From an uncultured Verrucomicrobia subdivision 3 bacterium (lineage in GTDB: Bacteria; Verrucomicrobiota; Verrucomicrobiia; Limisphaerales; UBA8199), in assembly GCA_903912925.1 (NCBI GenBank), contig CAIWJG010000631.1, positions 3,004 to 67,003 on the forward strand: a stretch of 64,000 bases of DNA, given 5' to 3'. The notes beneath the pieces are model-generated. The model was not told the DNA's origin, ran no database searches, and saw only the letters and a program-made list of their open reading frames with translations. Below, one piece after another: positions 1 through 64,000 of the stretch (positions are counted from its first letter, which is position 1; every line of letters starts with the position of its first letter). The translations under genes were made by a program, and so were the position numbers.

Positions 1-2
1 AC

Positions 3-962
3 GCTTGCCAGGCCGTTGATTGGCTTACGACCGGCAAGGGCGGAGCGGAGGTGATGGTTGCGGCGCTGCCTTTGTTCCACATATACGCCATGACCTGCGT
101 GATGATTGCGTCGGTCCTGAAAGGCGGGAGTGTGGTGATCCTGCCCCGCTTCGAGCTGCGCGCCACGCTGAATATCATCCGCAAGTATCACCCCACCATA
201 TTCCATGGCGTCCCGACGATGTATGTGGCGTTCAACAACGCGCCGCACGTTGAAAGGTACGGCTTCAAGTCGCTCCGCATCTGCATGAGCGGCGGGGCGG
301 CACTGCCGGTCGAGGTGCGCGAGCGGTTCGAGGCCCTGACCGGCGGCAGACTGGTGGAGGGCTACGGACTTACCGAAGCCTCGCCCGTAACACACATCAA
401 CCCGCCGACCGGTTCACCCAAGGTGGGCAGCATCGGCCTGCCGTTGGCTGATACGGAGGCGCGGATAGTTGATCTGGATGACAGCGAGCGTGAGGTAGCC
501 GTCGGCGAAGCCGGCGAGATCGCCATCCGCGGTCCGCAGGTGATGAAAGGCTACTGGAACAAGCCGGAGGAAACCTCGCTGGTGCTGCGCGACGGTTGGC
601 TCTACACCGGTGACGTGGCGAGGAAAGACGAGGATGGGTATTTCTACATCGTTGACCGCAAGAAAGACATGATCATTGCGGGCGGCTACAACATTTATCC
701 ACGCGAGGTCGAAGAGGTGCTATGGGAGCATCCCAAGATCCTGGAAGCCGCCGTAATCGGTGTGCCCGATGCATATCGGGGTGAAACCGTTAAGGCCTTC
801 GTTGTCTTGCAACCCGGCACCTCGGCCACCGCTGACGAGATTATGGCTTTCTGCCGCGAGCGCCTGGCGGCCTACAAAGTGCCGCGCATGGTGGTCTTTC
901 GCGAGTCCTTGCCCAAATCCGGCGTGGGGAAGTATCTTCGGCGCGCGCTCCGAGATCTGTAG
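3..962 (+). CDS. fadD: Long-chain fatty-acid--CoA ligase (ANL/AMP-binding superfamily), C-terminal ~320 aa; 5' end lies outside the window
   Basis: Frame 3 is open from the window edge (track ORF 51..962). ANL hallmarks: GYGLTEASP, YTGDVARKDEDGYFYIVDRKKDMII, GYNIYPREVEEVL, KVPRMVVFRESLPKSGVGKYLRR. Confidence 0.9.
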   Translation, partial: ACQAVDWLTTGKGGAEVMVAALPLFHIYAMTCVMIASVLKGGSVVILPRFELRATLNIIRKYHPTIFHGVPTMYVAFNNAPHVERYGFKSLRICMSGGAALPVEVRERFEALTGGRLVEGYGLTEASPVTHINPPTGSPKVGSIGLPLADTEARIVDLDDSEREVAVGEAGEIAIRGPQVMKGYWNKPEETSLVLRDGWLYTGDVARKDEDGYFYIVDRKKDMIIAGGYNIYPREVEEVLWEHPKILEAAVIGVPDAYRGETVKAFVVLQPGTSATADEIMAFCRERLAAYKVPRMVVFRESLPKSGVGKYLRRALRDL

Positions 963-1125
963 GCGCCAACGCGCGACTCGCTTCTGCAGGAAACACGGAT
1001 TGCATCCGTGCCTGTAGGTGTTGCATCATCCCCGAAAGTTAACTGAGATGAATAGACCGCGCATGAATACCAGACTCGCCACCGCACATCAAATCCCGGC
1101 AAGAACCGTATTGTCCCGACAGTGG

Positions 1126-1402
1126 CAGGGCTACTCTAAAGTCCGGCCAGTTGAGGGAAGATCATGTTCTGCAGCCCTGGAATCCGAAGACCGAAGGCCG
1201 AAATCCGAAGCCCGAAGGATCTCAACATCGAACATCGAACATCGAACATCCAACATCGAACATCCAACGGCGGCGGCGGCTCCCTTTCAGGTATTGGATG
1301 TTGGATGTTGGATGTTCGATGTTCGATGTTTCCTTCTTCGCCCTTCTTCGGTCTTCGGGTTTCGGGTTTGGAATGGCCCGTGCCGACTTTAGAGCAGCCC
1401 TG
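1126..1402. repeat. Hairpin element H1: ~277-bp imperfect palindrome with microsatellite arms
   Basis: Outer stem cagggctactctaaagtccggc (1126-1147) pairs with gccgactttagagcagccctg (1382-1402). Middle arms are ccgaag-type units (~1180-1218) against cttcgg-type units (~1332-1371). Inner arms are aacatcg/aacatcc 7-mers (~1224-1268) against ggatgtt/cgatgtt 7-mers (~1294-1330). GC-rich loop cggcggcggcggctccctttcagg. Confidence 0.85.
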
Positions 1403-2638
1403 CGACAGTGGCTCCTGCTAGCGTTCTGCTTCTTCGGCCTGGCCCAGGCGGTCAGCGCTGCCGACCAAATTACCCTGGCCGATCACGGCAAGAGCAAGTA
1501 CCGGATCGTGCTGCCGGCGGCCGCGATCCCAGCCGAACGTTATGCGGCAGAAGAACTGCAGCATTACCTCGAAAAGATAAGCGGCGCGCTACTCCCCATC
1601 GTAACGGATGCGGTAAAGCCGACCGCGTATGAAATCCAACTTGGCAATACCGCGCATCTGGCCCGGCTGCGCTCGAAGGTGGATTTCGCAGGACTGGGCC
1701 CGGACGGCTTTGTGCTGGGCGTGGAGGGCAAGACTGTCATCATCGCCGGCGGCAGACCGCGCGGTACGTTGAACGGCGTCTATACGCTTCTGGAAGAGAA
1801 ACTCGGCGTGCGTTGGTTCACGCCGGAAGTCGAAGTCGTGCCCAAGCTTGACCGCGTGCGGCTGCTTAAAGCTACGGAAACGCGAGTCCCAGCGCTGCAA
1901 AACCGCGACGTCTTCTGGCGGGAAATGATGCGCAACGCAGACTTCGCGGCGCGCCACCGCCTCAACGGGCAGCATTACGGCCTGACGGAGAAGCAAGGCG
2001 GTGCCTTCACCGTTTATTTCCCCTTCGTCCACAGCTTTGACGCTCTGGTTCCGCCTGACCTGTATCAGGCGCACCCTGAGTATTTCCCGCTCATAAACGG
2101 CAAGCGCAAAAGCGGCTACGTCCAGCGCTGCCTGTCCAATCCCGACGTGCTGAAGATCTCGATCGCGCGCGTGCAGCAGTGGATCAAAGAACACCCGGAG
2201 GCGACCATCTTCAGCGTCTCGCAGAACGACGCGATCGAGAACTGCCGGTGCGAACAATGCAAGGGGCTGGACGACGCGGAAGGCAGCCCCGCGGCTTCGC
2301 TGCTCAAGTTCGTGAACGCCATTGCCGAAGCCATCGAGCCAGACCATCCCAACATCCGCATAGATACGTTGGCCTACCAATACACGCGCAAGGCACCCAA
2401 GACAATTCGTCCGCGCCACAACGTAATCGTGCGCCTCTGCTCGATTGAATGCTGCTTCTCGCACCCCCTCGACACCTGCCCGGCGGAGGAGAACAAGCAT
2501 TTCCGGGATGATATTATTGCCTGGGGCAAGGTCGCGCCGCTGATCTACGTGTGGGACTACACGACCGACTTCGGCCACTATCAGCAGCCGTTCCCGAACT
2601 TCGATTCGTTGCAGTCGAACGTCCGGTTCTTCGTCTAG
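1373..2638 (+). CDS. DUF4838-like secreted glycoside hydrolase, fragment 1 of 2 (ends at in-frame TAG 2636-2638)
   Basis: The ATG at 1373 gives the signal peptide MARADFRAALRQWLLLAFCFFGLAQAVSA. The mature N-terminus ADQITLADHGKSKYRIVLPAAAIPAERYAAEELQHYLEKISG and the motif SQNDAIENCRCEQCK are typical of DUF4838. The part of the track ORF upstream of 1373 only translates the hairpin repeat. Confidence 0.8.
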   Translation: MARADFRAALRQWLLLAFCFFGLAQAVSAADQITLADHGKSKYRIVLPAAAIPAERYAAEELQHYLEKISGALLPIVTDAVKPTAYEIQLGNTAHLARLRSKVDFAGLGPDGFVLGVEGKTVIIAGGRPRGTLNGVYTLLEEKLGVRWFTPEVEVVPKLDRVRLLKATETRVPALQNRDVFWREMMRNADFAARHRLNGQHYGLTEKQGGAFTVYFPFVHSFDALVPPDLYQAHPEYFPLINGKRKSGYVQRCLSNPDVLKISIARVQQWIKEHPEATIFSVSQNDAIENCRCEQCKGLDDAEGSPAASLLKFVNAIAEAIEPDHPNIRIDTLAYQYTRKAPKTIRPRHNVIVRLCSIECCFSHPLDTCPAEENKHFRDDIIAWGKVAPLIYVWDYTTDFGHYQQPFPNFDSLQSNVRFFV

Positions 2639-2653
2639 CACGGCGTCAAGAGC

Positions 2654-3157
2654 TTGTTTGAGCAGGGCAATTATTCCGGCGGCGGCAACGGCGAAATGGG
2701 TCCCCTGCGGGCCTATGTCCTGGCCAAGCTGCTTTGGAACCCGGACACGGATGTGCAAAAGCACATCCAGGAGTTCGTGAACGCTTACTATGGCAAGGCC
2801 GCCCCGAAGATCCTGGCCTACATAGACACCACGCACAGCCCAGTGCGCGAGAAAGGCCTGCACGCCCACATCTTCGACGCTCCTACGTCTCGCTACCTGA
2901 AGAGCGATGTGATGGAAGCCGGGGAGAAGCTCCTCGACGAGGCTGAGCAATTGGCCGAGAACGACGACATTCGCTTCCGGGTGCAGGTAGCGCGCTTGCC
3001 CGTGTGGTACACGAAGATCGCCAACAAACGGATCACCGCGGAGGCCAGGAAGGATCTGGCCCGGCGGCTGGTTGGCATCGCTCGCAAGGCCGGCGTTTCG
3101 AACATAAACGAAGGAACCTCCCTTGACGACTGGGCCAAACAGCAGGGGGTTGAGTGA
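2654..3157 (+). CDS. DUF4838-like hydrolase, fragment 2 of 2 (same reading frame as 1373..2638)
   Basis: 2636 and 2654 are both frame 2. Reading through the TAG gives the continuous peptide RFFV*HGVKSLFEQGNYSGGGNGEMGPLRAYVLAKLLWNPD, so this is the C-terminal part of one gene. Confidence 0.75.
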   Translation: MFEQGNYSGGGNGEMGPLRAYVLAKLLWNPDTDVQKHIQEFVNAYYGKAAPKILAYIDTTHSPVREKGLHAHIFDAPTSRYLKSDVMEAGEKLLDEAEQLAENDDIRFRVQVARLPVWYTKIANKRITAEARKDLARRLVGIARKAGVSNINEGTSLDDWAKQQGVE

Positions 3158-3163
3158 GAATTG

Positions 3164-3321
3164 GAGTAACTGTTCAGGTGTGGGGCAGACCTCCGGTCTG
3201 CCGGTTCACGGAGTCTCTGACTCCGTGCCCATCGGGTCGCCGGAACACCGGGCCAGAGGCCCGGCTAACCGGCAGACCGGAGGTCTGCCCCACATTCTGA
3301 CCTGAACAGTTACCGCTCTCC
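3164..3321. repeat. Compound palindromic intergenic element (multi-stem, ~158 bp)
   Basis: ggagtaactgttcaggtgtggggcagacctccggtctgccggtt (3164-3206) is mirrored by aaccggcagaccggaggtctgccccacattctgacctgaacagttaccgctctcc (3267-3321). Nested small hairpins: cacggagtctctgactccgtg and ccgggccagaggcccgg. Confidence 0.8.
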
Positions 3322-3344
3322 ATGAACCCTGGCTCAACAGACTG

Positions 3345-3387
3345 CCCCCTCACCCCGACCCTCTCCCCCTCGGCGGGGGAGAGGGAG
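3345..3387. repeat. Short GC hairpin repeat (ccctcacccc...ctctccccctcggcgggggagag)
   Basis: Stem ctctcccc/ggggagag around a tcggc loop. A related ccccctcaccc...gggtgaggggg hairpin occurs at 30556-30605. Confidence 0.6.
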
Positions 3388-3509
3388 ACATGCGGACAGT
3401 GGTCGAGAATGCGGACGCGCTTGCCTCCACCAACGCACGGCGGGGTGAGGGGTCCGTTTTGGCAATGGGGTTTATGGTCTCTCTGTGCGCTGAGAGCAAG
3501 GAGGAGGCT

Positions 3510-4892
3510 ATGACAACCTTCCCCACCACGCTGACCGCCCTCAAATCAAGCGGGACCTTATTCACTCCGGACCGCCCCATCCGCTACAGCCGCGCGCCCG
3601 GCCGACTCGACCTGATGGGGGGTAACGATGATTACACCGGAGGACTGGTCTTTGAAGCGACGATTCGCGAAGCCACCTGGGCGGCGGTGCAGTTGCGCGG
3701 GGATCGCCGGATTGTATTTCTCAACCCGCAGATGAAGGAGCGGGGATGGCAGGACCGCACTGAGTTCTCGCTCGATGACCTCACAGCGGATGACGCGGTG
3801 CGCGCGCTGGTGAACCGTGATCCTGGGGTCCGGTGGACCGCTTACGTGCTGGGCTTGTTCCATCTGCTGCAAAAGCGGTTCCCGCAGCAAGTGCAAAATG
3901 GAGCCAGCGTTTACATCGAGTCGGATGTGCCGCTCAACAAGGGCGTCAGCTCGTCCGCTTCGGTTGAAGTGGCGGTGATGAAGGCGGCGGTGGGAGCCTA
4001 CGGCATCAACCTCGCGGGCGTTGAGCTCGCCGAAGCTTGTCAATGGGTGGAGAATGTCATCGCCGAATCCGCCTGCGGGATTATGGATCAGATCACCGTG
4101 GTATTGGGGGACGAGGGTTGTATCCTGCCATTGCTATGCCAGCCTTGTCTGCCGCGCCCGCTCGTGCAACTGCCGGAAGGGCTCGCCTGTTGGGCGGTGG
4201 ATTCCGGCGTCAGCCATATGGTCTCCGGCATCGAATATGAGGCCGCACGCGCCGGCGCATTCATGGGCTACAAGCTGATCTGCGATTGGGAAGGACTACC
4301 GGTGCAGCTTGATGAGTCGGGCCAAATCCCCCGCTGGACGGACTCGCGCTGGAACGGCTACCTCGCCAACCTGTCCCCTTCCCTCTTTCGCGCGCGCTAC
4401 GAACCGCGCTTGGCCGAGACGATGACCGGCGCCGAATACCTGCGCGATGGCCAGATCCATGTGGATCCCTTCACTCGTATGCGCCCGGAGGTGACCTACC
4501 GTGTCCGCGCCTGCACCCGCTACGCGGTCGAGGAAAACTTCCGCGTGAACCTGTTCGCCGAACTGGCGCGGGGCGGAGTCGGGTTCGAGCAGATGGGCGA
4601 CCTGATGTATCAATCCCATCATGGCTACACCGAATGCGGCCTGGGATGCGAGGCCACCGATCTGCTGGTGGAGCTTGTTCGTGAGGCGGGGGCAGCGAGC
4701 GGGCTGTTCGGCGCGAAGGTCACCGGCGGCGGTGCGGGTGGGACTGTGGCGGTGCTCGGCCGCAAGGACGCGAGGCCGGCCTTCGACCATGTTGTGAGCC
4801 ACTACGCGGAAGCCCGTGGTATTGCGCCCTACGTCTTTGAAGGCAGTTCGATGGGCGCGGATCAGTTCGGCATCAAGACCCTGGAACCTTGA
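3510..4892 (+). CDS. GHMP-family sugar kinase (galactokinase / arabinokinase-like)
   Basis: ATG 3510 is preceded by aaggaggaggct. Galactokinase-type signature GRLDLMGGNDDYTGG, GHMP motif PLNKGVSSSASVEVAVM, and C-terminal AKVTGGGAGGTVAVLG. Confidence 0.85.
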   Translation: MTTFPTTLTALKSSGTLFTPDRPIRYSRAPGRLDLMGGNDDYTGGLVFEATIREATWAAVQLRGDRRIVFLNPQMKERGWQDRTEFSLDDLTADDAVRALVNRDPGVRWTAYVLGLFHLLQKRFPQQVQNGASVYIESDVPLNKGVSSSASVEVAVMKAAVGAYGINLAGVELAEACQWVENVIAESACGIMDQITVVLGDEGCILPLLCQPCLPRPLVQLPEGLACWAVDSGVSHMVSGIEYEAARAGAFMGYKLICDWEGLPVQLDESGQIPRWTDSRWNGYLANLSPSLFRARYEPRLAETMTGAEYLRDGQIHVDPFTRMRPEVTYRVRACTRYAVEENFRVNLFAELARGGVGFEQMGDLMYQSHHGYTECGLGCEATDLLVELVREAGAASGLFGAKVTGGGAGGTVAVLGRKDARPAFDHVVSHYAEARGIAPYVFEGSSMGADQFGIKTLEP

Positions 4893-4895
4893 CCT

Positions 4896-5846
4896 ATGGA
4901 GAACGCCGCCCCACCGCCTGCCGCCAAGTCGAAGTCCCGAGCGCTCTGGTTCTTCTTGCTGCTCGCCCTGGTGAACCTGATGTGGGCCGCTCAGGGCACA
5001 GCGGTCAAGTTCCTCGAAGGCAAGCTTGGCCCGATAGCCATCACCTTCCTGCCGTTCTATGTGACGACGCTGCTCTTCGTCCCGTTACTGATGCGCGAGC
5101 GCCGACGCAGCCCGGGAGCCGCTGCCCTCACCCGCGCCGACTGGCTCCGATTTGCTGCCGCCGGGATTGGCGGGCAGGTCCTGGCTCAGCTTGGCATGAC
5201 CTGGGGCATCACCAAGTCCCTCGCTTCCAATGCTGCCATCCTCAACCTGCTCATCCCAGTGCTGACGGCGGTGCTCGCCTCGTTCATGCTGCGCGAGCGG
5301 GTCACCCGGCTGCGGGTGGCCTGTCTCATCGTGGGGTTGGCAGGGGTATTTCTGTTGTCCGTCCAGGACCTCAAGCAAAGCTCGTTCCTGCAATCGAATT
5401 ACCTCGCCGGAAACCTGCTCATCCTCGCGGGGTGCCTGGGCTCCGCCTTCTACAACGTTTACTGCAAAGGGCTGCTCCAGCGGTTTCAGGAAATCGAGAT
5501 CCTCATCTTCAGCTATGTAACGGCCTCGATCGCGAGCGTGCCGCTGCTCATCTGGGCTGAGCCGTTCCACTTTGCACAACTGGCCGCGCTGGACTGGCGC
5601 GGCTGGCTGGCCTTCGCCTTCCTGGCGATCTTCATGTACGGTCTTTCGATGGTGCTGTTCTTCTACGTCTTGCAGCACTTGCCCGTGACGGTCGCCTCCG
5701 CATCGCTCTACCTCGTGCCGGTGTTTGGCATCCTGATTGCCGCCGCTTTCCTGGGAGAACGTCTGACGCCGGTGGCTTTCGTTGGCACAGGCGTCGTGCT
5801 CCTTTCTACCATCATCATCATGAAATGGGACAAGAGCGCCGTATGA
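4896..5846 (+). CDS. EamA/DMT-family transporter
   Basis: About 10 hydrophobic helices with two EamA-like halves. N-terminus ALWFFLLLALVNLMWAAQGTAVKF. Confidence 0.85.
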   Translation: MENAAPPPAAKSKSRALWFFLLLALVNLMWAAQGTAVKFLEGKLGPIAITFLPFYVTTLLFVPLLMRERRRSPGAAALTRADWLRFAAAGIGGQVLAQLGMTWGITKSLASNAAILNLLIPVLTAVLASFMLRERVTRLRVACLIVGLAGVFLLSVQDLKQSSFLQSNYLAGNLLILAGCLGSAFYNVYCKGLLQRFQEIEILIFSYVTASIASVPLLIWAEPFHFAQLAALDWRGWLAFAFLAIFMYGLSMVLFFYVLQHLPVTVASASLYLVPVFGILIAAAFLGERLTPVAFVGTGVVLLSTIIIMKWDKSAV

Positions 5847-5873
5847 GCGCCCGCGGTTGGCGGCGCGGCGAAG

Positions 5874-6503
5874 TCAACTCTTGAGCCGATGCTGTCGCAG
5901 CAGGGTGGGATAATCATGTCCCTTGTCCCGGGCAGCCAGAAGAATCTTCGCGCAAGCCTGAGCATCGGAGACCGCATCGTGATGCTTGAGCGGAATGCTC
6001 AAGTGCCGGCACACGTGCGCCAGGGTGGTGGGACGCAGGCCCCAAACGGAGCGTGCCAATCGGACCGTACACAGGTAGCTATTCGGAGCGGGAAAGATTC
6101 CGGCGCTTTCGCAACAGGCACGCAACACAGAGCGATCAAACGAGGCGTTGTGGGCAGCGACGAAATCCACCCCCTGCAGCACGCTGGAAATCTCGGGCCA
6201 TAGCTCCGCAAATGTCGGCTTGTGCTGCACATCCCGCCAGGTAATGCCGTGAATGTAGGTAAACACAAAATGAGACCGTGGCGGCCGAACCAGGCTGCTC
6301 CAGGTTTGCACGAGGGTGCCATCTTCGACCAGCACGATTGATAAAGCGCATGCGCTGTCGCGTCCCATGTCCGCCGTTTCAAAATCAATGGCCGCAAACC
6401 GCGCGGGACGCGGTGGGGATGGGGAATCGCCCGGAGGCAAGTCCGGCTTGGCCGCGTGGGGACAAGCGGCATGACTGGGTTGGACGGGTTCCGAGCTGAC
6501 CAT
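5874..6503 (-). CDS. DEDDh 3'-5' exonuclease (DnaQ / epsilon-like)
   Basis: Exo motifs FAAIDFETADMG, AHNASFDRSVL and HHDAVSDAQACAKI. ATG at 6503 is preferred over the TTG at 6554 used by the track. Confidence 0.8.
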   Translation of the reverse strand: MVSSEPVQPSHAACPHAAKPDLPPGDSPSPPRPARFAAIDFETADMGRDSACALSIVLVEDGTLVQTWSSLVRPPRSHFVFTYIHGITWRDVQHKPTFAELWPEISSVLQGVDFVAAHNASFDRSVLRACCESAGIFPAPNSYLCTVRLARSVWGLRPTTLAHVCRHLSIPLKHHDAVSDAQACAKILLAARDKGHDYPTLLRQHRLKS

Positions 6504-6610
6504 CCCGCCATCATATCCCAGCCAGCTTCTTACGTTCAAGCCTGCGAAGCACAAGTTGTTCGTTAATTCTTCTCAATTGACGCCAGATTCGCCATGATTC
6601 GCTGTTGCTT

Positions 6611-8041
6611 ATGACAAAGCGTTTCTTTCTTTCCGTAGTCGCAATTCGCCTCGCCACGAGTTCCGCGCTCACGCCCCTGCTCGCCGCGGAGCTGGAGAAA
6701 GAGCCGGTCGCCCTCGGCACACGCGTGGAGATGTTTGTGGACGATTGGCTCATTGATGCAGGCCGCTCGCCCGGCACGGTATCGCTGCAACTGACCCCGC
6801 CCGTAAAGCGCGAGATTGTGCTCGTGACCGACAAGCCGTGGGAAGGGCCGGACAGCGCGTATTTCAGCGTATTCCAGGACGGCCCGCTGGTGCGGCTTTA
6901 CTATCGTGGCATTGTTCCGGCGGGTGACACCTCCATCGGGCAGGTCACTTGCTACGCGGAAAGCACCGATGGGATTCATTTCACCCGGCCTAACCTGGGG
7001 TTGGTTGAATTCGAGGGCTCGAAGGAGAACAACATCATTTACCGGGGCATCGAGGCACACAACTTCGCGCCGTTCCGCGATGCCAATCCGGCGGCCCGAC
7101 CGGAAGAGCGTTACAAAGCGATGGCCGGCATCCAGAGCAAACTCTACGCCTTCGTTGCCCCTGACGGCATCCACTGGACAAAGCTGCAAGCTGACCCGGT
7201 GATGACCAAAGGCGCGTTCGATTCGCTCAACCTATCCTTCTGGGACGACCGGACCCAGAACTACCGCTGCTTCTCCCGGCATTTCGAAGAGGGGGTGCGG
7301 GCTATTCAGAGTTGCACCTCCACGGACTTCATCCACTGGGCCGACCCGGTGCCTAATCGCTACCCCAAGCGCGCGCCGAAGGAGCACTTCTACACCAACG
7401 GCACGCGCCCCTGCCCCGGCGCGCCGCACATCTACCTGTCGTTCCCGAAACGCTTCGTGCCGGAGCGCAAGAAGTTCGCCGACTACAAAGAGATAGGCGT
7501 ATCCGACGCGGTGTTCCTGAGCAGCCGCGACGGGGAGAACTGGGACCGCACGTTTCTGGAAGCCTGGGTGCGCCCCGGCCCGGACAACCGCAACTGGACG
7601 CAGCGCAGCAACATGCCCGCCTGGGGCATCGTGCAACTCGATCCAACGGAGTTCTCGATGTACATCACCGAGCACTACGAATGGCCCGACCACCGGCTGC
7701 GCCGCATCACCGTGCGCCGACACGGCTTTGCTTCTGCACATGCCAGTGCGGCGGGCGGCGAATTCACAACGCGACCTGTGACGTTTACCGGGAAGAATCT
7801 GATACTGAATTACGCGACCTCAGCCGCGGGCGCGATCCAGGTCGAGGTGCAGGACGCGCACGGCAAGCCCATCGAAGGCCGGTCGCTTGCCGACATGCCG
7901 GTGCTGTTCGGCGACGAACTGGACGCGGTCGTCAGTTGGAAGTCTGGCAGCGACCTGTCCAGCCTTATCGGCAAGCCGGTGCGCTTCCGATTTGTCATGA
8001 AAGACGCTGATCTATTTGCTTTGAGAACTGGAACATTATGA
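6611..8041 (+). CDS. Secreted beta-propeller glycoside-hydrolase-like protein (GH32/43-clan-like fold, family not assigned)
   Basis: ATG 6611 gives the signal peptide MTKRFFLSVVAIRLATSSALTPLLAA. LFVDDWLID-type N-terminus and a C-terminal beta-sandwich-like part (NLILNYATSAAGAIQVEVQD...VRFRFVMKDADLFAL). CDS confidence is high; function confidence is low. Confidence 0.75.
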   Translation: MTKRFFLSVVAIRLATSSALTPLLAAELEKEPVALGTRVEMFVDDWLIDAGRSPGTVSLQLTPPVKREIVLVTDKPWEGPDSAYFSVFQDGPLVRLYYRGIVPAGDTSIGQVTCYAESTDGIHFTRPNLGLVEFEGSKENNIIYRGIEAHNFAPFRDANPAARPEERYKAMAGIQSKLYAFVAPDGIHWTKLQADPVMTKGAFDSLNLSFWDDRTQNYRCFSRHFEEGVRAIQSCTSTDFIHWADPVPNRYPKRAPKEHFYTNGTRPCPGAPHIYLSFPKRFVPERKKFADYKEIGVSDAVFLSSRDGENWDRTFLEAWVRPGPDNRNWTQRSNMPAWGIVQLDPTEFSMYITEHYEWPDHRLRRITVRRHGFASAHASAAGGEFTTRPVTFTGKNLILNYATSAAGAIQVEVQDAHGKPIEGRSLADMPVLFGDELDAVVSWKSGSDLSSLIGKPVRFRFVMKDADLFALRTGTL

Positions 8042-11000
8042 TTGCTGCACGAACGAACCAAGTGGGGAGAACATCCAACAACCAACATCGGCCGAACACC
8101 GAACATCGAACATCCAACATCCAACATCCAACGTCGAACATCCAACGGACGATTCCTGCCCCATCAGTGGGTGTTGGGTGTTCGAGGTTGGATGTTAGAT
8201 GTTTCCAGATCGTAATTGGTCTTATTGTGTTGCTCACAGCCGCGGCTGCTAGCCGAGGTGCGCAGCTAGACTTCCCGCCGCTCTGGCAGACCGACCTGCA
8301 GACGTTCCTGGAAAGCTCCGGGCTCGTCGCCGACCTCAAAGGCGACGGCCATGAGCGAGCGGTCATTGCGGGACGCGAGGATATGTTCGCCCTCGACGGC
8401 CAGGGGAAGGTGTTGTGGCGCTGGCGGTCCAAAGGACGCTTTATGACATACCCGGCGGTGCTGGTTCGCCCACCGCAGCCGTCCCTGGTTTACGCAGCGG
8501 ACAACAGCGGCTTGCTTACCTGCCTGGACGGAACGGGCAAGGAGGTTTGGCATGCGAAGTTGAATGCGCCGTCGAGCTGGTCCGCTTCTGTCGTTTGCGA
8601 TCTCAAGGGCAATAACGATGCTGATGTCATTCAGACCGACGAGACGGGCACGGTCTGGGCCTTCGAGGCGTTGACCGGCAAAGTGCTATGGCAGACGAAG
8701 CTCAAGGGCATACCCGTCAGCCCGGCGGTTGGCGACCTGGACGGTGATGGCAAGCCGGAGATCGTGGTGGCTACTGGGCAAGGAATCATCACAGCCCTCG
8801 GCGGCAACGGCACGGTGCTATGGGAGCGGACGATCGGCGGGTCGTCCCAATCCTGGGCCACCGCGGCGCCCGTCATCTTTGCTGGATCTGATGGGCGCGG
8901 TCGCGTGGCGGCTGCCTCAAGCGGCGGCCAACTCGTGTGCCTCGATGGCAAGGGCGAGGTATTGTGGCGCCGTCCAACTCATGGCGCGGCGGCTAGCTCG
9001 ATTTCCGTGGGTGATCTCGACCTGGATGGCCGGGCGGATATTTGTCTGATCACCCAAGCCGGCGTGATCTATCGCTTTGATGAAGACGGACGCGCAATCT
9101 GGGAGATTGACATGCAGGGCCGGAGCCTGGCACCCGGTGCGATCATCGACCTAGACGGCGATGGAAAGCCGGAATACGTGCTTAGCACGCAGGATGGCTT
9201 CTTGCAGGTCCTGAACGAAGCGGGCGAGTTCCTCTACCGCTTCCACTTCAGCAATCGCACAATCAATGTAACGCCAACCTTTGGCAACCTATCGGCGGAT
9301 TCGCCGGGGCTGGAAATGCTCATAACGGGCGGCGAAGCAGGCATTGTGTTCTGCTTACACACGCCGGCGGCAACCAACGCCGTCGCGCAGTGGAAGTCTT
9401 ATCGCGGCGACGTGCGCAACAGCGGTTCGTGGTTTGGCCTGCGGCAGTCGGGCGCGGTCCGGATCTCGCCGGTGAATCTGGCCGCCGATGAGGTGCTGAG
9501 CGGCCAGAGCCTGCGGTTCACGGTCGAGAATCCCCAGACGGAGCGGCATCCGCTCACCGCCACAGCCGTCTGCGTCCGTCCCGACGGCGCGAGGCAGGTC
9601 ACGACCACAACCGTGCTGGGCCGGAGCGGCGAGCTGCTGATGCCGTTGGATGTCACCGCGCCGGGCACCTACCAATTCAGTTGGACCTTGGCCGACGCAG
9701 GCGGGCGCACGCTGGTATCCGGCGGTCGGTCGCTGTTTCTTCAGCCGTTTGCCAACGACCGCGCGCTCGTCACGCGCGCGCTGGCTGCGCTCCGCGCGGC
9801 GGCGGAAGCAACAGATCCAGTGCTTCCACTTTCCGCCACGGCGCTTCGGCACGAAGCGACATCGCTGGAAGAGCGAGCCCGAGCGGTCGCCTCGCTTCAA
9901 GACTCCCTGCCCGGCAGCGGCGTAACCGGTTCGCAGGTCGTCCTGGATAAGTCAGCGGCGCTGGTTTCGCACGCCAAGCGGGCGCTGGCAGTCGCTGGTG
10001 TGATTCACCAGGCGACGGCCCTTGGTCAAGGCACAAGCCTGGTCGCTTTCCAGGGGACGCTATGGGAGAACCGGAAGGTGGACGAACAACTGCCCGCCCA
10101 GGCGGCCAACCCGCTTCGCATCACCCGCAAGGTGGTTCCCGGCGAGCATGAACCGGTCAGCTTGAACCTGTTCAACGTAACCGACCATGAGTTGCTGGTG
10201 CGCGTGCAGTTCCATGCTCTGACCAACGGGGTTGTGGTGGTTCCGCATCGGGCGGTGGGGGTGCCCACGTCTTTGGGTGAGGTCGCCTGGGACGCGATGC
10301 CCGAGTTGGACGAGAGCGGCACGCTGACCATCCCGTCCCTGGCCAGCCGGGAATTATGGCTGGATGTGGACCTGGGCGCCGCGAAACCGGGCAGCCACCA
10401 GGTCAAACTGCGTTTGCAGGCGCTCAACGGCGCGGGCGTGCTGGATGCGCCGACGCATCCTCACTCTGTGCCGCCGCCGGAGACTGCGATTGAAATTACG
10501 CTCCAGGTTGCCGACTTTGCTATGGCCGCGCCGGGTGATTTCCGCCTTTGCACGTGGGCCGCGCCGGAGGCAGCGCAACTGCCCGACCTGCTTGCCCACG
10601 GGAACAATGTCTTCACCGCTTCATTGCCTGCAGCGAAATATGACGCTCAGGGTCACTTGGCCGCGTCTGACTACAACGCGCTGGACCCGGTGTTGAGCAG
10701 GCTGCGAGGGAAGGATGTGGTGCTGATGTTGATGGGGATTCCCAGCCTGCACGGCGAATCCGGCAGCGCGGCTTATCGAGGCGACTTGAAGATATTCCTG
10801 GATGAGCTGGTGACACACATGGCGGGGGCGGGCTTCGATATAAAGCATTTTGCGCTGTATCCGTTTGACGAGCCGGGCGGTGTCGGTTGGACGCTGGTCA
10901 ATCCACTAGTCGAGTTCGGGAAGCAGGTCCGCGCGATCAACCCCGACCTGATGCTGTATGTGGACGGCGGGGGCGAGCTTCCCATGTTCCAGGCGATGGC

Positions 11001-11601
11001 GCCCTACATTGATATTTGGTCTCCGAGCATCTACATGCTCGCGGAAAAGACGCCAGTGATGGACGTAGTGCGCCAGAGCGGCAAGCTACACTGGTCGTAC
11101 AATTGCGGCTATGGCTATAGCCGGCCGGCCGGGGCGAATCTCAAGAACATGAACCTGGTTAGCGATTACCGGAACGCCGCGCTGTTTGCCCTCCGGCACA
11201 ATGCCACGGGAATCGGCTTTTGGTGCTACAACATGGGCGGCGATCCGTGGGGACGCATAGACTTGGAGTATATGCTGGTCTATCCGGGCCGAACCGGGCC
11301 GGTCACAAGTCGCCGCTGGGAAGCGGTCCGGGAAGGCATCGAGGATTATCGCATAGTGACCGCGCTGCGAAAGTGCCTGTCGGAAGACGGCGGAGCGAAG
11401 GTGCCTGCGGCGGTTCGCACTCGCATTGAACGGCTGCTCCAGGTAAGCCTGCCCGGCCTGGTGGATCAGAGCTATGAGGAGATGACGCGCGGGCTGGGGC
11501 GGAACGTGATTGACGCCAGCAACAACGACGCGACCTCGGGTGCGTTCCGCAGCGAGATGATGGAGTGTGTGGAAGCGGTAGCTGCCGGGAAGGCGAAGTA
11601 A
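8038..11601 (+). CDS. Giant secreted protein: FG-GAP/PQQ-like beta-propeller + DUF4091-like (GH123-like) C-terminal domain; paralog of 13383..16520
   Basis: Repeats GDLDGDGKPEIVVAT, GDLDLDGRADICL and IIDLDGDGKPEYVLST. C-terminal YPFDEPGG...IDIWSP...WSYNCGYGY...GIGFWCYN...WEAVREGIEDYRIV. ATG 8038 overlaps the upstream stop (ATGA), but the first ~45 codons translate hairpin H2. GTG 8167 or TTG 8188, directly before the signal peptide FQIVIGLIVLLTAAAASRGA, are plausible true starts. Confidence 0.85.
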   Translation: MIAARTNQVGRTSNNQHRPNTEHRTSNIQHPTSNIQRTIPAPSVGVGCSRLDVRCFQIVIGLIVLLTAAAASRGAQLDFPPLWQTDLQTFLESSGLVADLKGDGHERAVIAGREDMFALDGQGKVLWRWRSKGRFMTYPAVLVRPPQPSLVYAADNSGLLTCLDGTGKEVWHAKLNAPSSWSASVVCDLKGNNDADVIQTDETGTVWAFEALTGKVLWQTKLKGIPVSPAVGDLDGDGKPEIVVATGQGIITALGGNGTVLWERTIGGSSQSWATAAPVIFAGSDGRGRVAAASSGGQLVCLDGKGEVLWRRPTHGAAASSISVGDLDLDGRADICLITQAGVIYRFDEDGRAIWEIDMQGRSLAPGAIIDLDGDGKPEYVLSTQDGFLQVLNEAGEFLYRFHFSNRTINVTPTFGNLSADSPGLEMLITGGEAGIVFCLHTPAATNAVAQWKSYRGDVRNSGSWFGLRQSGAVRISPVNLAADEVLSGQSLRFTVENPQTERHPLTATAVCVRPDGARQVTTTTVLGRSGELLMPLDVTAPGTYQFSWTLADAGGRTLVSGGRSLFLQPFANDRALVTRALAALRAAAEATDPVLPLSATALRHEATSLEERARAVASLQDSLPGSGVTGSQVVLDKSAALVSHAKRALAVAGVIHQATALGQGTSLVAFQGTLWENRKVDEQLPAQAANPLRITRKVVPGEHEPVSLNLFNVTDHELLVRVQFHALTNGVVVVPHRAVGVPTSLGEVAWDAMPELDESGTLTIPSLASRELWLDVDLGAAKPGSHQVKLRLQALNGAGVLDAPTHPHSVPPPETAIEITLQVADFAMAAPGDFRLCTWAAPEAAQLPDLLAHGNNVFTASLPAAKYDAQGHLAASDYNALDPVLSRLRGKDVVLMLMGIPSLHGESGSAAYRGDLKIFLDELVTHMAGAGFDIKHFALYPFDEPGGVGWTLVNPLVEFGKQVRAINPDLMLYVDGGGELPMFQAMAPYIDIWSPSIYMLAEKTPVMDVVRQSGKLHWSYNCGYGYSRPAGANLKNMNLVSDYRNAALFALRHNATGIGFWCYNMGGDPWGRIDLEYMLVYPGRTGPVTSRRWEAVREGIEDYRIVTALRKCLSEDGGAKVPAAVRTRIERLLQVSLPGLVDQSYEEMTRGLGRNVIDASNNDATSGAFRSEMMECVEAVAAGKAK
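8070..8206. repeat. Hairpin element H2 (same aacatcg/aacatcc 7-mer family as H1)
   Basis: Left arm 8070-8147 (acatccaacaaccaacatcgg...gaacatcgaacatccaacatccaacatccaacgtcgaacatccaac). Shorter right arm 8169-8206 (gggtgttgggtgttcgaggttggatgttagatgtttcc). Confidence 0.8.
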
Positions 11602-11617
11602 TGGGGCGAGCAAGCGG

Positions 11618-11719
11618 CGCGCGGACATTCTTGTCCGCAGCGGCTCCCGAATGCGAACAAGGCTTGGACTTGTTGGCCGTCTCGACGAAACACGTTGCTG
11701 CGGACAGGAATGTCCGCGC
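11618..11719. repeat. Palindromic intergenic element (gcgcggacattcttgtccgcagc ... gctgcggacaggaatgtccgcgc)
   Basis: 23-nt terminal inverted arms at 11618-11640 and 11697-11719, with an inner aacaaggcttggacttgtt hairpin. Lies 17 nt after the stop of 8038..11601. Confidence 0.75.
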
Positions 11720-11920
11720 TCCAGCGGCGGTGTGAGGATGAGCCCCTTGTTTAGCCCACCTAAAGAAGCTCCTCGACACGAGGCCCACGGTCTCTCAGCA
11801 TGCGCTCGAAATGAGAGCGGTCGGGAACCAATTGCCTCTCGCCCACACCTGCGACGATGAAGGCACACGGCGGCAGAATGCAAGTTCCTGTCACGCTCTT
11901 CCACGAGCCAGGAGCCACCA

Positions 11921-13360
11921 ATGAGAACAGTCATTTCCCGCAGAGTCAACATTGCGGCAGCCGTCTGGCTCGCGGCCCTGTACGTCGGCACGCAAAGAGC
12001 TCCCGCTGCCCCTCCCGCCGCGGGTCAAGCCGTGCCGATCCCCCTGGAGCAACTCGGCGCCGTGGCTGGCAGACAGTATCGGGGCGACGGCTTGGCCGTT
12101 ACCGCCACAGCCGAGCAGCTCACATTCAGCGACACGGACTGGTTCAGCTTGGGGCCGGGGGTGAACGGTGCGGTCAATGCGCTGGCGGTGTCGGGCAGCA
12201 ACCTGTATGTGGGAGGCCAGTTCACCTCGGCGGGCGGCATCAGTGCCAGCAACGTGGCGAAGTGGGACGGGAACACGTGGTCGGCTTTGGGGTCGGGGGT
12301 GAATGGCTCTGTCGGCGCGCTGGCGGTGTCGGGCAGCGACCTGTATGTGGCGGGTGCGTTTACCACGGCGGGCGGCAGCAACGCAAATTACGTGGCGAAA
12401 TGGAACGGGATCGCATGGCTGCCCTTGGGCTCGGGACTGGGCTACATGATACCTGTCGAGCACTTTGCGCTGGCGGTGTCGGGCAGCAACTTTTTCGCTT
12501 GGCCTTTCTGCGTTGCCATCCTTCCGGGCGGCCAGATTATTTGTGATGTGGCGAATTGGAACGGCAGCGGGTGGTCGGTGCTGGAGCCGGGATTGAACCT
12601 CTGCCCCCTGGTGGTATCGGGCAGCGACCTGTATGGGAGTAGTTCGTTCAACTTTCCGGGCGGCGAACGTGGAGGCTATGTGGCGAAATGGGATGGCAGC
12701 GAGTGGTCGGACTTGGGGTCGGGTGTGTTCGGCTCGATCAATGCCTTGGCGGTATCGGGCAGCGAAGTGTACGCTGGCAGCACGTACTTCTTTCCGGACG
12801 GCCACAGTTATCCATATGTGGCGAAATGGAATGGCAGCGAGTGGGCGGTTTTAGGGTCAGAGGTGGGGGTTGGCAGCACGGTCAATGCGCTGGCAGTGTC
12901 GGGCAGTGACCTGTATGCGGGCGGCAACTTCACCACGGTGGGCGGCAGCAGCGCAAATTGCGTGGCGAAATGGGACGGGAGTGTGTGGTCGGCTTTGGGG
13001 TCGGGGGTGGGTGGCCTGAGCAATTCCTGTGTCTTTGCAATGGCGGTGTTGGGCAGCGACCTGTATGTGGGAGGCTGTTTCAGCACTGCTGGCGGGAAGC
13101 CGTCCGCTTATGTAGCCAGGGCGCACATCGGCCCGGCACGCGGCAGACTCACCAACTGTCTCAGTTCACCGGTCACCGGGTTCAGTTGCACCTTCAGTGA
13201 CGGCTCGCTCGGCCAACCCTACCGCATCCAGACCTCCCCTTCACTGGCAGGTGATTCTTGGACCGACCTCACGAACTTCACTTACGCCGGGCCAACCATC
13301 ATTACCGACACCTCCGCCGTCTCCACGACGAACACATTCTATCGCGCCGTCACACCTTGA
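11921..13360 (+). CDS. Secreted 7-repeat beta-propeller protein (~46-aa ALAVSGS.LY.GG.F...GG....VAKWDG..WS.LGSG repeats)
   Basis: Signal peptide MRTVISRRVNIAAAVWLAALYVG. Seven tandem repeats are visible in the peptide, with near-identical DNA blocks such as gcgctggcggtgtcgggcagcgacctgtatgt. C-terminal beta-sandwich-like tail ends in FYRAVTP. Confidence 0.85.
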   Translation: MRTVISRRVNIAAAVWLAALYVGTQRAPAAPPAAGQAVPIPLEQLGAVAGRQYRGDGLAVTATAEQLTFSDTDWFSLGPGVNGAVNALAVSGSNLYVGGQFTSAGGISASNVAKWDGNTWSALGSGVNGSVGALAVSGSDLYVAGAFTTAGGSNANYVAKWNGIAWLPLGSGLGYMIPVEHFALAVSGSNFFAWPFCVAILPGGQIICDVANWNGSGWSVLEPGLNLCPLVVSGSDLYGSSSFNFPGGERGGYVAKWDGSEWSDLGSGVFGSINALAVSGSEVYAGSTYFFPDGHSYPYVAKWNGSEWAVLGSEVGVGSTVNALAVSGSDLYAGGNFTTVGGSSANCVAKWDGSVWSALGSGVGGLSNSCVFAMAVLGSDLYVGGCFSTAGGKPSAYVARAHIGPARGRLTNCLSSPVTGFSCTFSDGSLGQPYRIQTSPSLAGDSWTDLTNFTYAGPTIITDTSAVSTTNTFYRAVTP

Positions 13361-13382
13361 TCGCACCGCAGGGAAGGGCCTC

Positions 13383-16300
13383 TCAGTCCGGAACCAGCGC
13401 CAGCGTCAGCCGGGCGATCTGGGCCCGGTGGCGGCGGAACGTCTCGATGTCCGTCCACGTGTGGGCTATGACGCGGTCCCCTGCGCGCAGGAAATCGCGG
13501 CTCTCGGTGAAGGCCTCGTCCGACAGCTCCATGACGTCGCGCAGCGCAATTCGTAGCGTCTCTTCGGCCTCATGCACCAGTTCCGGGCGCTGGCCTGCCT
13601 GGCGATTCCGCTGCATGGCTTGTTCGAGCAGGGCAATGGCGGATACGTCTTCCAGTCCATCGCGCACTGCCTCCCAGCGAATGCTCGGTGTGGGGAGGTC
13701 GCCCGGATAGACCAGGCAATACTCGTCGTTGATCGTCTTCCCGGGGAACCAGAGGTCCACGTCGGCGGTGCTATGGGTCCAGAAGCCGATGCCGGTCAGG
13801 CCGAAGAACTCGGCCCGCCATGCGTTGGCACGGTTGTAGCGCAGCGGAGAGAGGGACTTTACCTGGGACACGCACTCGTAGGACCAGACGGTCTTGGCCG
13901 ACATAATGCGTTTGATGCGGGGATCGCCGGAGAGCAGGCCCGACACGAGCCGCATGTTCGGCGCCCAGATATCCACCAGCGGTTCGATGCGCTCGAAGTC
14001 CTTCCAAGAGAGGCCGGGGACCGGATCGGTGTAGGTGCGCAGCTTCGGGTCAGCCTCGCGGAACAGTTTGCCAGCATCCACCAGAATGGCGACGTTCGGA
14101 CCGTAGTCCAGGCCCGGCTCATCGAGCAGGTAGAAGGCGTAATCTTCGTATCCCCTGCCCCGCTCCCGCAGGTGATCGCGGAGGGCGAGGATGTAGGCGA
14201 TTTCAGTCGGGCGCTTCTCCGCGTCAGAAGGTTTCACCGCGAACTCGATGGGTGGATGGTCCAGGTGAAAGAGGATCTTCCCGCGTCCCTGGAGCCGGTC
14301 CAATTCAGCATCGAGCACCGACCAGGCAATGGTCAGGTGCCCCGCCGCATCAACGCGGCCCGGGGGGATGGTTGAGCGAGGAAAGACGTTCACGCCGTGC
14401 CGGCCCATGTCATCCAGCACCTCTTTGGTGTGGTTGGGGAACCAACGGTTTGGGATGTAGTCCCAGATGCATAAGGCCAGAGGCGGATTGGTGGGCATAC
14501 GCAAGTTCAGCACTTCGATGGTCAGCGGCAGCTCGACTATCCCGGTCTCACGGCGTAGCAGAGCAATCGTGACGCGGCCTGCGTAGTTCCCGGGCGCGAC
14601 GCCGCGAGCATCCGCGCTGAGCCAGATCTTCACCGCGCGGTGCGGCGGCACGGTTAGCAGGCCCGCGTCATCCAGCGGCGGCAAGGCGTCGGGGACAAGC
14701 TCGCCATTCACCGAGCCGGTGGCGACTACTTCGCGCAGCACGAGCGGCCCACTGAAAGCCACGCCGTCCTTGCGGACCAGATTGGTGATCACCACTCGCG
14801 CTCGAATGGCCTCATCGAGGGCAGAGGCTATAATAAACGCGCCGTGTCCGGCTTCATTTACGTAGAGGTTTCTCACGGCGATGCCCTGCTCGACGCCGGA
14901 TTCGGTCTCGTTGCTAAACGGGCCAAGGCGCGCGTCATTGAAGGTGCCGTAGGGTTGAGTAGGCCAGGAGAGCAAAGTTCCGCTTGGTGCGACCTGATGA
15001 GTAGGCTCACCCGAGGCTGGAAGCTGCCACGTCTTTTCCGTGAGCAATGCGCCGGCAGCGGCATTCTGTGCGGTGGCGTGCAGGGACCACGATCCCGTCC
15101 GCACCATTGCCGGCAGGGGCATTTCGAAGGCCGACCTTGCGCTCACGCTGCCCATGATCCGCGTCCACTGATTGCTCGCGCTCATCTGCACCGTCACACT
15201 CAGCAGTGCTCCGTGGGGATTCTGCACCTGGACCGACCCACCTTCCCGGCTTTGGGCGGCTGGTAGTAGATTCAAGCTTACTTGCCTGGGTTCGCCCGTT
15301 TGGCCGTAAGGCGAGCGCGGCGGTCCGGGCCGCAGCCGGTAAGCCAACAATGCGGTGGTAGTCACCAGAAGGTCCGACCGACCGCTGGAGGAATCGCGGA
15401 GCGGCGTGAGCGCCGAGGGCATGATGCCGGAGAGGCGAATATCGTCGGCCAATCGACCATCCTCGTCGAACACATAGAGGTGCTGGTTAAACGCGGGCAG
15501 GAAGACCTGATGCCGACCGCTTCCCGCCGCTTCGCCTATCACAGGCGCCGCCCGGGTTTTCGTGCGGAACAGGTGGGTCCAAACGCGGTGACCCTCCACA
15601 TCAATGGCGTGCAGGTTGCCCCACTCGCCCGTGCATAGAATCAGCGGATTCGAATTGCTTCGGGGCAGGAGAACGATGTGTCGGTTCAAAGTGTCCCCCG
15701 TGGGACATTCCCAGCGCACTTCCCCTGCGAGACTCAGGCCGAAGAGCGACCCGGAAGCGGTGCCGCACAACACAAGATCACCCGCAGGCAAACTCACCAC
15801 CTCCGGCGTGGTCACTATCCCCTGCCCTACTGCGCGCTGCCAGCGTACGCTTCCGGATGCCTCCAGGCAGAACAAGTTGGAACCAGCGCCAACCAGAAGA
15901 GCCTCGGCTTTTTGATTTAGAAGAAGCTGCCGCGGCGCGGCTTTGATGGGGCCGGCCCCCAGCGCATTGGTCCAAACGACCTTCCCATTGCCGGTCAGGC
16001 AGGTGACCGTGCCTGAGCTATCGCCGAAGGCGAACACGGTGCCCACGCCCGCAGTCAACCGAGCCGGGATCGCATTGCCCCAACTGGTTTCTCCGGGAAG
16101 TTTATGCTGCCAGAGCACCTGACACTTCTGATCCAACCCGACGACCAGCCCCTCGACGCTCGCGGCCAGCAGACGCGCATCTGCCGGTGCGTCCAGCAAT
16201 GTCGGCGCAGTCGTCCAGCGCCCTGCCGGCAATTGAGCGACCAAACCGTCCTGACCCGCGCCCACTGCGGTGCCGTCGTCGGCCCACAGCATCAGTTGGC

Positions 16301-16520
16301 CGCCGCGGTTGAGCACGAGGATCTGGGATTTGCCGGAGCCGCTGAAGTCCGCTACGAGCGGCGAGGCTTCCACGGGCCATTGTCCCGCCATGCGCGTCCA
16401 CTGGATTTCCATTGCCCGGCTTAGCCCGGGCGCGAGGGCGATGGCGAACAGGAGTGCCGTGACGGCCTCAACAAAAGAAGCACGGTAAAGCCGGGGCCTG
16501 GAGCATCTGATTCTCATCAT
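13383..16520 (-). CDS. Giant secreted protein: beta-propeller + DUF4091-like C-terminal domain; paralog of 8038..11601
   Basis: Signal peptide MMRIRCSRPRLYRASFVEAVTALLFAIALAPGLSRA. C-terminus FYLLDEPG...VDIWAPN...WSYECV...GIGFWTH...WEAVRDGLEDVSAI aligns with the paralog. Confidence 0.85.
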   Translation of the reverse strand: MMRIRCSRPRLYRASFVEAVTALLFAIALAPGLSRAMEIQWTRMAGQWPVEASPLVADFSGSGKSQILVLNRGGQLMLWADDGTAVGAGQDGLVAQLPAGRWTTAPTLLDAPADARLLAASVEGLVVGLDQKCQVLWQHKLPGETSWGNAIPARLTAGVGTVFAFGDSSGTVTCLTGNGKVVWTNALGAGPIKAAPRQLLLNQKAEALLVGAGSNLFCLEASGSVRWQRAVGQGIVTTPEVVSLPAGDLVLCGTASGSLFGLSLAGEVRWECPTGDTLNRHIVLLPRSNSNPLILCTGEWGNLHAIDVEGHRVWTHLFRTKTRAAPVIGEAAGSGRHQVFLPAFNQHLYVFDEDGRLADDIRLSGIMPSALTPLRDSSSGRSDLLVTTTALLAYRLRPGPPRSPYGQTGEPRQVSLNLLPAAQSREGGSVQVQNPHGALLSVTVQMSASNQWTRIMGSVSARSAFEMPLPAMVRTGSWSLHATAQNAAAGALLTEKTWQLPASGEPTHQVAPSGTLLSWPTQPYGTFNDARLGPFSNETESGVEQGIAVRNLYVNEAGHGAFIIASALDEAIRARVVITNLVRKDGVAFSGPLVLREVVATGSVNGELVPDALPPLDDAGLLTVPPHRAVKIWLSADARGVAPGNYAGRVTIALLRRETGIVELPLTIEVLNLRMPTNPPLALCIWDYIPNRWFPNHTKEVLDDMGRHGVNVFPRSTIPPGRVDAAGHLTIAWSVLDAELDRLQGRGKILFHLDHPPIEFAVKPSDAEKRPTEIAYILALRDHLRERGRGYEDYAFYLLDEPGLDYGPNVAILVDAGKLFREADPKLRTYTDPVPGLSWKDFERIEPLVDIWAPNMRLVSGLLSGDPRIKRIMSAKTVWSYECVSQVKSLSPLRYNRANAWRAEFFGLTGIGFWTHSTADVDLWFPGKTINDEYCLVYPGDLPTPSIRWEAVRDGLEDVSAIALLEQAMQRNRQAGQRPELVHEAEETLRIALRDVMELSDEAFTESRDFLRAGDRVIAHTWTDIETFRRHRAQIARLTLALVPD

Positions 16521-16752
16521 CTGGTGGCTTCACCGCTACCATAGCCAGCGTTCCATTTCAATTCTTTCGCCCACCATGCCCCAGGGCTCCACGCTCCAAG
16601 AGCCTCAAAACCAGGCGTAGCCCCCGGGGCCGAGATCACCATCCTGCGGCGATGTGCGGCACATCCGACTGTGCGCCAAAGACATAAACGGGATACGACT
16701 GGCCAACGCCCGCCTTTGCAGAGTAGCCGGTTTGAGCGGACACGACCAGACG

Positions 16753-17100
16753 TTACCCACAGAACGCTGGCTCAGCAATCAAGCCAGGCCGAAGCTGTCG
16801 CACTGTGCGGATTGAATCGGAAACTTCAGAAGTCCGCGCAGTTTGTGGTTTGTTGGCTTCCAGCAACACCCTCAACGCTGCCTCCAGGAGTCCGGCGGGC
16901 GCGCGCGGCGTTTCTTCCTCAATGATGGTGATATCCTGGGCCTTGACACGCAAAAGTCTTCCCAACTGTCCGCGCGTCATCTTTGCGCCCTCGCGCAATT
17001 GCGTCACCGCCTCGCCCAATTCCAGCAATTGGCGGGCAGCGGCATAAAGCGGGTCGCTCGCCATATTGCGCGCATCAAATTGCTCCAAATCATCGCTCAT
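16753..17100 (-). CDS. XRE-family HTH antitoxin (HigA-like)
   Basis: The ATG at 17100 overlaps the toxin stop (ATGA at 17097-17100). HTH segment MTRGQLGRLLRVKAQDITIIEE. The track ORF 16753..17277 is an upstream over-extension. Confidence 0.75.
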   Translation of the reverse strand: MSDDLEQFDARNMASDPLYAAARQLLELGEAVTQLREGAKMTRGQLGRLLRVKAQDITIIEEETPRAPAGLLEAALRVLLEANKPQTARTSEVSDSIRTVRQLRPGLIAEPAFCG

Positions 17101-17450
17101 AGATAACCGTGCGTCTGAAGATACCGCTTCTTGCGCTGCTCGGCAATTTCCAATTCCTGGCGCGGCGTTTTCTGGGTTTTCTTTTGGAAACCGTGCAGCA
17201 AAATCACGCGGTTGCCCTTGTAGGTGCAGGCCAGAATCCGGTAAATGTTCCCCGCATATTCCGTTCGCACCTCCCACAGATTGTCCGTCCCCGGCATCTT
17301 CTGCCAGAATTTCGACGGAACAAACGGCAGCGTTCGCAATAGCTCCAGGGAACGCACCATCTTCGCTCGCGGGCCGGGTTCAAGTCCCGCCAGAAAGCCT
17401 CCGACAGGTTTGTCGCCGAAATCTGTTTGGTAGAAAACTATCTCGCGCAT
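17097..17450 (-). CDS. RelE/ParE-superfamily toxin, Gp49/DUF891 (HigB-like)
   Basis: MREIVFYQTDFGDKPVGGFL...LWEVRTEYAGNIYRILACTYKGNRVILLHGFQKKTQKTPRQELEIAEQRKKRY matches the Gp49-like toxin pattern. The toxin-first order is typical of HigBA. Confidence 0.85.
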   Translation of the reverse strand: MREIVFYQTDFGDKPVGGFLAGLEPGPRAKMVRSLELLRTLPFVPSKFWQKMPGTDNLWEVRTEYAGNIYRILACTYKGNRVILLHGFQKKTQKTPRQELEIAEQRKKRYLQTHGYL

Positions 17451-17578
17451 GAGAACTACGGGCCGAGTTTCCGCACAAATACAGTAAATTAAAAGTCAGT
17501 TTTTCGCCTGCTCCAGCATTCAACCTGAAAACAGCAGTTGGAACCACGGATTTCGCGGATAACACGGATAAAGAGAGA

Positions 17579-17703
17579 CCAGCTCATTATGGTCGAGATG
17601 GGAACGCCGGGTGAGGGCACCCGGCCTACAAGAGGGCGGTTTTGCGGGAGTTGTAGGCTTGGTGCCCTCACCCGGCTGGGGATGACATGGCCATAATGGG
17701 CTG
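17579..17703. repeat. Palindromic intergenic element (~125 bp)
   Basis: ccagctcattatggtcgagatgggaacgccgggtgagggcacccggcctacaa (17579-17631) is mirrored by ttgtaggcttggtgccctcacccggctggggatgacatggccataatgggctg (17651-17703). Confidence 0.75.
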
Positions 17704-17739
17704 ACTTTCGCGAAGAACCGGCGAAACCCGCACGAATGG

Positions 17740-17825
17740 CTCGATTGTTCCTCGATTGTTCCTCGATTGTTCCTCGATTGTTCCTCGATTGTTCCTCGAT
17801 TGTTCCTCGATTGTTGCTCTATTGG
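17740..17825. repeat. 11-bp tandem repeat ctcgattgttc x ~7.5
   Basis: Perfect 11-nt periodicity from 17740 to 17805, then two degenerate units. The TAG stop of 17819..18610 lies in the last degenerate unit. Confidence 0.95.
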
Positions 17826-18610
17826 TGGCGGGGCGCCGTCGGCCATCTTCCCAGAAGCGCGGCTATCTCCTTCGCGCGCGATTCCCGGTTGACTAGCACC
17901 AGGGCATTGGCTTGAAACATCCCCGCCTCATTCACCCAGCCGTTCATTTGCTGCCACACACGGATGAAGATCTTCGAGCCTTCGAGCGGCACCTGGTAGC
18001 GCTTGTAATTCAGTTTCCGCCACTCCTTAAGCTTCTTCAGGTAGATGTCGGTGATGTCTATCTCGTCGCCAACCGGCGGGGGCAGGAGGCCAAGCAAGGC
18101 GTAGAGGCTGTTTTTCCGGGTGCCCGCGTGGTAGGGCGCCCAGCCATGCACCATGATGTCTTCCAAGGGAGATCGAGCCTCCCACAGAAGCTTTCGGGAA
18201 ACCTTGAGGATAAGCAGTATGCGGCTGCGGGCTTTGCGGATCTCGAAGCCTTGAACCGGGTTGGGGCCGAACTGGGGCAGCGGTGGCGGGTCAAGCAGCG
18301 GCGGCCGGTGGCAGGTCGCCAGCACTCGGTTGATCTTCTTAAAGAGCTGGCAGCCACTCAGGCGACCAGAGATTCCGAGGTTTGGCCGGCTGTGGACCCC
18401 ATCCCCAAGCCTTCCCCAGGCTGCCCGCTGCTCCTCCTCCAGCAGGTTCCACAGCGACGACACGTCAGCCATGTTATCCCACGTGGCGCATTGGGCGGCC
18501 GTGGCGGGTTGATTAGGGGAGACACGCTGGCGCTGAAAAGCGCCCGCGCGGTTGCGGCTCGCGACGATATTGCCCCGGGCCCCGCTCTGTGGAACATCCA
18601 GATATTTCAT
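17819..18610 (-). CDS. Orphan hypothetical protein (263 aa) with basic N-terminal arm
   Basis: ATG start with no overlap to other credible genes. N-terminus MKYLDVPQSGARGNIVASRNRAGAFQRQRVSPNQPATAAQ. No signal peptide, TM segment or catalytic motif recognised. Confidence 0.65.
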   Translation of the reverse strand: MKYLDVPQSGARGNIVASRNRAGAFQRQRVSPNQPATAAQCATWDNMADVSSLWNLLEEEQRAAWGRLGDGVHSRPNLGISGRLSGCQLFKKINRVLATCHRPPLLDPPPLPQFGPNPVQGFEIRKARSRILLILKVSRKLLWEARSPLEDIMVHGWAPYHAGTRKNSLYALLGLLPPPVGDEIDITDIYLKKLKEWRKLNYKRYQVPLEGSKIFIRVWQQMNGWVNEAGMFQANALVLVNRESRAKEIAALLGRWPTAPRHQ

Positions 18611-18847
18611 AGGTTGCAGTTAGTTCTTCCGCCGGTCGTGTGGCCCGGACACTCATCGGCCCAAGCTCGCGCTGCCGGCGGAGATGTCATTGACATTCTG
18701 TGTGCTACGCGCTTAACGGTAGCACACCCACCCGCCTCGGCGCAAACCCGCCCCCACCTTCTCAAGTTGAATTTGGCTTGCAAACGGCGGGCAAAAGCGG
18801 AAGGTTATTCTCGTGCGAAGCCTAACTAATTAAGGCGCATCTGACTT

Positions 18848-19639
18848 ATGCGAACACTGAAGTCCCAAGGGCGTGGCATCAAGCGGCTGCTTGCAGCGTT
18901 CACCCTCATCGAACTGCTGGTCGTCATCGCGATTATCGCCATCCTGGCCGCCTTGTTGTTGCCCGCATTGGCGCGGGCCAAGGAGAAAGCGGCTCGCATC
19001 GCCTGCATCAACAATTTGAAGCAGTTGGGTCTGGCGATGGCCTTGTACACCGGTGACAGCAATGATATGATGCCCTGGTGCCAATGGTACAACAACTACG
19101 GCCCCAGTTGGGTTTACTTGCCCTACGCTCTCCAGCCCTGGCAGGCCGGTGGGGGGAGAGCGCCGGATCCTTGGACAACCGTCGGCAAGTCTCTGGTCGA
19201 CAACACCAATGAGATGTCTTATGTGCAACAGGGCGTGTATTTCGCTTACCTTCGCAGCCGGCCGGTCTATTACTGTCCGCTCGACAAGCAGGGGAATGAT
19301 GATTTTATCAACCGCAAACAGCGCGTCTCCAGTTACATCATGAACGGGGCCGTCTGTGGTTTCGGCACCTATTCCACGCCGAAATTCAAGATCAGCCAGT
19401 TTAACCCGGTGGCCTATGTGCAGTGGGAACCGAAAGTGAATAACTTCGGGGGCTATTACGCTTACAACTCAGGGCTGGACGCCAGCCAAAGGCCGGACAA
19501 CGTAGAGGGCATCGGGAACCGGCATGGCACCGGAGCGGGAATCCTGGGGTTCGATACGCATGTCCGCTGGATTTCGCTTAAAGAGTTTAACCGCGAGGCG
19601 GCTTTGAGCCCCGGGCTGCTTTACTGCACCCCAAAATAG
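18848..19639 (+). CDS. Prepilin-type N-terminal cleavage/methylation domain protein, DUF1559 / H-X9-DG-like
   Basis: [46 protein letters not shown], and near the C-terminus [16 protein letters not shown] (H-X9-D). Confidence 0.9.
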
Positions 19640-19722
19640 CCCGACCGGCGGGCGCTGACCGATTCGAACCGCCGTATCCCGGTCGTCTGTCGCCAGGCGG
19701 CCGGTGTGAGCTTCGCTCGAAT

Positions 19723-20673
19723 TCAGGCTGCGGCAGGTGCCGGGTGATGGTTCGCGACCAGCTTGTCAACGCCGGCCTTCAACTCCGGCAGGCAGCTCTC
19801 AACCCGTGCGCGCTCCTCGGCGCGGAACCGGTGGAACGGTTCGGCCATGAAATCATCGCAAATCCCCTGGCACGCCAAGGCGCACTTGATTCCTTTGATG
19901 ATCGACGAAGAGTAGCGCCCGATACGGTAGAGCGACTGGCTGATCTGCATGACCTGGGCATGGAGTAGCTCTGTCCGGGGGAGATCGCCCGCGCGGGCGG
20001 CCTGGTAAAGCTGGACGTAGAGTTTGGGGAAGAGGTTTGCTCCCCCGTTGACGCCGCCGTGACCGCCAGCGAGGACGGTTTCAGCGAGGCGTTCTTCCGG
20101 CCCTACGAGCAGCGTCCAGTCGGGGCGGTGCTGCAACAAGGCGAGGGCCTCCTTGAAGTAGGTCATGTTGTTTGAGCTGTCCTTAAGACCGACGATACGC
20201 GGTATATCCATCGCGCGGCGCAAGCACTCCATCTCGTATTGCACTTTGGTCAGGCCGGGCATGTTGTAGAGGAACAGCGGGAGAGGCAGTTCGGCCGCCA
20301 AGTGCTCCACGTATTCTTGCATCTCCGGCTGACCTGGCGGGAGGTAATAGGGCGGCGCCAGCACCAGCGCGTCGGCGCCGGCATCAGCAGCATGACGGGC
20401 CAGATTCAAGGATTCAACAAAGGCGGTATCCGTGATGCCGACCAGCACGGGCACCCGCCCCCGGACCTGCCGGCAGGCCAGCGTAATCAGCTCCCGACGC
20501 AGACGGTAGCTCAGGCTCGGCCCCTCCCCGGTCGTGCCGAGGATAAAGAGGCCGCTCACGCCGCCGTTCACGATATGCTCAATGAGACGTTCCGCCCCCG
20601 CTACATCCAACTCATCCCGCGCGCGCAGCGGCGTCACCATCGGCGGGACCACACCAGTCAAAGGTAATTTCAC
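19723..20673 (-). CDS. DapA/NanA-family class I aldolase (dihydrodipicolinate synthase / N-acetylneuraminate lyase family)
   Basis: VPPMVTPL, ILGTTGEGPSLS, LYNMPGLT and the Schiff-base lysine context IVGLKDSS. Confidence 0.85.
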   Translation of the reverse strand: MKLPLTGVVPPMVTPLRARDELDVAGAERLIEHIVNGGVSGLFILGTTGEGPSLSYRLRRELITLACRQVRGRVPVLVGITDTAFVESLNLARHAADAGADALVLAPPYYLPPGQPEMQEYVEHLAAELPLPLFLYNMPGLTKVQYEMECLRRAMDIPRIVGLKDSSNNMTYFKEALALLQHRPDWTLLVGPEERLAETVLAGGHGGVNGGANLFPKLYVQLYQAARAGDLPRTELLHAQVMQISQSLYRIGRYSSSIIKGIKCALACQGICDDFMAEPFHRFRAEERARVESCLPELKAGVDKLVANHHPAPAAA

Positions 20674-20950
20674 AATTTAATCAGTAGTTCTTCAGGCGCT
20701 TGCTGAACGCGCGGGAACTCATAGGTCACCCACACGGCTTGCACGCTCAGGAGTATGCCAGAGAACCCAGGGGCCAGCGTTCAAGATATTCCACTGGACA
20801 GAATCAAAAGAATCCATGTCGCCTGGAATCTCGCCTGGAATCTCGCGTGTTGACGGTGGGATACAACTCCATACCATGTCTGCGATTGGATGTTGGCTGT
20901 TTCTGAGGTTCATGGGCAGGCGTCCGGGAACGGCCAACTATCCTGACAAA

Positions 20951-22039
20951 ATGAATCATACAAATCTCATAGGGTCCTGTGTTTTGCGCTATTGCCGCAA
21001 CGCTGGCCTCGCGTTGCTGGTCGGTTGCATGATGCCAGCCTTCGCGCAGAGCTCGGCCGCCGATCCCGGCGCGGCTGCTCTGGCCAAGGAAGTAGCCAGC
21101 CTGGGCTGGATTCTGTTCTCGGCCAGGACCGCGCAGGGCGACTACGACCTGTTCCTTTCCCGCCCCGACGGTTCAGCGCGGCGCAACTTCACGCAGACGC
21201 CCGACGTGAACGAGTTTGGGGGAAGGTTTTCGCCGGATTCGAAGCGGATGCTCTACCGGCATCAGCGCCGGAACTCCACTCTAACAAGTGGAAAGGAAGT
21301 AAACCACGATCTCTGGGGCACGCAAGGAGCGCTGGTTATCGCCAAAGCCGACGGTTCGGATCCCCAGACACAAGGGGAGGAAGGAGCTTATCCGTGGGCC
21401 TCGTGGAGCCCGGACGGCACACAAATCGCCTGCCTCTACAAGCGCGAAGGCCGGATTCGGATCTTCGATCTGGGCACCAAGAAGCTGGTGAAGGAGTTGC
21501 CGCGCCAAGGGATCTTCCAGCAACTGTACTGGTCCCCCGACGGCAAGCACCTGTGCGGGACGGCGAATCTCAACGGCCAGGATTGGAATATCGTGAGCAT
21601 TGATCTGAGCACGGGGAAGGAGGAGCTGCTTTCGCGCGTGCTCAACTGCACCCCGGACTGGTTCCAAGGCGACCCCAAGCGAGTCGTCTATTCCAATCGC
21701 ACCCCCGGGCTGGGCAGCGAATATGGATTTACGATGCTGATGCAGGCGACCGCCGACGGCAAGAGCCGCACGTTGGTTTGCGGGGAACGCGGCCGGCACC
21801 TCTACTACGGCTGCACTTCTCCGGACGATAAATACGTAATCTTCTCCCGACCGGAATCCGATGGGGGCACGGATGCGAAGATGGCAATCGTCCGGCTGGC
21901 GGACACGCCGATCATCGTCCCGGACGATTACGCCGCGCTGCGCTCGCTTTACCCCAATGCGAAGAGCGGTCCGGTGCTGCAATTGCAAGTTGATGGGTTT
22001 GAACCGCATTGGACTTACGCTGAGATTGGCGAAAAGTAA
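20951..22039 (+). CDS. TolB-like PD40 beta-propeller protein, secreted
   Basis: ATG 20951 gives MNHTNLIGSCVLRYCRNAGLALLVGCMMPAFAQS. PD40 repeats RFSPDSKRMLY, SWSPDGTQIA, YWSPDGKHL and TSPDDKYVIF. Confidence 0.8.
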   Translation: MNHTNLIGSCVLRYCRNAGLALLVGCMMPAFAQSSAADPGAAALAKEVASLGWILFSARTAQGDYDLFLSRPDGSARRNFTQTPDVNEFGGRFSPDSKRMLYRHQRRNSTLTSGKEVNHDLWGTQGALVIAKADGSDPQTQGEEGAYPWASWSPDGTQIACLYKREGRIRIFDLGTKKLVKELPRQGIFQQLYWSPDGKHLCGTANLNGQDWNIVSIDLSTGKEELLSRVLNCTPDWFQGDPKRVVYSNRTPGLGSEYGFTMLMQATADGKSRTLVCGERGRHLYYGCTSPDDKYVIFSRPESDGGTDAKMAIVRLADTPIIVPDDYAALRSLYPNAKSGPVLQLQVDGFEPHWTYAEIGEK

Positions 22040-22067
22040 CTGGCTGGCCGGTCGAGTCCGCCGCTCT

Positions 22068-22673
22068 ATGGAAGGCCAATCCCCGGAGACACGCCACACG
22101 CCGCCAGTCGGTGTTCCGTCGCCGACTGCGGGAGCATCGACTGGAACTTCGGAGTCGCCCCCAACCTGCGGTTATGAGGGCGGTCCCGGTCCCTTGCGTG
22201 GCCTGACTGTTATTGCAGGTCTCGCTCTCCTTATCTGGGCACTTGCGACCCAGGGGGAGTCCGGGGCGGACGCAATGGTGCAGAAACTGGGACGGCTGGA
22301 AGTGACAGCGCGGCTCGTGGAGAGGCCGGACCAGTTTCCCAAGCTGGGCGCCTATCGCTATACCTACGTGCTGAAGTACAAAGTGGTCAGCGTCCACCGG
22401 CAGGATCCCGAGGGCAAGCATCCGCTCAAGACCGGTGATGAGATCTTCGTGGGCCATTACAAGCCGTGGCTGCCGCGGTCGGAGATCAAGGATTCAGACT
22501 GGGGCGACAGTCCGCTAGGCGGCAAGCTGGACCAATTTGTGACAGGCGACGTCCACCGCCTGGCGCTGGATTATGAGCTGCAAGATCTGGCGCCCAGCGG
22601 GGCGCTGGACTATTGCTTTCCGCCCGCCACCAACCGCTTCTTCGCCCTGTGGGCGAACCGGACGGCGTATTGA
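22068..22673 (+). CDS. Hypothetical single-pass membrane protein
   Basis: TM segment GLTVIAGLALLIWALA followed by a ~150-aa soluble domain. Start is uncertain; ATG 22068 is the first start after the upstream stop. Confidence 0.55.
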   Translation: MEGQSPETRHTPPVGVPSPTAGASTGTSESPPTCGYEGGPGPLRGLTVIAGLALLIWALATQGESGADAMVQKLGRLEVTARLVERPDQFPKLGAYRYTYVLKYKVVSVHRQDPEGKHPLKTGDEIFVGHYKPWLPRSEIKDSDWGDSPLGGKLDQFVTGDVHRLALDYELQDLAPSGALDYCFPPATNRFFALWANRTAY

Positions 22674-22677
22674 CTGT

Positions 22678-22880
22678 GAGTTACATGAGTTACATGAGTT
22701 ACATGAGTGCATGGGTTACATGGTTACATGGTTACATCGTTACATCGTTACATCGGGCAAGGGCAAGGGCAGCGGCTCCTCATGTAACTCATGCAACCAT
22801 TTAACCATGCACCCATGCACTCATGTAACCATGCAACCATGCAACCATGCACCTCATGTAACCGTGTAACCGTGTAACCA
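22678..22880. repeat. Hairpin element H3: ~200-bp imperfect palindrome with gttacatg-type 8-9-mer arms
   Basis: Left arm: gagttacat x3, ggttacat x3, cgttacat x3 (22678-22754). Loop ggcaagggcaagggcagcggctcc. Right arm: tcatgtaac / catgcaac / cgtgtaac units (22780-22880). Confidence 0.85.
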
Positions 22881-22893
22881 GACCAGAAAAGAC

Positions 22894-24300
22894 ATGGTCT
22901 TCACCACCCACATTTTTGTCTTCTACTTCCTGCCGGTTTTCCTGCTGGTGTATTTCAACCTGCCGTTCCGCTGGCGGAACTTGTGCATTACGGGCGCGAG
23001 CTACATCTTCTACGGCTGGTGGCAGCCCTGGTTCGTCTGCCTGATGATGTTTACCACCGTGATGGACTTTATCTGGGGCAAGTTCATCACCCGACCAGGC
23101 GCCACCCAGGCCCAACGCAAGCTCGCCGTCCTAGCCTGCGTCTTAACCAACCTGAGCTTCCTGGGCTTCTTCAAGTACTACATGTTCTCGGCGGAGTCAC
23201 TGAACCAGCTCCTGGGCTTGGTCGGAGCCGAGCCGTTCCGGGTGCTGCGCGTCGTGCTGCCCATCGGGATCTCTTTCTACACGTTCCATTCGCTGACCTA
23301 CATCATTGACCTTTATCGCGGCCATGCGACGCCGGCCAAATCCTTCACTGATTTCTCGGCGTTCGTGGCCCTGTTTCCCGACCTGGTGGCGGAGCCAATC
23401 ATCCGCTACAAGACGCTCGCAGCGCAGCTTGCCTTTCGCGAACACACGCTCCCACGCTTCACTAGCGGCATCACGCTCTTCATTCTCGGCTTCGCCAAGA
23501 AGATACTCCTGGCAAACCCCTGTGGGCACGTCGCCGACGCCGTATTTAACGCCGCAAATCCTTGCGCCCTCGACGCGTGGGTGGGGGTGCTGGCGTATGC
23601 CTTCCAGATCTACTTCGACTTCTGCGGATACTCCGATATGGCGGTGGGGCTCGGGCGTATGCTGGGCTTTGAGTTCCTCAAGAACTTCGATGCGCCCTAT
23701 CTGTCTGAGAGCATTACGGACTTGTGGCGCCGGTGGCACATCTCGCTTTCCAGCGTGCTGCGGGACTACTTGTACCTTCCGCTCGGCGGCAATCGTCTCG
23801 GCCCCTCGCGCACCTACGTAAACCTCGCCATAGTGATGCTCCTGGGCGGCCTCTGGCACGGCGCGAAATGGGTGTTCGTCTTGTGGGGCGCCTACCACGG
23901 CCTGTTGCTGGCTTACGAGCGCTGGCGCGGCAAACGGAGCTTATACCATACCCTGCCGCCGGGCTTCCGCATCGCGGTTACCTTTGTGCTTATCCTGTTT
24001 TCCTGGGTCTTGTTCCGGGCAGAGAACCTCAGGGCCGCCGGGCGTTACTTCGGCGCCATGTTCGGACTGATCCCAGCCACCACCACCTCGGCCTTATTGG
24101 CCGCAGACATCTATGCACCGCTCTATTTTCTGGTAATGACGGTCTGCGGCGTGCTGGTTTTCCAGCACGTGCAGGCTCACGAGTGGTCTCTGAAACCCCA
24201 GACCTGGCCCCGGCTGACGTTGCTGGTGCCCTTGTTCGTGTTCTCGTTGATGGTGATGTTCTCGCAGGCCTTCAACCCGTTTCTCTACTTCCAATTCTGA
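22894..24300 (+). CDS. MBOAT-family polysaccharide O-acyltransferase (AlgI/DltB-like)
   Basis: MVFTTHIFVFYFLPVFLLVYF, ISFYTFHSLTYIIDLYRG, WRRWHISLSSVLRDYLYLPLGGNR and GGLWHGA (conserved His). Confidence 0.9.
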   Translation: MVFTTHIFVFYFLPVFLLVYFNLPFRWRNLCITGASYIFYGWWQPWFVCLMMFTTVMDFIWGKFITRPGATQAQRKLAVLACVLTNLSFLGFFKYYMFSAESLNQLLGLVGAEPFRVLRVVLPIGISFYTFHSLTYIIDLYRGHATPAKSFTDFSAFVALFPDLVAEPIIRYKTLAAQLAFREHTLPRFTSGITLFILGFAKKILLANPCGHVADAVFNAANPCALDAWVGVLAYAFQIYFDFCGYSDMAVGLGRMLGFEFLKNFDAPYLSESITDLWRRWHISLSSVLRDYLYLPLGGNRLGPSRTYVNLAIVMLLGGLWHGAKWVFVLWGAYHGLLLAYERWRGKRSLYHTLPPGFRIAVTFVLILFSWVLFRAENLRAAGRYFGAMFGLIPATTTSALLAADIYAPLYFLVMTVCGVLVFQHVQAHEWSLKPQTWPRLTLLVPLFVFSLMVMFSQAFNPFLYFQF

Positions 24301-24306
24301 GCCGCG

Positions 24307-25596
24307 ATGTTGCACCCCACCCGCAAAAGCGAGTTAATCCTGCTGATCTGCTTCCTGGCGGTGATCGCCGGGGTGCCGGTCACTCAGACTTGCATCGAAC
24401 TCGCTCGGCACGAGCGGGTCCAGGCGACGGACGTTTTCCGGTATGAGCCGACTGCGAAGAACCTGCGGGAGTTCGAACACACACTTGAGGAGAAGTCGTG
24501 GTTCCAACAGCACCTGCGGCCCGTGCTGCAAAGATTTCTATTCGTGACCGTGCGCGATACCGGTGCCAAAGGTGTCCTCGGCCGCGACCAGTGGCTTTTC
24601 TATCGGCCGGATCTGCGCTACCTCGTTGAGCCCGACCGGGTGGAAGCCAGCACGAGCGAATCAAAATGGGTGCAACCACCGGAACAAAGCACCCATCGCG
24701 AGAGCGTCGAGCAGGCGATCCTCCGATTCCGGGACCAATTGAAGGAGCGGGGCATCATGCTGGTCGTGATGCCCGTGCCCGGCAAACCGAGCATCTATCC
24801 GGATCAGGTTACCCGGCGTGCCGTGGGGAACGAGCGCCAGTTCCGATCGCCCACGCTAGAGTTGATCGAGGAGCTCCAGCGCCAGGGGGTGGCAACCGTG
24901 GATTTGTTTACCGCCTTCCAAGAGATGCGGGGCAGTGGTGGGCCGCTTTACCTGGCGCGCGACACGCATTGGACACCGAGAGGGGCGCAAATCGCGGCGC
25001 AGAAGGTGGCCGCTAAACTTAGCGAATTACACATCCCTCCGTTGACCAGGAAGGAGTTCCGCACACAGAGCGTCACGGTCACGCGTTGGGGGGACATACT
25101 CGATATGATGCAGATTCCCGGCCTGCGAAGCGCATTTGCAGCGGAGACGGCGGAGTGCGCGCAGGTCCTGGATCCCGCTCTCGGCCCCCTGGTGCCTGGC
25201 GCCTCGGACCGGCCAGGCACTTACTGCTACCCCGGACAGCAGGCGGCTGTGCTGGTCCTCGGCGACAGCTTCTGCCGGATTTATCAATACCCCGAGCCGC
25301 AATCGCTGGGCAAAATGCCGACTGCCGCCACAACGGCTCGTCCGGCGGAAACGGGGGGCAAACGCCTGCTCCCCGGTTCTGCCGGCTTCATCTCCCACTT
25401 GGCTCTGGCTTTGGGGTCGCCCGTGGACGCGATCGTGAGCGATGGCGGAGCGGCGACGGATGTAAGGCGCAAGCTCAGCACTAATCCCGAAATCCTTGAG
25501 GGTAAACGGGTCATTATATGGGAATTCGTCGAGCGCGACATTGCCCTGGGCAGCCAGGGATGGCAGGACGTTGCCCTGCCGAGGAAACTGCAATGA
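24307..25596 (+). CDS. AlgJ/AlgX-like (SGNH-like, DHHW-type) O-acetylation partner protein
   Basis: N-terminal TM anchor LILLICFLAVIAGVPV, the motif YLARDTHWTPRGAQ, and position 6 nt downstream of the MBOAT gene. Confidence 0.75.
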   Translation: MLHPTRKSELILLICFLAVIAGVPVTQTCIELARHERVQATDVFRYEPTAKNLREFEHTLEEKSWFQQHLRPVLQRFLFVTVRDTGAKGVLGRDQWLFYRPDLRYLVEPDRVEASTSESKWVQPPEQSTHRESVEQAILRFRDQLKERGIMLVVMPVPGKPSIYPDQVTRRAVGNERQFRSPTLELIEELQRQGVATVDLFTAFQEMRGSGGPLYLARDTHWTPRGAQIAAQKVAAKLSELHIPPLTRKEFRTQSVTVTRWGDILDMMQIPGLRSAFAAETAECAQVLDPALGPLVPGASDRPGTYCYPGQQAAVLVLGDSFCRIYQYPEPQSLGKMPTAATTARPAETGGKRLLPGSAGFISHLALALGSPVDAIVSDGGAATDVRRKLSTNPEILEGKRVIIWEFVERDIALGSQGWQDVALPRKLQ

Positions 25597-26194
25597 CTTG
25601 TCCTTGAGGGGGCTCTCCTCTGAAGGATCAGGCGCTAGCGGACCAGTCGCCAGACGGTGCCCAGGCTCTCGCCCTGGGCCGGTTCCCCGAGCCTCGGCGA
25701 CCTCTCCGAACTCAACTTGGCGCCCCAAACAGCCGAGCCTGTGGCCCCCTATTCCTCCTACGCTGCATCGACCCCTCGCCGGGGTTGCGGAGATGAGCGG
25801 GCGGCAGGGGACGCTGTTGCCCCCATGACCCCGAAAACAGCGAAAAGCCGCTCTCTTCACACTCGGGAAGTGGAGCTGCCGGTTTCCGCCAACGTACGCC
25901 GAGAGCGACCGCAAAGGGGTTGCGCCTTGTGCCGTCCTGCATCGGCTCTCAAGTTTGAAATAATCCATTGGATAATATCGGACGACTTAACCTTGATCTG
26001 AAGTAGTTTGTTGTGGTAACCTTTGACCTTAGTAGCAGAGGGACCATGAAGGTCGCCGTCAGCCGCGGGCATGGCGGGAGACCCGAACAGCGGATTGCCA
26101 CATCCGCAGGAGTCGTTGGGGGTTCATGGCGGAAGGAATGAGGGGTCGGGACCCTGACTACCTAATGCCCGGAATACAGTAAGAAATTGAATAT

Positions 26195-27061
26195 ATGAGT
26201 CAGAGTCGTAGGGCTTTTGCCCGCAGGTCTGGTTTTACGTTGATTGAGCTGCTGGTAGTCATTGCCATCATCGCCATCTTGGCGGCGTTGCTGTTGCCGG
26301 CCTTGGCCGGGGCGAAGGCCAGGGCGCAGGCGGTGCAATGCATGAACAGCAGCCGCCAGTTGTTGCTCGCCTGGAAATTCTATTGCGACGACAACGGAGA
26401 AAAGGTGCCTTCTGCTTGGTACCCATCTGACGCCGCCAAGCAAGGCGACTGGTGGCCCGTTCCTGACATGCATCGGCCAGTCAATCCCACGACGGATGGC
26501 GCATACGAATACAACTGGAACCCCGACAAGACAGTGAAGCTGAGCCCGTTGTGGCCTTACTGCGGAAACAGCCCTGCCATCTTCCGGTGCCCGGCGGACA
26601 ACAAATATCCCTGTACGGTTACTACCGGGCCTTTCGCAGGCCAATCCTTCCCCCGGGCGCGAAGCATGTCCATGCTCAGTTGGTTTAACGGAGAGGATGC
26701 GCTTAGCGTCAGCGGCACTCCGGGCTACACCGTGTATAGGAAAACCACCGACATGATAAAGCCCGGCCCCGCGATGACTCTGGTCTTCCTGGACGAGCGA
26801 GCGGATACCATCAACGACGGTGAGTGGTGTACCAGCATGGCTGGGTGGGACCCGTATCAGCCTAACTCTTGGACCATTGTTGATATTCCGGGCAATTACC
26901 ACGGCGGCGCGTGCGGCGTTGGTTTTGCTGACGGTCACTCGGAGATTCATAAATGGAAAGACAAAGCACTGAATGCCCCCTTTGGCAGTAATCCGCGTAT
27001 ACCCGCAGCGAATAGCAAGGATGCTTATTGGATTATGGAGCGTTCCACCCGAAAACCCTGA
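26195..27061 (+). CDS. Prepilin-type N-terminal cleavage/methylation domain protein, DUF1559 / H-X9-DG
   Basis: [44 protein letters not shown] and C-terminal [15 protein letters not shown] (exact H-X9-DG). Confidence 0.9.
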
Positions 27062-27083
27062 CCGACCGCGCACCTCACGCGAA

Positions 27084-27428
27084 ATGAAAGCGACCAATGT
27101 TGCCTTTGCTCTACTGGCGGTTTGCTTGGTGGCTGTCGCCGGTTGCAGGAAGTCGGATCAATACGTAGCGACCAACACCCAATTCAACGGCGTTAAGGTT
27201 GACTGGCCTAAGCTCGAAACTGAGTTTGCCAGCGGTGATCAGGAGTTGCAGGCCGCTGCGTCCTTGACGGTCCGTCATATTCGTTATTCGCAGTTCCCCG
27301 AAGCCCTGGGTGACTTGGATGGGCTTATGGCCAACCCCAAGCTAACGGAAGCGCAGAAGAAGTTAGTGGCTGAGTTGGCCGAGCAAACGAAGCAGGCGCT
27401 CGCAAAGGCGCCTGCGCCTGGCCAGTGA
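27084..27428 (+). CDS. Small lipoprotein, function unknown
   Basis: ATG 27084 gives MKATNVAFALLAVCLVAVAGC (lipobox VAGC). Lies 22 nt downstream of the H-X9-DG gene. Confidence 0.65.
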   Translation: MKATNVAFALLAVCLVAVAGCRKSDQYVATNTQFNGVKVDWPKLETEFASGDQELQAAASLTVRHIRYSQFPEALGDLDGLMANPKLTEAQKKLVAELAEQTKQALAKAPAPGQ

Positions 27429-27545
27429 AGCGGCGGGCCGGCATCCTAACCGCGGCCGCGGCCATTAATTGTCGCCACTAAGTGCCTGGAGGGGTGGCCC
27501 AGAACCCCGAGGTTCGTAGCGCTCCCCGGCTTCTACGGAAGCTGA

Positions 27546-28952
27546 TTACTCTCTCACCTCAACGACGCAAATCTGATTCGCCGGCTTCTGAGGCGACGGC
27601 AGCCGTCGCATAAAGGCAATCCTCTTGCCGTCGGGTGAAAACACGCAAGCTTCAGAACGCGGACCAGAGGCATCGTCTGTGCGGGGAGTAAGGCGTTTGG
27701 TTTGGCCGGAGGCCACGGCTGTGACGCAAACACTGTTATCCATTGCGTATGCGATGTAACGCCCATCCGGACTCCAGTTGAACGTGGACGCCACCGGCCA
27801 GCGATTCGTGGTGACTTGCCTGGGGGAGCCGCCGGTAGGCGAAACCGTCCAGAGCTGAACGACCCCGGCGTCGTCCTTCATCAGGAAGGCGATTTGGGAA
27901 CCGTCGGGGGAGCTGCGCAACCAGTGGCGCGGGCCCTGGAGGCCGGGGTAGCGGCGATCAGCAGTGAAGGTGAGCCGCCGCTGGACCGCACCCTTCGGCG
28001 GAGACGCCGCTCGGGTCTCGGTGCCGCACAATGGGCCATCCCCGGGCTTTGTCACATCGTCGGGCAGGTCAACAATGAACACTTCCGAGAACGGTTCGCC
28101 TTTGCTGCTCCGCACCTGACCCTGGAATGCCAAAGCGTGCTTTTGTCGAGAACCATCGGCCCGCGCATAGCCATTGGTGCCAACCCACCCCTCCTCAAAC
28201 GCCTTCTGAATCTCATCCGACCCAGGGCGTGGTTCAGCCGTCGTGCGGGCGGCGAGGACTGTGAAATAGTCGCCATCGTGGTTCCGGGGGGTGCCCTGGC
28301 TCACACGCACGGGGATTCTCGGAACACTCACGCCCAGGTTGCGCTGGTTGATGTCATTGGTCGGCGTGGCGGTTTGGAACTGCGCCAGAACGTGATCCTC
28401 GTAAGTGAAGCTGACCCATTGTCCGGCGGCATCCCACACGTGAACATGCGAGCCGCCGCGCAAGGCGCCCGGGGTGAATGGAGGCGTGATGTCCCGCGCA
28501 TCGAGGTTGGTCTTCTCGCCGGGGCGGTGAACGTCCACCACGACGCCTTGCCGATGCCAGAAAGAGTACTGCCAATCGGCGGTGGGATTCTCCGGGCCGA
28601 GGATGAAGATGACTTTCCATTCGTGCGGGTGGAAGGTAGCGACTCCACAGTGCGCCCCGTTCCGGGACCGGTAGATCTCTTTGATCTCGCCGGTCGAGGC
28701 GTTCACCATCTCAATAGTGTCGCCGGCAAAATCTGAACCTGCCTGGTCCGGGCGGGTATCATAGACGATCCATTGGCTATCGGGCGACCAAATGCTGGTG
28801 TCGGTTAGGATTCGGCCCCCGGGACCACGAGTAAGCTGGCGCTCGGAATCGCTTGTCGGGGCCCCGAGTGTGTTATTGGAAGAAGTCACGCAGCTTGTCA
28901 TAAGCAGTAAAACAACGGGCAGCCTTAGGATCGCTCTGAGACGCGCAGTCAC
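27546..28952 (-). CDS. DUF3748/TolB-like beta-propeller lipoprotein
   Basis: GTG 28952 gives VTARLRAILRLPVVLLLMTSC (lipobox). IWSPDSQWIVYDTRPD, SSPDGSQIAFL, NWSPDGRYIAY and FSPDGKRIAF. The longer track start at 29162 would overlap the divergent gene at 29080. Confidence 0.75.
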   Translation of the reverse strand: MTARLRAILRLPVVLLLMTSCVTSSNNTLGAPTSDSERQLTRGPGGRILTDTSIWSPDSQWIVYDTRPDQAGSDFAGDTIEMVNASTGEIKEIYRSRNGAHCGVATFHPHEWKVIFILGPENPTADWQYSFWHRQGVVVDVHRPGEKTNLDARDITPPFTPGALRGGSHVHVWDAAGQWVSFTYEDHVLAQFQTATPTNDINQRNLGVSVPRIPVRVSQGTPRNHDGDYFTVLAARTTAEPRPGSDEIQKAFEEGWVGTNGYARADGSRQKHALAFQGQVRSSKGEPFSEVFIVDLPDDVTKPGDGPLCGTETRAASPPKGAVQRRLTFTADRRYPGLQGPRHWLRSSPDGSQIAFLMKDDAGVVQLWTVSPTGGSPRQVTTNRWPVASTFNWSPDGRYIAYAMDNSVCVTAVASGQTKRLTPRTDDASGPRSEACVFSPDGKRIAFMRRLPSPQKPANQICVVEVRE

Positions 28953-29079
28953 GTCCTGAACTGATACCACAGGTGGCCGGCCAGGCAAGCCGAAACAGAG
29001 CCGAAATAGAGTGTGAGCGCGTGTAGTCCGGGAATAAAGCTGCTCCGGTTTCGACGTTGCTAACTGGGTAACGCGGCGT

Positions 29080-30495
29080 ATGATCCGGGCCGTGAAAAGA
29101 CTTGTTCGCATCGGGCTCTGGACGCTGGCCGGATTGGCCGTGCTGGTCGTTGCCATGGGCATCCTCTCTCTGGATGGCGTCGATAGCCGGCCTTACTTCC
29201 GTGAGGGTTATTACGCGCAGACCATCGCTCAGTTGCGAGCCAGCGCGGAGACAAACCAACTGGCGCGTGGCGACCTGGCGGCCGGCTTCGGCCGCGCAAA
29301 ACTCAACCCCACGGTGAACGCCGCACAGGATGCCCCGGCGCAAGGTCAGTTCCGCTCGCTCCCTATGGCCGGATACGGCGCCCGGCATGGCAAATCCGCC
29401 ACGGGCACGCACGACGATCTATACATCAAGGCGGTGGCGTTGCGGGTGCAAGGCAAGATTGGCGTGATGGTGGGAGCCGACGCCTTGATCATCCCCCGGG
29501 AGGTAACCGAAATGGCCGTGCAGCGCCTGGAGAAGGAATCTGGCTTGGCCCGCGAGCAGATTTATCTAAGTGCGACACACACCCATTGCAGCGTCGGTGC
29601 CTGGGGCGAAGGGCTCGTAGGAGAAGCATTCGCAGGCGGGTTCCAGCCACAGGCGCGCGTCTGGTTCGCTGATTGCCTGGTCACCGCGGTGCAAAGTGCC
29701 TTGAAGGACCTCAAGCCGGCGCAGTATGGGCATGGCCACTTTGTAGCCTCGCAGTACATCCGGAACCGGCTGGTGGGCGGCTTGGGGAGGGTGGACCCCG
29801 AATTCTGCTATGCCGTGGTCAAGCAGAACACCGGCAAGCAAGCGGTGCTGGGGGTGTTCGGAGCGCACGCCACCGTTCTCGACGATGACATGATGGAATT
29901 CAGCGCCGATTACCCGGGCTGCTGGGAGCGCGCGGTCGAGCAGGCCACGGGAGGCATGGCGGTGTTTCTCGCCGGCGGAGTGGGCAGCCAATCGCCGGTG
30001 CCAGGCGGAAGCGGTGTGGCAGGCACCGAGCAGATGGGGCAGGCCCTGGCGAAAATGTTAGTGGACCAACTGCCGCAGACGGCTCTGACCAATGCGGTCA
30101 CGTTCGGCATGTTTGGCCTCGACGTGACCATGCCCCCGCTCAATGTGCGCCTGACCGACGGCATCCGCCTCCGGCCCTGGCTGGCGGCCAAGCTCGTGCC
30201 GGCCAGGAGCCACAGCTACCTTGAGATCTTCCGCCTCGACGACTCGGTCTGGATTTCGACCCCGTGCGACTTCAGCGGCGAGCTGGCGCTGGGCATCAAG
30301 GATTTCCTGCAAGCCCGGGGAAAGAGCGGGATTGTTACCAGCTTCAACGGGGACTATGTCGGCTACGTGATTCCCTCACGCTACTATCACATGGACGGTT
30401 ACGAACCCAGGCTGATGTCCTTCTTCGGGCCGAACGTGCCGGATTACTTCGATGAGTTGATCCGCACCATGGCGCTAAGCCTTGCGAGCAAGTAG
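29080..30495 (+). CDS. Neutral/alkaline ceramidase-like hydrolase, membrane-anchored
   Basis: N-terminal TM segment IGLWTLAGLAVLVVAMGIL. AAGFGRAKLNPTV...LPMAGYGARHGKSATGTHDDLYIKAVAL resembles the ceramidase N-terminal domain. Confidence 0.7.
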   Translation: MIRAVKRLVRIGLWTLAGLAVLVVAMGILSLDGVDSRPYFREGYYAQTIAQLRASAETNQLARGDLAAGFGRAKLNPTVNAAQDAPAQGQFRSLPMAGYGARHGKSATGTHDDLYIKAVALRVQGKIGVMVGADALIIPREVTEMAVQRLEKESGLAREQIYLSATHTHCSVGAWGEGLVGEAFAGGFQPQARVWFADCLVTAVQSALKDLKPAQYGHGHFVASQYIRNRLVGGLGRVDPEFCYAVVKQNTGKQAVLGVFGAHATVLDDDMMEFSADYPGCWERAVEQATGGMAVFLAGGVGSQSPVPGGSGVAGTEQMGQALAKMLVDQLPQTALTNAVTFGMFGLDVTMPPLNVRLTDGIRLRPWLAAKLVPARSHSYLEIFRLDDSVWISTPCDFSGELALGIKDFLQARGKSGIVTSFNGDYVGYVIPSRYYHMDGYEPRLMSFFGPNVPDYFDELIRTMALSLASK

Positions 30496-30555
30496 AGCAT
30501 GGGAGGGCGAGCATCCTTCCAAGTGCGTCTCAGTGGTCCATTAGGAAGCGGCCTT

Positions 30556-30605
30556 CCCCCTCACCCCAGCCATCTCCTCAGGGAAGAGGGTCAGGGTGAG
30601 GGGGA
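30556..30605. terminator. GC hairpin between convergent genes (possible bidirectional terminator)
   Basis: ccccctcaccc ... gggtgaggggg stem with a ~28-nt loop. Located between the stop at 30495 (+) and the stop at 30625 (-). No clear U-tract. Confidence 0.4.
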
Positions 30606-30624
30606 ACAGGGCACACCCTACGGC

Positions 30625-31968
30625 TTACCGCAACTCGATGGGGTTCGCATAGACCCAGGGAACCCACTTGTCCAGCACCTTGAGCTCTGCCTCGACCCGG
30701 TATTTGCCTGGTCCCGACGGCGTCCAATCCAGCGCGCGACCTTCCTGTTGACAAACGGTGCTGCCGTCTTTGAGGATCGTGAAACGGCACGGCAAGGGCG
30801 ACCTCGCCCCCAGGCGCGTCGCCGGAGTGAACGCGACCGCCTCCCCCATAACCACTTGATTGGTGCCGTCGGCGGCAAACCACTGAAAGCCGGAGCTGTC
30901 GGCGATCATATCAAACCCGACGAAGACCCGTCCTGCCCGGAGACTGTCCATAATGGCGGGCTCAGCTAATGCGTGCGCCAGGACATGGGTATTGACGAAC
31001 CGCGCGCTTCGCTCATAAGGATCCAACTGGACATGAAACAGCTTGCGATTCGGCGTGAGCGGACCCAGGAGCCAGTGTGCCAATGGGCGGGTGAACCAAT
31101 TCAGCTTGAACTCCTTCAGCGTCTTGGGGCTGGTGTCCTCAATCCGGATGGTGTCGGCAGCGGTGTAGATAGCCCGAACGCCGACATTTTGATGGCAGTC
31201 GTTGGCCGCAATTCCAGTGATATGCCGCTTCAGGTTCAGTTCGTCCCAGCGGCACAGGAACTCCACCGGACGAACAAACACCGTGCGGAAGACATGGTCC
31301 GGGTAGCGGCTCTGGTTGACGAGTAGGTCCGGCACCATGCGACCAATGCCCGGGTTGCGGCGTTTGAAGTCCACGTGGATGTTGTAGATCTCCATTCCCA
31401 TCAGTTCAGGACGATCCCAATCCCGCGGCTCCTCCGGATGGGAGTAGAACAGCAGCCCGCCGTTCTCCCCAATCTGCCTGGCCAGTATCGCCGAATCGGT
31501 CTGATTGCTGAGCACCACGCCCGAGGCGACCCCAAAGGGCATGACCCCATTCCGCATCTCGAAGCCCGGGACGAATAGCTTCCCGTCATGGATGCCGCGC
31601 CATTGCAGGCTAAAGTCCGCCCGCCCCTCGTTGGGATGATCGCTCAGGCAGATGAAGTCCAGCTTGGCGGTCTTGAGAACGCCCAGGATCTCTTCGAAGG
31701 GCACCTCGCTGTCGTGGGAGAGCTTGGAATGGCTGTGCAGGATTCCCCGATACTCGTTCCAACCAGTCTGATTCGGCACGTGCTGGAGCTGGGCGCGGAG
31801 TGCTTGCCACGCCACTTCCTCCCGCGGAAAGCCGACGTAGTGGTTGTATAGAGCGCCTCGCAGCCAGAACAAGCCAACCACCGCCACCAGGATCACGCCC
31901 AGTGCGATGAGCCAGAACGCTCGGCGTAACCAGGTCCGCTTCTTGCCATGTGTATCTTCGTCTTGCAT
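30625..31968 (-). CDS. PHP-domain / CehA-McbA-like metallohydrolase, membrane-anchored
   Basis: ATG 31968 gives MQDEDTHGKKRTWLRRAFWLIALGVILVAVVGLFWL. Metal motif YRGILHSHSKLSHDS, then DFICLSDHPNEG. Confidence 0.75.
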   Translation of the reverse strand: MQDEDTHGKKRTWLRRAFWLIALGVILVAVVGLFWLRGALYNHYVGFPREEVAWQALRAQLQHVPNQTGWNEYRGILHSHSKLSHDSEVPFEEILGVLKTAKLDFICLSDHPNEGRADFSLQWRGIHDGKLFVPGFEMRNGVMPFGVASGVVLSNQTDSAILARQIGENGGLLFYSHPEEPRDWDRPELMGMEIYNIHVDFKRRNPGIGRMVPDLLVNQSRYPDHVFRTVFVRPVEFLCRWDELNLKRHITGIAANDCHQNVGVRAIYTAADTIRIEDTSPKTLKEFKLNWFTRPLAHWLLGPLTPNRKLFHVQLDPYERSARFVNTHVLAHALAEPAIMDSLRAGRVFVGFDMIADSSGFQWFAADGTNQVVMGEAVAFTPATRLGARSPLPCRFTILKDGSTVCQQEGRALDWTPSGPGKYRVEAELKVLDKWVPWVYANPIELR

Positions 31969-32128
31969 CTGTTTACAGTAGTTCGACCTCCAGAATGCCG
32001 ACCCGCACCTGATTGTCGATTCGATTTCAATACCCGCCTTACCAGTGCGTTCGACCCTCCGCATGTGCTCGGCGCTTGCGCGCAGACGATGCCCAGATTA
32101 CACCGTCAAAGCGTCGGGAGAACTGGAG

Positions 32129-32172
32129 GAGTACAAGCGGAATACAAGCGGAACACGAGCGGAATACAAGCG
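32129..32172. repeat. 11-bp tandem repeat gaatacaagcg x4 (slightly degenerate)
   Basis: gagtacaagcg gaatacaagcg gaacacgagcg gaatacaagcg. Confidence 0.9.
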
Positions 32173-32249
32173 AGCATCTGGCTGGCAACAGGCTGGCAGG
32201 TGGCTTGCATCACGCTTGCCGCACGACTCCGGGAGGCGTTCCTTGGTTC

Positions 32250-32365
32250 CAAGCCTGCCGCATCGCCGACTTCCCAGTCGGCAAGGCGCACCGCTTCCGT
32301 CGGTTGTCCTCACCTCCGCACTTTGGCAGGTTTGGAAACCCGCGATACGACCGTGGATCTACCGC
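32250..32365. repeat. Intergenic repeat-like element with gccgacttcccagtcggc hairpin
   Basis: Hairpin at 32265-32282 followed by ggcaggtttggaaacccgcgatacg. Spurious translations (..ADFPVGKA.. and ..WQVWKPAIR..) resemble a dispersed repeat class I recall from PVC genomes. Only one copy occurs in this window. Confidence 0.45.
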
Positions 32366-32514
32366 TCCTCCTTGGATAACTTCTCGCAGCTTGGGCCTTG
32401 TCCAGGTAGGTGAGCGGCAGCACAAAGCAGCCAACTATTTCATCGCCCATACTGAGGAAACCGACCGATCAAGGCGAAACACCTTGTCCCGGCGTGTTGG
32501 CTTGCACTCTCCAG

Positions 32515-33159
32515 TCACCGCAGGAATTTTGCCACGGCCGCCGCCTGCGAGTGCACCTGCAGCTTTTCGTAAATGCGGCGCAGGTAGGTTTGAATGGTCG
32601 TAGCGCTGAGGCCCAGATCCACCGCCACTTCTTTGATCCGTTTGCCATGAGCAATCAGCGTCAAGACTTCGACTTCCCGTTCCGTCAGCAGGTTGGCTTT
32701 GGCCGAAGGTTTAGCCTGGCCGTGAAACGACTCGACGACGCGGCGCGCGATGACCGCGGACATCGGGGAGCCGCCCTGCACCACCAATTGAATTCCCTCG
32801 ACGATCTCGGCTGGCGTGGCCGTCTTCAACAAGTAACCGGCGGCCCCCCCTCGCAAGGCCGCGAAGACCAGGTCGCTGTCCTCCTCAATCGTCAACATGA
32901 CCACCTGGCCAGCCGGGCATAGCCGCTTCAGTTCACCCGTGCATTCGATCCCCGACATCCCTGGCAGATTCAGATCCATCAGGACAACCGCCGGCGCTGC
33001 CTTCGGGATTTCGCGCAGCGCTTCTTCGCCCGTGGCGTACATGCCGACGCATTCAATGCCGGGTGTCAGATCGAGTATAGCGGCCAAGCCGCGGCGAAAA
33101 GCCACTCGGTCTTCAACAACAGCAATACGAATCGGACTGGGCGGGCTGGAGGGATTCAT
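32515..33159 (-). CDS. NarL/LuxR-family response regulator
   Basis: Receiver domain IRIAVVEDR...VVLMDLNLPGMSG. HTH domain LTEREVEVLTLIAHGKRIKEVAVDLGLSATTIQTYLRRIYEKL. Confidence 0.95.
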   Translation of the reverse strand: MNPSSPPSPIRIAVVEDRVAFRRGLAAILDLTPGIECVGMYATGEEALREIPKAAPAVVLMDLNLPGMSGIECTGELKRLCPAGQVVMLTIEEDSDLVFAALRGGAAGYLLKTATPAEIVEGIQLVVQGGSPMSAVIARRVVESFHGQAKPSAKANLLTEREVEVLTLIAHGKRIKEVAVDLGLSATTIQTYLRRIYEKLQVHSQAAAVAKFLR

Positions 33160-33181
33160 GGAATCAAAAGGGGCGATATAG

Positions 33182-36067
33182 CTAAGTTTGATGCAGAGGC
33201 ATTAGAATGGAAACCGAGGTGCCGGTGCCAGGTTTCGTCGTAATCTCCAGCGACCCACCAACCTGCTGGACGCGCTCGCGGAGGTTCTGCAAGCCGCTGC
33301 CCGCGATGGTTCGCGCTGGATCGAAGCCGCGCCCGTCGTCTTTGACGGTGAGGTTCAGTTGCCCGTCGTTCAGTCTTAAGCCAACGGTGACCTCGCGCGC
33401 CCCGGCATGTTTGGCAACGTTGGCCAGCGACTCCTTCACCACGGCCAGCAATTCATGCCGCACGCGAGCGGGCACCTCAACCGAACTTTCGCCGGCGGGC
33501 AAGTCCAGCCGGCATTCCAGGCCGGCCGCCTGACAAAATCGTTCGGTCAATTCGCCGATGAACGCTACCAGGCTGCCGGTGTTGTCGCAGCGCGGATTGG
33601 TCGTCCACGCCAGCTCGCGCAACTCGTGCGCCAGCGACCGTGTCTCGCCGGCCAGGCTCTCAAGCTGCCCGGACGCAGCGCTGCCGCGGCGCTGAGCGGC
33701 CTCGAGCTGCAGCGCCAGGCCGGTGAGGCTGGCGCCCAGGTCGTCGTGCAGATCCCGGGCGATACGAGCCCGCTCTTCCGCCAGTACGGTGACCTGCTGG
33801 GCGCGCAGGGTGCGCCCTTGCCAGCGGAGCCGGTAAGCTTGCACGCCCCCTGCGGTGCCGATAACGAGCGCGGCGCACAGGACGTAAAAGGCCCACGTTT
33901 CGTAAAAGTGCGGCGCAACGTAAAACGAGAACTGCTCGCCTTGCTCGTTCCAAACGCCGTGCGAGTTGCAAGCCGCGACGCAGAAGGTGTAGTCGCCGGG
34001 GCGGAGGTTGGTATAGAACGCCACCCGGCGGTTTTGGTCATCCTCAAGCCAGTCCGCGTCGTAGCCCTCGAGCCTATACTTGAAGCGCACCCGCTCGGGC
34101 GCCGCGAGACTGTCGGCCGTGTAATGAATTTCCAGCACCCGCCCCCGCCCCGGCCTGATCTGCATTCGAGGTTGGATGTTCGATGTTGGATGTTCGATGT
34201 TCTTGCCCCCGCCCGCGCATCCATCCCCAAACACCACTTCCCCATTCGCCCGCACCTGCTCAATCACCACCGGCGACGCCAATTCCGCGCTCTGCATTTC
34301 CTTGGGATCAATCATCACGACGCCCTGCACAGTGGGAAACCAAATCCGCCCCTGCTGGTCCTTGCAACCGGCGGGCTGATTGTCCCCGCCATTGCACTCG
34401 CTGTTCAGCATCCCATCGGCCTCCCCGTAAGCGGTGCACTCCACCCTGGCCCGCCGCCCGGCCGCCACCTCGTTCAGTTGCTGCCGCGAAATGCGGTAAA
34501 TGCCGCGCAACCCGCTCAGCCAAAGATAGCCGAAATCATCCTCCTGGATGTTATTCACCACGTTCTCGCCCAATCCCTGCTCCTTCGTGAAGGTGAAGAA
34601 CCGCCGCTCGTTCTCCCCCGCCTGCCCATTTCTACTTTCTGCTTTCTGCTTTCTGCTTTGTTCAGCCCCTGCGGGCACAAACCGGTTCAGGCCGTCCTCC
34701 GTGCCCACCCAGAAAACCCCATCAGTGTCCTCATGAATCCACCACGCACGGTTATTGTGCTCGCCGCGGTTGGTTTTGTAGGCCGTGAATCTTCCATCCT
34801 TGAGGCGATTCAGCCCGCCGCCATAAGTCCCAAACCACATGTCCCCACGCCGGTCCTGATAGATAGCGCGCGCGTCACCGTGAGAAAGCCCCTGGTTGGT
34901 GGAATAGCTGCTCCACTGCTCACCATCCCGGCACAGCACTGCGGTCCTGATGCCAAGCCATATCCGGCCCTGCCGATCCTCGAACAGAGCCTTAAGGTCC
35001 TGCCCATCCCCTATTTCTCCCGGGGCGGGCAGCATCTGCCATTCCCCGCCTCGGAAACGCGCCAAGTGAGGGCCCGGCCAGGCTACCCATACCGCGTCGT
35101 GCCGGTCGGCCAGGAACACCCCGATCCGGCCCCACTCCCTGCCCTCCTGCGGGGCTTTCACATTCTCCACTTTCCCTGCTCGAATGCCGCTGAGGCCCGC
35201 GGCCGTCCCCACCCAACTCGTGCCGTCGGTGCCCTGGGTGACCGCTTGCGTGTCATCGTTCCGCAACCCCTCACGCCGTGAATACGCTCTGATCCGCTTC
35301 GGCTCCAACCGGAACAGCCCGGTCGTCGTCCCCACCCAAAGATCCCCTTCGCGATCTTCCAGCACGCGGGTGACATTCAGATCCTCGGGAAACTCAGGCG
35401 CCGCAAAAGGCTCCAGCCGCCCCTGAATCAGCCGGTGCAAGCCAGTGTGGCCGCCCTCGAGACGACGAGTGACCCATACCCGGCCATCGCTGGTCCGGCA
35501 AATCCGCTGTTGCCAGGGCCTTGATTCCAGGCCCGCGCTCGCCACCACTGTCCAGACGCCCTTGCTGCCCCGCCAGATGCTGGTGCCGGTGCAGAGCCAG
35601 AGCGAGCCGTCGGCCGCCCCAAGAAACGAAAAGCACGACGAGAGATCCGTGGACGGCACCTCCGGCGGGCTGAGCGAGGTCAACGACTTCGTGTTCAAAT
35701 CCAGCCGCTGAAGGCCACCCCCTACAGCCGCCCCCCCGAGCAGGACCAGCAGTCGTGAGGAACTCTCCTCGCCCAACTGCCTTACAGGATACTCACTGCC
35801 CGCCGAACCGAACGTCCAGGTTTGCACCCGCCCCCCGCGCGCCAGCGCCACCCGGCCTGCCTGCGGCGAGAACCAAACGCCGCCCGCCCGAGCCGCGCAG
35901 AGCGGACCAACCGGATCAGTCACCCCCCCTTCCGCCTCATAGCGCTCGAACCGATGATCGCGGTAATACAACAAGCCGTCGCCGGCACCGATCCACAAGC
36001 TGCCATCCTTCTGGTCCACCGCCAGATCGTTAAAACCGTTCCCGACACCGTGCCATCGCTCTTCCAC
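33182..36067 (-). CDS. Sensor histidine kinase: Reg_prop beta-propeller repeats + Y_Y_Y + TM + HisKA_3 + HATPase_c (5' end apparently displaced by a frameshift)
   Basis: Repeated DG.LW.GT..GL motifs. Y_Y_Y segment RPGDYTFCVAACNSHGVW. TM segment WAFYVLCAALVIGTAGGV. H-box ARIARDLHDDLGASLTGL. ATPase segment DDGRGFD...GSGLQNLRERV. The track ORF starts at a GTG directly after a TGA and has no N-terminal signal or TM segment. Confidence 0.9.
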   Translation of the reverse strand: MEERWHGVGNGFNDLAVDQKDGSLWIGAGDGLLYYRDHRFERYEAEGGVTDPVGPLCAARAGGVWFSPQAGRVALARGGRVQTWTFGSAGSEYPVRQLGEESSSRLLVLLGGAAVGGGLQRLDLNTKSLTSLSPPEVPSTDLSSCFSFLGAADGSLWLCTGTSIWRGSKGVWTVVASAGLESRPWQQRICRTSDGRVWVTRRLEGGHTGLHRLIQGRLEPFAAPEFPEDLNVTRVLEDREGDLWVGTTTGLFRLEPKRIRAYSRREGLRNDDTQAVTQGTDGTSWVGTAAGLSGIRAGKVENVKAPQEGREWGRIGVFLADRHDAVWVAWPGPHLARFRGGEWQMLPAPGEIGDGQDLKALFEDRQGRIWLGIRTAVLCRDGEQWSSYSTNQGLSHGDARAIYQDRRGDMWFGTYGGGLNRLKDGRFTAYKTNRGEHNNRAWWIHEDTDGVFWVGTEDGLNRFVPAGAEQSRKQKAESRNGQAGENERRFFTFTKEQGLGENVVNNIQEDDFGYLWLSGLRGIYRISRQQLNEVAAGRRARVECTAYGEADGMLNSECNGGDNQPAGCKDQQGRIWFPTVQGVVMIDPKEMQSAELASPVVIEQVRANGEVVFGDGCAGGGKNIEHPTSNIQPRMQIRPGRGRVLEIHYTADSLAAPERVRFKYRLEGYDADWLEDDQNRRVAFYTNLRPGDYTFCVAACNSHGVWNEQGEQFSFYVAPHFYETWAFYVLCAALVIGTAGGVQAYRLRWQGRTLRAQQVTVLAEERARIARDLHDDLGASLTGLALQLEAAQRRGSAASGQLESLAGETRSLAHELRELAWTTNPRCDNTGSLVAFIGELTERFCQAAGLECRLDLPAGESSVEVPARVRHELLAVVKESLANVAKHAGAREVTVGLRLNDGQLNLTVKDDGRGFDPARTIAGSGLQNLRERVQQVGGSLEITTKPGTGTSVSILMPLHQT
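34168..34202. repeat. Half-copy of the H1/H2 7-mer array inside the kinase CDS
   Basis: gaggttggatgttcgatgttggatgttcgatgttc is translated on the minus strand as GKNIEHPTSNIQP, in frame, within the kinase. Confidence 0.85.
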
Positions 36068-36408
36068 AGTTCATATCCGCTACTTTCTTGATAGGCGGTA
36101 AAGATGATATTGGTCCGCAAAAGCTTGAATTCGGTAATATAGCCACCGCTTCGGGTTTGATTGATATCTTTGAGCAGGAAGGGGTTCGGCAGACCTTGCG
36201 ACAGCATCCCCAGGGCCGGCAGCATCCAAAGGAGGAGCACCGCCCAGAAAGAAGTGCGCGCGCTTCTTGAACCTCTCCCGGTGGAGTTTTCCTGGCTTGT
36301 GGACGCGTCCACCGCTGCCTGCGGTTCGGGTATCGCAAGCTGTGCACGGTTACAAAGCTCGCCCTTGTCACAACCTGGTGACCGCTCAAGCATTTCTTTT
36401 GATTTCAT
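35920..36408 (-). CDS. Membrane-anchored ELWxxDGT-repeat fragment; probable frameshifted 5' part of the sensor kinase gene
   Basis: TM segment FWAVLLLWMLPALGML, then LLKDINQTRSGGYITEFKLLRTNIIFTAYQESSGYELWKSDGTVSGTV (ELWxxDGT repeat). The remainder of the ORF is out-of-frame reading of the kinase 5' region (overlap 35920-36067). Confidence 0.5.
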   Translation of the reverse strand: MKSKEMLERSPGCDKGELCNRAQLAIPEPQAAVDASTSQENSTGRGSRSARTSFWAVLLLWMLPALGMLSQGLPNPFLLKDINQTRSGGYITEFKLLRTNIIFTAYQESSGYELWKSDGTVSGTVLTIWRWTRRMAACGSVPATACCITAIIGSSAMRRKGG

Positions 36409-36447
36409 ATCTTTTCGACGTTGATCCTATGGCAGGCGGTAATCCGC

Positions 36448-38331
36448 TCAGGGCTCCAAGAGCGCAACCCGGGATGCAAGGTGCAATCTGAAGGTTCCCC
36501 TCGTCACCAAGGGCGTCTTGTGCAAACCATAAATGGTTTCGGTGTAGCTGCCTCCAATCCGGTTGTCTCCCCAACCGGACAAATTCTGACTGACCAGGTC
36601 AGGATCGTCAGCCGAGAAGATAAGGGTGATGGCCCGGTTGATGGACCACGATTCGGCGGTGTAGGTCAGACCAGCGCTGTTGGTATGCGGGAGCAATGGA
36701 TTGCGTTCCGGGCGGTCGTCCCGGTTGTCGTGGTCGGGATGAAAGCGATGCACAAACGGGTTGAGCGAGTCGTCGAATGGCAGCGGCACGATGCAGGCAA
36801 GTTGATTGCCGGCATCGCCAAAGCCAGTGCCGTTCATAGGAATCGTGCCCCGGAACCCGAACGCGGCCGAACTGAACCTGCGAGCCACCGCAGTGCCATC
36901 TCGCAGCGCCGCACCCGCGAACTGCCCAACCCGGTTATCATCGGTCAGCAGCACGAAGCGCCCCGGTCGGTCCACCACGAGGTTTGTCGTCCCGTCCCCG
37001 GCCGATTTGTAAGTGCCGGGCGACCATACCTGGAGGATCTTCTGCAGCAGCCTGGCCTGGCCGCTGGCGTCCAGATGCACCATCAGCCGGAACGAGAATT
37101 CGGAGGCAGTGGGCACCGGTTCCGCGGGGTTACCCGAGCCAGGCTGATTGACCTGATTGATAGTGGCCGTGCCGACCCAGAGGCCGGCGCGCGGGGGCGT
37201 CGTGGCCGAGGCGGCCATCAGTGAACGTCCTCCCGCCAAGGCAGCGGAAGCGCTCTGGGGGCCGTAAGCGGAAACCGGAACAAGCGCGCGGGTGCCGTTT
37301 GCACTATCGGTGATTTCCAGCAGGGACTGATAGAGGCTATCGGTGGCGCCTGAGGGCGGCGTGAAAGCCGCCATTTCCCGGCGGCGCACCTCCAAACGGA
37401 GATCCCAGATGCCGCCGGGCGGCAGGTTCGATTGGACCACGCCTGAAAAGGTGATCCAGCCCACGTTGGTGAACACCGAGGAGTTCCGCCAATAACCCAT
37501 CGGCACGGGGCCAGCCAAAGCGATCCCGGAAGTGGCTGGCGGATTGGTCGAGGTCAACGGACGGATGCTAATAACCGTCGAGTTCGTGGAGACGTTACGG
37601 ATGCGGATGGTCTGCTCGGTGAGGATGCGCCCAAATTCCAACCCGGCGTGTCGATCGGTTTGGACTTCGATGGGTCCCGAGTAAGCCGGCAGTCCCCGGG
37701 TACGAGTCCAGAAGGCTTCGCCGCGTTGCATGGCCGTGGTACCCGGGCTGGTGACGCGTTGCCAGGAGCCACTGGTGAGAAGGCGGTATAGGTTGGTTTC
37801 CGAGAGCGCGCTCGAATACGAGCAGAAGGTGCGGTAGGTGGGTGGGCTCGCGGAAGGAAGAGGCGCGCCCACAAAGTTGTAGGAGTCGCGCAACCACTCG
37901 ATGGATCGTAACACCGGCTTGCCCCGAACATTCCAAGTGTTGGTGGGGGCGTTGTCAGCCATTTTGATGAGGTAGGGACGCCCGCCTTCGAGGAAATGGA
38001 GACTGGTCTGGTCCGTCAAAGGGTTACTTGGCGGCACCCAGGTCAACCAGTCCGGCTGGCTGATGACCAATTCATTTGGGTCGGCGATGAACTGCACCAC
38101 TGCCTGCCGATGGTTGTAGCGCCACACACTCTCGACCGGCAGGGAGGCGAAAGCGACATCGCAGTCGGCGGCGTCGGGCTGGACTTCCAGAAAGATCGCA
38201 TTCCAGCCAGGCCGCAAGGTGATCGGTTGATCAATCCATTGCGCAACGACCGAGCGGGCGCTAAAACCGAGCAGCCCAAGTGCCAGTGAGGGCATTAACA
38301 AGGACTTCCAAAGCTGACGGAAAGTCTTCAT
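36448..38331 (-). CDS. Secreted hypothetical protein (627 aa)
   Basis: Signal peptide MKTFRQLWKSLLMPSLALGLLGFSARSVVAQ. The ATG overlaps the upstream stop (ATGA 38328-38331). No family recognised. Confidence 0.8.
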   Translation of the reverse strand: MKTFRQLWKSLLMPSLALGLLGFSARSVVAQWIDQPITLRPGWNAIFLEVQPDAADCDVAFASLPVESVWRYNHRQAVVQFIADPNELVISQPDWLTWVPPSNPLTDQTSLHFLEGGRPYLIKMADNAPTNTWNVRGKPVLRSIEWLRDSYNFVGAPLPSASPPTYRTFCSYSSALSETNLYRLLTSGSWQRVTSPGTTAMQRGEAFWTRTRGLPAYSGPIEVQTDRHAGLEFGRILTEQTIRIRNVSTNSTVISIRPLTSTNPPATSGIALAGPVPMGYWRNSSVFTNVGWITFSGVVQSNLPPGGIWDLRLEVRRREMAAFTPPSGATDSLYQSLLEITDSANGTRALVPVSAYGPQSASAALAGGRSLMAASATTPPRAGLWVGTATINQVNQPGSGNPAEPVPTASEFSFRLMVHLDASGQARLLQKILQVWSPGTYKSAGDGTTNLVVDRPGRFVLLTDDNRVGQFAGAALRDGTAVARRFSSAAFGFRGTIPMNGTGFGDAGNQLACIVPLPFDDSLNPFVHRFHPDHDNRDDRPERNPLLPHTNSAGLTYTAESWSINRAITLIFSADDPDLVSQNLSGWGDNRIGGSYTETIYGLHKTPLVTRGTFRLHLASRVALLEP

Positions 38332-39176
38332 GGTTGGATGAAAAGGTTGTAAAATAAAGGCCCGGACGAAGGGGTGTTGGTGTCAAGAAAGCTATTCATG
38401 GGCGGGGTGCCCGCGATATTGCTGCGGATTATGCTGAAACTGCCAGGCAGTAAAGTGGCCGAGCGCAGCAGGGTGTAGGAGCGACCTTCGGCGCTATTCC
38501 ACTGAACTTCGAATCCGCCCTGGGGTTGACGGGAATACTTGATGAAGTGGAATACCGAGTTGGGGTCGTTGGGATCGGTACCCGCAATGAACTCCTGGAG
38601 GTTGGTCATGCCATCGCCATCTTCATCGTCACCCGGCCGGTGGCCAATGCCGCCAAAGTAAAGGTCTTCCCACCAGTCGCACAGCCCCAAGCCGTCCGAG
38701 TCTTGGCACGGGGCGTTGATCAAGAGATCCACTCGCTCGATGACGCCGCGGTTTCGGGCGGCGAGGGATGTGGCGGCCTGGCCTGGAGTCGCGAAGGAAA
38801 CCTGCAGGCCATCCAGGGTGACCTGCGAGCGGTCGTACGTTAATGAGGAGGGAAGCAATTCCAGGGAGTTGCTGGAAACCGACGCCCCGGAGAGAACCGT
38901 TTCGCAAGGCACAAGCAGTAAATACGAGAACTGCCCCGACACGTTGCCGAGGGTGTTTGTCAGGGTGATAGTACGCCCCGTATCCTGTCGGCGGAATCGC
39001 CAAATAAGGGTGCCGGAAGTGATGCGAGCGTTGTATGCTGCTGTGTTACGGATCATACCGTAAAGAACCAAGTTGGGTTCGGGGAGACCCTCGCTCCATC
39101 CGATCTGGCAGAGCATGGAGAGCCCCAGTAACAAGGCGTGTGGGTTGGCTGAAAGAAGGCTGGATGGCGTTTTCAT
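38328..39176 (-). CDS. Secreted hypothetical protein with thrombospondin-type-3-like Ca-binding motif
   Basis: ATG 39176 gives MKTPSSLLSANPHALLLGLSMLCQIGWS. Motif GDDEDGDGMTNLQEFIAGTDPNDPNS. C-terminal FEVQWNSAEGRSYTLLRS beta-sandwich-like tail. Confidence 0.8.
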   Translation of the reverse strand: MKTPSSLLSANPHALLLGLSMLCQIGWSEGLPEPNLVLYGMIRNTAAYNARITSGTLIWRFRRQDTGRTITLTNTLGNVSGQFSYLLLVPCETVLSGASVSSNSLELLPSSLTYDRSQVTLDGLQVSFATPGQAATSLAARNRGVIERVDLLINAPCQDSDGLGLCDWWEDLYFGGIGHRPGDDEDGDGMTNLQEFIAGTDPNDPNSVFHFIKYSRQPQGGFEVQWNSAEGRSYTLLRSATLLPGSFSIIRSNIAGTPPMNSFLDTNTPSSGPLFYNLFIQP

Positions 39177-39499
39177 AGAAGTTTGAGTTTCAGGTGACGA
39201 GCCGGGTTCTCGACCCATTTTGGAGAACAAAGGGGACTGCTTTCGTGAAAAAGGTGTGTTCTTGTCCTTGCCAGGCAGGGGGACACAAATTCCCGCAGCG
39301 ACTCCTGGCAATTATGCTCCCGCGCTGCGTCGAACCGTTCCAACGCGAGAGCGGTAAGGCTCACGAGCAATCGGGTGAAGCTGGCGGTTTCCTCGCCGCT
39401 GTTGCCCGCCGCCGACAGCACCAGGTTGACCGGCAGGCACGGTCTTTCTTCGCTTGGTGACCCGAGTGGTCGCTCGGCAAGCTGATCAACAGACATCAT
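39173..39499 (-). CDS. Possible small leader protein (~108 aa), unknown function
   Basis: Its TGA overlaps the ATG of the next gene (ATGA 39173-39176). The central part has GC-rich third positions. The 3' third contains regulatory-looking motif A, and the start (ATG 39499/39496 or GTG 39523) is unclear. Confidence 0.35.
   Translation of the reverse strand: MMSVDQLAERPLGSPSEERPCLPVNLVLSAAGNSGEETASFTRLLVSLTALALERFDAAREHNCQESLREFVSPCLARTRTHLFHESSPLCSPKWVENPARHLKLKLL
39221..39293 (-). promoter_or_regulatory. Three-box palindromic motif, copy A (GAGAACAAAG / GTTCTTGTCC / GGGGACACAAA)
   Basis: tggagaacaaaggggactgctttcgtgaaaaaggtgtgttcttgtccttgccaggcagggggacacaaattcc aligns without gaps with copy B over the first 47 nt (about 34 of 47 identical by hand count). 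Lies ~45 nt upstream of ATG 39176. Confidence 0.55.
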
Positions 39500-39546
39500 G
39501 CGGTTGGTTCTACCATCTGACACCCAGGCTCCGGTAGTCTCATTCT

Positions 39547-39614
39547 AGAGGACAAAACGGGGTGGTTTTATGAAAAAGGGACGTTTTTGTCCCTCATTTA
39601 GGGGACAAAACGCG
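39547..39614 (-). promoter_or_regulatory. Three-box palindromic motif, copy B (GAGGACAAAAC / GTTTTTGTCCC / GGGGACAAAAC)
   Basis: tagaggacaaaacggggtggttttatgaaaaagggacgtttttgtccctcatttaggggacaaaacgcg. Boxes 2 and 3 form a near-perfect inverted repeat with a 7-nt spacer. Lies just upstream of the small ORF start. Confidence 0.6.
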
Positions 39615-39731
39615 CTCTTGGTGGCTCACAGCGAAGACACCAAAGCGCGAAGGGGTGATGAAAGGTACTAAATTACAAAGCTAGTGAGATCAAAGCTTTG
39701 CGCTCCCCATCGGATCGCCGGCAGACCAACA

Positions 39732-39763
39732 CCATAGCGCCCCCATAGCGCCCCCATAGCGCC
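39732..39763. repeat. 11-bp tandem repeat ccatagcgccc x3
   Basis: Three consecutive units at 39732-39742, 39743-39753 and 39754-39763. An inverted partial copy ggcctatggcgctc lies at ~39804. Confidence 0.9.
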
Positions 39764-39837
39764 TGGCTTGCTGCAAAGCGCCCCTCTATTCTGAGTTGAG
39801 GGCGGCCTATGGCGCTCTGCTGGCAGGGTGGATTCGG

Positions 39838-41292
39838 TTATTTGGCCCGGTAAGCAGGGTTTGGCTGTGGCAACTGCGCCCCCACTTCCTGCCACCAGGC
39901 ATGGAGGCGCGCACGGAGCTGGGCGGCACGCTCAGGTTGCGCGGCGGCCAGGTCGTGCTTTTCGCCGGGGTCGTCGCGCAGGCTGTAGAGTTCGACATGG
40001 TTGTCCTCGAAGTATTCCAGCAGTTTCCAGTCGCCGCAGCGTACCGCACTGACGGGGGTGGTGGTGGGGTAGTAATGAGGGTAGTGGAAGAAGAGCGCGT
40101 CGCGCGGGAGACTGGCGCGTGGCTGCTTCAGCAACGGGACAAGGCTGAGCCCGTCCAGCGGCTGCAGGGGCGCCGGTTGACTAGAGCCGCTAAGGCCGCA
40201 TAGCTCGCGAATGGTGGGGAAGAAATCCGTGCAGAGGACCGGTTCGTCACAAGTGGCGCCCGGAGGCGTGACGCCCGGCATGCGAACGATCAGCGGCACG
40301 CGGATGCCGCCCTCATAGAGGGAGCCCTTGCCGGAGCGCAGAGGGAAATTGTCGGTCACCTGCAGGCCCCGGTTGGTGTTGACGTAGCCCCCGTTGTCGG
40401 ACGCAAAGATCACCAGAGTGTGGTCGGCCAGACGGCGCTGCTCAAGTTTGGCCAGAACGCGCCCGACATTCTCATCGAGGATTTGGACCATCGCGGCATA
40501 GCCGGGGTTCCGATGATGCAGGCCCGGTTTGAGTTTGCTCTGGTAGTGTTCCACCAACCGCGCCTTGCCTTCGATCGGTGTATGCGGAACATGGAAACAG
40601 AGGTTGAGAAAGAACGGGCGATCCCTCGCCTCATCGATCAGCTTCAGCGCCTCATCCGTGAGCCGATCGTCCAGGTAATCGCCGGGCTTGCCCAAGCCGA
40701 GTCCCGGCACGTAGCGGAACTCGCCCGCGCTGCCGGAAGGCCCGCGAAACGGATAAAAATAGGTCGCGGGCGCACCCCAATGAGTGCCGCCGATGTTCAG
40801 GTCAAAACCCTGCGTCTCGGGTGAATGGGCGGCGTCGCCGAGGTGCCACTTCCCCACATGAAACGTGAGATAACCCGCGCCCTTGAGGACTTCGGCGGTG
40901 GTCACCTCGCTGGCAGGCAAATCAGCGATGGCCGGGGGCGGCACGAGCGGCTGGTCGTGTGGAACCCCGAGGGCTCCCTCTCGCCAGATCGTGTAGTGGA
41001 GGCGGGCGGCATGCCTGCCGGTGAGGATGGCAGCGCGCGTGGGCGAGCAGACCGGCATGGCATAAGCCTGGGTGAACCGCACCCCCTCCCGCGCCAACCG
41101 GTCGATATGCGGGGTCTCATGCAGGTCGGCCCCGTAGCAGCCCACGTCGCTCCAGCCCAGATCGTCGGCGAGGATGAATACCACGTTGGGCGGACGAGCC
41201 TCGGCAAAAGCCAAATGGGGAGCCAGCATGACCAAGGCCCCAAAAAGAATCCATCGCCAGCCGAGCCTTGTCTCCATTGCGTTGAATCTCAT
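39838..41292 (-). CDS. Arylsulfatase (formylglycine-dependent, Cys-type)
   Basis: PNVVFILADDLGWSDVGCYG and the FGly motif CSPTRAAILTGR. Signal peptide present. Confidence 0.95.
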   Translation of the reverse strand: MRFNAMETRLGWRWILFGALVMLAPHLAFAEARPPNVVFILADDLGWSDVGCYGADLHETPHIDRLAREGVRFTQAYAMPVCSPTRAAILTGRHAARLHYTIWREGALGVPHDQPLVPPPAIADLPASEVTTAEVLKGAGYLTFHVGKWHLGDAAHSPETQGFDLNIGGTHWGAPATYFYPFRGPSGSAGEFRYVPGLGLGKPGDYLDDRLTDEALKLIDEARDRPFFLNLCFHVPHTPIEGKARLVEHYQSKLKPGLHHRNPGYAAMVQILDENVGRVLAKLEQRRLADHTLVIFASDNGGYVNTNRGLQVTDNFPLRSGKGSLYEGGIRVPLIVRMPGVTPPGATCDEPVLCTDFFPTIRELCGLSGSSQPAPLQPLDGLSLVPLLKQPRASLPRDALFFHYPHYYPTTTPVSAVRCGDWKLLEYFEDNHVELYSLRDDPGEKHDLAAAQPERAAQLRARLHAWWQEVGAQLPQPNPAYRAK

Positions 41293-41354
41293 ACTCAGTA
41301 GGCCCCTTATGCCATTTCAGCGGCAGGATGTCGAGTGCCGACGAAGCTGGTGCG

Positions 41355-41578
41355 GAGGCCCCCGGGGCTGCTCTAAAGTCCGGCCAGTTGAGGGAAGATC
41401 CTGTTCTGCAGCCCTGAAATCCGAAGACCGAAGGCCGAAATCCGAATTCCGAGAATGGCCTGATTCGATTGGCTGCTGCTCCGCCGGGGTGGCTATCAAT
41501 TCGGACCTCGGCCTTCGGATTTGAGCACTGCTCGCTGGGAACGGGAGGACCTTAGAACAGCCCTGGGAGGCCCCTGCC
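41355..41578. repeat. Hairpin element H4 (shares the outer module with H1 and another module with H5)
   Basis: 41371-41446 matches 1134-1209 at 74 of 76 nt (hand count). Inner palindrome aaatccgaagaccgaaggccgaaatccgaattc...gaattcggacctcggccttcggattt. The right module 41527-41565 is the reverse complement of 46059-46097. Confidence 0.85.
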
Positions 41579-41601
41579 CCTCCGAAAACCGTCAACCCAC
41601 T

Positions 41602-42771
41602 TCAGGCCAGCTCTGCAAAAACGAGGTCCGTCACCTTGTTGCGCACAAGAACAGTCTTGTCGGCCGGCTTCGGCGAGTCGGTGGTGGCGAAAACGAATGC
41701 GACGCGAGTCTTCAGGTCGGCCACGCCAATGAGCGTGTCAATTCCGGCATGGCCGAAGATGCCGGACGAAGTTTGATCGTAGAATCCAAACCATTTGTGC
41801 GCATCGCAGGCCGGGCCGTTACCCCGCAGGAGGGGCCCAAGCCCCCACGGCTCATGCTTTGGCTTCTCGCCCGCGGCCCTTGCCGCAGTGATTTCCTTTG
41901 CATACTGCACAGTATGCATTTCATGCAAAATATCGCGCGAGATCAGCCGTTTCGATTTCCACACGCCTTCCTGCAGGTGAAAGTGCAGCACCATAAGCGC
42001 ATCGCCGAGCGTGCCAAAACAACCCGCGCCCGGCTGGCCGGCGTAGCCAAACGCCACTTCCGCCGATTTGGGTAACGGCTTTTCGGCCTTTGGCTGCGGC
42101 ACAATCGCGGCGTCCGCATTATCTGCGGGCAGGTCGTAGGAAAGTGATTTTGCGCGGAGCGGCGCGAAGAGCTTCACGCGGCACAACTCCGCCCACGGCA
42201 TGCCGCCGTTTACCCGGCGCACGCACTCCCCGGCGAGGAACGCGCCGCTCCAGCCGTGGTAGGCCGTTCTTGATCCGGGTTCCCATTCCACCGTCGCCGC
42301 ACAAAGATCTTGCAACGCCTGGTTCCAACCCGCCGCGTCGTGCACTGGCTTTGATGGCACCTTGGCCAGCCCGGCGGAATGCGTAAGACAGTGGCGGATC
42401 GTGATGGTGTCCTTACCGCCACCGGTGAACTCCGGAATGTGCTTGGAGACCAAATCACTGTAATCCAACTTGCCCTCCGTCTTGGCGATGGCGACCACGG
42501 TTCCGGTCACCAACTTGGAAAACGAATACAGCGGGTGCAGCGTATCCAGCGTGAGCCGCGCCTGTCGGTTGTCGAGCTTGCAGCAGGTGCCCACCGCCTT
42601 CTTCGTCCGCACTGAGCCTCGGCGGGACGCCACGAGAGCAGCGCCAGGCACGGTCCCTTCCTTCACGATCGTCTCGAGAAACTCGGCCGACCTCTCGGGC
42701 TTGGTTGAGGCCAGGGTTTGCATCGCGGCGGGCAGCGTCGCCGCGAGCACCAGGAATTCGCGTCTCTTCAT
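41602..42771 (-). CDS. Beta-lactamase-fold serine hydrolase (class C / esterase-like), exported
   Basis: ATG 42771 gives the Tat-like MKRREFLVLAATLPAAMQTLAS. S-x-x-K motif in LYSFSKLVTG. Confidence 0.8.
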   Translation of the reverse strand: MKRREFLVLAATLPAAMQTLASTKPERSAEFLETIVKEGTVPGAALVASRRGSVRTKKAVGTCCKLDNRQARLTLDTLHPLYSFSKLVTGTVVAIAKTEGKLDYSDLVSKHIPEFTGGGKDTITIRHCLTHSAGLAKVPSKPVHDAAGWNQALQDLCAATVEWEPGSRTAYHGWSGAFLAGECVRRVNGGMPWAELCRVKLFAPLRAKSLSYDLPADNADAAIVPQPKAEKPLPKSAEVAFGYAGQPGAGCFGTLGDALMVLHFHLQEGVWKSKRLISRDILHEMHTVQYAKEITAARAAGEKPKHEPWGLGPLLRGNGPACDAHKWFGFYDQTSSGIFGHAGIDTLIGVADLKTRVAFVFATTDSPKPADKTVLVRNKVTDLVFAELA

Positions 42772-43096
42772 ACGTGGCAGGTTCAGATGCGGTTCTTCGT
42801 CCGACCTCATTGGCCGGTTGTCTTTCTTGCGCGGAAAACAGCTTTCCTCGCGTTGGTGACGATGATGTTCGGCATAACGCCGGCTCAATCTTCCAGAAAC
42901 CAATACAAGTTCACAATCCGATTGTCGCGCCATTTCCAGAGTGGTAAGTGCCTCGTGAACTGTAACGGAATCGGTCAGTCATGGCGTGTACAGCCAGTGA
43001 TGGGGCAGCGCCATGACTGAGGCATTGCGCTGTAGCAGCCATTCGGCATTGCCAAGCACTTGGAGTAGTTGTAAAAACCAGCGAAAGACCCAGCGC

Positions 43097-43816
43097 ATGA
43101 CCAACCCATTTCAAGCTTCGCCCGGTAGGTGGGGAAAGACCTGCCTATGTTTGTGCCTGCTTCCCGGCCTCCTCATCATCCTGCCCCTCATAGGCCGAGC
43201 GCATGATAGACTCGGTTCCTTCGTGCAGCATACCGTCCACGTCGCTGTCGGCGCGCAGCACCTCGATGTCACTCTCGACCTGACTTTCTTCGAGGAATGG
43301 TCCGCGCGCGAGCGCAAGGCAATGGATGCCGACAGCAGCGGCATCATCACGCGATCGGAGCAGGAAGCCTATCTGAGAAGAATCGAGGCCGACACGTGCA
43401 ACCATGTGAAGCTGTTCGTGGGGGGACACGAGGTGCCGCTGGGGTCATTATACCCCCCGGAAATTGACCTCCTGACTGACAACCGGGTTGGCCCGGCTCA
43501 TCATCGGCTCCGCCTCTTCTTCTTCGTCACCACCCCTGCAGGCTTGCGGGCCGGTGATGAGATTGTGGTCGAGGACAAGCTTTGGCCGCAGGCGAACATC
43601 CTCGTGACGCCTCAGATGGAAGGTCGCAATGGGTGCCGCCTCGCAACCGGGCTGCCGGCGGATGCCGATCTGCTGCCGGGAAAGGCCGGCCAATCAAGAC
43701 GGATTGCCTTCAAATGCCTCCAACCGCCCTCAACCAAGCCCGCTGCCCAGGCGGAGCACCGCCGCGGACCTGTCCCAACCGCGTCACCCGGTTCCGGTCA
43801 GGCCCCCCTGCCCTGA
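43097..43816 (+). CDS. Hypothetical exported protein with a canonical EF-hand loop
   Basis: Hydrophobic N-terminus CLCLCLLPGLLIILPLIG. DADSSGIITRSE fits the D-x-D-x-S-G-x-I-x-x-x-E pattern. Confidence 0.65.
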   Translation: MTNPFQASPGRWGKTCLCLCLLPGLLIILPLIGRAHDRLGSFVQHTVHVAVGAQHLDVTLDLTFFEEWSARERKAMDADSSGIITRSEQEAYLRRIEADTCNHVKLFVGGHEVPLGSLYPPEIDLLTDNRVGPAHHRLRLFFFVTTPAGLRAGDEIVVEDKLWPQANILVTPQMEGRNGCRLATGLPADADLLPGKAGQSRRIAFKCLQPPSTKPAAQAEHRRGPVPTASPGSGQAPLP

Positions 43817-43863
43817 AACAACCGGCCTGCGCTATGAAAACATGCCACCCGACTCTCAACCAC

Positions 43864-46038
43864 ATGAAGTTTCTTTTCGTGCCCATGATGGTGTTGCTCA
43901 ACCTCGTATTGGCAGGGGCTGCCGAAACCCCCACGCCCTGGCCGCCGGGTGCCGCAGATTTCGCGGCTCGGATCGCGCGCAATTATTGGTATCTCTTTGG
44001 TGAGGAGAAGCGCGCCGACCTCGATACGATCAACCGCGACTTGCGTCAAGCTGCGCAGCAACTCGGCAAAGCTGATAATGATCAGGCCCGCCGTGCTGCC
44101 ACCGGGCGCGGCACGACCGCAGTCTGCCGGTTACTCGAACATGTGCAAGCCTGCCCTGGACTGATCCGCGTTGATCTTACAGGATCGCACCCCCGAATCA
44201 CACCCACCGGCCCCTTCGCAATGCCCGGAGATACGGGAGCCTTGATCTTCCAAGTTCTATCCGGTGACCAAGGTTTGAGCTACAGCACGACGGTTTTTGA
44301 CCTGTCGCTGCCACCGGGGGAATCGAGCCTCGCGACGCTGGATGTGTCTGCAAATGGAACGAATTATGCCGTGCTGGGGCTTGAACATCTCCCCTTCGGC
44401 CGCACAACCTTGGGGATTGAATTCCGGCGATCAGGCCAACCACCAATTCGGTTCGCCCTCGATGTCACCACTCCCCCGCCGGGGCATCTCAAGCTTACCG
44501 TGCTTTCCGACGATACGGGCCGCCCCGTGCCGGCTATGGTGCGGCTCTTGTGGCGCACTGACGGAGTCTCGCGCCAACCCGGTAACGGCATCGAGTTCGC
44601 CCCGCAGTTTGACAAACAGGGCAAAGCCAGCGGCGCGCGCAACGCCAATCTGCCCGGCCCGCTTGCCGATTCCTTCTGGTGTGTGCCAGGGCCCTTCGAC
44701 ATGGCTTTGGCGCCCGGAAAGTGGCAGATCGGCGTGCGCCGTGGCGTCGAGCACCAGGCCGTCTTCGAAGATATCACCATCGCCTCCGGCCAGACAATCG
44801 CGCGAACCTTCCGCCCTCACCGCTGGGTGGACATGCGCAAGCGGGGCTGGTGGTCGGGGGATGATCACGTCCACTGCCGGATTCTCTCGGACGAGGATGC
44901 GCGTCACTTGATGCACTGGGTCCAGGCCGAGGATGTGCATCTCGCCAACATCGTCAAGATGGGCGACATCTACCGCACTTACTTCGAGCAACGCGGCTTC
45001 GGCCCAACCTACCGTTTTGTGGACGGGGAATTCGTCCTGACCCCCGGCCAGGAATGCCCCCGCACCCATGATCAGATTGGCCATACGCTAGCCATGAACA
45101 TCACCAGTATGGTCCGCGACACGGAACGTTACTTTCTCTACGATGAGGTTTTCGATGCTGTGCATGCGCAGGGCGGCCTCACCGGCTACGCCCACGTCAA
45201 CTCAGGCATCTTCCACGTCCACCGCGACATGAGCCTCAATGTGCCGCGAGAGAAAGTGGACTTCGTGGAGATTCTCCAGTTCAACCAACTCGGCACCGAT
45301 CTTTACTACGAGTTCCTCAATCTCGGGTGCAAGCTGACCGCTTCGTCCGGCTCGGACGTGCCGTGGGGCGGCACCATTGGCGAAGGCCGGGCCTACGCTT
45401 ACCTGGGCAAAAAGCCGTTCTCGGCCGATGCCTGGTTCGAGGCGTTCCGCCGGGGACACACCTTCACCACCAGCGGGCCGATGCTGGATTTCCGCGTAGA
45501 TAACGCGCTGCCCGGCGATGAACTCCGGCTCAAGTCAGACCGCAGACTTCGCATCCGCGCGCGGGCCTGGGGTGATCCCAAACGCATGGCGCCGGTGCGG
45601 CTGGAGATAGTTCGGCATGGAGAAGTAATTCGCTCGGCCGAGTCCGACAATCCGGAACGGCCCGAGGTCGTTCTCGATTTCACCGTGGACTCAGGCTACG
45701 GCTGCTGGCTCGCCGCCCGCGCACGTGCAGTCGATGGCACCAGCGCCCACACGACGCCCGTCTATGTCGTGCGCGAGGGCTTGCGTTTTTGGAAGTTTGA
45801 CGAGCTCGAGCCGCTTCTGGAGAAGCGGGAATCGAGCCTTGGCCAAATCGAACAGATCGTCGCGGAGGCGCGCCGCGACAACGCCGAGGGCAAGCTGGAG
45901 CAGGACCGCTGCCGCAAACAGCTCGCGCTGCAAGGCGACCTGCTGCTCGATCGCGTCGCGCAGGCACGAAAGCTCTACCAGGACCTGCACCGAGTGGCAG
46001 ATGCCGAACGCGCGGAACGAGGTGTTCCCAGGCGCTGA
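43864..46038 (+). CDS. CehA/McbA-family (PHP-like) metallohydrolase, secreted
   Basis: Signal peptide MKFLFVPMMVLLNLVLAGAA. WWSGDDHVHCRILSDED, GYAHVN, ASSGSDVPWG. An alternative ATG lies at 43834. Confidence 0.75.
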   Translation: MKFLFVPMMVLLNLVLAGAAETPTPWPPGAADFAARIARNYWYLFGEEKRADLDTINRDLRQAAQQLGKADNDQARRAATGRGTTAVCRLLEHVQACPGLIRVDLTGSHPRITPTGPFAMPGDTGALIFQVLSGDQGLSYSTTVFDLSLPPGESSLATLDVSANGTNYAVLGLEHLPFGRTTLGIEFRRSGQPPIRFALDVTTPPPGHLKLTVLSDDTGRPVPAMVRLLWRTDGVSRQPGNGIEFAPQFDKQGKASGARNANLPGPLADSFWCVPGPFDMALAPGKWQIGVRRGVEHQAVFEDITIASGQTIARTFRPHRWVDMRKRGWWSGDDHVHCRILSDEDARHLMHWVQAEDVHLANIVKMGDIYRTYFEQRGFGPTYRFVDGEFVLTPGQECPRTHDQIGHTLAMNITSMVRDTERYFLYDEVFDAVHAQGGLTGYAHVNSGIFHVHRDMSLNVPREKVDFVEILQFNQLGTDLYYEFLNLGCKLTASSGSDVPWGGTIGEGRAYAYLGKKPFSADAWFEAFRRGHTFTTSGPMLDFRVDNALPGDELRLKSDRRLRIRARAWGDPKRMAPVRLEIVRHGEVIRSAESDNPERPEVVLDFTVDSGYGCWLAARARAVDGTSAHTTPVYVVREGLRFWKFDELEPLLEKRESSLGQIEQIVAEARRDNAEGKLEQDRCRKQLALQGDLLLDRVAQARKLYQDLHRVADAERAERGVPRR

Positions 46039-46057
46039 GCGCCCCTGGGGCCGGAAC

Positions 46058-46262
46058 AGGGCTGCTCTAAGGTTCTCCCGTTCCCAGCAAGCAGTTCCCT
46101 GTAGGCCGCGTGCCCCCACGCGGCGTTCGGGCTCAAATCCGAAGCTCGAAAACCGAAAAGGGCCAGCCACCCTGGGGGCGGTGTTTCGGTGTTTCGGTAT
46201 TGGGTGTTGGATGTTTCGGTGTTTCGGTGCTTCGGTTTTCGGATTTAGTCAGAGCGCCCCCG
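46058..46262. repeat. Hairpin element H5 (ggtgtttc 8-mer arm; shares a module with H4)
   Basis: The left module gggctgctctaaggttctcccgttcccagcaagcagttc equals the reverse complement of the H4 right module at about 35 of 39 nt (hand count). aaatccgaagctcgaaaaccgaaa pairs with cttcggttttcggattt. Right arm ggtgtttcggtgtttcggtattgggtgttggatgtttcggtgtttcggtgcttcgg. Confidence 0.8.
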
Positions 46263-46300
46263 CAAGAGCGATTTGTTTGCCAGACCGGACGGCAACGGTG

Positions 46301-49165
46301 ATGGCGCTCACTCATCTACAAGACAGGCCTTGCATTGCAGCAAAGTCAGTCAGAAAATTGGTGCCAATGAACCAGATCGAGAAGCAATTACCCAGGAGGG
46401 AGGATCAGGCTGCTAACTTGACAAGGCGCTCCGTTGCCTGGGCCCAACCCAATCAGTCAGCGGCTCTGCCAGCGGGACCAGTTAAATTGCCGGAACGATT
46501 GAGCCGTCGGGACTTTCTTTCGCGAGTGGGTGCTGGCGCCGCGCTGGCGCTGCCGCTCCTGCATCTGCCGCTGTTGGCCCAGAACCTCAAAGATGGCGGT
46601 GCCCCCATTGCGGAGCCTCACTTCCCCAATCGGTTGTTTCTCTTTGTCTGGCGCAACTGGGAACTCGCCAACACGGACCGCCTGGCCAAGGTGCTCAAGA
46701 CCCGCGAGAAGTCAGTCCTCAAACTCGGCGCCATGCTGGGCCTGCCAGCGAAGCCCCAGCTCACCGAGGACCAATTACGCCGCATCTACATCACGGTGAT
46801 TCGTCAGAATTGGCATGTGCTGCCGCATGAGCAATTGATCGAACTGCTGGGCTGGGATCGGGCGCGGTATGAATTCACGCTCAAGGAGGACGATTTTCTC
46901 TGGAGCAAGCTCGGCCTGGGGGTAAAGCCGAGGTGCGAATGGCTGCGCTATGCGGAGCCCTCCGCGAACGCAATTCAGCGCGCCGCCGAGATCAGGCTTA
47001 CCGTCCATGAGTTCTTCGGGGCCAATTTTGCCAAGCGTGGCGAGGCTCCGTTTCATTTCATCACGGAATTGTCGAGCACTCAGCCGGCAGTTTGCCTCAC
47101 TCCCAGAACCCGGCCCTCCGCAGGTGAATTCGCCCTGAGGGGATGCACGGTTCTTGATCCCGAGTCGCCAGTTGCCCAGGCGCTCGTCCGTAATTGGCTT
47201 GGCTATTTGCAGTCCACGTACGGAACAAAACTGAAGATGACCGCCCGGTCCTCCGGCGTTGGCGCTCGAACCATTCGGTTCGCAATTGCACCGGGGCGCA
47301 AGGGCGAGGAAAGCTTCCAAGTCAATTGCGGGGACGAGGGCCTGAGCGTAGCCGCCTCAAATCCCGCCAGTCTTCGCCAGGCCATCTATCATTTGCAGGA
47401 CTTGTGCGAGGAGCACGAGGGGCCACTGCTGCCGCGAGGCACCTGGCACCGCACCCGACGCGTGACCCCAAGTTACATCTATCCTTACTTTGCTCTCTAT
47501 GGCGATCCGCTGTTGGATCGGAGCATTGATCCGTTTCCGGAGGGCTATCTGGAGAAGCTCGGGCGCCGCGGTGTTGATGGAGTTTGGATACAAGCCGTGC
47601 TGCGCAACCTGGCGCCTTCTCGCATTTTCCCGGAGTTCGGCGACCAGTGGCAAGTTCGCCTGGAGAATCTCCGCCGCTTCGTGCAACGCGCAAACGCATA
47701 CGGATTGAAGATCTACCTCTACATCAACGAGCCCAGACCGATGTCCCGCGAGTTCTTTGAAAAGCATCCGGAAATGCGCGGAACGAGTTACGCCGGGGCT
47801 CCCGACGTAGCCCAGGAATTCGCGGTCTGCACCAGTGTCCCGCGAGTCAGAACCTGGCTGAGCGAAAGCCTCACCCATGTCTTCACGCAGGTGCCTGAAC
47901 TCGGCGGCATTTTCTGCATCACGGCGTCGGAAAACCTGACGAACTGTTTTGCCCACGGGCAGGCTCAGCATTGTCCCAAGTGCTCGAAGCGGCAAGGCTG
48001 GGAGGTGGTGACCGAATTGCTGGAAACCTTCAGCGAGGCGGTGCATAAAGCCAGCCCGACGGCAGAAGTCATTGCGTGGGATTGGGGCTGGGGTTGGGTG
48101 CCGAACGGCGCCGACGCCGGACAAACCATCGCGCACATGCCCAAGGGTGTGCAGTTGCTCAGCGTGAGCGAATGGGGCAAGCCCTATACTCGCGGCGGAG
48201 TGCCTCTGTCAGTGGCGGAGTATTCCATTTCCGTTGTCGGCCCGGGGGCCAATGCGCTGGATCACTGGCGAGTGGCCCGCGAGCACAAAGTTCCGGCCTT
48301 GGCCAAGGTCCAATTCAACAATACCTGGGAAATCTCGGCGGTGCCCTACATCCCCGTGCCAAACCTGATCCAGCAGCACATGGAAAACCTGCTGGCTGAA
48401 GACGTCAGTGGGCTGATGCTGTCCTGGACACTCGGGGGGTATCCGTCGCCCAACCTCGAAGTCGCCAAGGAGTATTACTACTCACCCGAACCCGCAGGGA
48501 AAGAGGTATTGGAGCGAGTCGCACGACGCAGGTATGGGGCCGGCGCCGCGCCCCACATTCTCTCCGCGTGGGAATGCTTCAGTACTGCGTTCGAGGAGTT
48601 TCCTTACGGAGTGGTTGCGGGATACAGCATTCCCACCCAACATGGCCCGTCAAATTTGCTGCGCCTGAAACCCACCGGATACAGCGCGGCAATGATTCTC
48701 TTTCCCTACGACGATCTGACAAAGTGGCTGGGACCCTATTCGCCTGCGACCGCGCAGCAGCAGTTCGAGAAGCTGGCCCAACTTTGGGAGGGAGGCTTGC
48801 AGCATTTCCGCCAGGCACTACCGCTCATTCCCAAGGAAAAAGCGCTTTCGGCGCGCAAGGATCTGGGAATTGCGGAAACCTGCTGGCTCCATTACCGGTC
48901 GGTGGCAAACCAAATCCGCTTCTATAGCCTGCGAGCCCAACTTGGAACAGCATCACCGGCCCCCGCAAGCCAGATCAATGAAATGAAGCAGATTGCGCGG
49001 AGTGAAATGAAACTGGCGCGCCAGCTCTATTCCATAGCCCGGCAGGACTCGACAATTGGATACGAGGCTTCCAACCACTACTATTACCGCCCCCTGGATC
49101 TGGCGGAGAAAGTCCTCAACTGCGAATACCTTATCCGGTGTTTGGATGCTGGATTACAGAGTTGA
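46301..49165 (+). CDS. Tat-exported TIM-barrel glycoside-hydrolase-like protein, unclassified; paralog of 61122..63527
   Basis: Twin-arginine signal LSRRDFLSRVGAGAALALPLL. Possible starts are ATG 46301, ATG 46367 and TTG 46499. GVDGVWIQAVL...GLKIYLYINEP...ITASENLTNCFAHGQAQHCPKCS aligns with the paralog. Confidence 0.8.
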   Translation: MALTHLQDRPCIAAKSVRKLVPMNQIEKQLPRREDQAANLTRRSVAWAQPNQSAALPAGPVKLPERLSRRDFLSRVGAGAALALPLLHLPLLAQNLKDGGAPIAEPHFPNRLFLFVWRNWELANTDRLAKVLKTREKSVLKLGAMLGLPAKPQLTEDQLRRIYITVIRQNWHVLPHEQLIELLGWDRARYEFTLKEDDFLWSKLGLGVKPRCEWLRYAEPSANAIQRAAEIRLTVHEFFGANFAKRGEAPFHFITELSSTQPAVCLTPRTRPSAGEFALRGCTVLDPESPVAQALVRNWLGYLQSTYGTKLKMTARSSGVGARTIRFAIAPGRKGEESFQVNCGDEGLSVAASNPASLRQAIYHLQDLCEEHEGPLLPRGTWHRTRRVTPSYIYPYFALYGDPLLDRSIDPFPEGYLEKLGRRGVDGVWIQAVLRNLAPSRIFPEFGDQWQVRLENLRRFVQRANAYGLKIYLYINEPRPMSREFFEKHPEMRGTSYAGAPDVAQEFAVCTSVPRVRTWLSESLTHVFTQVPELGGIFCITASENLTNCFAHGQAQHCPKCSKRQGWEVVTELLETFSEAVHKASPTAEVIAWDWGWGWVPNGADAGQTIAHMPKGVQLLSVSEWGKPYTRGGVPLSVAEYSISVVGPGANALDHWRVAREHKVPALAKVQFNNTWEISAVPYIPVPNLIQQHMENLLAEDVSGLMLSWTLGGYPSPNLEVAKEYYYSPEPAGKEVLERVARRRYGAGAAPHILSAWECFSTAFEEFPYGVVAGYSIPTQHGPSNLLRLKPTGYSAAMILFPYDDLTKWLGPYSPATAQQQFEKLAQLWEGGLQHFRQALPLIPKEKALSARKDLGIAETCWLHYRSVANQIRFYSLRAQLGTASPAPASQINEMKQIARSEMKLARQLYSIARQDSTIGYEASNHYYYRPLDLAEKVLNCEYLIRCLDAGLQS

Positions 49166-49221
49166 ATTGGTCTGTTCTTCCCGGCTGCCTTGAGTTGAAA
49201 GGCTCGACCTTGAGCCGGGCG

Positions 49222-51987
49222 TCAGCCGCGTGGTTGGCGCCGCTCCACCCTGAAGCTATAGCTGCCCGGTTCGGCTGAAAAGACTACCCGGCCGCTTTCC
49301 ACGCGCAGAAACTTCAGGCCTGCCGACTGCCTCGCGGGCTTGCCACCTTCGCTCACGTCCCCGGCCTGGACCGCCGGCACGAAAACGGTGGCCGTCGTAT
49401 TGGGCGGAATGGTTACGTTCATCGTGAGCCGGCTGCCGTCGCGCCGCCACTCGCTAACGATGCGACCGTGCAAGGTTTCGTGGTGCGCCTTGACCCATCT
49501 CAGGTCGTTGGCTGTCTCGGGCTTGATAAGGATGCGCTTGAAGCCCGGTGCGGAGGGGTCCCGGCGAATGCCCGCCAGCGAGTGATAGAACCAGGTGCCG
49601 ATCGGGCCTTGCAGCGATGGCATCTGCACGAGACCGCCGTTCCAATCCTCCTTCATCACGGTGTTGCCGCGGTTGAGGATCGCGTCAATAAAGCTCGGAT
49701 GATTGGTTTGGGTGGCAATGCTCCAGGCGAGTTCCGGCAGGCCGAGATCAGTAAGGCCTTGCAGCAGCAGGGGAGTCCCCACAAAGCCAGTGGTGAGATG
49801 ATGGTCATCCTTCGCCACCCGCTCGGCCAGACGCCGGAGCACGAGGTCGCGTTTCTCGTCCGGCACCAGGCCGAAGAACAAGGACACGAGTTGACAAGTT
49901 TGACTGCCGCTGGCGTAGTCGCCGGTTTCAGGATTGAAGAATTGGCGGTTGTAGGCGGCGCCGATTCCCGCCGCGGCGGTGGAGAATCGCTTCGCCTCAT
50001 CGGGTTTTCCAAGCAATGTGGCGGTGTCGCGCAGGATGCACGCGAACCAATAATACGCGCACGTCGAAGTAAGTGGGACGGGCGTCCGCTTGGGCCGCAC
50101 GCTGCCGACTTCCATCCAGTCGCCAAGTCCCCAGCGCACGATGCCATTGGTGGCGATGCTGCTAAGATAGCCGAACTGCGCCTTCATCGCGGGGTAACTT
50201 TCCGCCAGAATCTCCCGGTCGCCGTAGAACTCGTAGAGCCACCATGGGGCATAAACCACGCAACCGCCCCACCACGGGCCGTTGATCGTCGGGCCGTCGA
50301 AACGGCCGGGTGCGACCGGCGGCATGTAGCCGTTGGCATGAATGATGTCCAGGAAGTCCCGCTGCCATTTCACGTACATCGCCGCAGAGTTGAAGTTGTA
50401 AACGGTTTCGAAAAAGCCGCTCTCGATATCCTGCGTCCAGCCCGCCTTCTCGCGTGTCGGGTCGTTCGGAATATGAACAACGTAGTTCTGCACCGTGCGC
50501 AGCAGAATCTCCTGGAGCTTATTCAGCCGCTCGTCAGAACAGGCAAAGCCGCCCGCCGGCTCAAGATCCGTGCATACCACCTGACCAGCGCAATCCCCCG
50601 CAGCCGGTTCGTAATCCAGCCCCGTCACGTCCACGTAACGATACCCGGCATAACAAAAGCGTGGCTCGAATGTCTCAAAGCCATCGCCCCTAAAGATGTA
50701 TTTGCTCGTCTGGTAGCGTCCCAGCGTGTGCGAGTCCGAGCCGGGCAGGTAGATGGTGATTTCCTGGCCGCGCTTACCCTTGGCGCGCAGCTTCGCCCAA
50801 CCGACTGTTTCCACGCCGAGGTCAAAACGCCAAGCGTTCCCCTCCTTTTTCACGCTCACAGCGGGAAGTTGTTTCACCTTACGCACGGGACGGAGTTGCT
50901 CGCTGACGAGGCGGCCCTCGGGTGCAGCCGCGGATTTAGCCGGTTTCCAACTCGAGTCGTTGAAGCCCGCGTCAGCCCAGCCGGGCATTTCCTGCCGCGC
51001 ATCGTAAGTCTCGCCCGCGAGTATGGAGTTGAAGCGAATCGGACCGTCGGTCGTAAATTTCCAGCTCTCATCGCTGCCGATGAACGAGTGCGAGCCGTCG
51101 ATGAATTCGATGTCTAGGTCGAGGCGCAATTGCGGAGGAGCGATGTAATCGGCCGCGTAATAGCGCAGCGTGTGCGGGATGACGAGATTGAACCAGCCGT
51201 TGCCAAGCACGACGCCCAGGGCATTACGGCCCGCCTGAACCGCGGCGGTTACGTCGTGGGTTAGGTAGAACACCCGCTTCTGGTAATCGGTGAAGGCCGG
51301 ATCAAGCTGGCGATCGCCGATGCGCTGACCGTTGACGTAAAGCTCGTACAGGCCAAGCCCGGAAACTGAAACCGTCGCGCGTCGAACCCGTTTTGGTGCC
51401 TCGAATTCCTTGCGCAGCCAGACGGCCGGGGCGTTAGAAACGGCGGCGGTCATCTCCCGAATCTTTTTGCTTAGGGCCCACATCTCCTTCTCGGGCTCCA
51501 TGCCGAAATCCGGCAGTGCGCGGAGCGACTTCTGGTAATCCAACAGCTCCAGATCCGAAGCGATCCACCGGCCGTGCCAGTCGGATTCGAAAAGCAGGCC
51601 CATTGACCACGCCGCGTTCGTACTCCAATCCGAACCTCGCCTGCGCTGATCCCAAACGCGCACCTTCCAGAAACAGGGCTGGCGGCTCACCAGCGCTTTG
51701 CCGGCATAAGGGAGGAATGTCGCCTGGCCGGTCTTGACCTTGCCGGAGTCCCAGAGGTCGCCTTGGTCGCGGCGCAGCAGTTCTTCAGTGCTCGCGACGA
51801 GAACGTGATACGCCGTTTGGCGCGCACCGCGGTCGTCACCAGCCAGTTTCCAGAAAAGCCGCGGTTTGGCTGAATCAATGCCGAGCGGGTTGGCACTGTA
51901 TTCGCAGCGGAGATCAATAGGGTCTGCGCTGCTCGCCACAGCGCAGGCGCTCAGCCAGCAGAAGAGGAAAGGAAGGATCGGCCGCAT
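49222..51987 (-). CDS. GH78 alpha-L-rhamnosidase
   Basis: ATG 51987 gives MRPILPFLFCWLSACAVASSA. DLRCEYSANPLGIDSAKPRLFWKL is the classic GH78 N-terminus, and the ~920-aa length fits. Confidence 0.9.
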   Translation of the reverse strand: MRPILPFLFCWLSACAVASSADPIDLRCEYSANPLGIDSAKPRLFWKLAGDDRGARQTAYHVLVASTEELLRRDQGDLWDSGKVKTGQATFLPYAGKALVSRQPCFWKVRVWDQRRRGSDWSTNAAWSMGLLFESDWHGRWIASDLELLDYQKSLRALPDFGMEPEKEMWALSKKIREMTAAVSNAPAVWLRKEFEAPKRVRRATVSVSGLGLYELYVNGQRIGDRQLDPAFTDYQKRVFYLTHDVTAAVQAGRNALGVVLGNGWFNLVIPHTLRYYAADYIAPPQLRLDLDIEFIDGSHSFIGSDESWKFTTDGPIRFNSILAGETYDARQEMPGWADAGFNDSSWKPAKSAAAPEGRLVSEQLRPVRKVKQLPAVSVKKEGNAWRFDLGVETVGWAKLRAKGKRGQEITIYLPGSDSHTLGRYQTSKYIFRGDGFETFEPRFCYAGYRYVDVTGLDYEPAAGDCAGQVVCTDLEPAGGFACSDERLNKLQEILLRTVQNYVVHIPNDPTREKAGWTQDIESGFFETVYNFNSAAMYVKWQRDFLDIIHANGYMPPVAPGRFDGPTINGPWWGGCVVYAPWWLYEFYGDREILAESYPAMKAQFGYLSSIATNGIVRWGLGDWMEVGSVRPKRTPVPLTSTCAYYWFACILRDTATLLGKPDEAKRFSTAAAGIGAAYNRQFFNPETGDYASGSQTCQLVSLFFGLVPDEKRDLVLRRLAERVAKDDHHLTTGFVGTPLLLQGLTDLGLPELAWSIATQTNHPSFIDAILNRGNTVMKEDWNGGLVQMPSLQGPIGTWFYHSLAGIRRDPSAPGFKRILIKPETANDLRWVKAHHETLHGRIVSEWRRDGSRLTMNVTIPPNTTATVFVPAVQAGDVSEGGKPARQSAGLKFLRVESGRVVFSAEPGSYSFRVERRQPRG

Positions 51988-52055
51988 AAGATTTCTTGTG
52001 TTCAATTTCTACCAGGCGCGCCTACTTACGATCGGCGACTAATCTGTTATCCGGG

Positions 52056-54950
52056 CTATTCGCCGACATATTGATCGTCCTGGCTGATGATGGTCACGTT
52101 GGCACGAGCACTGACCCCCTCAGCAACCTTGCAGGCGAACTGAACGACGTTGTTCCCGGCTTCCAGTTGCGGGACATCTCCCTGCGGCTTGATGTCGCCC
52201 ATCAGTTCACCCTTGGCGTCGTACACCTTGCACTCCGTCAGGGAACGAAACTCCAAATAACTCCCGCTCGGAAGACTGGTTGGGAATGTGATCGTGTGGC
52301 CGCCGATCTTAATCGAGGGATTCACCAGCTCGACCCTCACATGCCGGAGGGCTTTGACCGGACTCAGATAGCATTCCACTCGTTCCCCTTTCGGCAGGTT
52401 GTTGTACCAGAGCCTTAGCGAATCGAGTCGCCCGTAATCAACCCAAAAGGTCGCTGCCACGCGGTTCAGGCGTTTAATGCCATCAACGCCGCCAAAATCC
52501 TTGTCCGGGTTCGTGTAGAAATAAGGCCAGCCGTAATCCATTAGCCGCTCGGAATCTGGCTCCACAAATTCAAAATAGCGCCAACCGGTAAAATCAATCA
52601 CCGCGTAATGTTCGCTCAAGCCGGCGCTGATATGCTCCGGCGCTCGCCATTGAAAGTTGAGCACCTCCCCCTTGCCATCGCCATGAATCCACACGCCGAA
52701 CCCCTTTTCCAGGAGATTGACAGGCTTCGAGAAGGTTTTGCCCGACATCGCCCAGGCACAGCGCGCATTGGTTTTGGAACTTGTAGCGCTAAAGCAACCA
52801 CTGACCGAGCCCGCCTTGACGGGCGTGGAAACGGTCTGCCATGCACTCGTGACCCCTTCGGTTACCTGCGACAGGCTGAACTCATTGGTCGAATCAAACG
52901 TCGCCACCACCTCTCCGTTGCCTTCATAAGGCGCCAGCGACAACAGCGCCTCAATTCTAACCTTCAGCGGCTGTTTGCGGAACTTGTTCTCGACCTTCCA
53001 TTGGTCGCTCTTCCCATCCAAGCCCAGGACTTTGTGGGTTTGGTATTTAACCGGGCGGAAGCGCCACTGCCCCCCGGCGGTCTTCTCCAATGTGAAGTCG
53101 CTATCCGGGGTTCCGAGCTTCTCCCGAACGGAAGGTGGAAAATAATTCGCGAGGCGCAATTCCTCGTGCTGCTTGACCAGCGCCCCCAATCGCTGTGCAT
53201 TATATGATTTCTCAAACGTGTCCGGGTCAAATCCCATCAGCCAGGAGAGACTGTGATCGCCCGCGATGGCCTTGCACATAATGTATTCCAGGTCATCCGA
53301 AAATGTCCGCATCCTATCCTTCGCTGACCAATCAAAGACGCACCACCAGCCGAGGTTGGCCGGCAGGAAAAACTGCTGGCTGCTTTTGTTGTCGAGAAAA
53401 TGCTGATCAATAAAGCGCTTATATCCCTTCGAAGGCGCGTCCCAAGCCCCGATGCGAGAACGCGCAAACCAGAGATCATGGTTGAAGGTGCTCATCTCCA
53501 TGATCGCCGGCCGCTTCATGGAGTGGCAGAGGGTATGGACGAATTTGGTGGCGTAATATTTATAGCTGTTGGGCCAGCGGCCGAGAATGTCCGTCCCATC
53601 CAGCGCATCGAGGTAGATCATGTCAAACCCGCATTGGTTATACACATCGGCGGTCCGCTCGGCCACTTCCTCGAACATCGACGAGTCGCCGTCCGGTGTG
53701 AACAGGCCAAAACATTCCTTAAGATGGTAAACCTTGGCGCCCGCCGCATGAGTGGTCGCCTTAGTGCCGTGGGCGCCCCGCTGACAACCGGTGAATGCGT
53801 AAGGTGGTTCCTTGCTAATGCCGCCGTAGGTGATCAATTCATCGTCAATCTGCACCGTCACGCTGTTGCGCACCTGGAAGCCCGTCAGCGTGGACATGTC
53901 CTTTGTAGTTTCCTCCACCGCGACGGTTTGGTTGGTTTCCCCCAGGGCCGCGGCCAGCGTAAAACTTGCGTCTTTCCCCAACCGCTTGTTCGGCACCGGT
54001 GTGACCCATTTGCTGTCCTTGGCCACAAAAAAGGCGTAAGTATGCAGGCCGGCGGCAATCCCCGCTGCATGGAGCCTATCAATGACCGCTTTGAGACTGT
54101 CGAAGCCTTTCGGATAGACCTTCGGGTCCGGCTCATAATCTCCAAAACGCAGCGTATGCCCCGTATGAAAATCAATCTGCTTCGCGCCTATTCCCCTGGC
54201 AGTGGCAATCCATTTATCCACGTTCGTTTCCGAAATGGAACCCGGATAATCGATCAGATAGGAGCCGCGGTTGGCTCCCGCATCCAGTGCCCACGGTCCG
54301 CCACGGTCGGTCTGCGGAAGATCCCTGTTCGCTCGGACAACTTCCTTTATGACATTGCGAAGCTCCCCCTGCGGGCAGCCCAGGATCGCGGCCTTGGCGC
54401 CCACGAAACCCGGACGAGGAAAACAACTTGCGAGCAGGTGCCGGCTCGGGCCGGGCAGATCGTTGATGTCCGTCTGGATACTCAAAGCCAGCGCGCAGGC
54501 TTGGAACTTATCCTCCACCGACCCCGCAACATTCAGGGGCACATCAACGAACACTACTTCATCAATCGCCGCATCGCTCACCGACAGCAACTCGAAGGTG
54601 AAATATCGCTTCTCAATGGCCACCCGGATGACAGCCGTTACGCCGGATTCGCCAAATTGCACTTGTAGCTTGCCATCGGCATAAGTTGCCTGCGTTGCCC
54701 CGTATTGCTTCCCGGCCTTTCTCAACCTCGCGAACTTAGCGGCTCCCTTGTGGTCGCAGTAGTCCGTGCCCGACTTCTTGTCCACAAAACCGGAATTCGA
54801 GCCATCTGCCGCGATGACATATTTCACGTGCTCGTTTTCAAGCTCGATAGGCCTGGCCGTTTCCGCGTTGAGAGCCAGCACCGCCGCCACCAGCACGAAT
54901 GCTTGAGCGAGTAATCCCAGTCCGCGTCTTAGTCGGGTATTTGATTGCAT
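52056..54950 (-). CDS. Large secreted hypothetical protein, glycoside-hydrolase-like (unclassified)
   Basis: ATG 54950 gives MQSNTRLRRGLGLLAQAFVLVAAVLALNA. Lies 13 nt downstream of the GH2 gene. TIM-barrel-like central region (IDFHTGHTLRF...GIAAGLHTYAF). Confidence 0.75.
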   Translation of the reverse strand: MQSNTRLRRGLGLLAQAFVLVAAVLALNAETARPIELENEHVKYVIAADGSNSGFVDKKSGTDYCDHKGAAKFARLRKAGKQYGATQATYADGKLQVQFGESGVTAVIRVAIEKRYFTFELLSVSDAAIDEVVFVDVPLNVAGSVEDKFQACALALSIQTDINDLPGPSRHLLASCFPRPGFVGAKAAILGCPQGELRNVIKEVVRANRDLPQTDRGGPWALDAGANRGSYLIDYPGSISETNVDKWIATARGIGAKQIDFHTGHTLRFGDYEPDPKVYPKGFDSLKAVIDRLHAAGIAAGLHTYAFFVAKDSKWVTPVPNKRLGKDASFTLAAALGETNQTVAVEETTKDMSTLTGFQVRNSVTVQIDDELITYGGISKEPPYAFTGCQRGAHGTKATTHAAGAKVYHLKECFGLFTPDGDSSMFEEVAERTADVYNQCGFDMIYLDALDGTDILGRWPNSYKYYATKFVHTLCHSMKRPAIMEMSTFNHDLWFARSRIGAWDAPSKGYKRFIDQHFLDNKSSQQFFLPANLGWWCVFDWSAKDRMRTFSDDLEYIMCKAIAGDHSLSWLMGFDPDTFEKSYNAQRLGALVKQHEELRLANYFPPSVREKLGTPDSDFTLEKTAGGQWRFRPVKYQTHKVLGLDGKSDQWKVENKFRKQPLKVRIEALLSLAPYEGNGEVVATFDSTNEFSLSQVTEGVTSAWQTVSTPVKAGSVSGCFSATSSKTNARCAWAMSGKTFSKPVNLLEKGFGVWIHGDGKGEVLNFQWRAPEHISAGLSEHYAVIDFTGWRYFEFVEPDSERLMDYGWPYFYTNPDKDFGGVDGIKRLNRVAATFWVDYGRLDSLRLWYNNLPKGERVECYLSPVKALRHVRVELVNPSIKIGGHTITFPTSLPSGSYLEFRSLTECKVYDAKGELMGDIKPQGDVPQLEAGNNVVQFACKVAEGVSARANVTIISQDDQYVGE

Positions 54951-54963
54951 CCTTGTTACCCCT

Positions 54964-57798
54964 CTATTCCTGTTCCTTTTTCTGCTGAGCTTCGGCCGGG
55001 GGCTTGGGTTCAGGGCGGGGGCTGAACAGCCGCACGAACTCCGCCTCGGGCACCTGGGCGGTTGGGGCGAACTGTTCGCTCTGGGCATAACGTATCAGGG
55101 ACGCCGTCAGATTTCGCACATCGAGCTTCTGGTTCAGGTTAGTCCTGAGGTTGAGGCTGGTCACAAGCACCCTGCCCTGGCCAACTCCGAACTCCAGCAG
55201 GTGTGCATTGTTGGCATTGTTCTTGTAAAAATCAATCATGCGGATGATCGGCTTCGCCCCGTACTGCCGCAACGGTTCGAAGTTCATGGGGACGACGCCC
55301 CTGATGGCCCAAACGAATTGCAGGTCGCAAAAGTCTTCGCAGGGAAAGCCCGCCAGCGCCGGATGAGGCGTTATCACCGAGCCGGCATTTCCCGGCCCGG
55401 CGTTCCAAGGCAGCGCCCGGAAATAAGTGTAAAAATTGGGCATCCCTTTGTAGTATATCTTGTCCTGCTCGATCACAGCGCCTCTGGTCATTAGCAGGCA
55501 CTTGCCCCCGGCCTTGATGTACTCTTCCAGCGCCTGGTCCAACCCATCGGCTACGACCAACTTTGTCTCCCTGGGTATCAGCGCAGAACTGGCGGGGTTC
55601 AACCGGAGGAACACCGTATCACCTATGGTATGGCCGGCGTTTGTCACCTGCCCAAGCGAGACCACATCCAGCGCTGGCTCGGCAAACGCCCAAAAAGACC
55701 AGTTGTTCGCGTTTACCACTTTACCGCGCTTCTCTAGCGAAACCAGCAGCTCGATCTTATACCCTTTGTCGGCGTTCGGCAGGTTTACCTCCGCGCTTCC
55801 AGCCTGGGTCAGCTCACCGTAGTTGACGGATGCCAGCTTTAGCTGCCCTTGATCAAAAACCTTGTTGCCACGGACTGCTTTCCACTTGAGAACGGAGCCG
55901 GCAAGATTCGCTTCTCCATAGTGGCTCACGGCCAATGGAATTTGCTCGAACCCGCCCATCCTGAGCGCGCGGTTGCCTTCTTTGGCCAACACGACCACGG
56001 TGTCGCCGACGGACTTCAGGAACTCCCTGGCTGAGACGTTCTTTGGCTGCCAAAAATCGTCCACTACGCCTTCGGCATACTGATGAAAGTCCACCCATGA
56101 CCAGAGGATGAAGCCTTCGACGTGCGGGCAGCGCCTGGCATACTCCAGTCCGTCCTTCCGGGAAAGGGCCTGCACCCACAGTGAGTTCTTTCGGTAGGTC
56201 GGGATCAGTTCCTCCTGGCCGTTCCTGCGCGCCGACTCGACTAGCGTGTCGAACCAGGTGGGCAGCATCTGCGTGTCTTTGTACTTGGGTTTGTCATTGG
56301 GGTCAGGGTAGCAGCTCCACCAGTTCCACTCGTGCAACAAGGCCGGATGCTGACCATCGTTGTTGACCACCGTTTCGTCCAGCACTTCCTTGCTCCAAGT
56401 CGGGATGATCGACGCATAGAAGTCGGTGAGCCTGTCGCCCTTGGCGGTCTTCACGGAGTCCAGGTAGCCGGTACAGTCGATGGCCAGCGCGTGTGGTGCC
56501 AGCTTCTTCGCCTGCGAGGTAAGTTCCCGGCTGAAGAAGTCAAATGATTCCTGGGTCTGGGCGCCAAACTCCAATTCGCTCGACATGCTGTAGCTGACCA
56601 CGCTCGCATGATTGCGGCTTTGTTTGACAAGGCCGTCCAGCTCCTGTGAAAAGTAGTTTCTAAACTCCTTGTCAATCGTGTAGCGGTTGGCCCTGAGCAC
56701 CGGCCCCACGCCGAAGGGCATTTCCTGGATGAGCATGATCCCCGCTTCATCTGCGGCTTCCACGAAGTCCTGCGACCAGGTTTCCACGCAGACTTTGCCC
56801 ATGTTGATCCCGAAGTCGCGCGCGAGCTTGAGCCTGGGCAAGTACCAGTTGAGGTCCACCGGCGGAGCAATTGTATCCAAATAGAGGGCCATGTCGCCCA
56901 TACAGCGCACATAAATGGGCTTGCCGTTCAGGATGAACTTGTTTGTGGTGGTGGAGATTTCGCGCATGCCGAAGCGCAGCCCGGATCTGTCAATGGGCTG
57001 CCGCCCCCCTTCGCGATAGATCAGTGTCTCCATCGTGTAGAGCTTGGGATGGGTGGGATACCAGGTGATGAACTTGCGGAGCTTCACCTCCGCTTTGCCT
57101 TCGGTTTCACCCGCAGGGAGCGTGACCTCAGCGCTGCCCAGCGTTCGCTGCCCGTCCGTCGCCTTGAGCACGACCCGGAGCGGCGACGGCGAAGGATGCG
57201 ACAGCGCAAAACTCACGACCGCCTTCGACTGCATCAGCCTAGGCTGGATGTATTCGTCTATTAACGAGACCTTGTCGGTGATCTCCAGACACACCGGTCG
57301 GTAAACACCCGACCAGGTCATGCTCAATTCCTGCCATTCATACATTCCATCCAGCCGGACCTTGGGGAAGTCGCACACCTTGATTGCCACCATGTTCTCC
57401 GCCCCAGGCTGCACGAATTCGGTGACGTCCACTCGTTGCTGTGTGCGCGAACTCTTGGTATAGCCAACACGCCTGCCGTTGAGATACACTTCCGCCGCGG
57501 GGAGGACGCCGCCCAGCCTCAGCCAGACGCGCTTGCCAGACTCAAGGTGCGGCATCTGGAACTTGCGCCTCACCCAGAACGAATCCAGAAACTGGCACTT
57601 CTGCCGGGAATTCGGCGTGCCGATCCCTTGGGCCTGCGGCACGCCGGGAATTTCGATGGTGCGGTCGAAGCTTCCCTTGCCTTCTTGCCAACCCTGGGCG
57701 ACCCCGACGCCGTCTTTGTCCAACTGGAACTGCCAGGTACCATTCAGATCCACCCGAGGCCGGAAACATCCGTATCGAAAGGAGAACACGTCGGGCAA
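54964..57798 (-). CDS. GH2-family glycosidase (beta-galactosidase/glucuronidase/mannosidase-like)
   Basis: LNGTWQFQLD...IEIPGVPQ, VWLRLGGVLPAAEVYLNGRRVGY, FILNGKPIYVRCMGD, and NHASVVSYSMSSE (acid/base region). Only TTG 57798 or GTG 57789 are available as starts, and there is no signal peptide. Confidence 0.8.
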   Translation of the reverse strand: MPDVFSFRYGCFRPRVDLNGTWQFQLDKDGVGVAQGWQEGKGSFDRTIEIPGVPQAQGIGTPNSRQKCQFLDSFWVRRKFQMPHLESGKRVWLRLGGVLPAAEVYLNGRRVGYTKSSRTQQRVDVTEFVQPGAENMVAIKVCDFPKVRLDGMYEWQELSMTWSGVYRPVCLEITDKVSLIDEYIQPRLMQSKAVVSFALSHPSPSPLRVVLKATDGQRTLGSAEVTLPAGETEGKAEVKLRKFITWYPTHPKLYTMETLIYREGGRQPIDRSGLRFGMREISTTTNKFILNGKPIYVRCMGDMALYLDTIAPPVDLNWYLPRLKLARDFGINMGKVCVETWSQDFVEAADEAGIMLIQEMPFGVGPVLRANRYTIDKEFRNYFSQELDGLVKQSRNHASVVSYSMSSELEFGAQTQESFDFFSRELTSQAKKLAPHALAIDCTGYLDSVKTAKGDRLTDFYASIIPTWSKEVLDETVVNNDGQHPALLHEWNWWSCYPDPNDKPKYKDTQMLPTWFDTLVESARRNGQEELIPTYRKNSLWVQALSRKDGLEYARRCPHVEGFILWSWVDFHQYAEGVVDDFWQPKNVSAREFLKSVGDTVVVLAKEGNRALRMGGFEQIPLAVSHYGEANLAGSVLKWKAVRGNKVFDQGQLKLASVNYGELTQAGSAEVNLPNADKGYKIELLVSLEKRGKVVNANNWSFWAFAEPALDVVSLGQVTNAGHTIGDTVFLRLNPASSALIPRETKLVVADGLDQALEEYIKAGGKCLLMTRGAVIEQDKIYYKGMPNFYTYFRALPWNAGPGNAGSVITPHPALAGFPCEDFCDLQFVWAIRGVVPMNFEPLRQYGAKPIIRMIDFYKNNANNAHLLEFGVGQGRVLVTSLNLRTNLNQKLDVRNLTASLIRYAQSEQFAPTAQVPEAEFVRLFSPRPEPKPPAEAQQKKEQE

Positions 57799-58125
57799 GA
57801 AACATTCGCTAGCCTGCTGCTGGTCCGTGCCATACTACGGAGTAAGTGGCTTGCACTACAATTCTCCTCGTTTTGTGCGTATTCTGCGCCTCTTCGCGGC
57901 TATTCCTTAGTGTTCTATCCTGCTGCCCTGGTAGTAAGTCTTGTCTTTTTGAATCTCCGCGCTGGTTGCCTTCGCGCATCCGAACAATGCGAGCAGCAGA
58001 GCCAATTGATAACTGTAAGCTTCGAGTGTTGCGACCTGGCCTTTACGTTTAATCTGCGACTGTTTGCGCCTTTCGGGAACGCGCGTCGTGCCCAACTCAA
58101 GGTCAGAAGTCACAGGATACCGCTA

Positions 58126-59649
58126 TCAAGGTTTCTTTGCTGTTTCCCTCGCGTAGGCAATTGTAATTACGTCGTCCAGGGCAGTATAGATAGAGCCCTT
58201 CAGGCGCTGGATTCTCTGGGTAGCCGTGAATTGATCCTCTATGTCGCAAACATTCTTAAGGCACGCTTCCAGTGCCTTCGCATAGGCTGCCCTGCCTTTA
58301 TCAATAAGGTTGGGTTCCAGCAGATAAACGGGAACGGCCGATGTGCCGCCTGCCAATCCGATTCCGAATCCGATGTGCAGTTCTCCCGGCCCCGGATAAG
58401 CCGGTAATGCCTTCAAATGGACGCCATCCGCATCATAGTCCATGTTGCTGAAGTAACCGTTCTCCGCGAGTTGGAAGGTTTCCACCAGCTTGGCCAGCGC
58501 AGCCGGGCTCTTGGGCTGGTACAGTTCCTCGAGGACCTCCGCCAGTACATCCTCCACCCTCCGGCTGGTGTCCGACATGATCTTGCCGCCGAAAGCGATG
58601 TTCACCTCCACCCCGGGATTCGTAATCGGTCCCTGGTAATAAAGGGTCGTGCGGCCGCCGTCGGCATAAAGCTGCTTGATATGCGCCCCGGTCTTCTGGG
58701 TGTAGGGCAGGAACCAACGCTGGCGATGGCAACGGAACGGTGGATAAACCCAGAAACCTCCCGACGTGCCAAACTTGCAGTGCAGTCGTTCAATGAACGC
58801 CTTGCGCTCAGCCTGCTTGATGTATTGCCCGTGATGACCCTGGTCCAGGATGCTGTCCACCTTGCTGCTGAGTTCAACCAGGTTGGTCTTGTCTTCCTCG
58901 GTGAAGCCGGTGTTCCAGTCCGCCCAACTGATCGTTATTGCGGCAATATATTTGTCGGGCGCTTGCTTGCGGATGTAGTCGGCGCAGCGCGCGGTGATGC
59001 CATTGTAGTAGGTGGCCTGAACCGGCCATTTCTTCATACAGGCATCGCAAGTGCAGCGGCCCAAATCGGAGGCTTCCAGGTGATAGCCGTCAAAATCATA
59101 GCGCAGGATGAAATCGATGATCTTCTTCTGCCACTGCCACGATTCTTCTTTGGAAGCGCACATCGCGTGCGGATTGGGCCCTTTCACTGCAGGGTCGGCT
59201 TCGATGATTTTGTCAAATCCCCAACTATAGACTCCGAGGCCATAGACCACCTTTATGCCGCGGTCATGTGCAGCTCGCATGATTCTTCGAACGCGGGCAT
59301 CCCGGTCTTTATCCACGGCGCTGACGATGTCCACCGGCCAACCCCAGGCGGCGAACAGACCGAACATGTCAAACATGTTGTAGCCCGACTTGGCCTGCAA
59401 ATCCATTGTCCGGATTATGCTCTGCTCAGCGATATCATCGAGAATCACTGGCGGCCAGGAACCAAACGGAAGCGGCTCGGTCCGGACATCGTTGATCCAC
59501 GCACCGAAAGCCATTCGGTCGGTAATGGCCTGCTTGCCAATCAGTGGCGTTTTGGAGGCTGGATTGGTTTCCGATAATGCGTTGCGGGCCAACAGACCCA
59601 GCCCAGCGGCGGATGCGGTCTTAACGAAATCGCGACGATTAATGTTCAT
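58126..59649 (-). CDS. Tat-exported TIM-barrel hydrolase-like protein with C-x-C-x2-C motif (unclassified)
   Basis: MNINRRDFVKTASAAGLGLLA (Tat signal). GIKVVYGLGVYSWGF. YHLEASDLGRCTCDACMKKW. Confidence 0.8.
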   Translation of the reverse strand: MNINRRDFVKTASAAGLGLLARNALSETNPASKTPLIGKQAITDRMAFGAWINDVRTEPLPFGSWPPVILDDIAEQSIIRTMDLQAKSGYNMFDMFGLFAAWGWPVDIVSAVDKDRDARVRRIMRAAHDRGIKVVYGLGVYSWGFDKIIEADPAVKGPNPHAMCASKEESWQWQKKIIDFILRYDFDGYHLEASDLGRCTCDACMKKWPVQATYYNGITARCADYIRKQAPDKYIAAITISWADWNTGFTEEDKTNLVELSSKVDSILDQGHHGQYIKQAERKAFIERLHCKFGTSGGFWVYPPFRCHRQRWFLPYTQKTGAHIKQLYADGGRTTLYYQGPITNPGVEVNIAFGGKIMSDTSRRVEDVLAEVLEELYQPKSPAALAKLVETFQLAENGYFSNMDYDADGVHLKALPAYPGPGELHIGFGIGLAGGTSAVPVYLLEPNLIDKGRAAYAKALEACLKNVCDIEDQFTATQRIQRLKGSIYTALDDVITIAYARETAKKP

Positions 59650-59950
59650 GTTTTATGACCTTATTATTGCAGTAATTATTTGGATCCACTTGGGTGACTG
59701 CGGATTTGGTTCAAATGTTTAGCTCATGGTCTGTTGGACGACACGTATAGCAGAAGCCAGAAATCAGAAAACGGCTACTGTCAGGATATTGTTTGTTTGT
59801 GCTGGTATGCTGCCGACGGCAGTTATGGAAACAGTATGGAACATATCGTCAGGAGGCCGGTCCGGTCAATTCTCACCGGCGTGACTTTCATCTGTTTTCC
59901 AAATGCACCATCATGTAACTTTGTGCCGGCCAACAGCCAACGACCGTGTT

Positions 59951-60988
59951 ATGAAACCGATCTCCCGTCGCAAATTTGTCCGCCTGTCTGCCATCGCAAG
60001 CGGCGCTGCACCCATCGTTGCCGCCGCGGCGGGCGCCCATTCAAATGCACCTTCAACCCTCCCTGCCACGCCTGCGGAACGACAGACTGCTCGCAATTCA
60101 TCGGCGTTGCCGACCGCGGATAGCCATCGAAAAGAGAACACCACCCTGAGGATCGGGCATTGTCAGCTTGAATCCAAATGCGGGGCGTTTGAAACCAACC
60201 TGGGCAAAGTTGTTCAAGGGTTAGAGCGAGCCGACCGGGAGCACGTCGAGATCGTTTGCTTTCCCGAGTGCTTCCTCACCGGCTATCCCGACACCGAAGC
60301 GCCGGCTCGCAAGGACGCCTTCGCCGTTGATTCGCCGAGCATGCTCAAGCTCCTCGACCGCACGAGCCGGTTTGAGGCCACCTTCATTGTCGGTTTCAAT
60401 GAGCGGCGCGGAGAGGACCTCTACAACTCCGCCGCGGTAATCCGCCAAGGGCGGGTGCAGGGCATCTACAGCAAATGCTCGGCTTACCACCGGTTTCACC
60501 AGCAGGGGCGCGAGTTCCCCGTGTTCGAACGGAATGGCGTGAAGTTCGGCATCGTGATCTGCTCCGACGGCGGTTACATCGAACCGGCCCGCATCCTGGC
60601 GCTGAAGGGGGCCAAGATCATCTTCTCGCCTCACTACAACTACATCAGCAAGGAATATCTCCTGACCCACTTTCAGGAGGTGCGGGCTGATCATGTTGCC
60701 CGGGCGGTTGAGAACCGCGTTTACTTCGTCCGGGGCAACAACGTCAGCGAGGGCCTCGACCCAGGTGTCCAGCGTTACGAGGGCGTCGGCTACGGCGATA
60801 GCTATATCATGGACCCGTATGGTGAGATCGTGGTCCGCAGCCGTAGGCATCGCGAGGATTTTATTTTTGCCGACGTTGACCCGGGCATGGCCCCGGATAA
60901 TGCATGGCAAATCGGCAGGTCGCGGTGGAGCTTTCGGGAGTTCGGCGCGCAACTTGCCGCGGCGGCTGGTCAGCCCTCTCGGGGTTGA
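59951..60988 (+). CDS. Carbon-nitrogen hydrolase (nitrilase superfamily), Tat-exported
   Basis: MKPISRRKFVRLSAIASGAAPIVAAAAGA. Candidate E-K-C triad contexts CFPECFLTGY, GIYSKCSAY and GIVICSDGGY. Confidence 0.85.
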   Translation: MKPISRRKFVRLSAIASGAAPIVAAAAGAHSNAPSTLPATPAERQTARNSSALPTADSHRKENTTLRIGHCQLESKCGAFETNLGKVVQGLERADREHVEIVCFPECFLTGYPDTEAPARKDAFAVDSPSMLKLLDRTSRFEATFIVGFNERRGEDLYNSAAVIRQGRVQGIYSKCSAYHRFHQQGREFPVFERNGVKFGIVICSDGGYIEPARILALKGAKIIFSPHYNYISKEYLLTHFQEVRADHVARAVENRVYFVRGNNVSEGLDPGVQRYEGVGYGDSYIMDPYGEIVVRSRRHREDFIFADVDPGMAPDNAWQIGRSRWSFREFGAQLAAAAGQPSRG

Positions 60989-61121
60989 CCCGGCGGACTG
61001 GAAGACCGAATAATTGCGCTATCTCGGGTGGGTCGGAATGCCGGTGTGGGTCGAGCTTTGGATGAACCGCGCAACATCAAGAAAGCAAACTCATTGGAAA
61101 TAACTGCTTCGCCAGGGTTGT

Positions 61122-63527
61122 TTACGGATCATCGAGGCGGAAGGTCTCGGTCACGAACCCACAATGTTTTGCGAGCGCGGGGAGAAACTGGTTGATTTCG
61201 ATTTCGAGAATCTCGAGCTTCTTGCGAATCATGTCGGCACCGTGGGCCTGGCCAGGGGCGACACTGCCGGCAAAGCCATAATAGAAATCCAGCCTCATGT
61301 CGGCAGCCATAACGGGCATAGCTTCCCTTGCGTTTCGCTTTTCATCCAACAGGACTCTCCGCCACTGACCGTAAAGCCCCCTGGCCTCCGCCACTTCGCT
61401 TGGGGACCGTTCGCGTCCTTTCGCGAAGGCGAGCAGTTTGTCGCGAAGCAGGCAGGATTCATAGTAATTGGCGGCACTTCTGAAGGTGTGGTAGAACCAG
61501 CGCAGGTTTGAGACCTCGGCATCGTAGGCGAAGCAGTTTGTCTTAGGAGCAACTTGGTCGGCCAAGTTGATTTCTTTGACCGACATGTCAAGGGAATCCG
61601 CCATCTTTCGATAGAGCTTGGCAAAGACGGGGACATCTCCGGTCGGAGGCAGGACGAAACTTGCTCCACCGCTCATCTTGAATTCATCAGGCAGCTGGGC
61701 GGTCGGGTCGGCGCACATCGGGTGCGCTGGGCCCAGGTAATAAACGCCGGTAAAGTAGGGACCGATTTCGGGCGAATAGTCCACGGCTTGGGAGGCGTAA
61801 TGCCAGGCACTTCTGAGATGCGGACCTGCCTTTCGGCCGGCGATGCGGTCCGCGAACCGCCGCAGAAATTCTTCCGCAGCCGGCGCGGGCTGCCACCAGA
61901 AATAGCTGAACACTTCGGCCGTGCTCGCGCCGAAATACGGCACAAACCAGGGGAATACCCAGGCACCGTCGGCGTTGCAGGAGGTCATCGCCTCAGCGCG
62001 TTTCACCCAGCGATCCAGACAGGGCAAACCGGGCAGCCTCGATGCCTCGAAGGCCAGTTCGGGTTCGCTTTTGAAGTGGATGGGGATGCCTCGCTCGTGG
62101 CAGGCATTGAGTTGTTGTTGGGCAAGTTTGCCGGGGCCAGGCAGATCAATGCTGTAATCCCAGAGCAGTTTGCTGACACCCTCGGGCTTACTGACGGTGT
62201 CGTCTTTCACGATATCGGTGAACAGAGCCACGCCGGGTTTGAGTTTGCGGATGAAACCCAACTGGGCGGGGTCGCCGATGGACCAGACAGCGACGGCAGA
62301 GTAAGGCCAGGCAAAGACTTCGGCGGCAGGATTGATCTGGCGCGCAGCGTCAGCCATGTAATTGCAGAGATTCGCCACCACGGTGTCGTGACCGAGAGCT
62401 TCGCAACGTGGACAAGTCGTGTGGCCTTTTTCGGCCGCATAGGGCCGCATGAAGCAGTGGTGGAATTCTTCACCCCCGATGATCACGCCGATGCCGGACA
62501 AACCGGGCAGCGCCTGAAAGATGCCTTTTACCGTTTCGGAAATATACTGCCGGACCAGGGGGGATTCGGTGCAAAGGATGTATTTCCCGGATTTTTGATA
62601 CCAGGTCGTGTCGTCGTACATCAATGCACCGCGGATATCAGGGTGAGCTTTAAAGGCGGGGTGGTCCTGCGTGAATATGGGGCGCAAGTTTAACCAAATG
62701 TAAGTTTTGAGATCATACTTCCGGGCGCCTTCAGCGTACCGGTTCAATCGAGTAGAGGCTTCTGGATTTCGCAGGGTCTTGAGTTCAGGAATGGCGTCAC
62801 TGGTGGAGAGGGCATAGATGCTGAAGATCGGATCGGGAATGGGACGGAAGCTGCCTTTGCTTTCTGCTCCGGACAGGACGACACCGTTGTACCCCATGAA
62901 GACAAGGTCGCGATACGAACCCATCCAGGGGACTTCGCCGACGCGCAGGCGGACGCGGGGCTCATAAACCTGTTTACCCAGTTCCAGAATGGGCGCTTGT
63001 CTGAGCCCGATGACACTGACCAGTTTGATGATGCCGTTGCGAAGACCGATCGAGCCTTTGCCCAGCACGATGATTCTCCGTGGTTCGGCGGTGATACTGA
63101 AAGATTCCGGGGGCGTGTTTGTGTCGCCAACCTCAGTTTCAAGGAGCGTGACAGTTTCATCTGTATTCTTGGACAAGGCTTCGGGAGCCCGGTTCTCGAC
63201 AGACACGTTCAGTTCCATTCTTTGGTTTAGAAAATCCCTAAGATGGCCCGCCATTAGTCCTGTCAGTGGTTTAGCATCGACGGGCAGAAGGATGCGCCAG
63301 GTCTTGCCGATCACCATCTCGGTCTTGGCAGGCGTCGCCTCCGGGTCGCGACTGAAACGGGCGAAGTAGTCCACTGACAATTGGGAAAACGCGCTCGCCC
63401 GGTAAGCCAGGCAGGCCTCCCTGGAGCGCGCACTTGTGTATTCCTCTTCCGCCACGCAAGTGGCGGTGGCCAGGACCCATGAAAATGCAAGACCCCGAAG
63501 AAAAGCAAGGAGTTGCACTTGGCTCAT
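61122..63527 (-). CDS. Secreted TIM-barrel glycoside-hydrolase-like protein, unclassified; paralog of 46301..49165
   Basis: ATG 63527 overlaps the upstream stop (ATGA 63524-63527) and gives MSQVQLLAFLRGLAFSWVLATATCVA. CTESPLVRQYISETVKGIFQALPGLSGIGVIIGGEEFHHCF...TTCPRCEALGHD aligns with CTSVPRVRTWLSESLTHVFTQVPELGGIFCITASENLTNCF...QHCPKCSKRQGW. Confidence 0.8.
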   Translation of the reverse strand: MSQVQLLAFLRGLAFSWVLATATCVAEEEYTSARSREACLAYRASAFSQLSVDYFARFSRDPEATPAKTEMVIGKTWRILLPVDAKPLTGLMAGHLRDFLNQRMELNVSVENRAPEALSKNTDETVTLLETEVGDTNTPPESFSITAEPRRIIVLGKGSIGLRNGIIKLVSVIGLRQAPILELGKQVYEPRVRLRVGEVPWMGSYRDLVFMGYNGVVLSGAESKGSFRPIPDPIFSIYALSTSDAIPELKTLRNPEASTRLNRYAEGARKYDLKTYIWLNLRPIFTQDHPAFKAHPDIRGALMYDDTTWYQKSGKYILCTESPLVRQYISETVKGIFQALPGLSGIGVIIGGEEFHHCFMRPYAAEKGHTTCPRCEALGHDTVVANLCNYMADAARQINPAAEVFAWPYSAVAVWSIGDPAQLGFIRKLKPGVALFTDIVKDDTVSKPEGVSKLLWDYSIDLPGPGKLAQQQLNACHERGIPIHFKSEPELAFEASRLPGLPCLDRWVKRAEAMTSCNADGAWVFPWFVPYFGASTAEVFSYFWWQPAPAAEEFLRRFADRIAGRKAGPHLRSAWHYASQAVDYSPEIGPYFTGVYYLGPAHPMCADPTAQLPDEFKMSGGASFVLPPTGDVPVFAKLYRKMADSLDMSVKEINLADQVAPKTNCFAYDAEVSNLRWFYHTFRSAANYYESCLLRDKLLAFAKGRERSPSEVAEARGLYGQWRRVLLDEKRNAREAMPVMAADMRLDFYYGFAGSVAPGQAHGADMIRKKLEILEIEINQFLPALAKHCGFVTETFRLDDP

Positions 63528-64000
63528 TTCGCCCATTCAGGGAAAGCGGTCATTGCGTCCACGAAATTGTGGAGCTTGTCGGTGTGCGCGTCCTCCTGCC
63601 AACCACCGCGGCGTCTCCCCTTCCAGACCGCTTCGGATGGGCAGCCATCGTTATCAATCGAGTAGAGTGCGTAGTTCATTGACTGCCAGGCAAGCCCCTT
63701 GAACTCGTCCGAGCCTGTCGCCCGGGCAAACATCGCCAACCCGGCGCCGTAAGTGGACACGGCCCCGCCCCATGGTTTGGTGTCAACATCCTGCTCGCCG
63801 CACACGAGCACGCCGCTGTAAATGCTGGTGAAGTGTTTATTCACGAAGTTAATCAATATGCGCGCGTCTTGCTGCCAGTCGGGATCGAGCGATTCCTGCT
63901 CTTCGCAGAGATAACGGACGGTGTTCATCGCCGCCCAGGAGTTGCGGTTGGTCGTCGAGTCATAATCTTCGAAGAACTGCACCCACAACCGCCCATCCTT
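63524..64000 (-). CDS. C-terminal part of a hypothetical (possibly glycoside-hydrolase-like) protein; 5' end outside the window
   Basis: The frame stays open to the window edge (..KDGRLWVQFFEDYDSTTNRNSWAAMNTVRYL..). It is translationally coupled to the next gene. Confidence 0.7.
   Translation of the reverse strand, partial: KDGRLWVQFFEDYDSTTNRNSWAAMNTVRYLCEEQESLDPDWQQDARILINFVNKHFTSIYSGVLVCGEQDVDTKPWGGAVSTYGAGLAMFARATGSDEFKGLAWQSMNYALYSIDNDGCPSEAVWKGRRRGGWQEDAHTDKLHNFVDAMTAFPEWAK

Follow-up and report, generated by a model that had tools for sequence, protein, structure and literature searches.

The window, a 64,000-nt stretch of DNA from an uncultured Verrucomicrobia subdivision 3 bacterium, contains three related palindromic elements, H1, H4 and H5. 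H4 occupies the spacer between a beta-lactamase-family gene and a sulfatase gene, while H1 sits in the 5' end of a gene encoding a DUF4838 protein, where it splits the signal peptide. As the earlier note on this DNA had stated, H4 is flanked by minus-strand genes (39838-41292 and 41602-42933) and H5 by plus-strand genes (43864-46038 and 46367-49165), the strands being taken from the gene calls for L114, an assembly of the same genome. The RNA of both H4 and H1 is predicted to fold into a long hairpin, with energies of -91.9 kcal/mol (z -5.2) and -148.4 kcal/mol (z -11.5), respectively. No Rfam family matched at gathering score anywhere in the window, or at E values up to 1 within 41200-41750, and no promoter-like site, terminator-like site or T-tract was found around H4.

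The whole H4 element spans 41363-41565 (203 nt) and is bracketed by a 9-bp target-site duplication, GGAGGCCCC, whose left copy (41354-41362) and right copy (41566-41574) lie immediately outside the two termini. The left terminal inverted repeat (41363-41381, plus strand), CGGGGCTGCTCTAAAGTCC, differs by one mismatch from the consensus CAGGGCTGCTCTAAAGTCC; it begins CGGGG, a variant of the terminus CAGGGCTGCTCTAAAGTC, and corresponds in sequence to the right inverted repeat of an ISAs1-like IS found in loci L043 and L070. Reading inwards along the plus strand, it is followed by subterminal module A, GGCCAGTTGAGGGAAGATCCTGTTCTGCAGCCCTG (41382-41416), which is present in most master-type metagenome copies and lies within a 76-nt stretch common to H4 and H1, and by a left arm of CCGAARN heptamers (41417-41453), scored by Tandem Repeats Finder as 5.3 copies of period 7. 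The central core (41454-41505) is that of a 243-nt master element, and the right arm of TTCGG repeats (41506-41524) pairs with the left arm in the RNA fold. Beyond it lie subterminal module B (41525-41546), an alternative end module shared with H5, in inverted orientation, and with the metagenome element L129, and the right terminal inverted repeat (41547-41565), which reads CAGGGCTGTTCTAAGGTCC on the minus strand. The master consensus aligns with H4 over 41365-41518 at 88 % identity with a single 18-nt gap (master positions 3-174), and one metagenome copy (L222) is 97 % identical to H4. The element consists of the left two-thirds of the master fused to a module-B end and, since its duplication is intact, was already a chimera when it inserted.

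The similarities among the three elements that had first drawn attention were largely as described. The match between H1 and H4 (1134-1209 and 41371-41446) is indeed identical at 74 of 76 positions and extends further, to 88 nt at 94 % identity (1128-1215 vs 41365-41452; BLAST E about 1e-35). The inverted match between H4 and H5 is also real, 36 of 39 positions (92 %) being identical between 41527-41565 and 46057-46095, but the H5 coordinates had been placed 2 nt off, and in that register (46059-46097) only 6 of 39 positions agree. The observation that gactttagagcagccc forms the last module ahead of the downstream start codon in both H1 and H4 is correct but trivial, as this sequence is the terminal inverted repeat and is found at both ends of every element. 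The proposal of a special relationship, or recombination, between H1 and H4 did not hold: the 76-nt module that they share is the conserved left end of the approximately 243-nt master, to which both are about 96 % identical and which recurs at dozens of unrelated loci.

H1 (1126-1402, plus strand, 277 nt) is flanked by perfect copies of the 9-mer CGACAGTGG at 1117-1125 and 1403-1411, the left copy corresponding to the R-Q-W codons of the DUF4838 signal peptide that H1 interrupts. Its left half consists of a terminal inverted repeat (1126-1144), module A (1145-1179), a CCGAARN arm (1180-1218), an AACATCS core (1224-1268) and a loop (1269-1293), and its right half of the remaining core (1294-1330), the right arm (1331-1371), a subterminal segment (1372-1384) and the second terminal inverted repeat (1385-1402). 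Both ends follow the master closely (positions 1-84 at 96 % and 187-243 at 98 % identity), while the core has been swapped for a palindrome of AACATCS heptamers, a subfamily to which the metagenome copies L127/L223, L143 and L220 also belong.

Deletion of 1126-1411, that is, of H1 together with one copy of the duplication, restores a continuous signal peptide, MNRPRMNTRLATAHQIPARTVLSRQW|LLLAFCFFGLAQAVSAADQ..., and the restored N-terminus is collinear with those of 603-aa orthologues, such as P0003 (...ARTLLSRKWPLLGVCLFGLVLAASAADQ). A base-precise empty site is provided by the contig L117, which is collinear with the window over 903-1126 and 1431-3159 and differs from it in length by 286 nt, which is exactly 277 + 9. 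The element is likewise missing from L115/L116, which are 97.5 % identical to the window on either side of H1, and so the insertion is a recent one. At its conserved right end, the master also contains an outward-facing ATG (GGAATGGCCCG..GACTTTAGAGCAGCCCTG), the H1 copy of which lies within 1373-1411, in frame with the interrupted signal peptide, and would yield MARADFRAALRQWLLLAFCFFGLAQA, a plausible replacement N-terminus. Further downstream, the DUF4838 gene contains an in-frame TAG (2636-2638) where orthologues encode lysine (FFVKHGV), and the ORF runs on past it, without a change of frame, as far as 3157; this stop codon and the H1 insertion jointly suggest that the gene is decaying, unless the TAG reflects a sequencing error.

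H5 (46057-46262, plus strand, 206 nt) is a decayed member of the module-B subfamily, and its left end and arms can be aligned with the L129-type element. Its left part comprises a terminal inverted repeat (46057-46075), module B (46076-46095), an extra hairpin (46096-46131) and a heptamer arm (46132-46161), and its right part a second heptamer arm (46179-46243) and a right terminal inverted repeat (46244-46262, TTTAGTCAGAGCGCCCCCG). The left terminus is well preserved and the right one degenerate, and no target-site duplication was found at H5, the flanks GGGCCGGAA and CAAGAGCGA being different. The 9-mer GAGCGCCCC does occur on both sides of the element; it lies at other offsets, does not fit the terminal-repeat-like ends and was taken as a coincidence or a remnant.

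The common terminus links these elements to a transposon. With up to three mismatches, the 17-mer GGGCTGCTCTAAAGTCC is found five times in the window (1128+, 1384-, 41365+, 41547- and 46059+), whereas 0.15 occurrences would be expected and none of 100 shuffled sequences reached five; both termini of H1 and of H4 are copies of CAGGGCTGCTCTAAAGTC, in inverted orientation. When one genome per species was scanned with the 15-mer GGGCTGCTCTAARGT, at least 113 loci were returned, 26 of those listed being from Verrucomicrobiota MAGs; a 15-mer is too short for such a search, and most of the listed matches beyond Verrucomicrobiota arose by chance or in coding sequence, such as those to a conserved coding motif in several Proteobacteria. 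One and the same sequence, the 3' end of an opposite-strand gene, comes after the motif at 17 of the 26 listed Verrucomicrobiota loci. The MAG JAXGQW01 harbours two copies of the corresponding IS (L043 and L070) with different flanks, which delimit a mobile unit beginning with CAGGGCTGCTCTAAAGTC and ending with ...AGAACCGCCCTG, the two forming the imperfect inverted repeat of the IS. Full copies are 1910-1920 bp long, and four of seven are flanked by perfect 9-bp duplications. The encoded protein matches the Pfam families DruA, DDE_Tnp_1_assoc and DDE_Tnp_1 and, as a conceptual fusion of two frames, NCBIfam NF033564 (ISAs1 family transposase) with 185.6 bits (cut-off 70), in a single stretch covering profile positions 34-310 of 314. 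From the ends of the IS copies, their duplications and the transposase match, it follows that the motif belongs to an ISAs1-family IS generating 9-bp duplications, of which it forms the right inverted repeat.

The elements in the window share with this IS the terminus and the length of the duplication and have no coding capacity. The likeness is confined to about 18-30 nt at the ends, and the interior contains no IS-derived sequence. No transposase gene was detected in the 64-kb window, since tblastn with the IS transposase gave no match better than E = 2.5; the parent IS was seen in other Verrucomicrobiota MAGs and in metagenome contigs. Its transposase is split between two frames at a conserved TTTTTCCCCCTCA in L228, L211/L198, L070/L043, L176, L155 and L165, and this junction is invariant across six copies that are only 67-82 % identical in protein sequence. 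The frame change corresponds to +1, or to the loss of one nucleotide in the mRNA, and, judged from the sequence, TTTTTCCCCCTCA is a candidate programmed recoding site. The N-terminal DruA/DUF4338 domain of the IS protein has been described as GNAT-like (PMC10853773).

The family extends far beyond the window. A metagenome scan with CAGGGCTGCTCTAAAGTCC found at least 120 loci (L118-L237), in freshwater, peat and soil metagenomes; at 50 of the listed loci, a partner terminus lies no more than 700 nt away, and 45 of these elements are distinct and retain both flanks. Duplications matching at all nine positions flank 20 of these 45 listed copies and those matching at eight or more flank 27, or 32 if a 1-nt register shift is allowed, whereas control 9-mers taken 15 nt further out gave none. 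The perfect duplications of the listed copies have a G+C content of 76 %, and no clear consensus emerges from them. In other Verrucomicrobiota MAGs, four of five paired elements are flanked by 9-10-bp duplications, the fifth (L069) having no recognizable one. The listed metagenome copies are 177-348 nt long, most commonly 243 nt, and the master of about this length is ordered as terminal inverted repeat, module A (GGCCAGTTGAGGGAAGATCATGTTCTGCAGCCCTG), CCGAARN heptamers, 52-nt core, TTCGG heptamers, GGGTTTGGAATGGCCCGGACC and terminal inverted repeat. Subfamilies vary in the core or in the subterminal module, of which a further variant, A', exists, and the cores are unusually heterogeneous for a single MITE family. 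The common lengths step by 7 nt (236, 243 and 250; 218 and 225), a pattern that fits the gain and loss of heptamers, probably by slippage.

The H4 locus of related genomes also points to insertion. The intergenic spacer between the beta-lactamase-family and sulfatase genes measures 309 nt in the window, as read from the sequence with H4 in place, and 309 - 211 = 98 nt. The corresponding spacer is 111 nt in P0121, whose sulfatase is 98 % identical, and 95 nt in P0125, both values coming from gene coordinates only, and about 11 nt in L243, measured on DNA too diverged in the spacer to be aligned. These shorter spacers in syntenic relatives show that H4 is absent there, although the site is not base-precise; three further relatives (P0126, P0128 and P0134) proved not to be syntenic when checked for an empty site.

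Taken together, H1, H4 and H5 very probably represent a MITE family carrying the ends of an ISAs1-family IS of Verrucomicrobiota. The elements are small and non-coding (277, 203 and 206 nt, with a limit for MITEs of about 600 bp), and they have terminal inverted repeats, degenerate at the right end of H5, and a fixed 9-bp duplication, which H5 lacks. They occupy many unrelated loci, with three copies in 64 kb, at least 120 metagenome loci and copies in several Verrucomicrobiota MAGs, and their termini are those of a transposase-coding element present in related MAGs and contigs. Empty sites exist, base-precise for H1, while the absence of H4 from relatives is not base-precise. The family was very probably derived from this IS and is presumably mobilized by it: the IS-encoded DDE transposase would recognize both inverted termini and move the element in trans, insertion would proceed through a 9-bp staggered cut, and its repair would leave the 9-bp target-site duplication. 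Within the family, H1 represents the subfamily with an AACATCS-heptamer core, and H5 a decayed module-B element. The description of the elements in the earlier note as modular, repeated, copied and mobile is borne out by the duplications and empty sites and by a candidate mobilizing gene in relatives; that candidate, however, encodes an ISAs1-family DDE transposase and not the RAYT/TnpA-REP protein that had been suggested.

The same note had also called the elements orientation-aware, which the wider sample does not support. With orientation set by the asymmetric module A and genes called by ORF and GC3 heuristics only, the callable contexts comprise four ++, five --, nine -+ and one +- cases. 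Co-directional genes are thus split four (++) to five (--), the A end faces a gene start in 20 cases and the other end in 18, and H1 and H4 themselves have opposite polarities relative to transcription. The orientation of the elements relative to flanking genes looks random. Among the listed loci, and subject to the same heuristic gene calls, 38 of 54 callable flanks face gene starts, and divergent contexts outnumber convergent ones by nine to one; there may be an excess of flanks at gene starts, although upstream spacers are larger targets anyway.

Other explanations of these hairpins have to be weighed against a transposase-mobilized MITE family. Abundance between genes, palindromic structure, repetition, GC-richness and strong folding would equally be expected of REP/BIME-like palindromes spread by RAYT, a Y1 transposase of the IS200/IS605 type. 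REPs are 20-40 nt long, carry a GTAG/CGTC head and are tied to Y1 (HUH) transposases, and they are not known to make a target-site duplication. The elements described here, by contrast, measure 180-350 nt, start with CAGGG, have no GTAG/CGTC head, are flanked by a fixed 9-bp target-site duplication and share their termini with the inverted repeat of a DDE-type ISAs1 IS, and one of them, H1, lies inside a coding sequence, so that an origin as REPs is highly improbable. The very stable folds (-92 and -148 kcal/mol, z -5.2 and -11.5), the retention of the palindromic architecture across subfamilies with different cores and the possible gene-start excess (38 of 54 flanks, on rough gene calls) could also be reconciled with selection of the hairpins as functional RNA or DNA structures, such as terminators, mRNA stabilizers, attenuators or protein-binding arrays, the shared modules then reflecting a common function. 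Such a primary function is nevertheless very unlikely, considering that there is no Rfam match, T-tract terminator or promoter-like site, that both orientations are equally frequent, that H1 breaks a coding sequence, and that presence or absence varies among near-identical strains while the duplications record insertions; the secondary co-option of individual copies is compatible with all of this.

The position of the motif exactly at the junction between conserved IS and variable flank in the 17 listed Verrucomicrobiota loci could mean that it is a preferred target of the IS beside pre-existing hairpins, in the manner of IS1397 and BIMEs, the hairpins having spread by recombination or gene conversion. 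Around complete IS copies, however, the duplications flank the motif and the diverged left repeat (CAGGGCGGTTCT...) on their outer sides, which places the motif inside the mobile unit; moreover, the opposite end of the IS carries nothing that resembles the other half of a hairpin, and the MITEs bear their own duplications at unrelated loci, which leaves this reading with scarcely any credibility. An artefact of assembly or sequencing, for example chimeric joins at repeats, might be suspected in an assembly of metagenome type when many motif matches lie at contig ends. Its probability is negligible, as L114, an ENA assembly made independently, agrees with the window at 99.99 % identity across 21.5 kb that include H4 and H5, and dozens of independent assemblies contain the same family with flanks intact.

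A bolder extension of the MITE interpretation is that the palindrome undergoes active regeneration, for instance when one arm is copied by fold-back during transposition or repair, or that copies have been co-opted by the host. This is suggested by the retention of the heptamer-armed hairpin in every subfamily while cores and modules are swapped, and by the possible preference for gene 5' ends. The idea is unlikely; if co-option did take place, the copies could serve as RNA-level insulators or stabilizers, or as donors of new N-termini.

The window also contains other repeats. A 146-nt palindrome at 3165-3310, with ends GTAACTGTTCAGG/CCTGAACAGTTAC, has an arm (GTGGGGCAGACCTCCGGTCTGCCGGTTCACGGAG...) that forms the interior of a 95-nt element (L072) bounded by ISAs1-type termini and flanked by a 9-bp duplication; L190 contains a copy at 91 % identity, and the palindrome constitutes a separate repeat family that shares modules with the MITEs. 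Of two AACATCS arrays resembling the H1 core, one is a complete palindrome (8069-8210) located at the start of ORF 8038-11601 or shortly ahead of it, and the other a single arm at 34165-34202 within a minus-strand histidine-kinase ORF (33182-36067); an octamer-repeat palindrome (GTTACATG / CATGTAAC) occupies 22677-22880, just upstream of a gene at 22894; none of the three has ISAs1-type termini. A 116-nt palindromic repeat at 17583-17698, with ends CATTATGG.C/G.CCATAATG, shares 89 % identity with part of L199, and a short hairpin from it recurs within H5 (46100-46128); it is followed at 17740-17824 by 7.7 tandem copies of the 11-mer CTCGATTGTTC. A relatively AT-rich intergenic stretch of 107 nt (57833-57939) shows 94 % identity to part of the unrelated metagenome contig L129 and has no Rfam match; it may represent either a further repeat or a conserved non-coding element. 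Lastly, ORF 11921-13360 contains a coding tandem repeat (12149-13100) of at least seven units of 138-150 nt (about 46-50 aa).

The MITE interpretation accounts for the striking long hairpins of this Verrucomicrobiota genome as insertions rather than regulatory RNAs, and ORFs called through the elements, such as 1151-2638, would be artefacts or have altered N-termini. A recent insertion is documented in the signal peptide of a secreted DUF4838 protein. The family is abundant and breaks assemblies, many matches lying at contig ends, and its consensus should be useful for masking and for strain-level insertion typing. It also ties a MITE family to the little-studied ISAs1 family and draws attention to a DruA/GNAT-like subgroup of the latter with a conserved frameshift site.

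Compared with known systems, the elements resemble REP/BIME sequences in being abundant intergenic palindromes able to influence mRNA structure, but they differ from them in having no 20-40-nt units, in that the gene next to the motif in relatives encodes a DDE and not a Y1 (HUH) transposase, and in the presence of 9-bp duplications. The ISAs1 family, represented by ISAs1 of Aeromonas salmonicida and the H-repeat/ISEc1 of E. coli, is characterized in ISfinder by ends reading CAGGG and direct repeats of 8-10 bp, and its transposase is encoded by a single uninterrupted ORF. The parent IS agrees with this family in its transposase, which matches NF033564, as well as in the CAGGG ends and the 9-bp duplication, although it is longer (1.91 kb), has an N-terminal DruA/DUF4338 domain and carries a transposase gene split at TTTTTCCCCCTCA, while the window elements encode nothing. 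The searchable literature yielded no account of MITEs derived from ISAs1 or of any MITEs in Verrucomicrobiota; the kind of element is well known, and the particular family does not seem to have been described. IS-derived bacterial MITEs are exemplified by the MaeMITEs of Microcystis (PMC2779907) and the Tn3-derived TIMEs (PMC4133298). Like these and the Correia/NEMIS elements of Neisseria, the elements described here are short, non-coding, multi-copy and hairpin-forming, with terminal inverted repeats, a duplication of fixed length, the termini of an autonomous element and presence/absence polymorphism; what sets them apart from known bacterial MITEs is their ISAs1-family parent, their arms of tandem CCGAARN heptamers and their interchangeable cores and subterminal modules.
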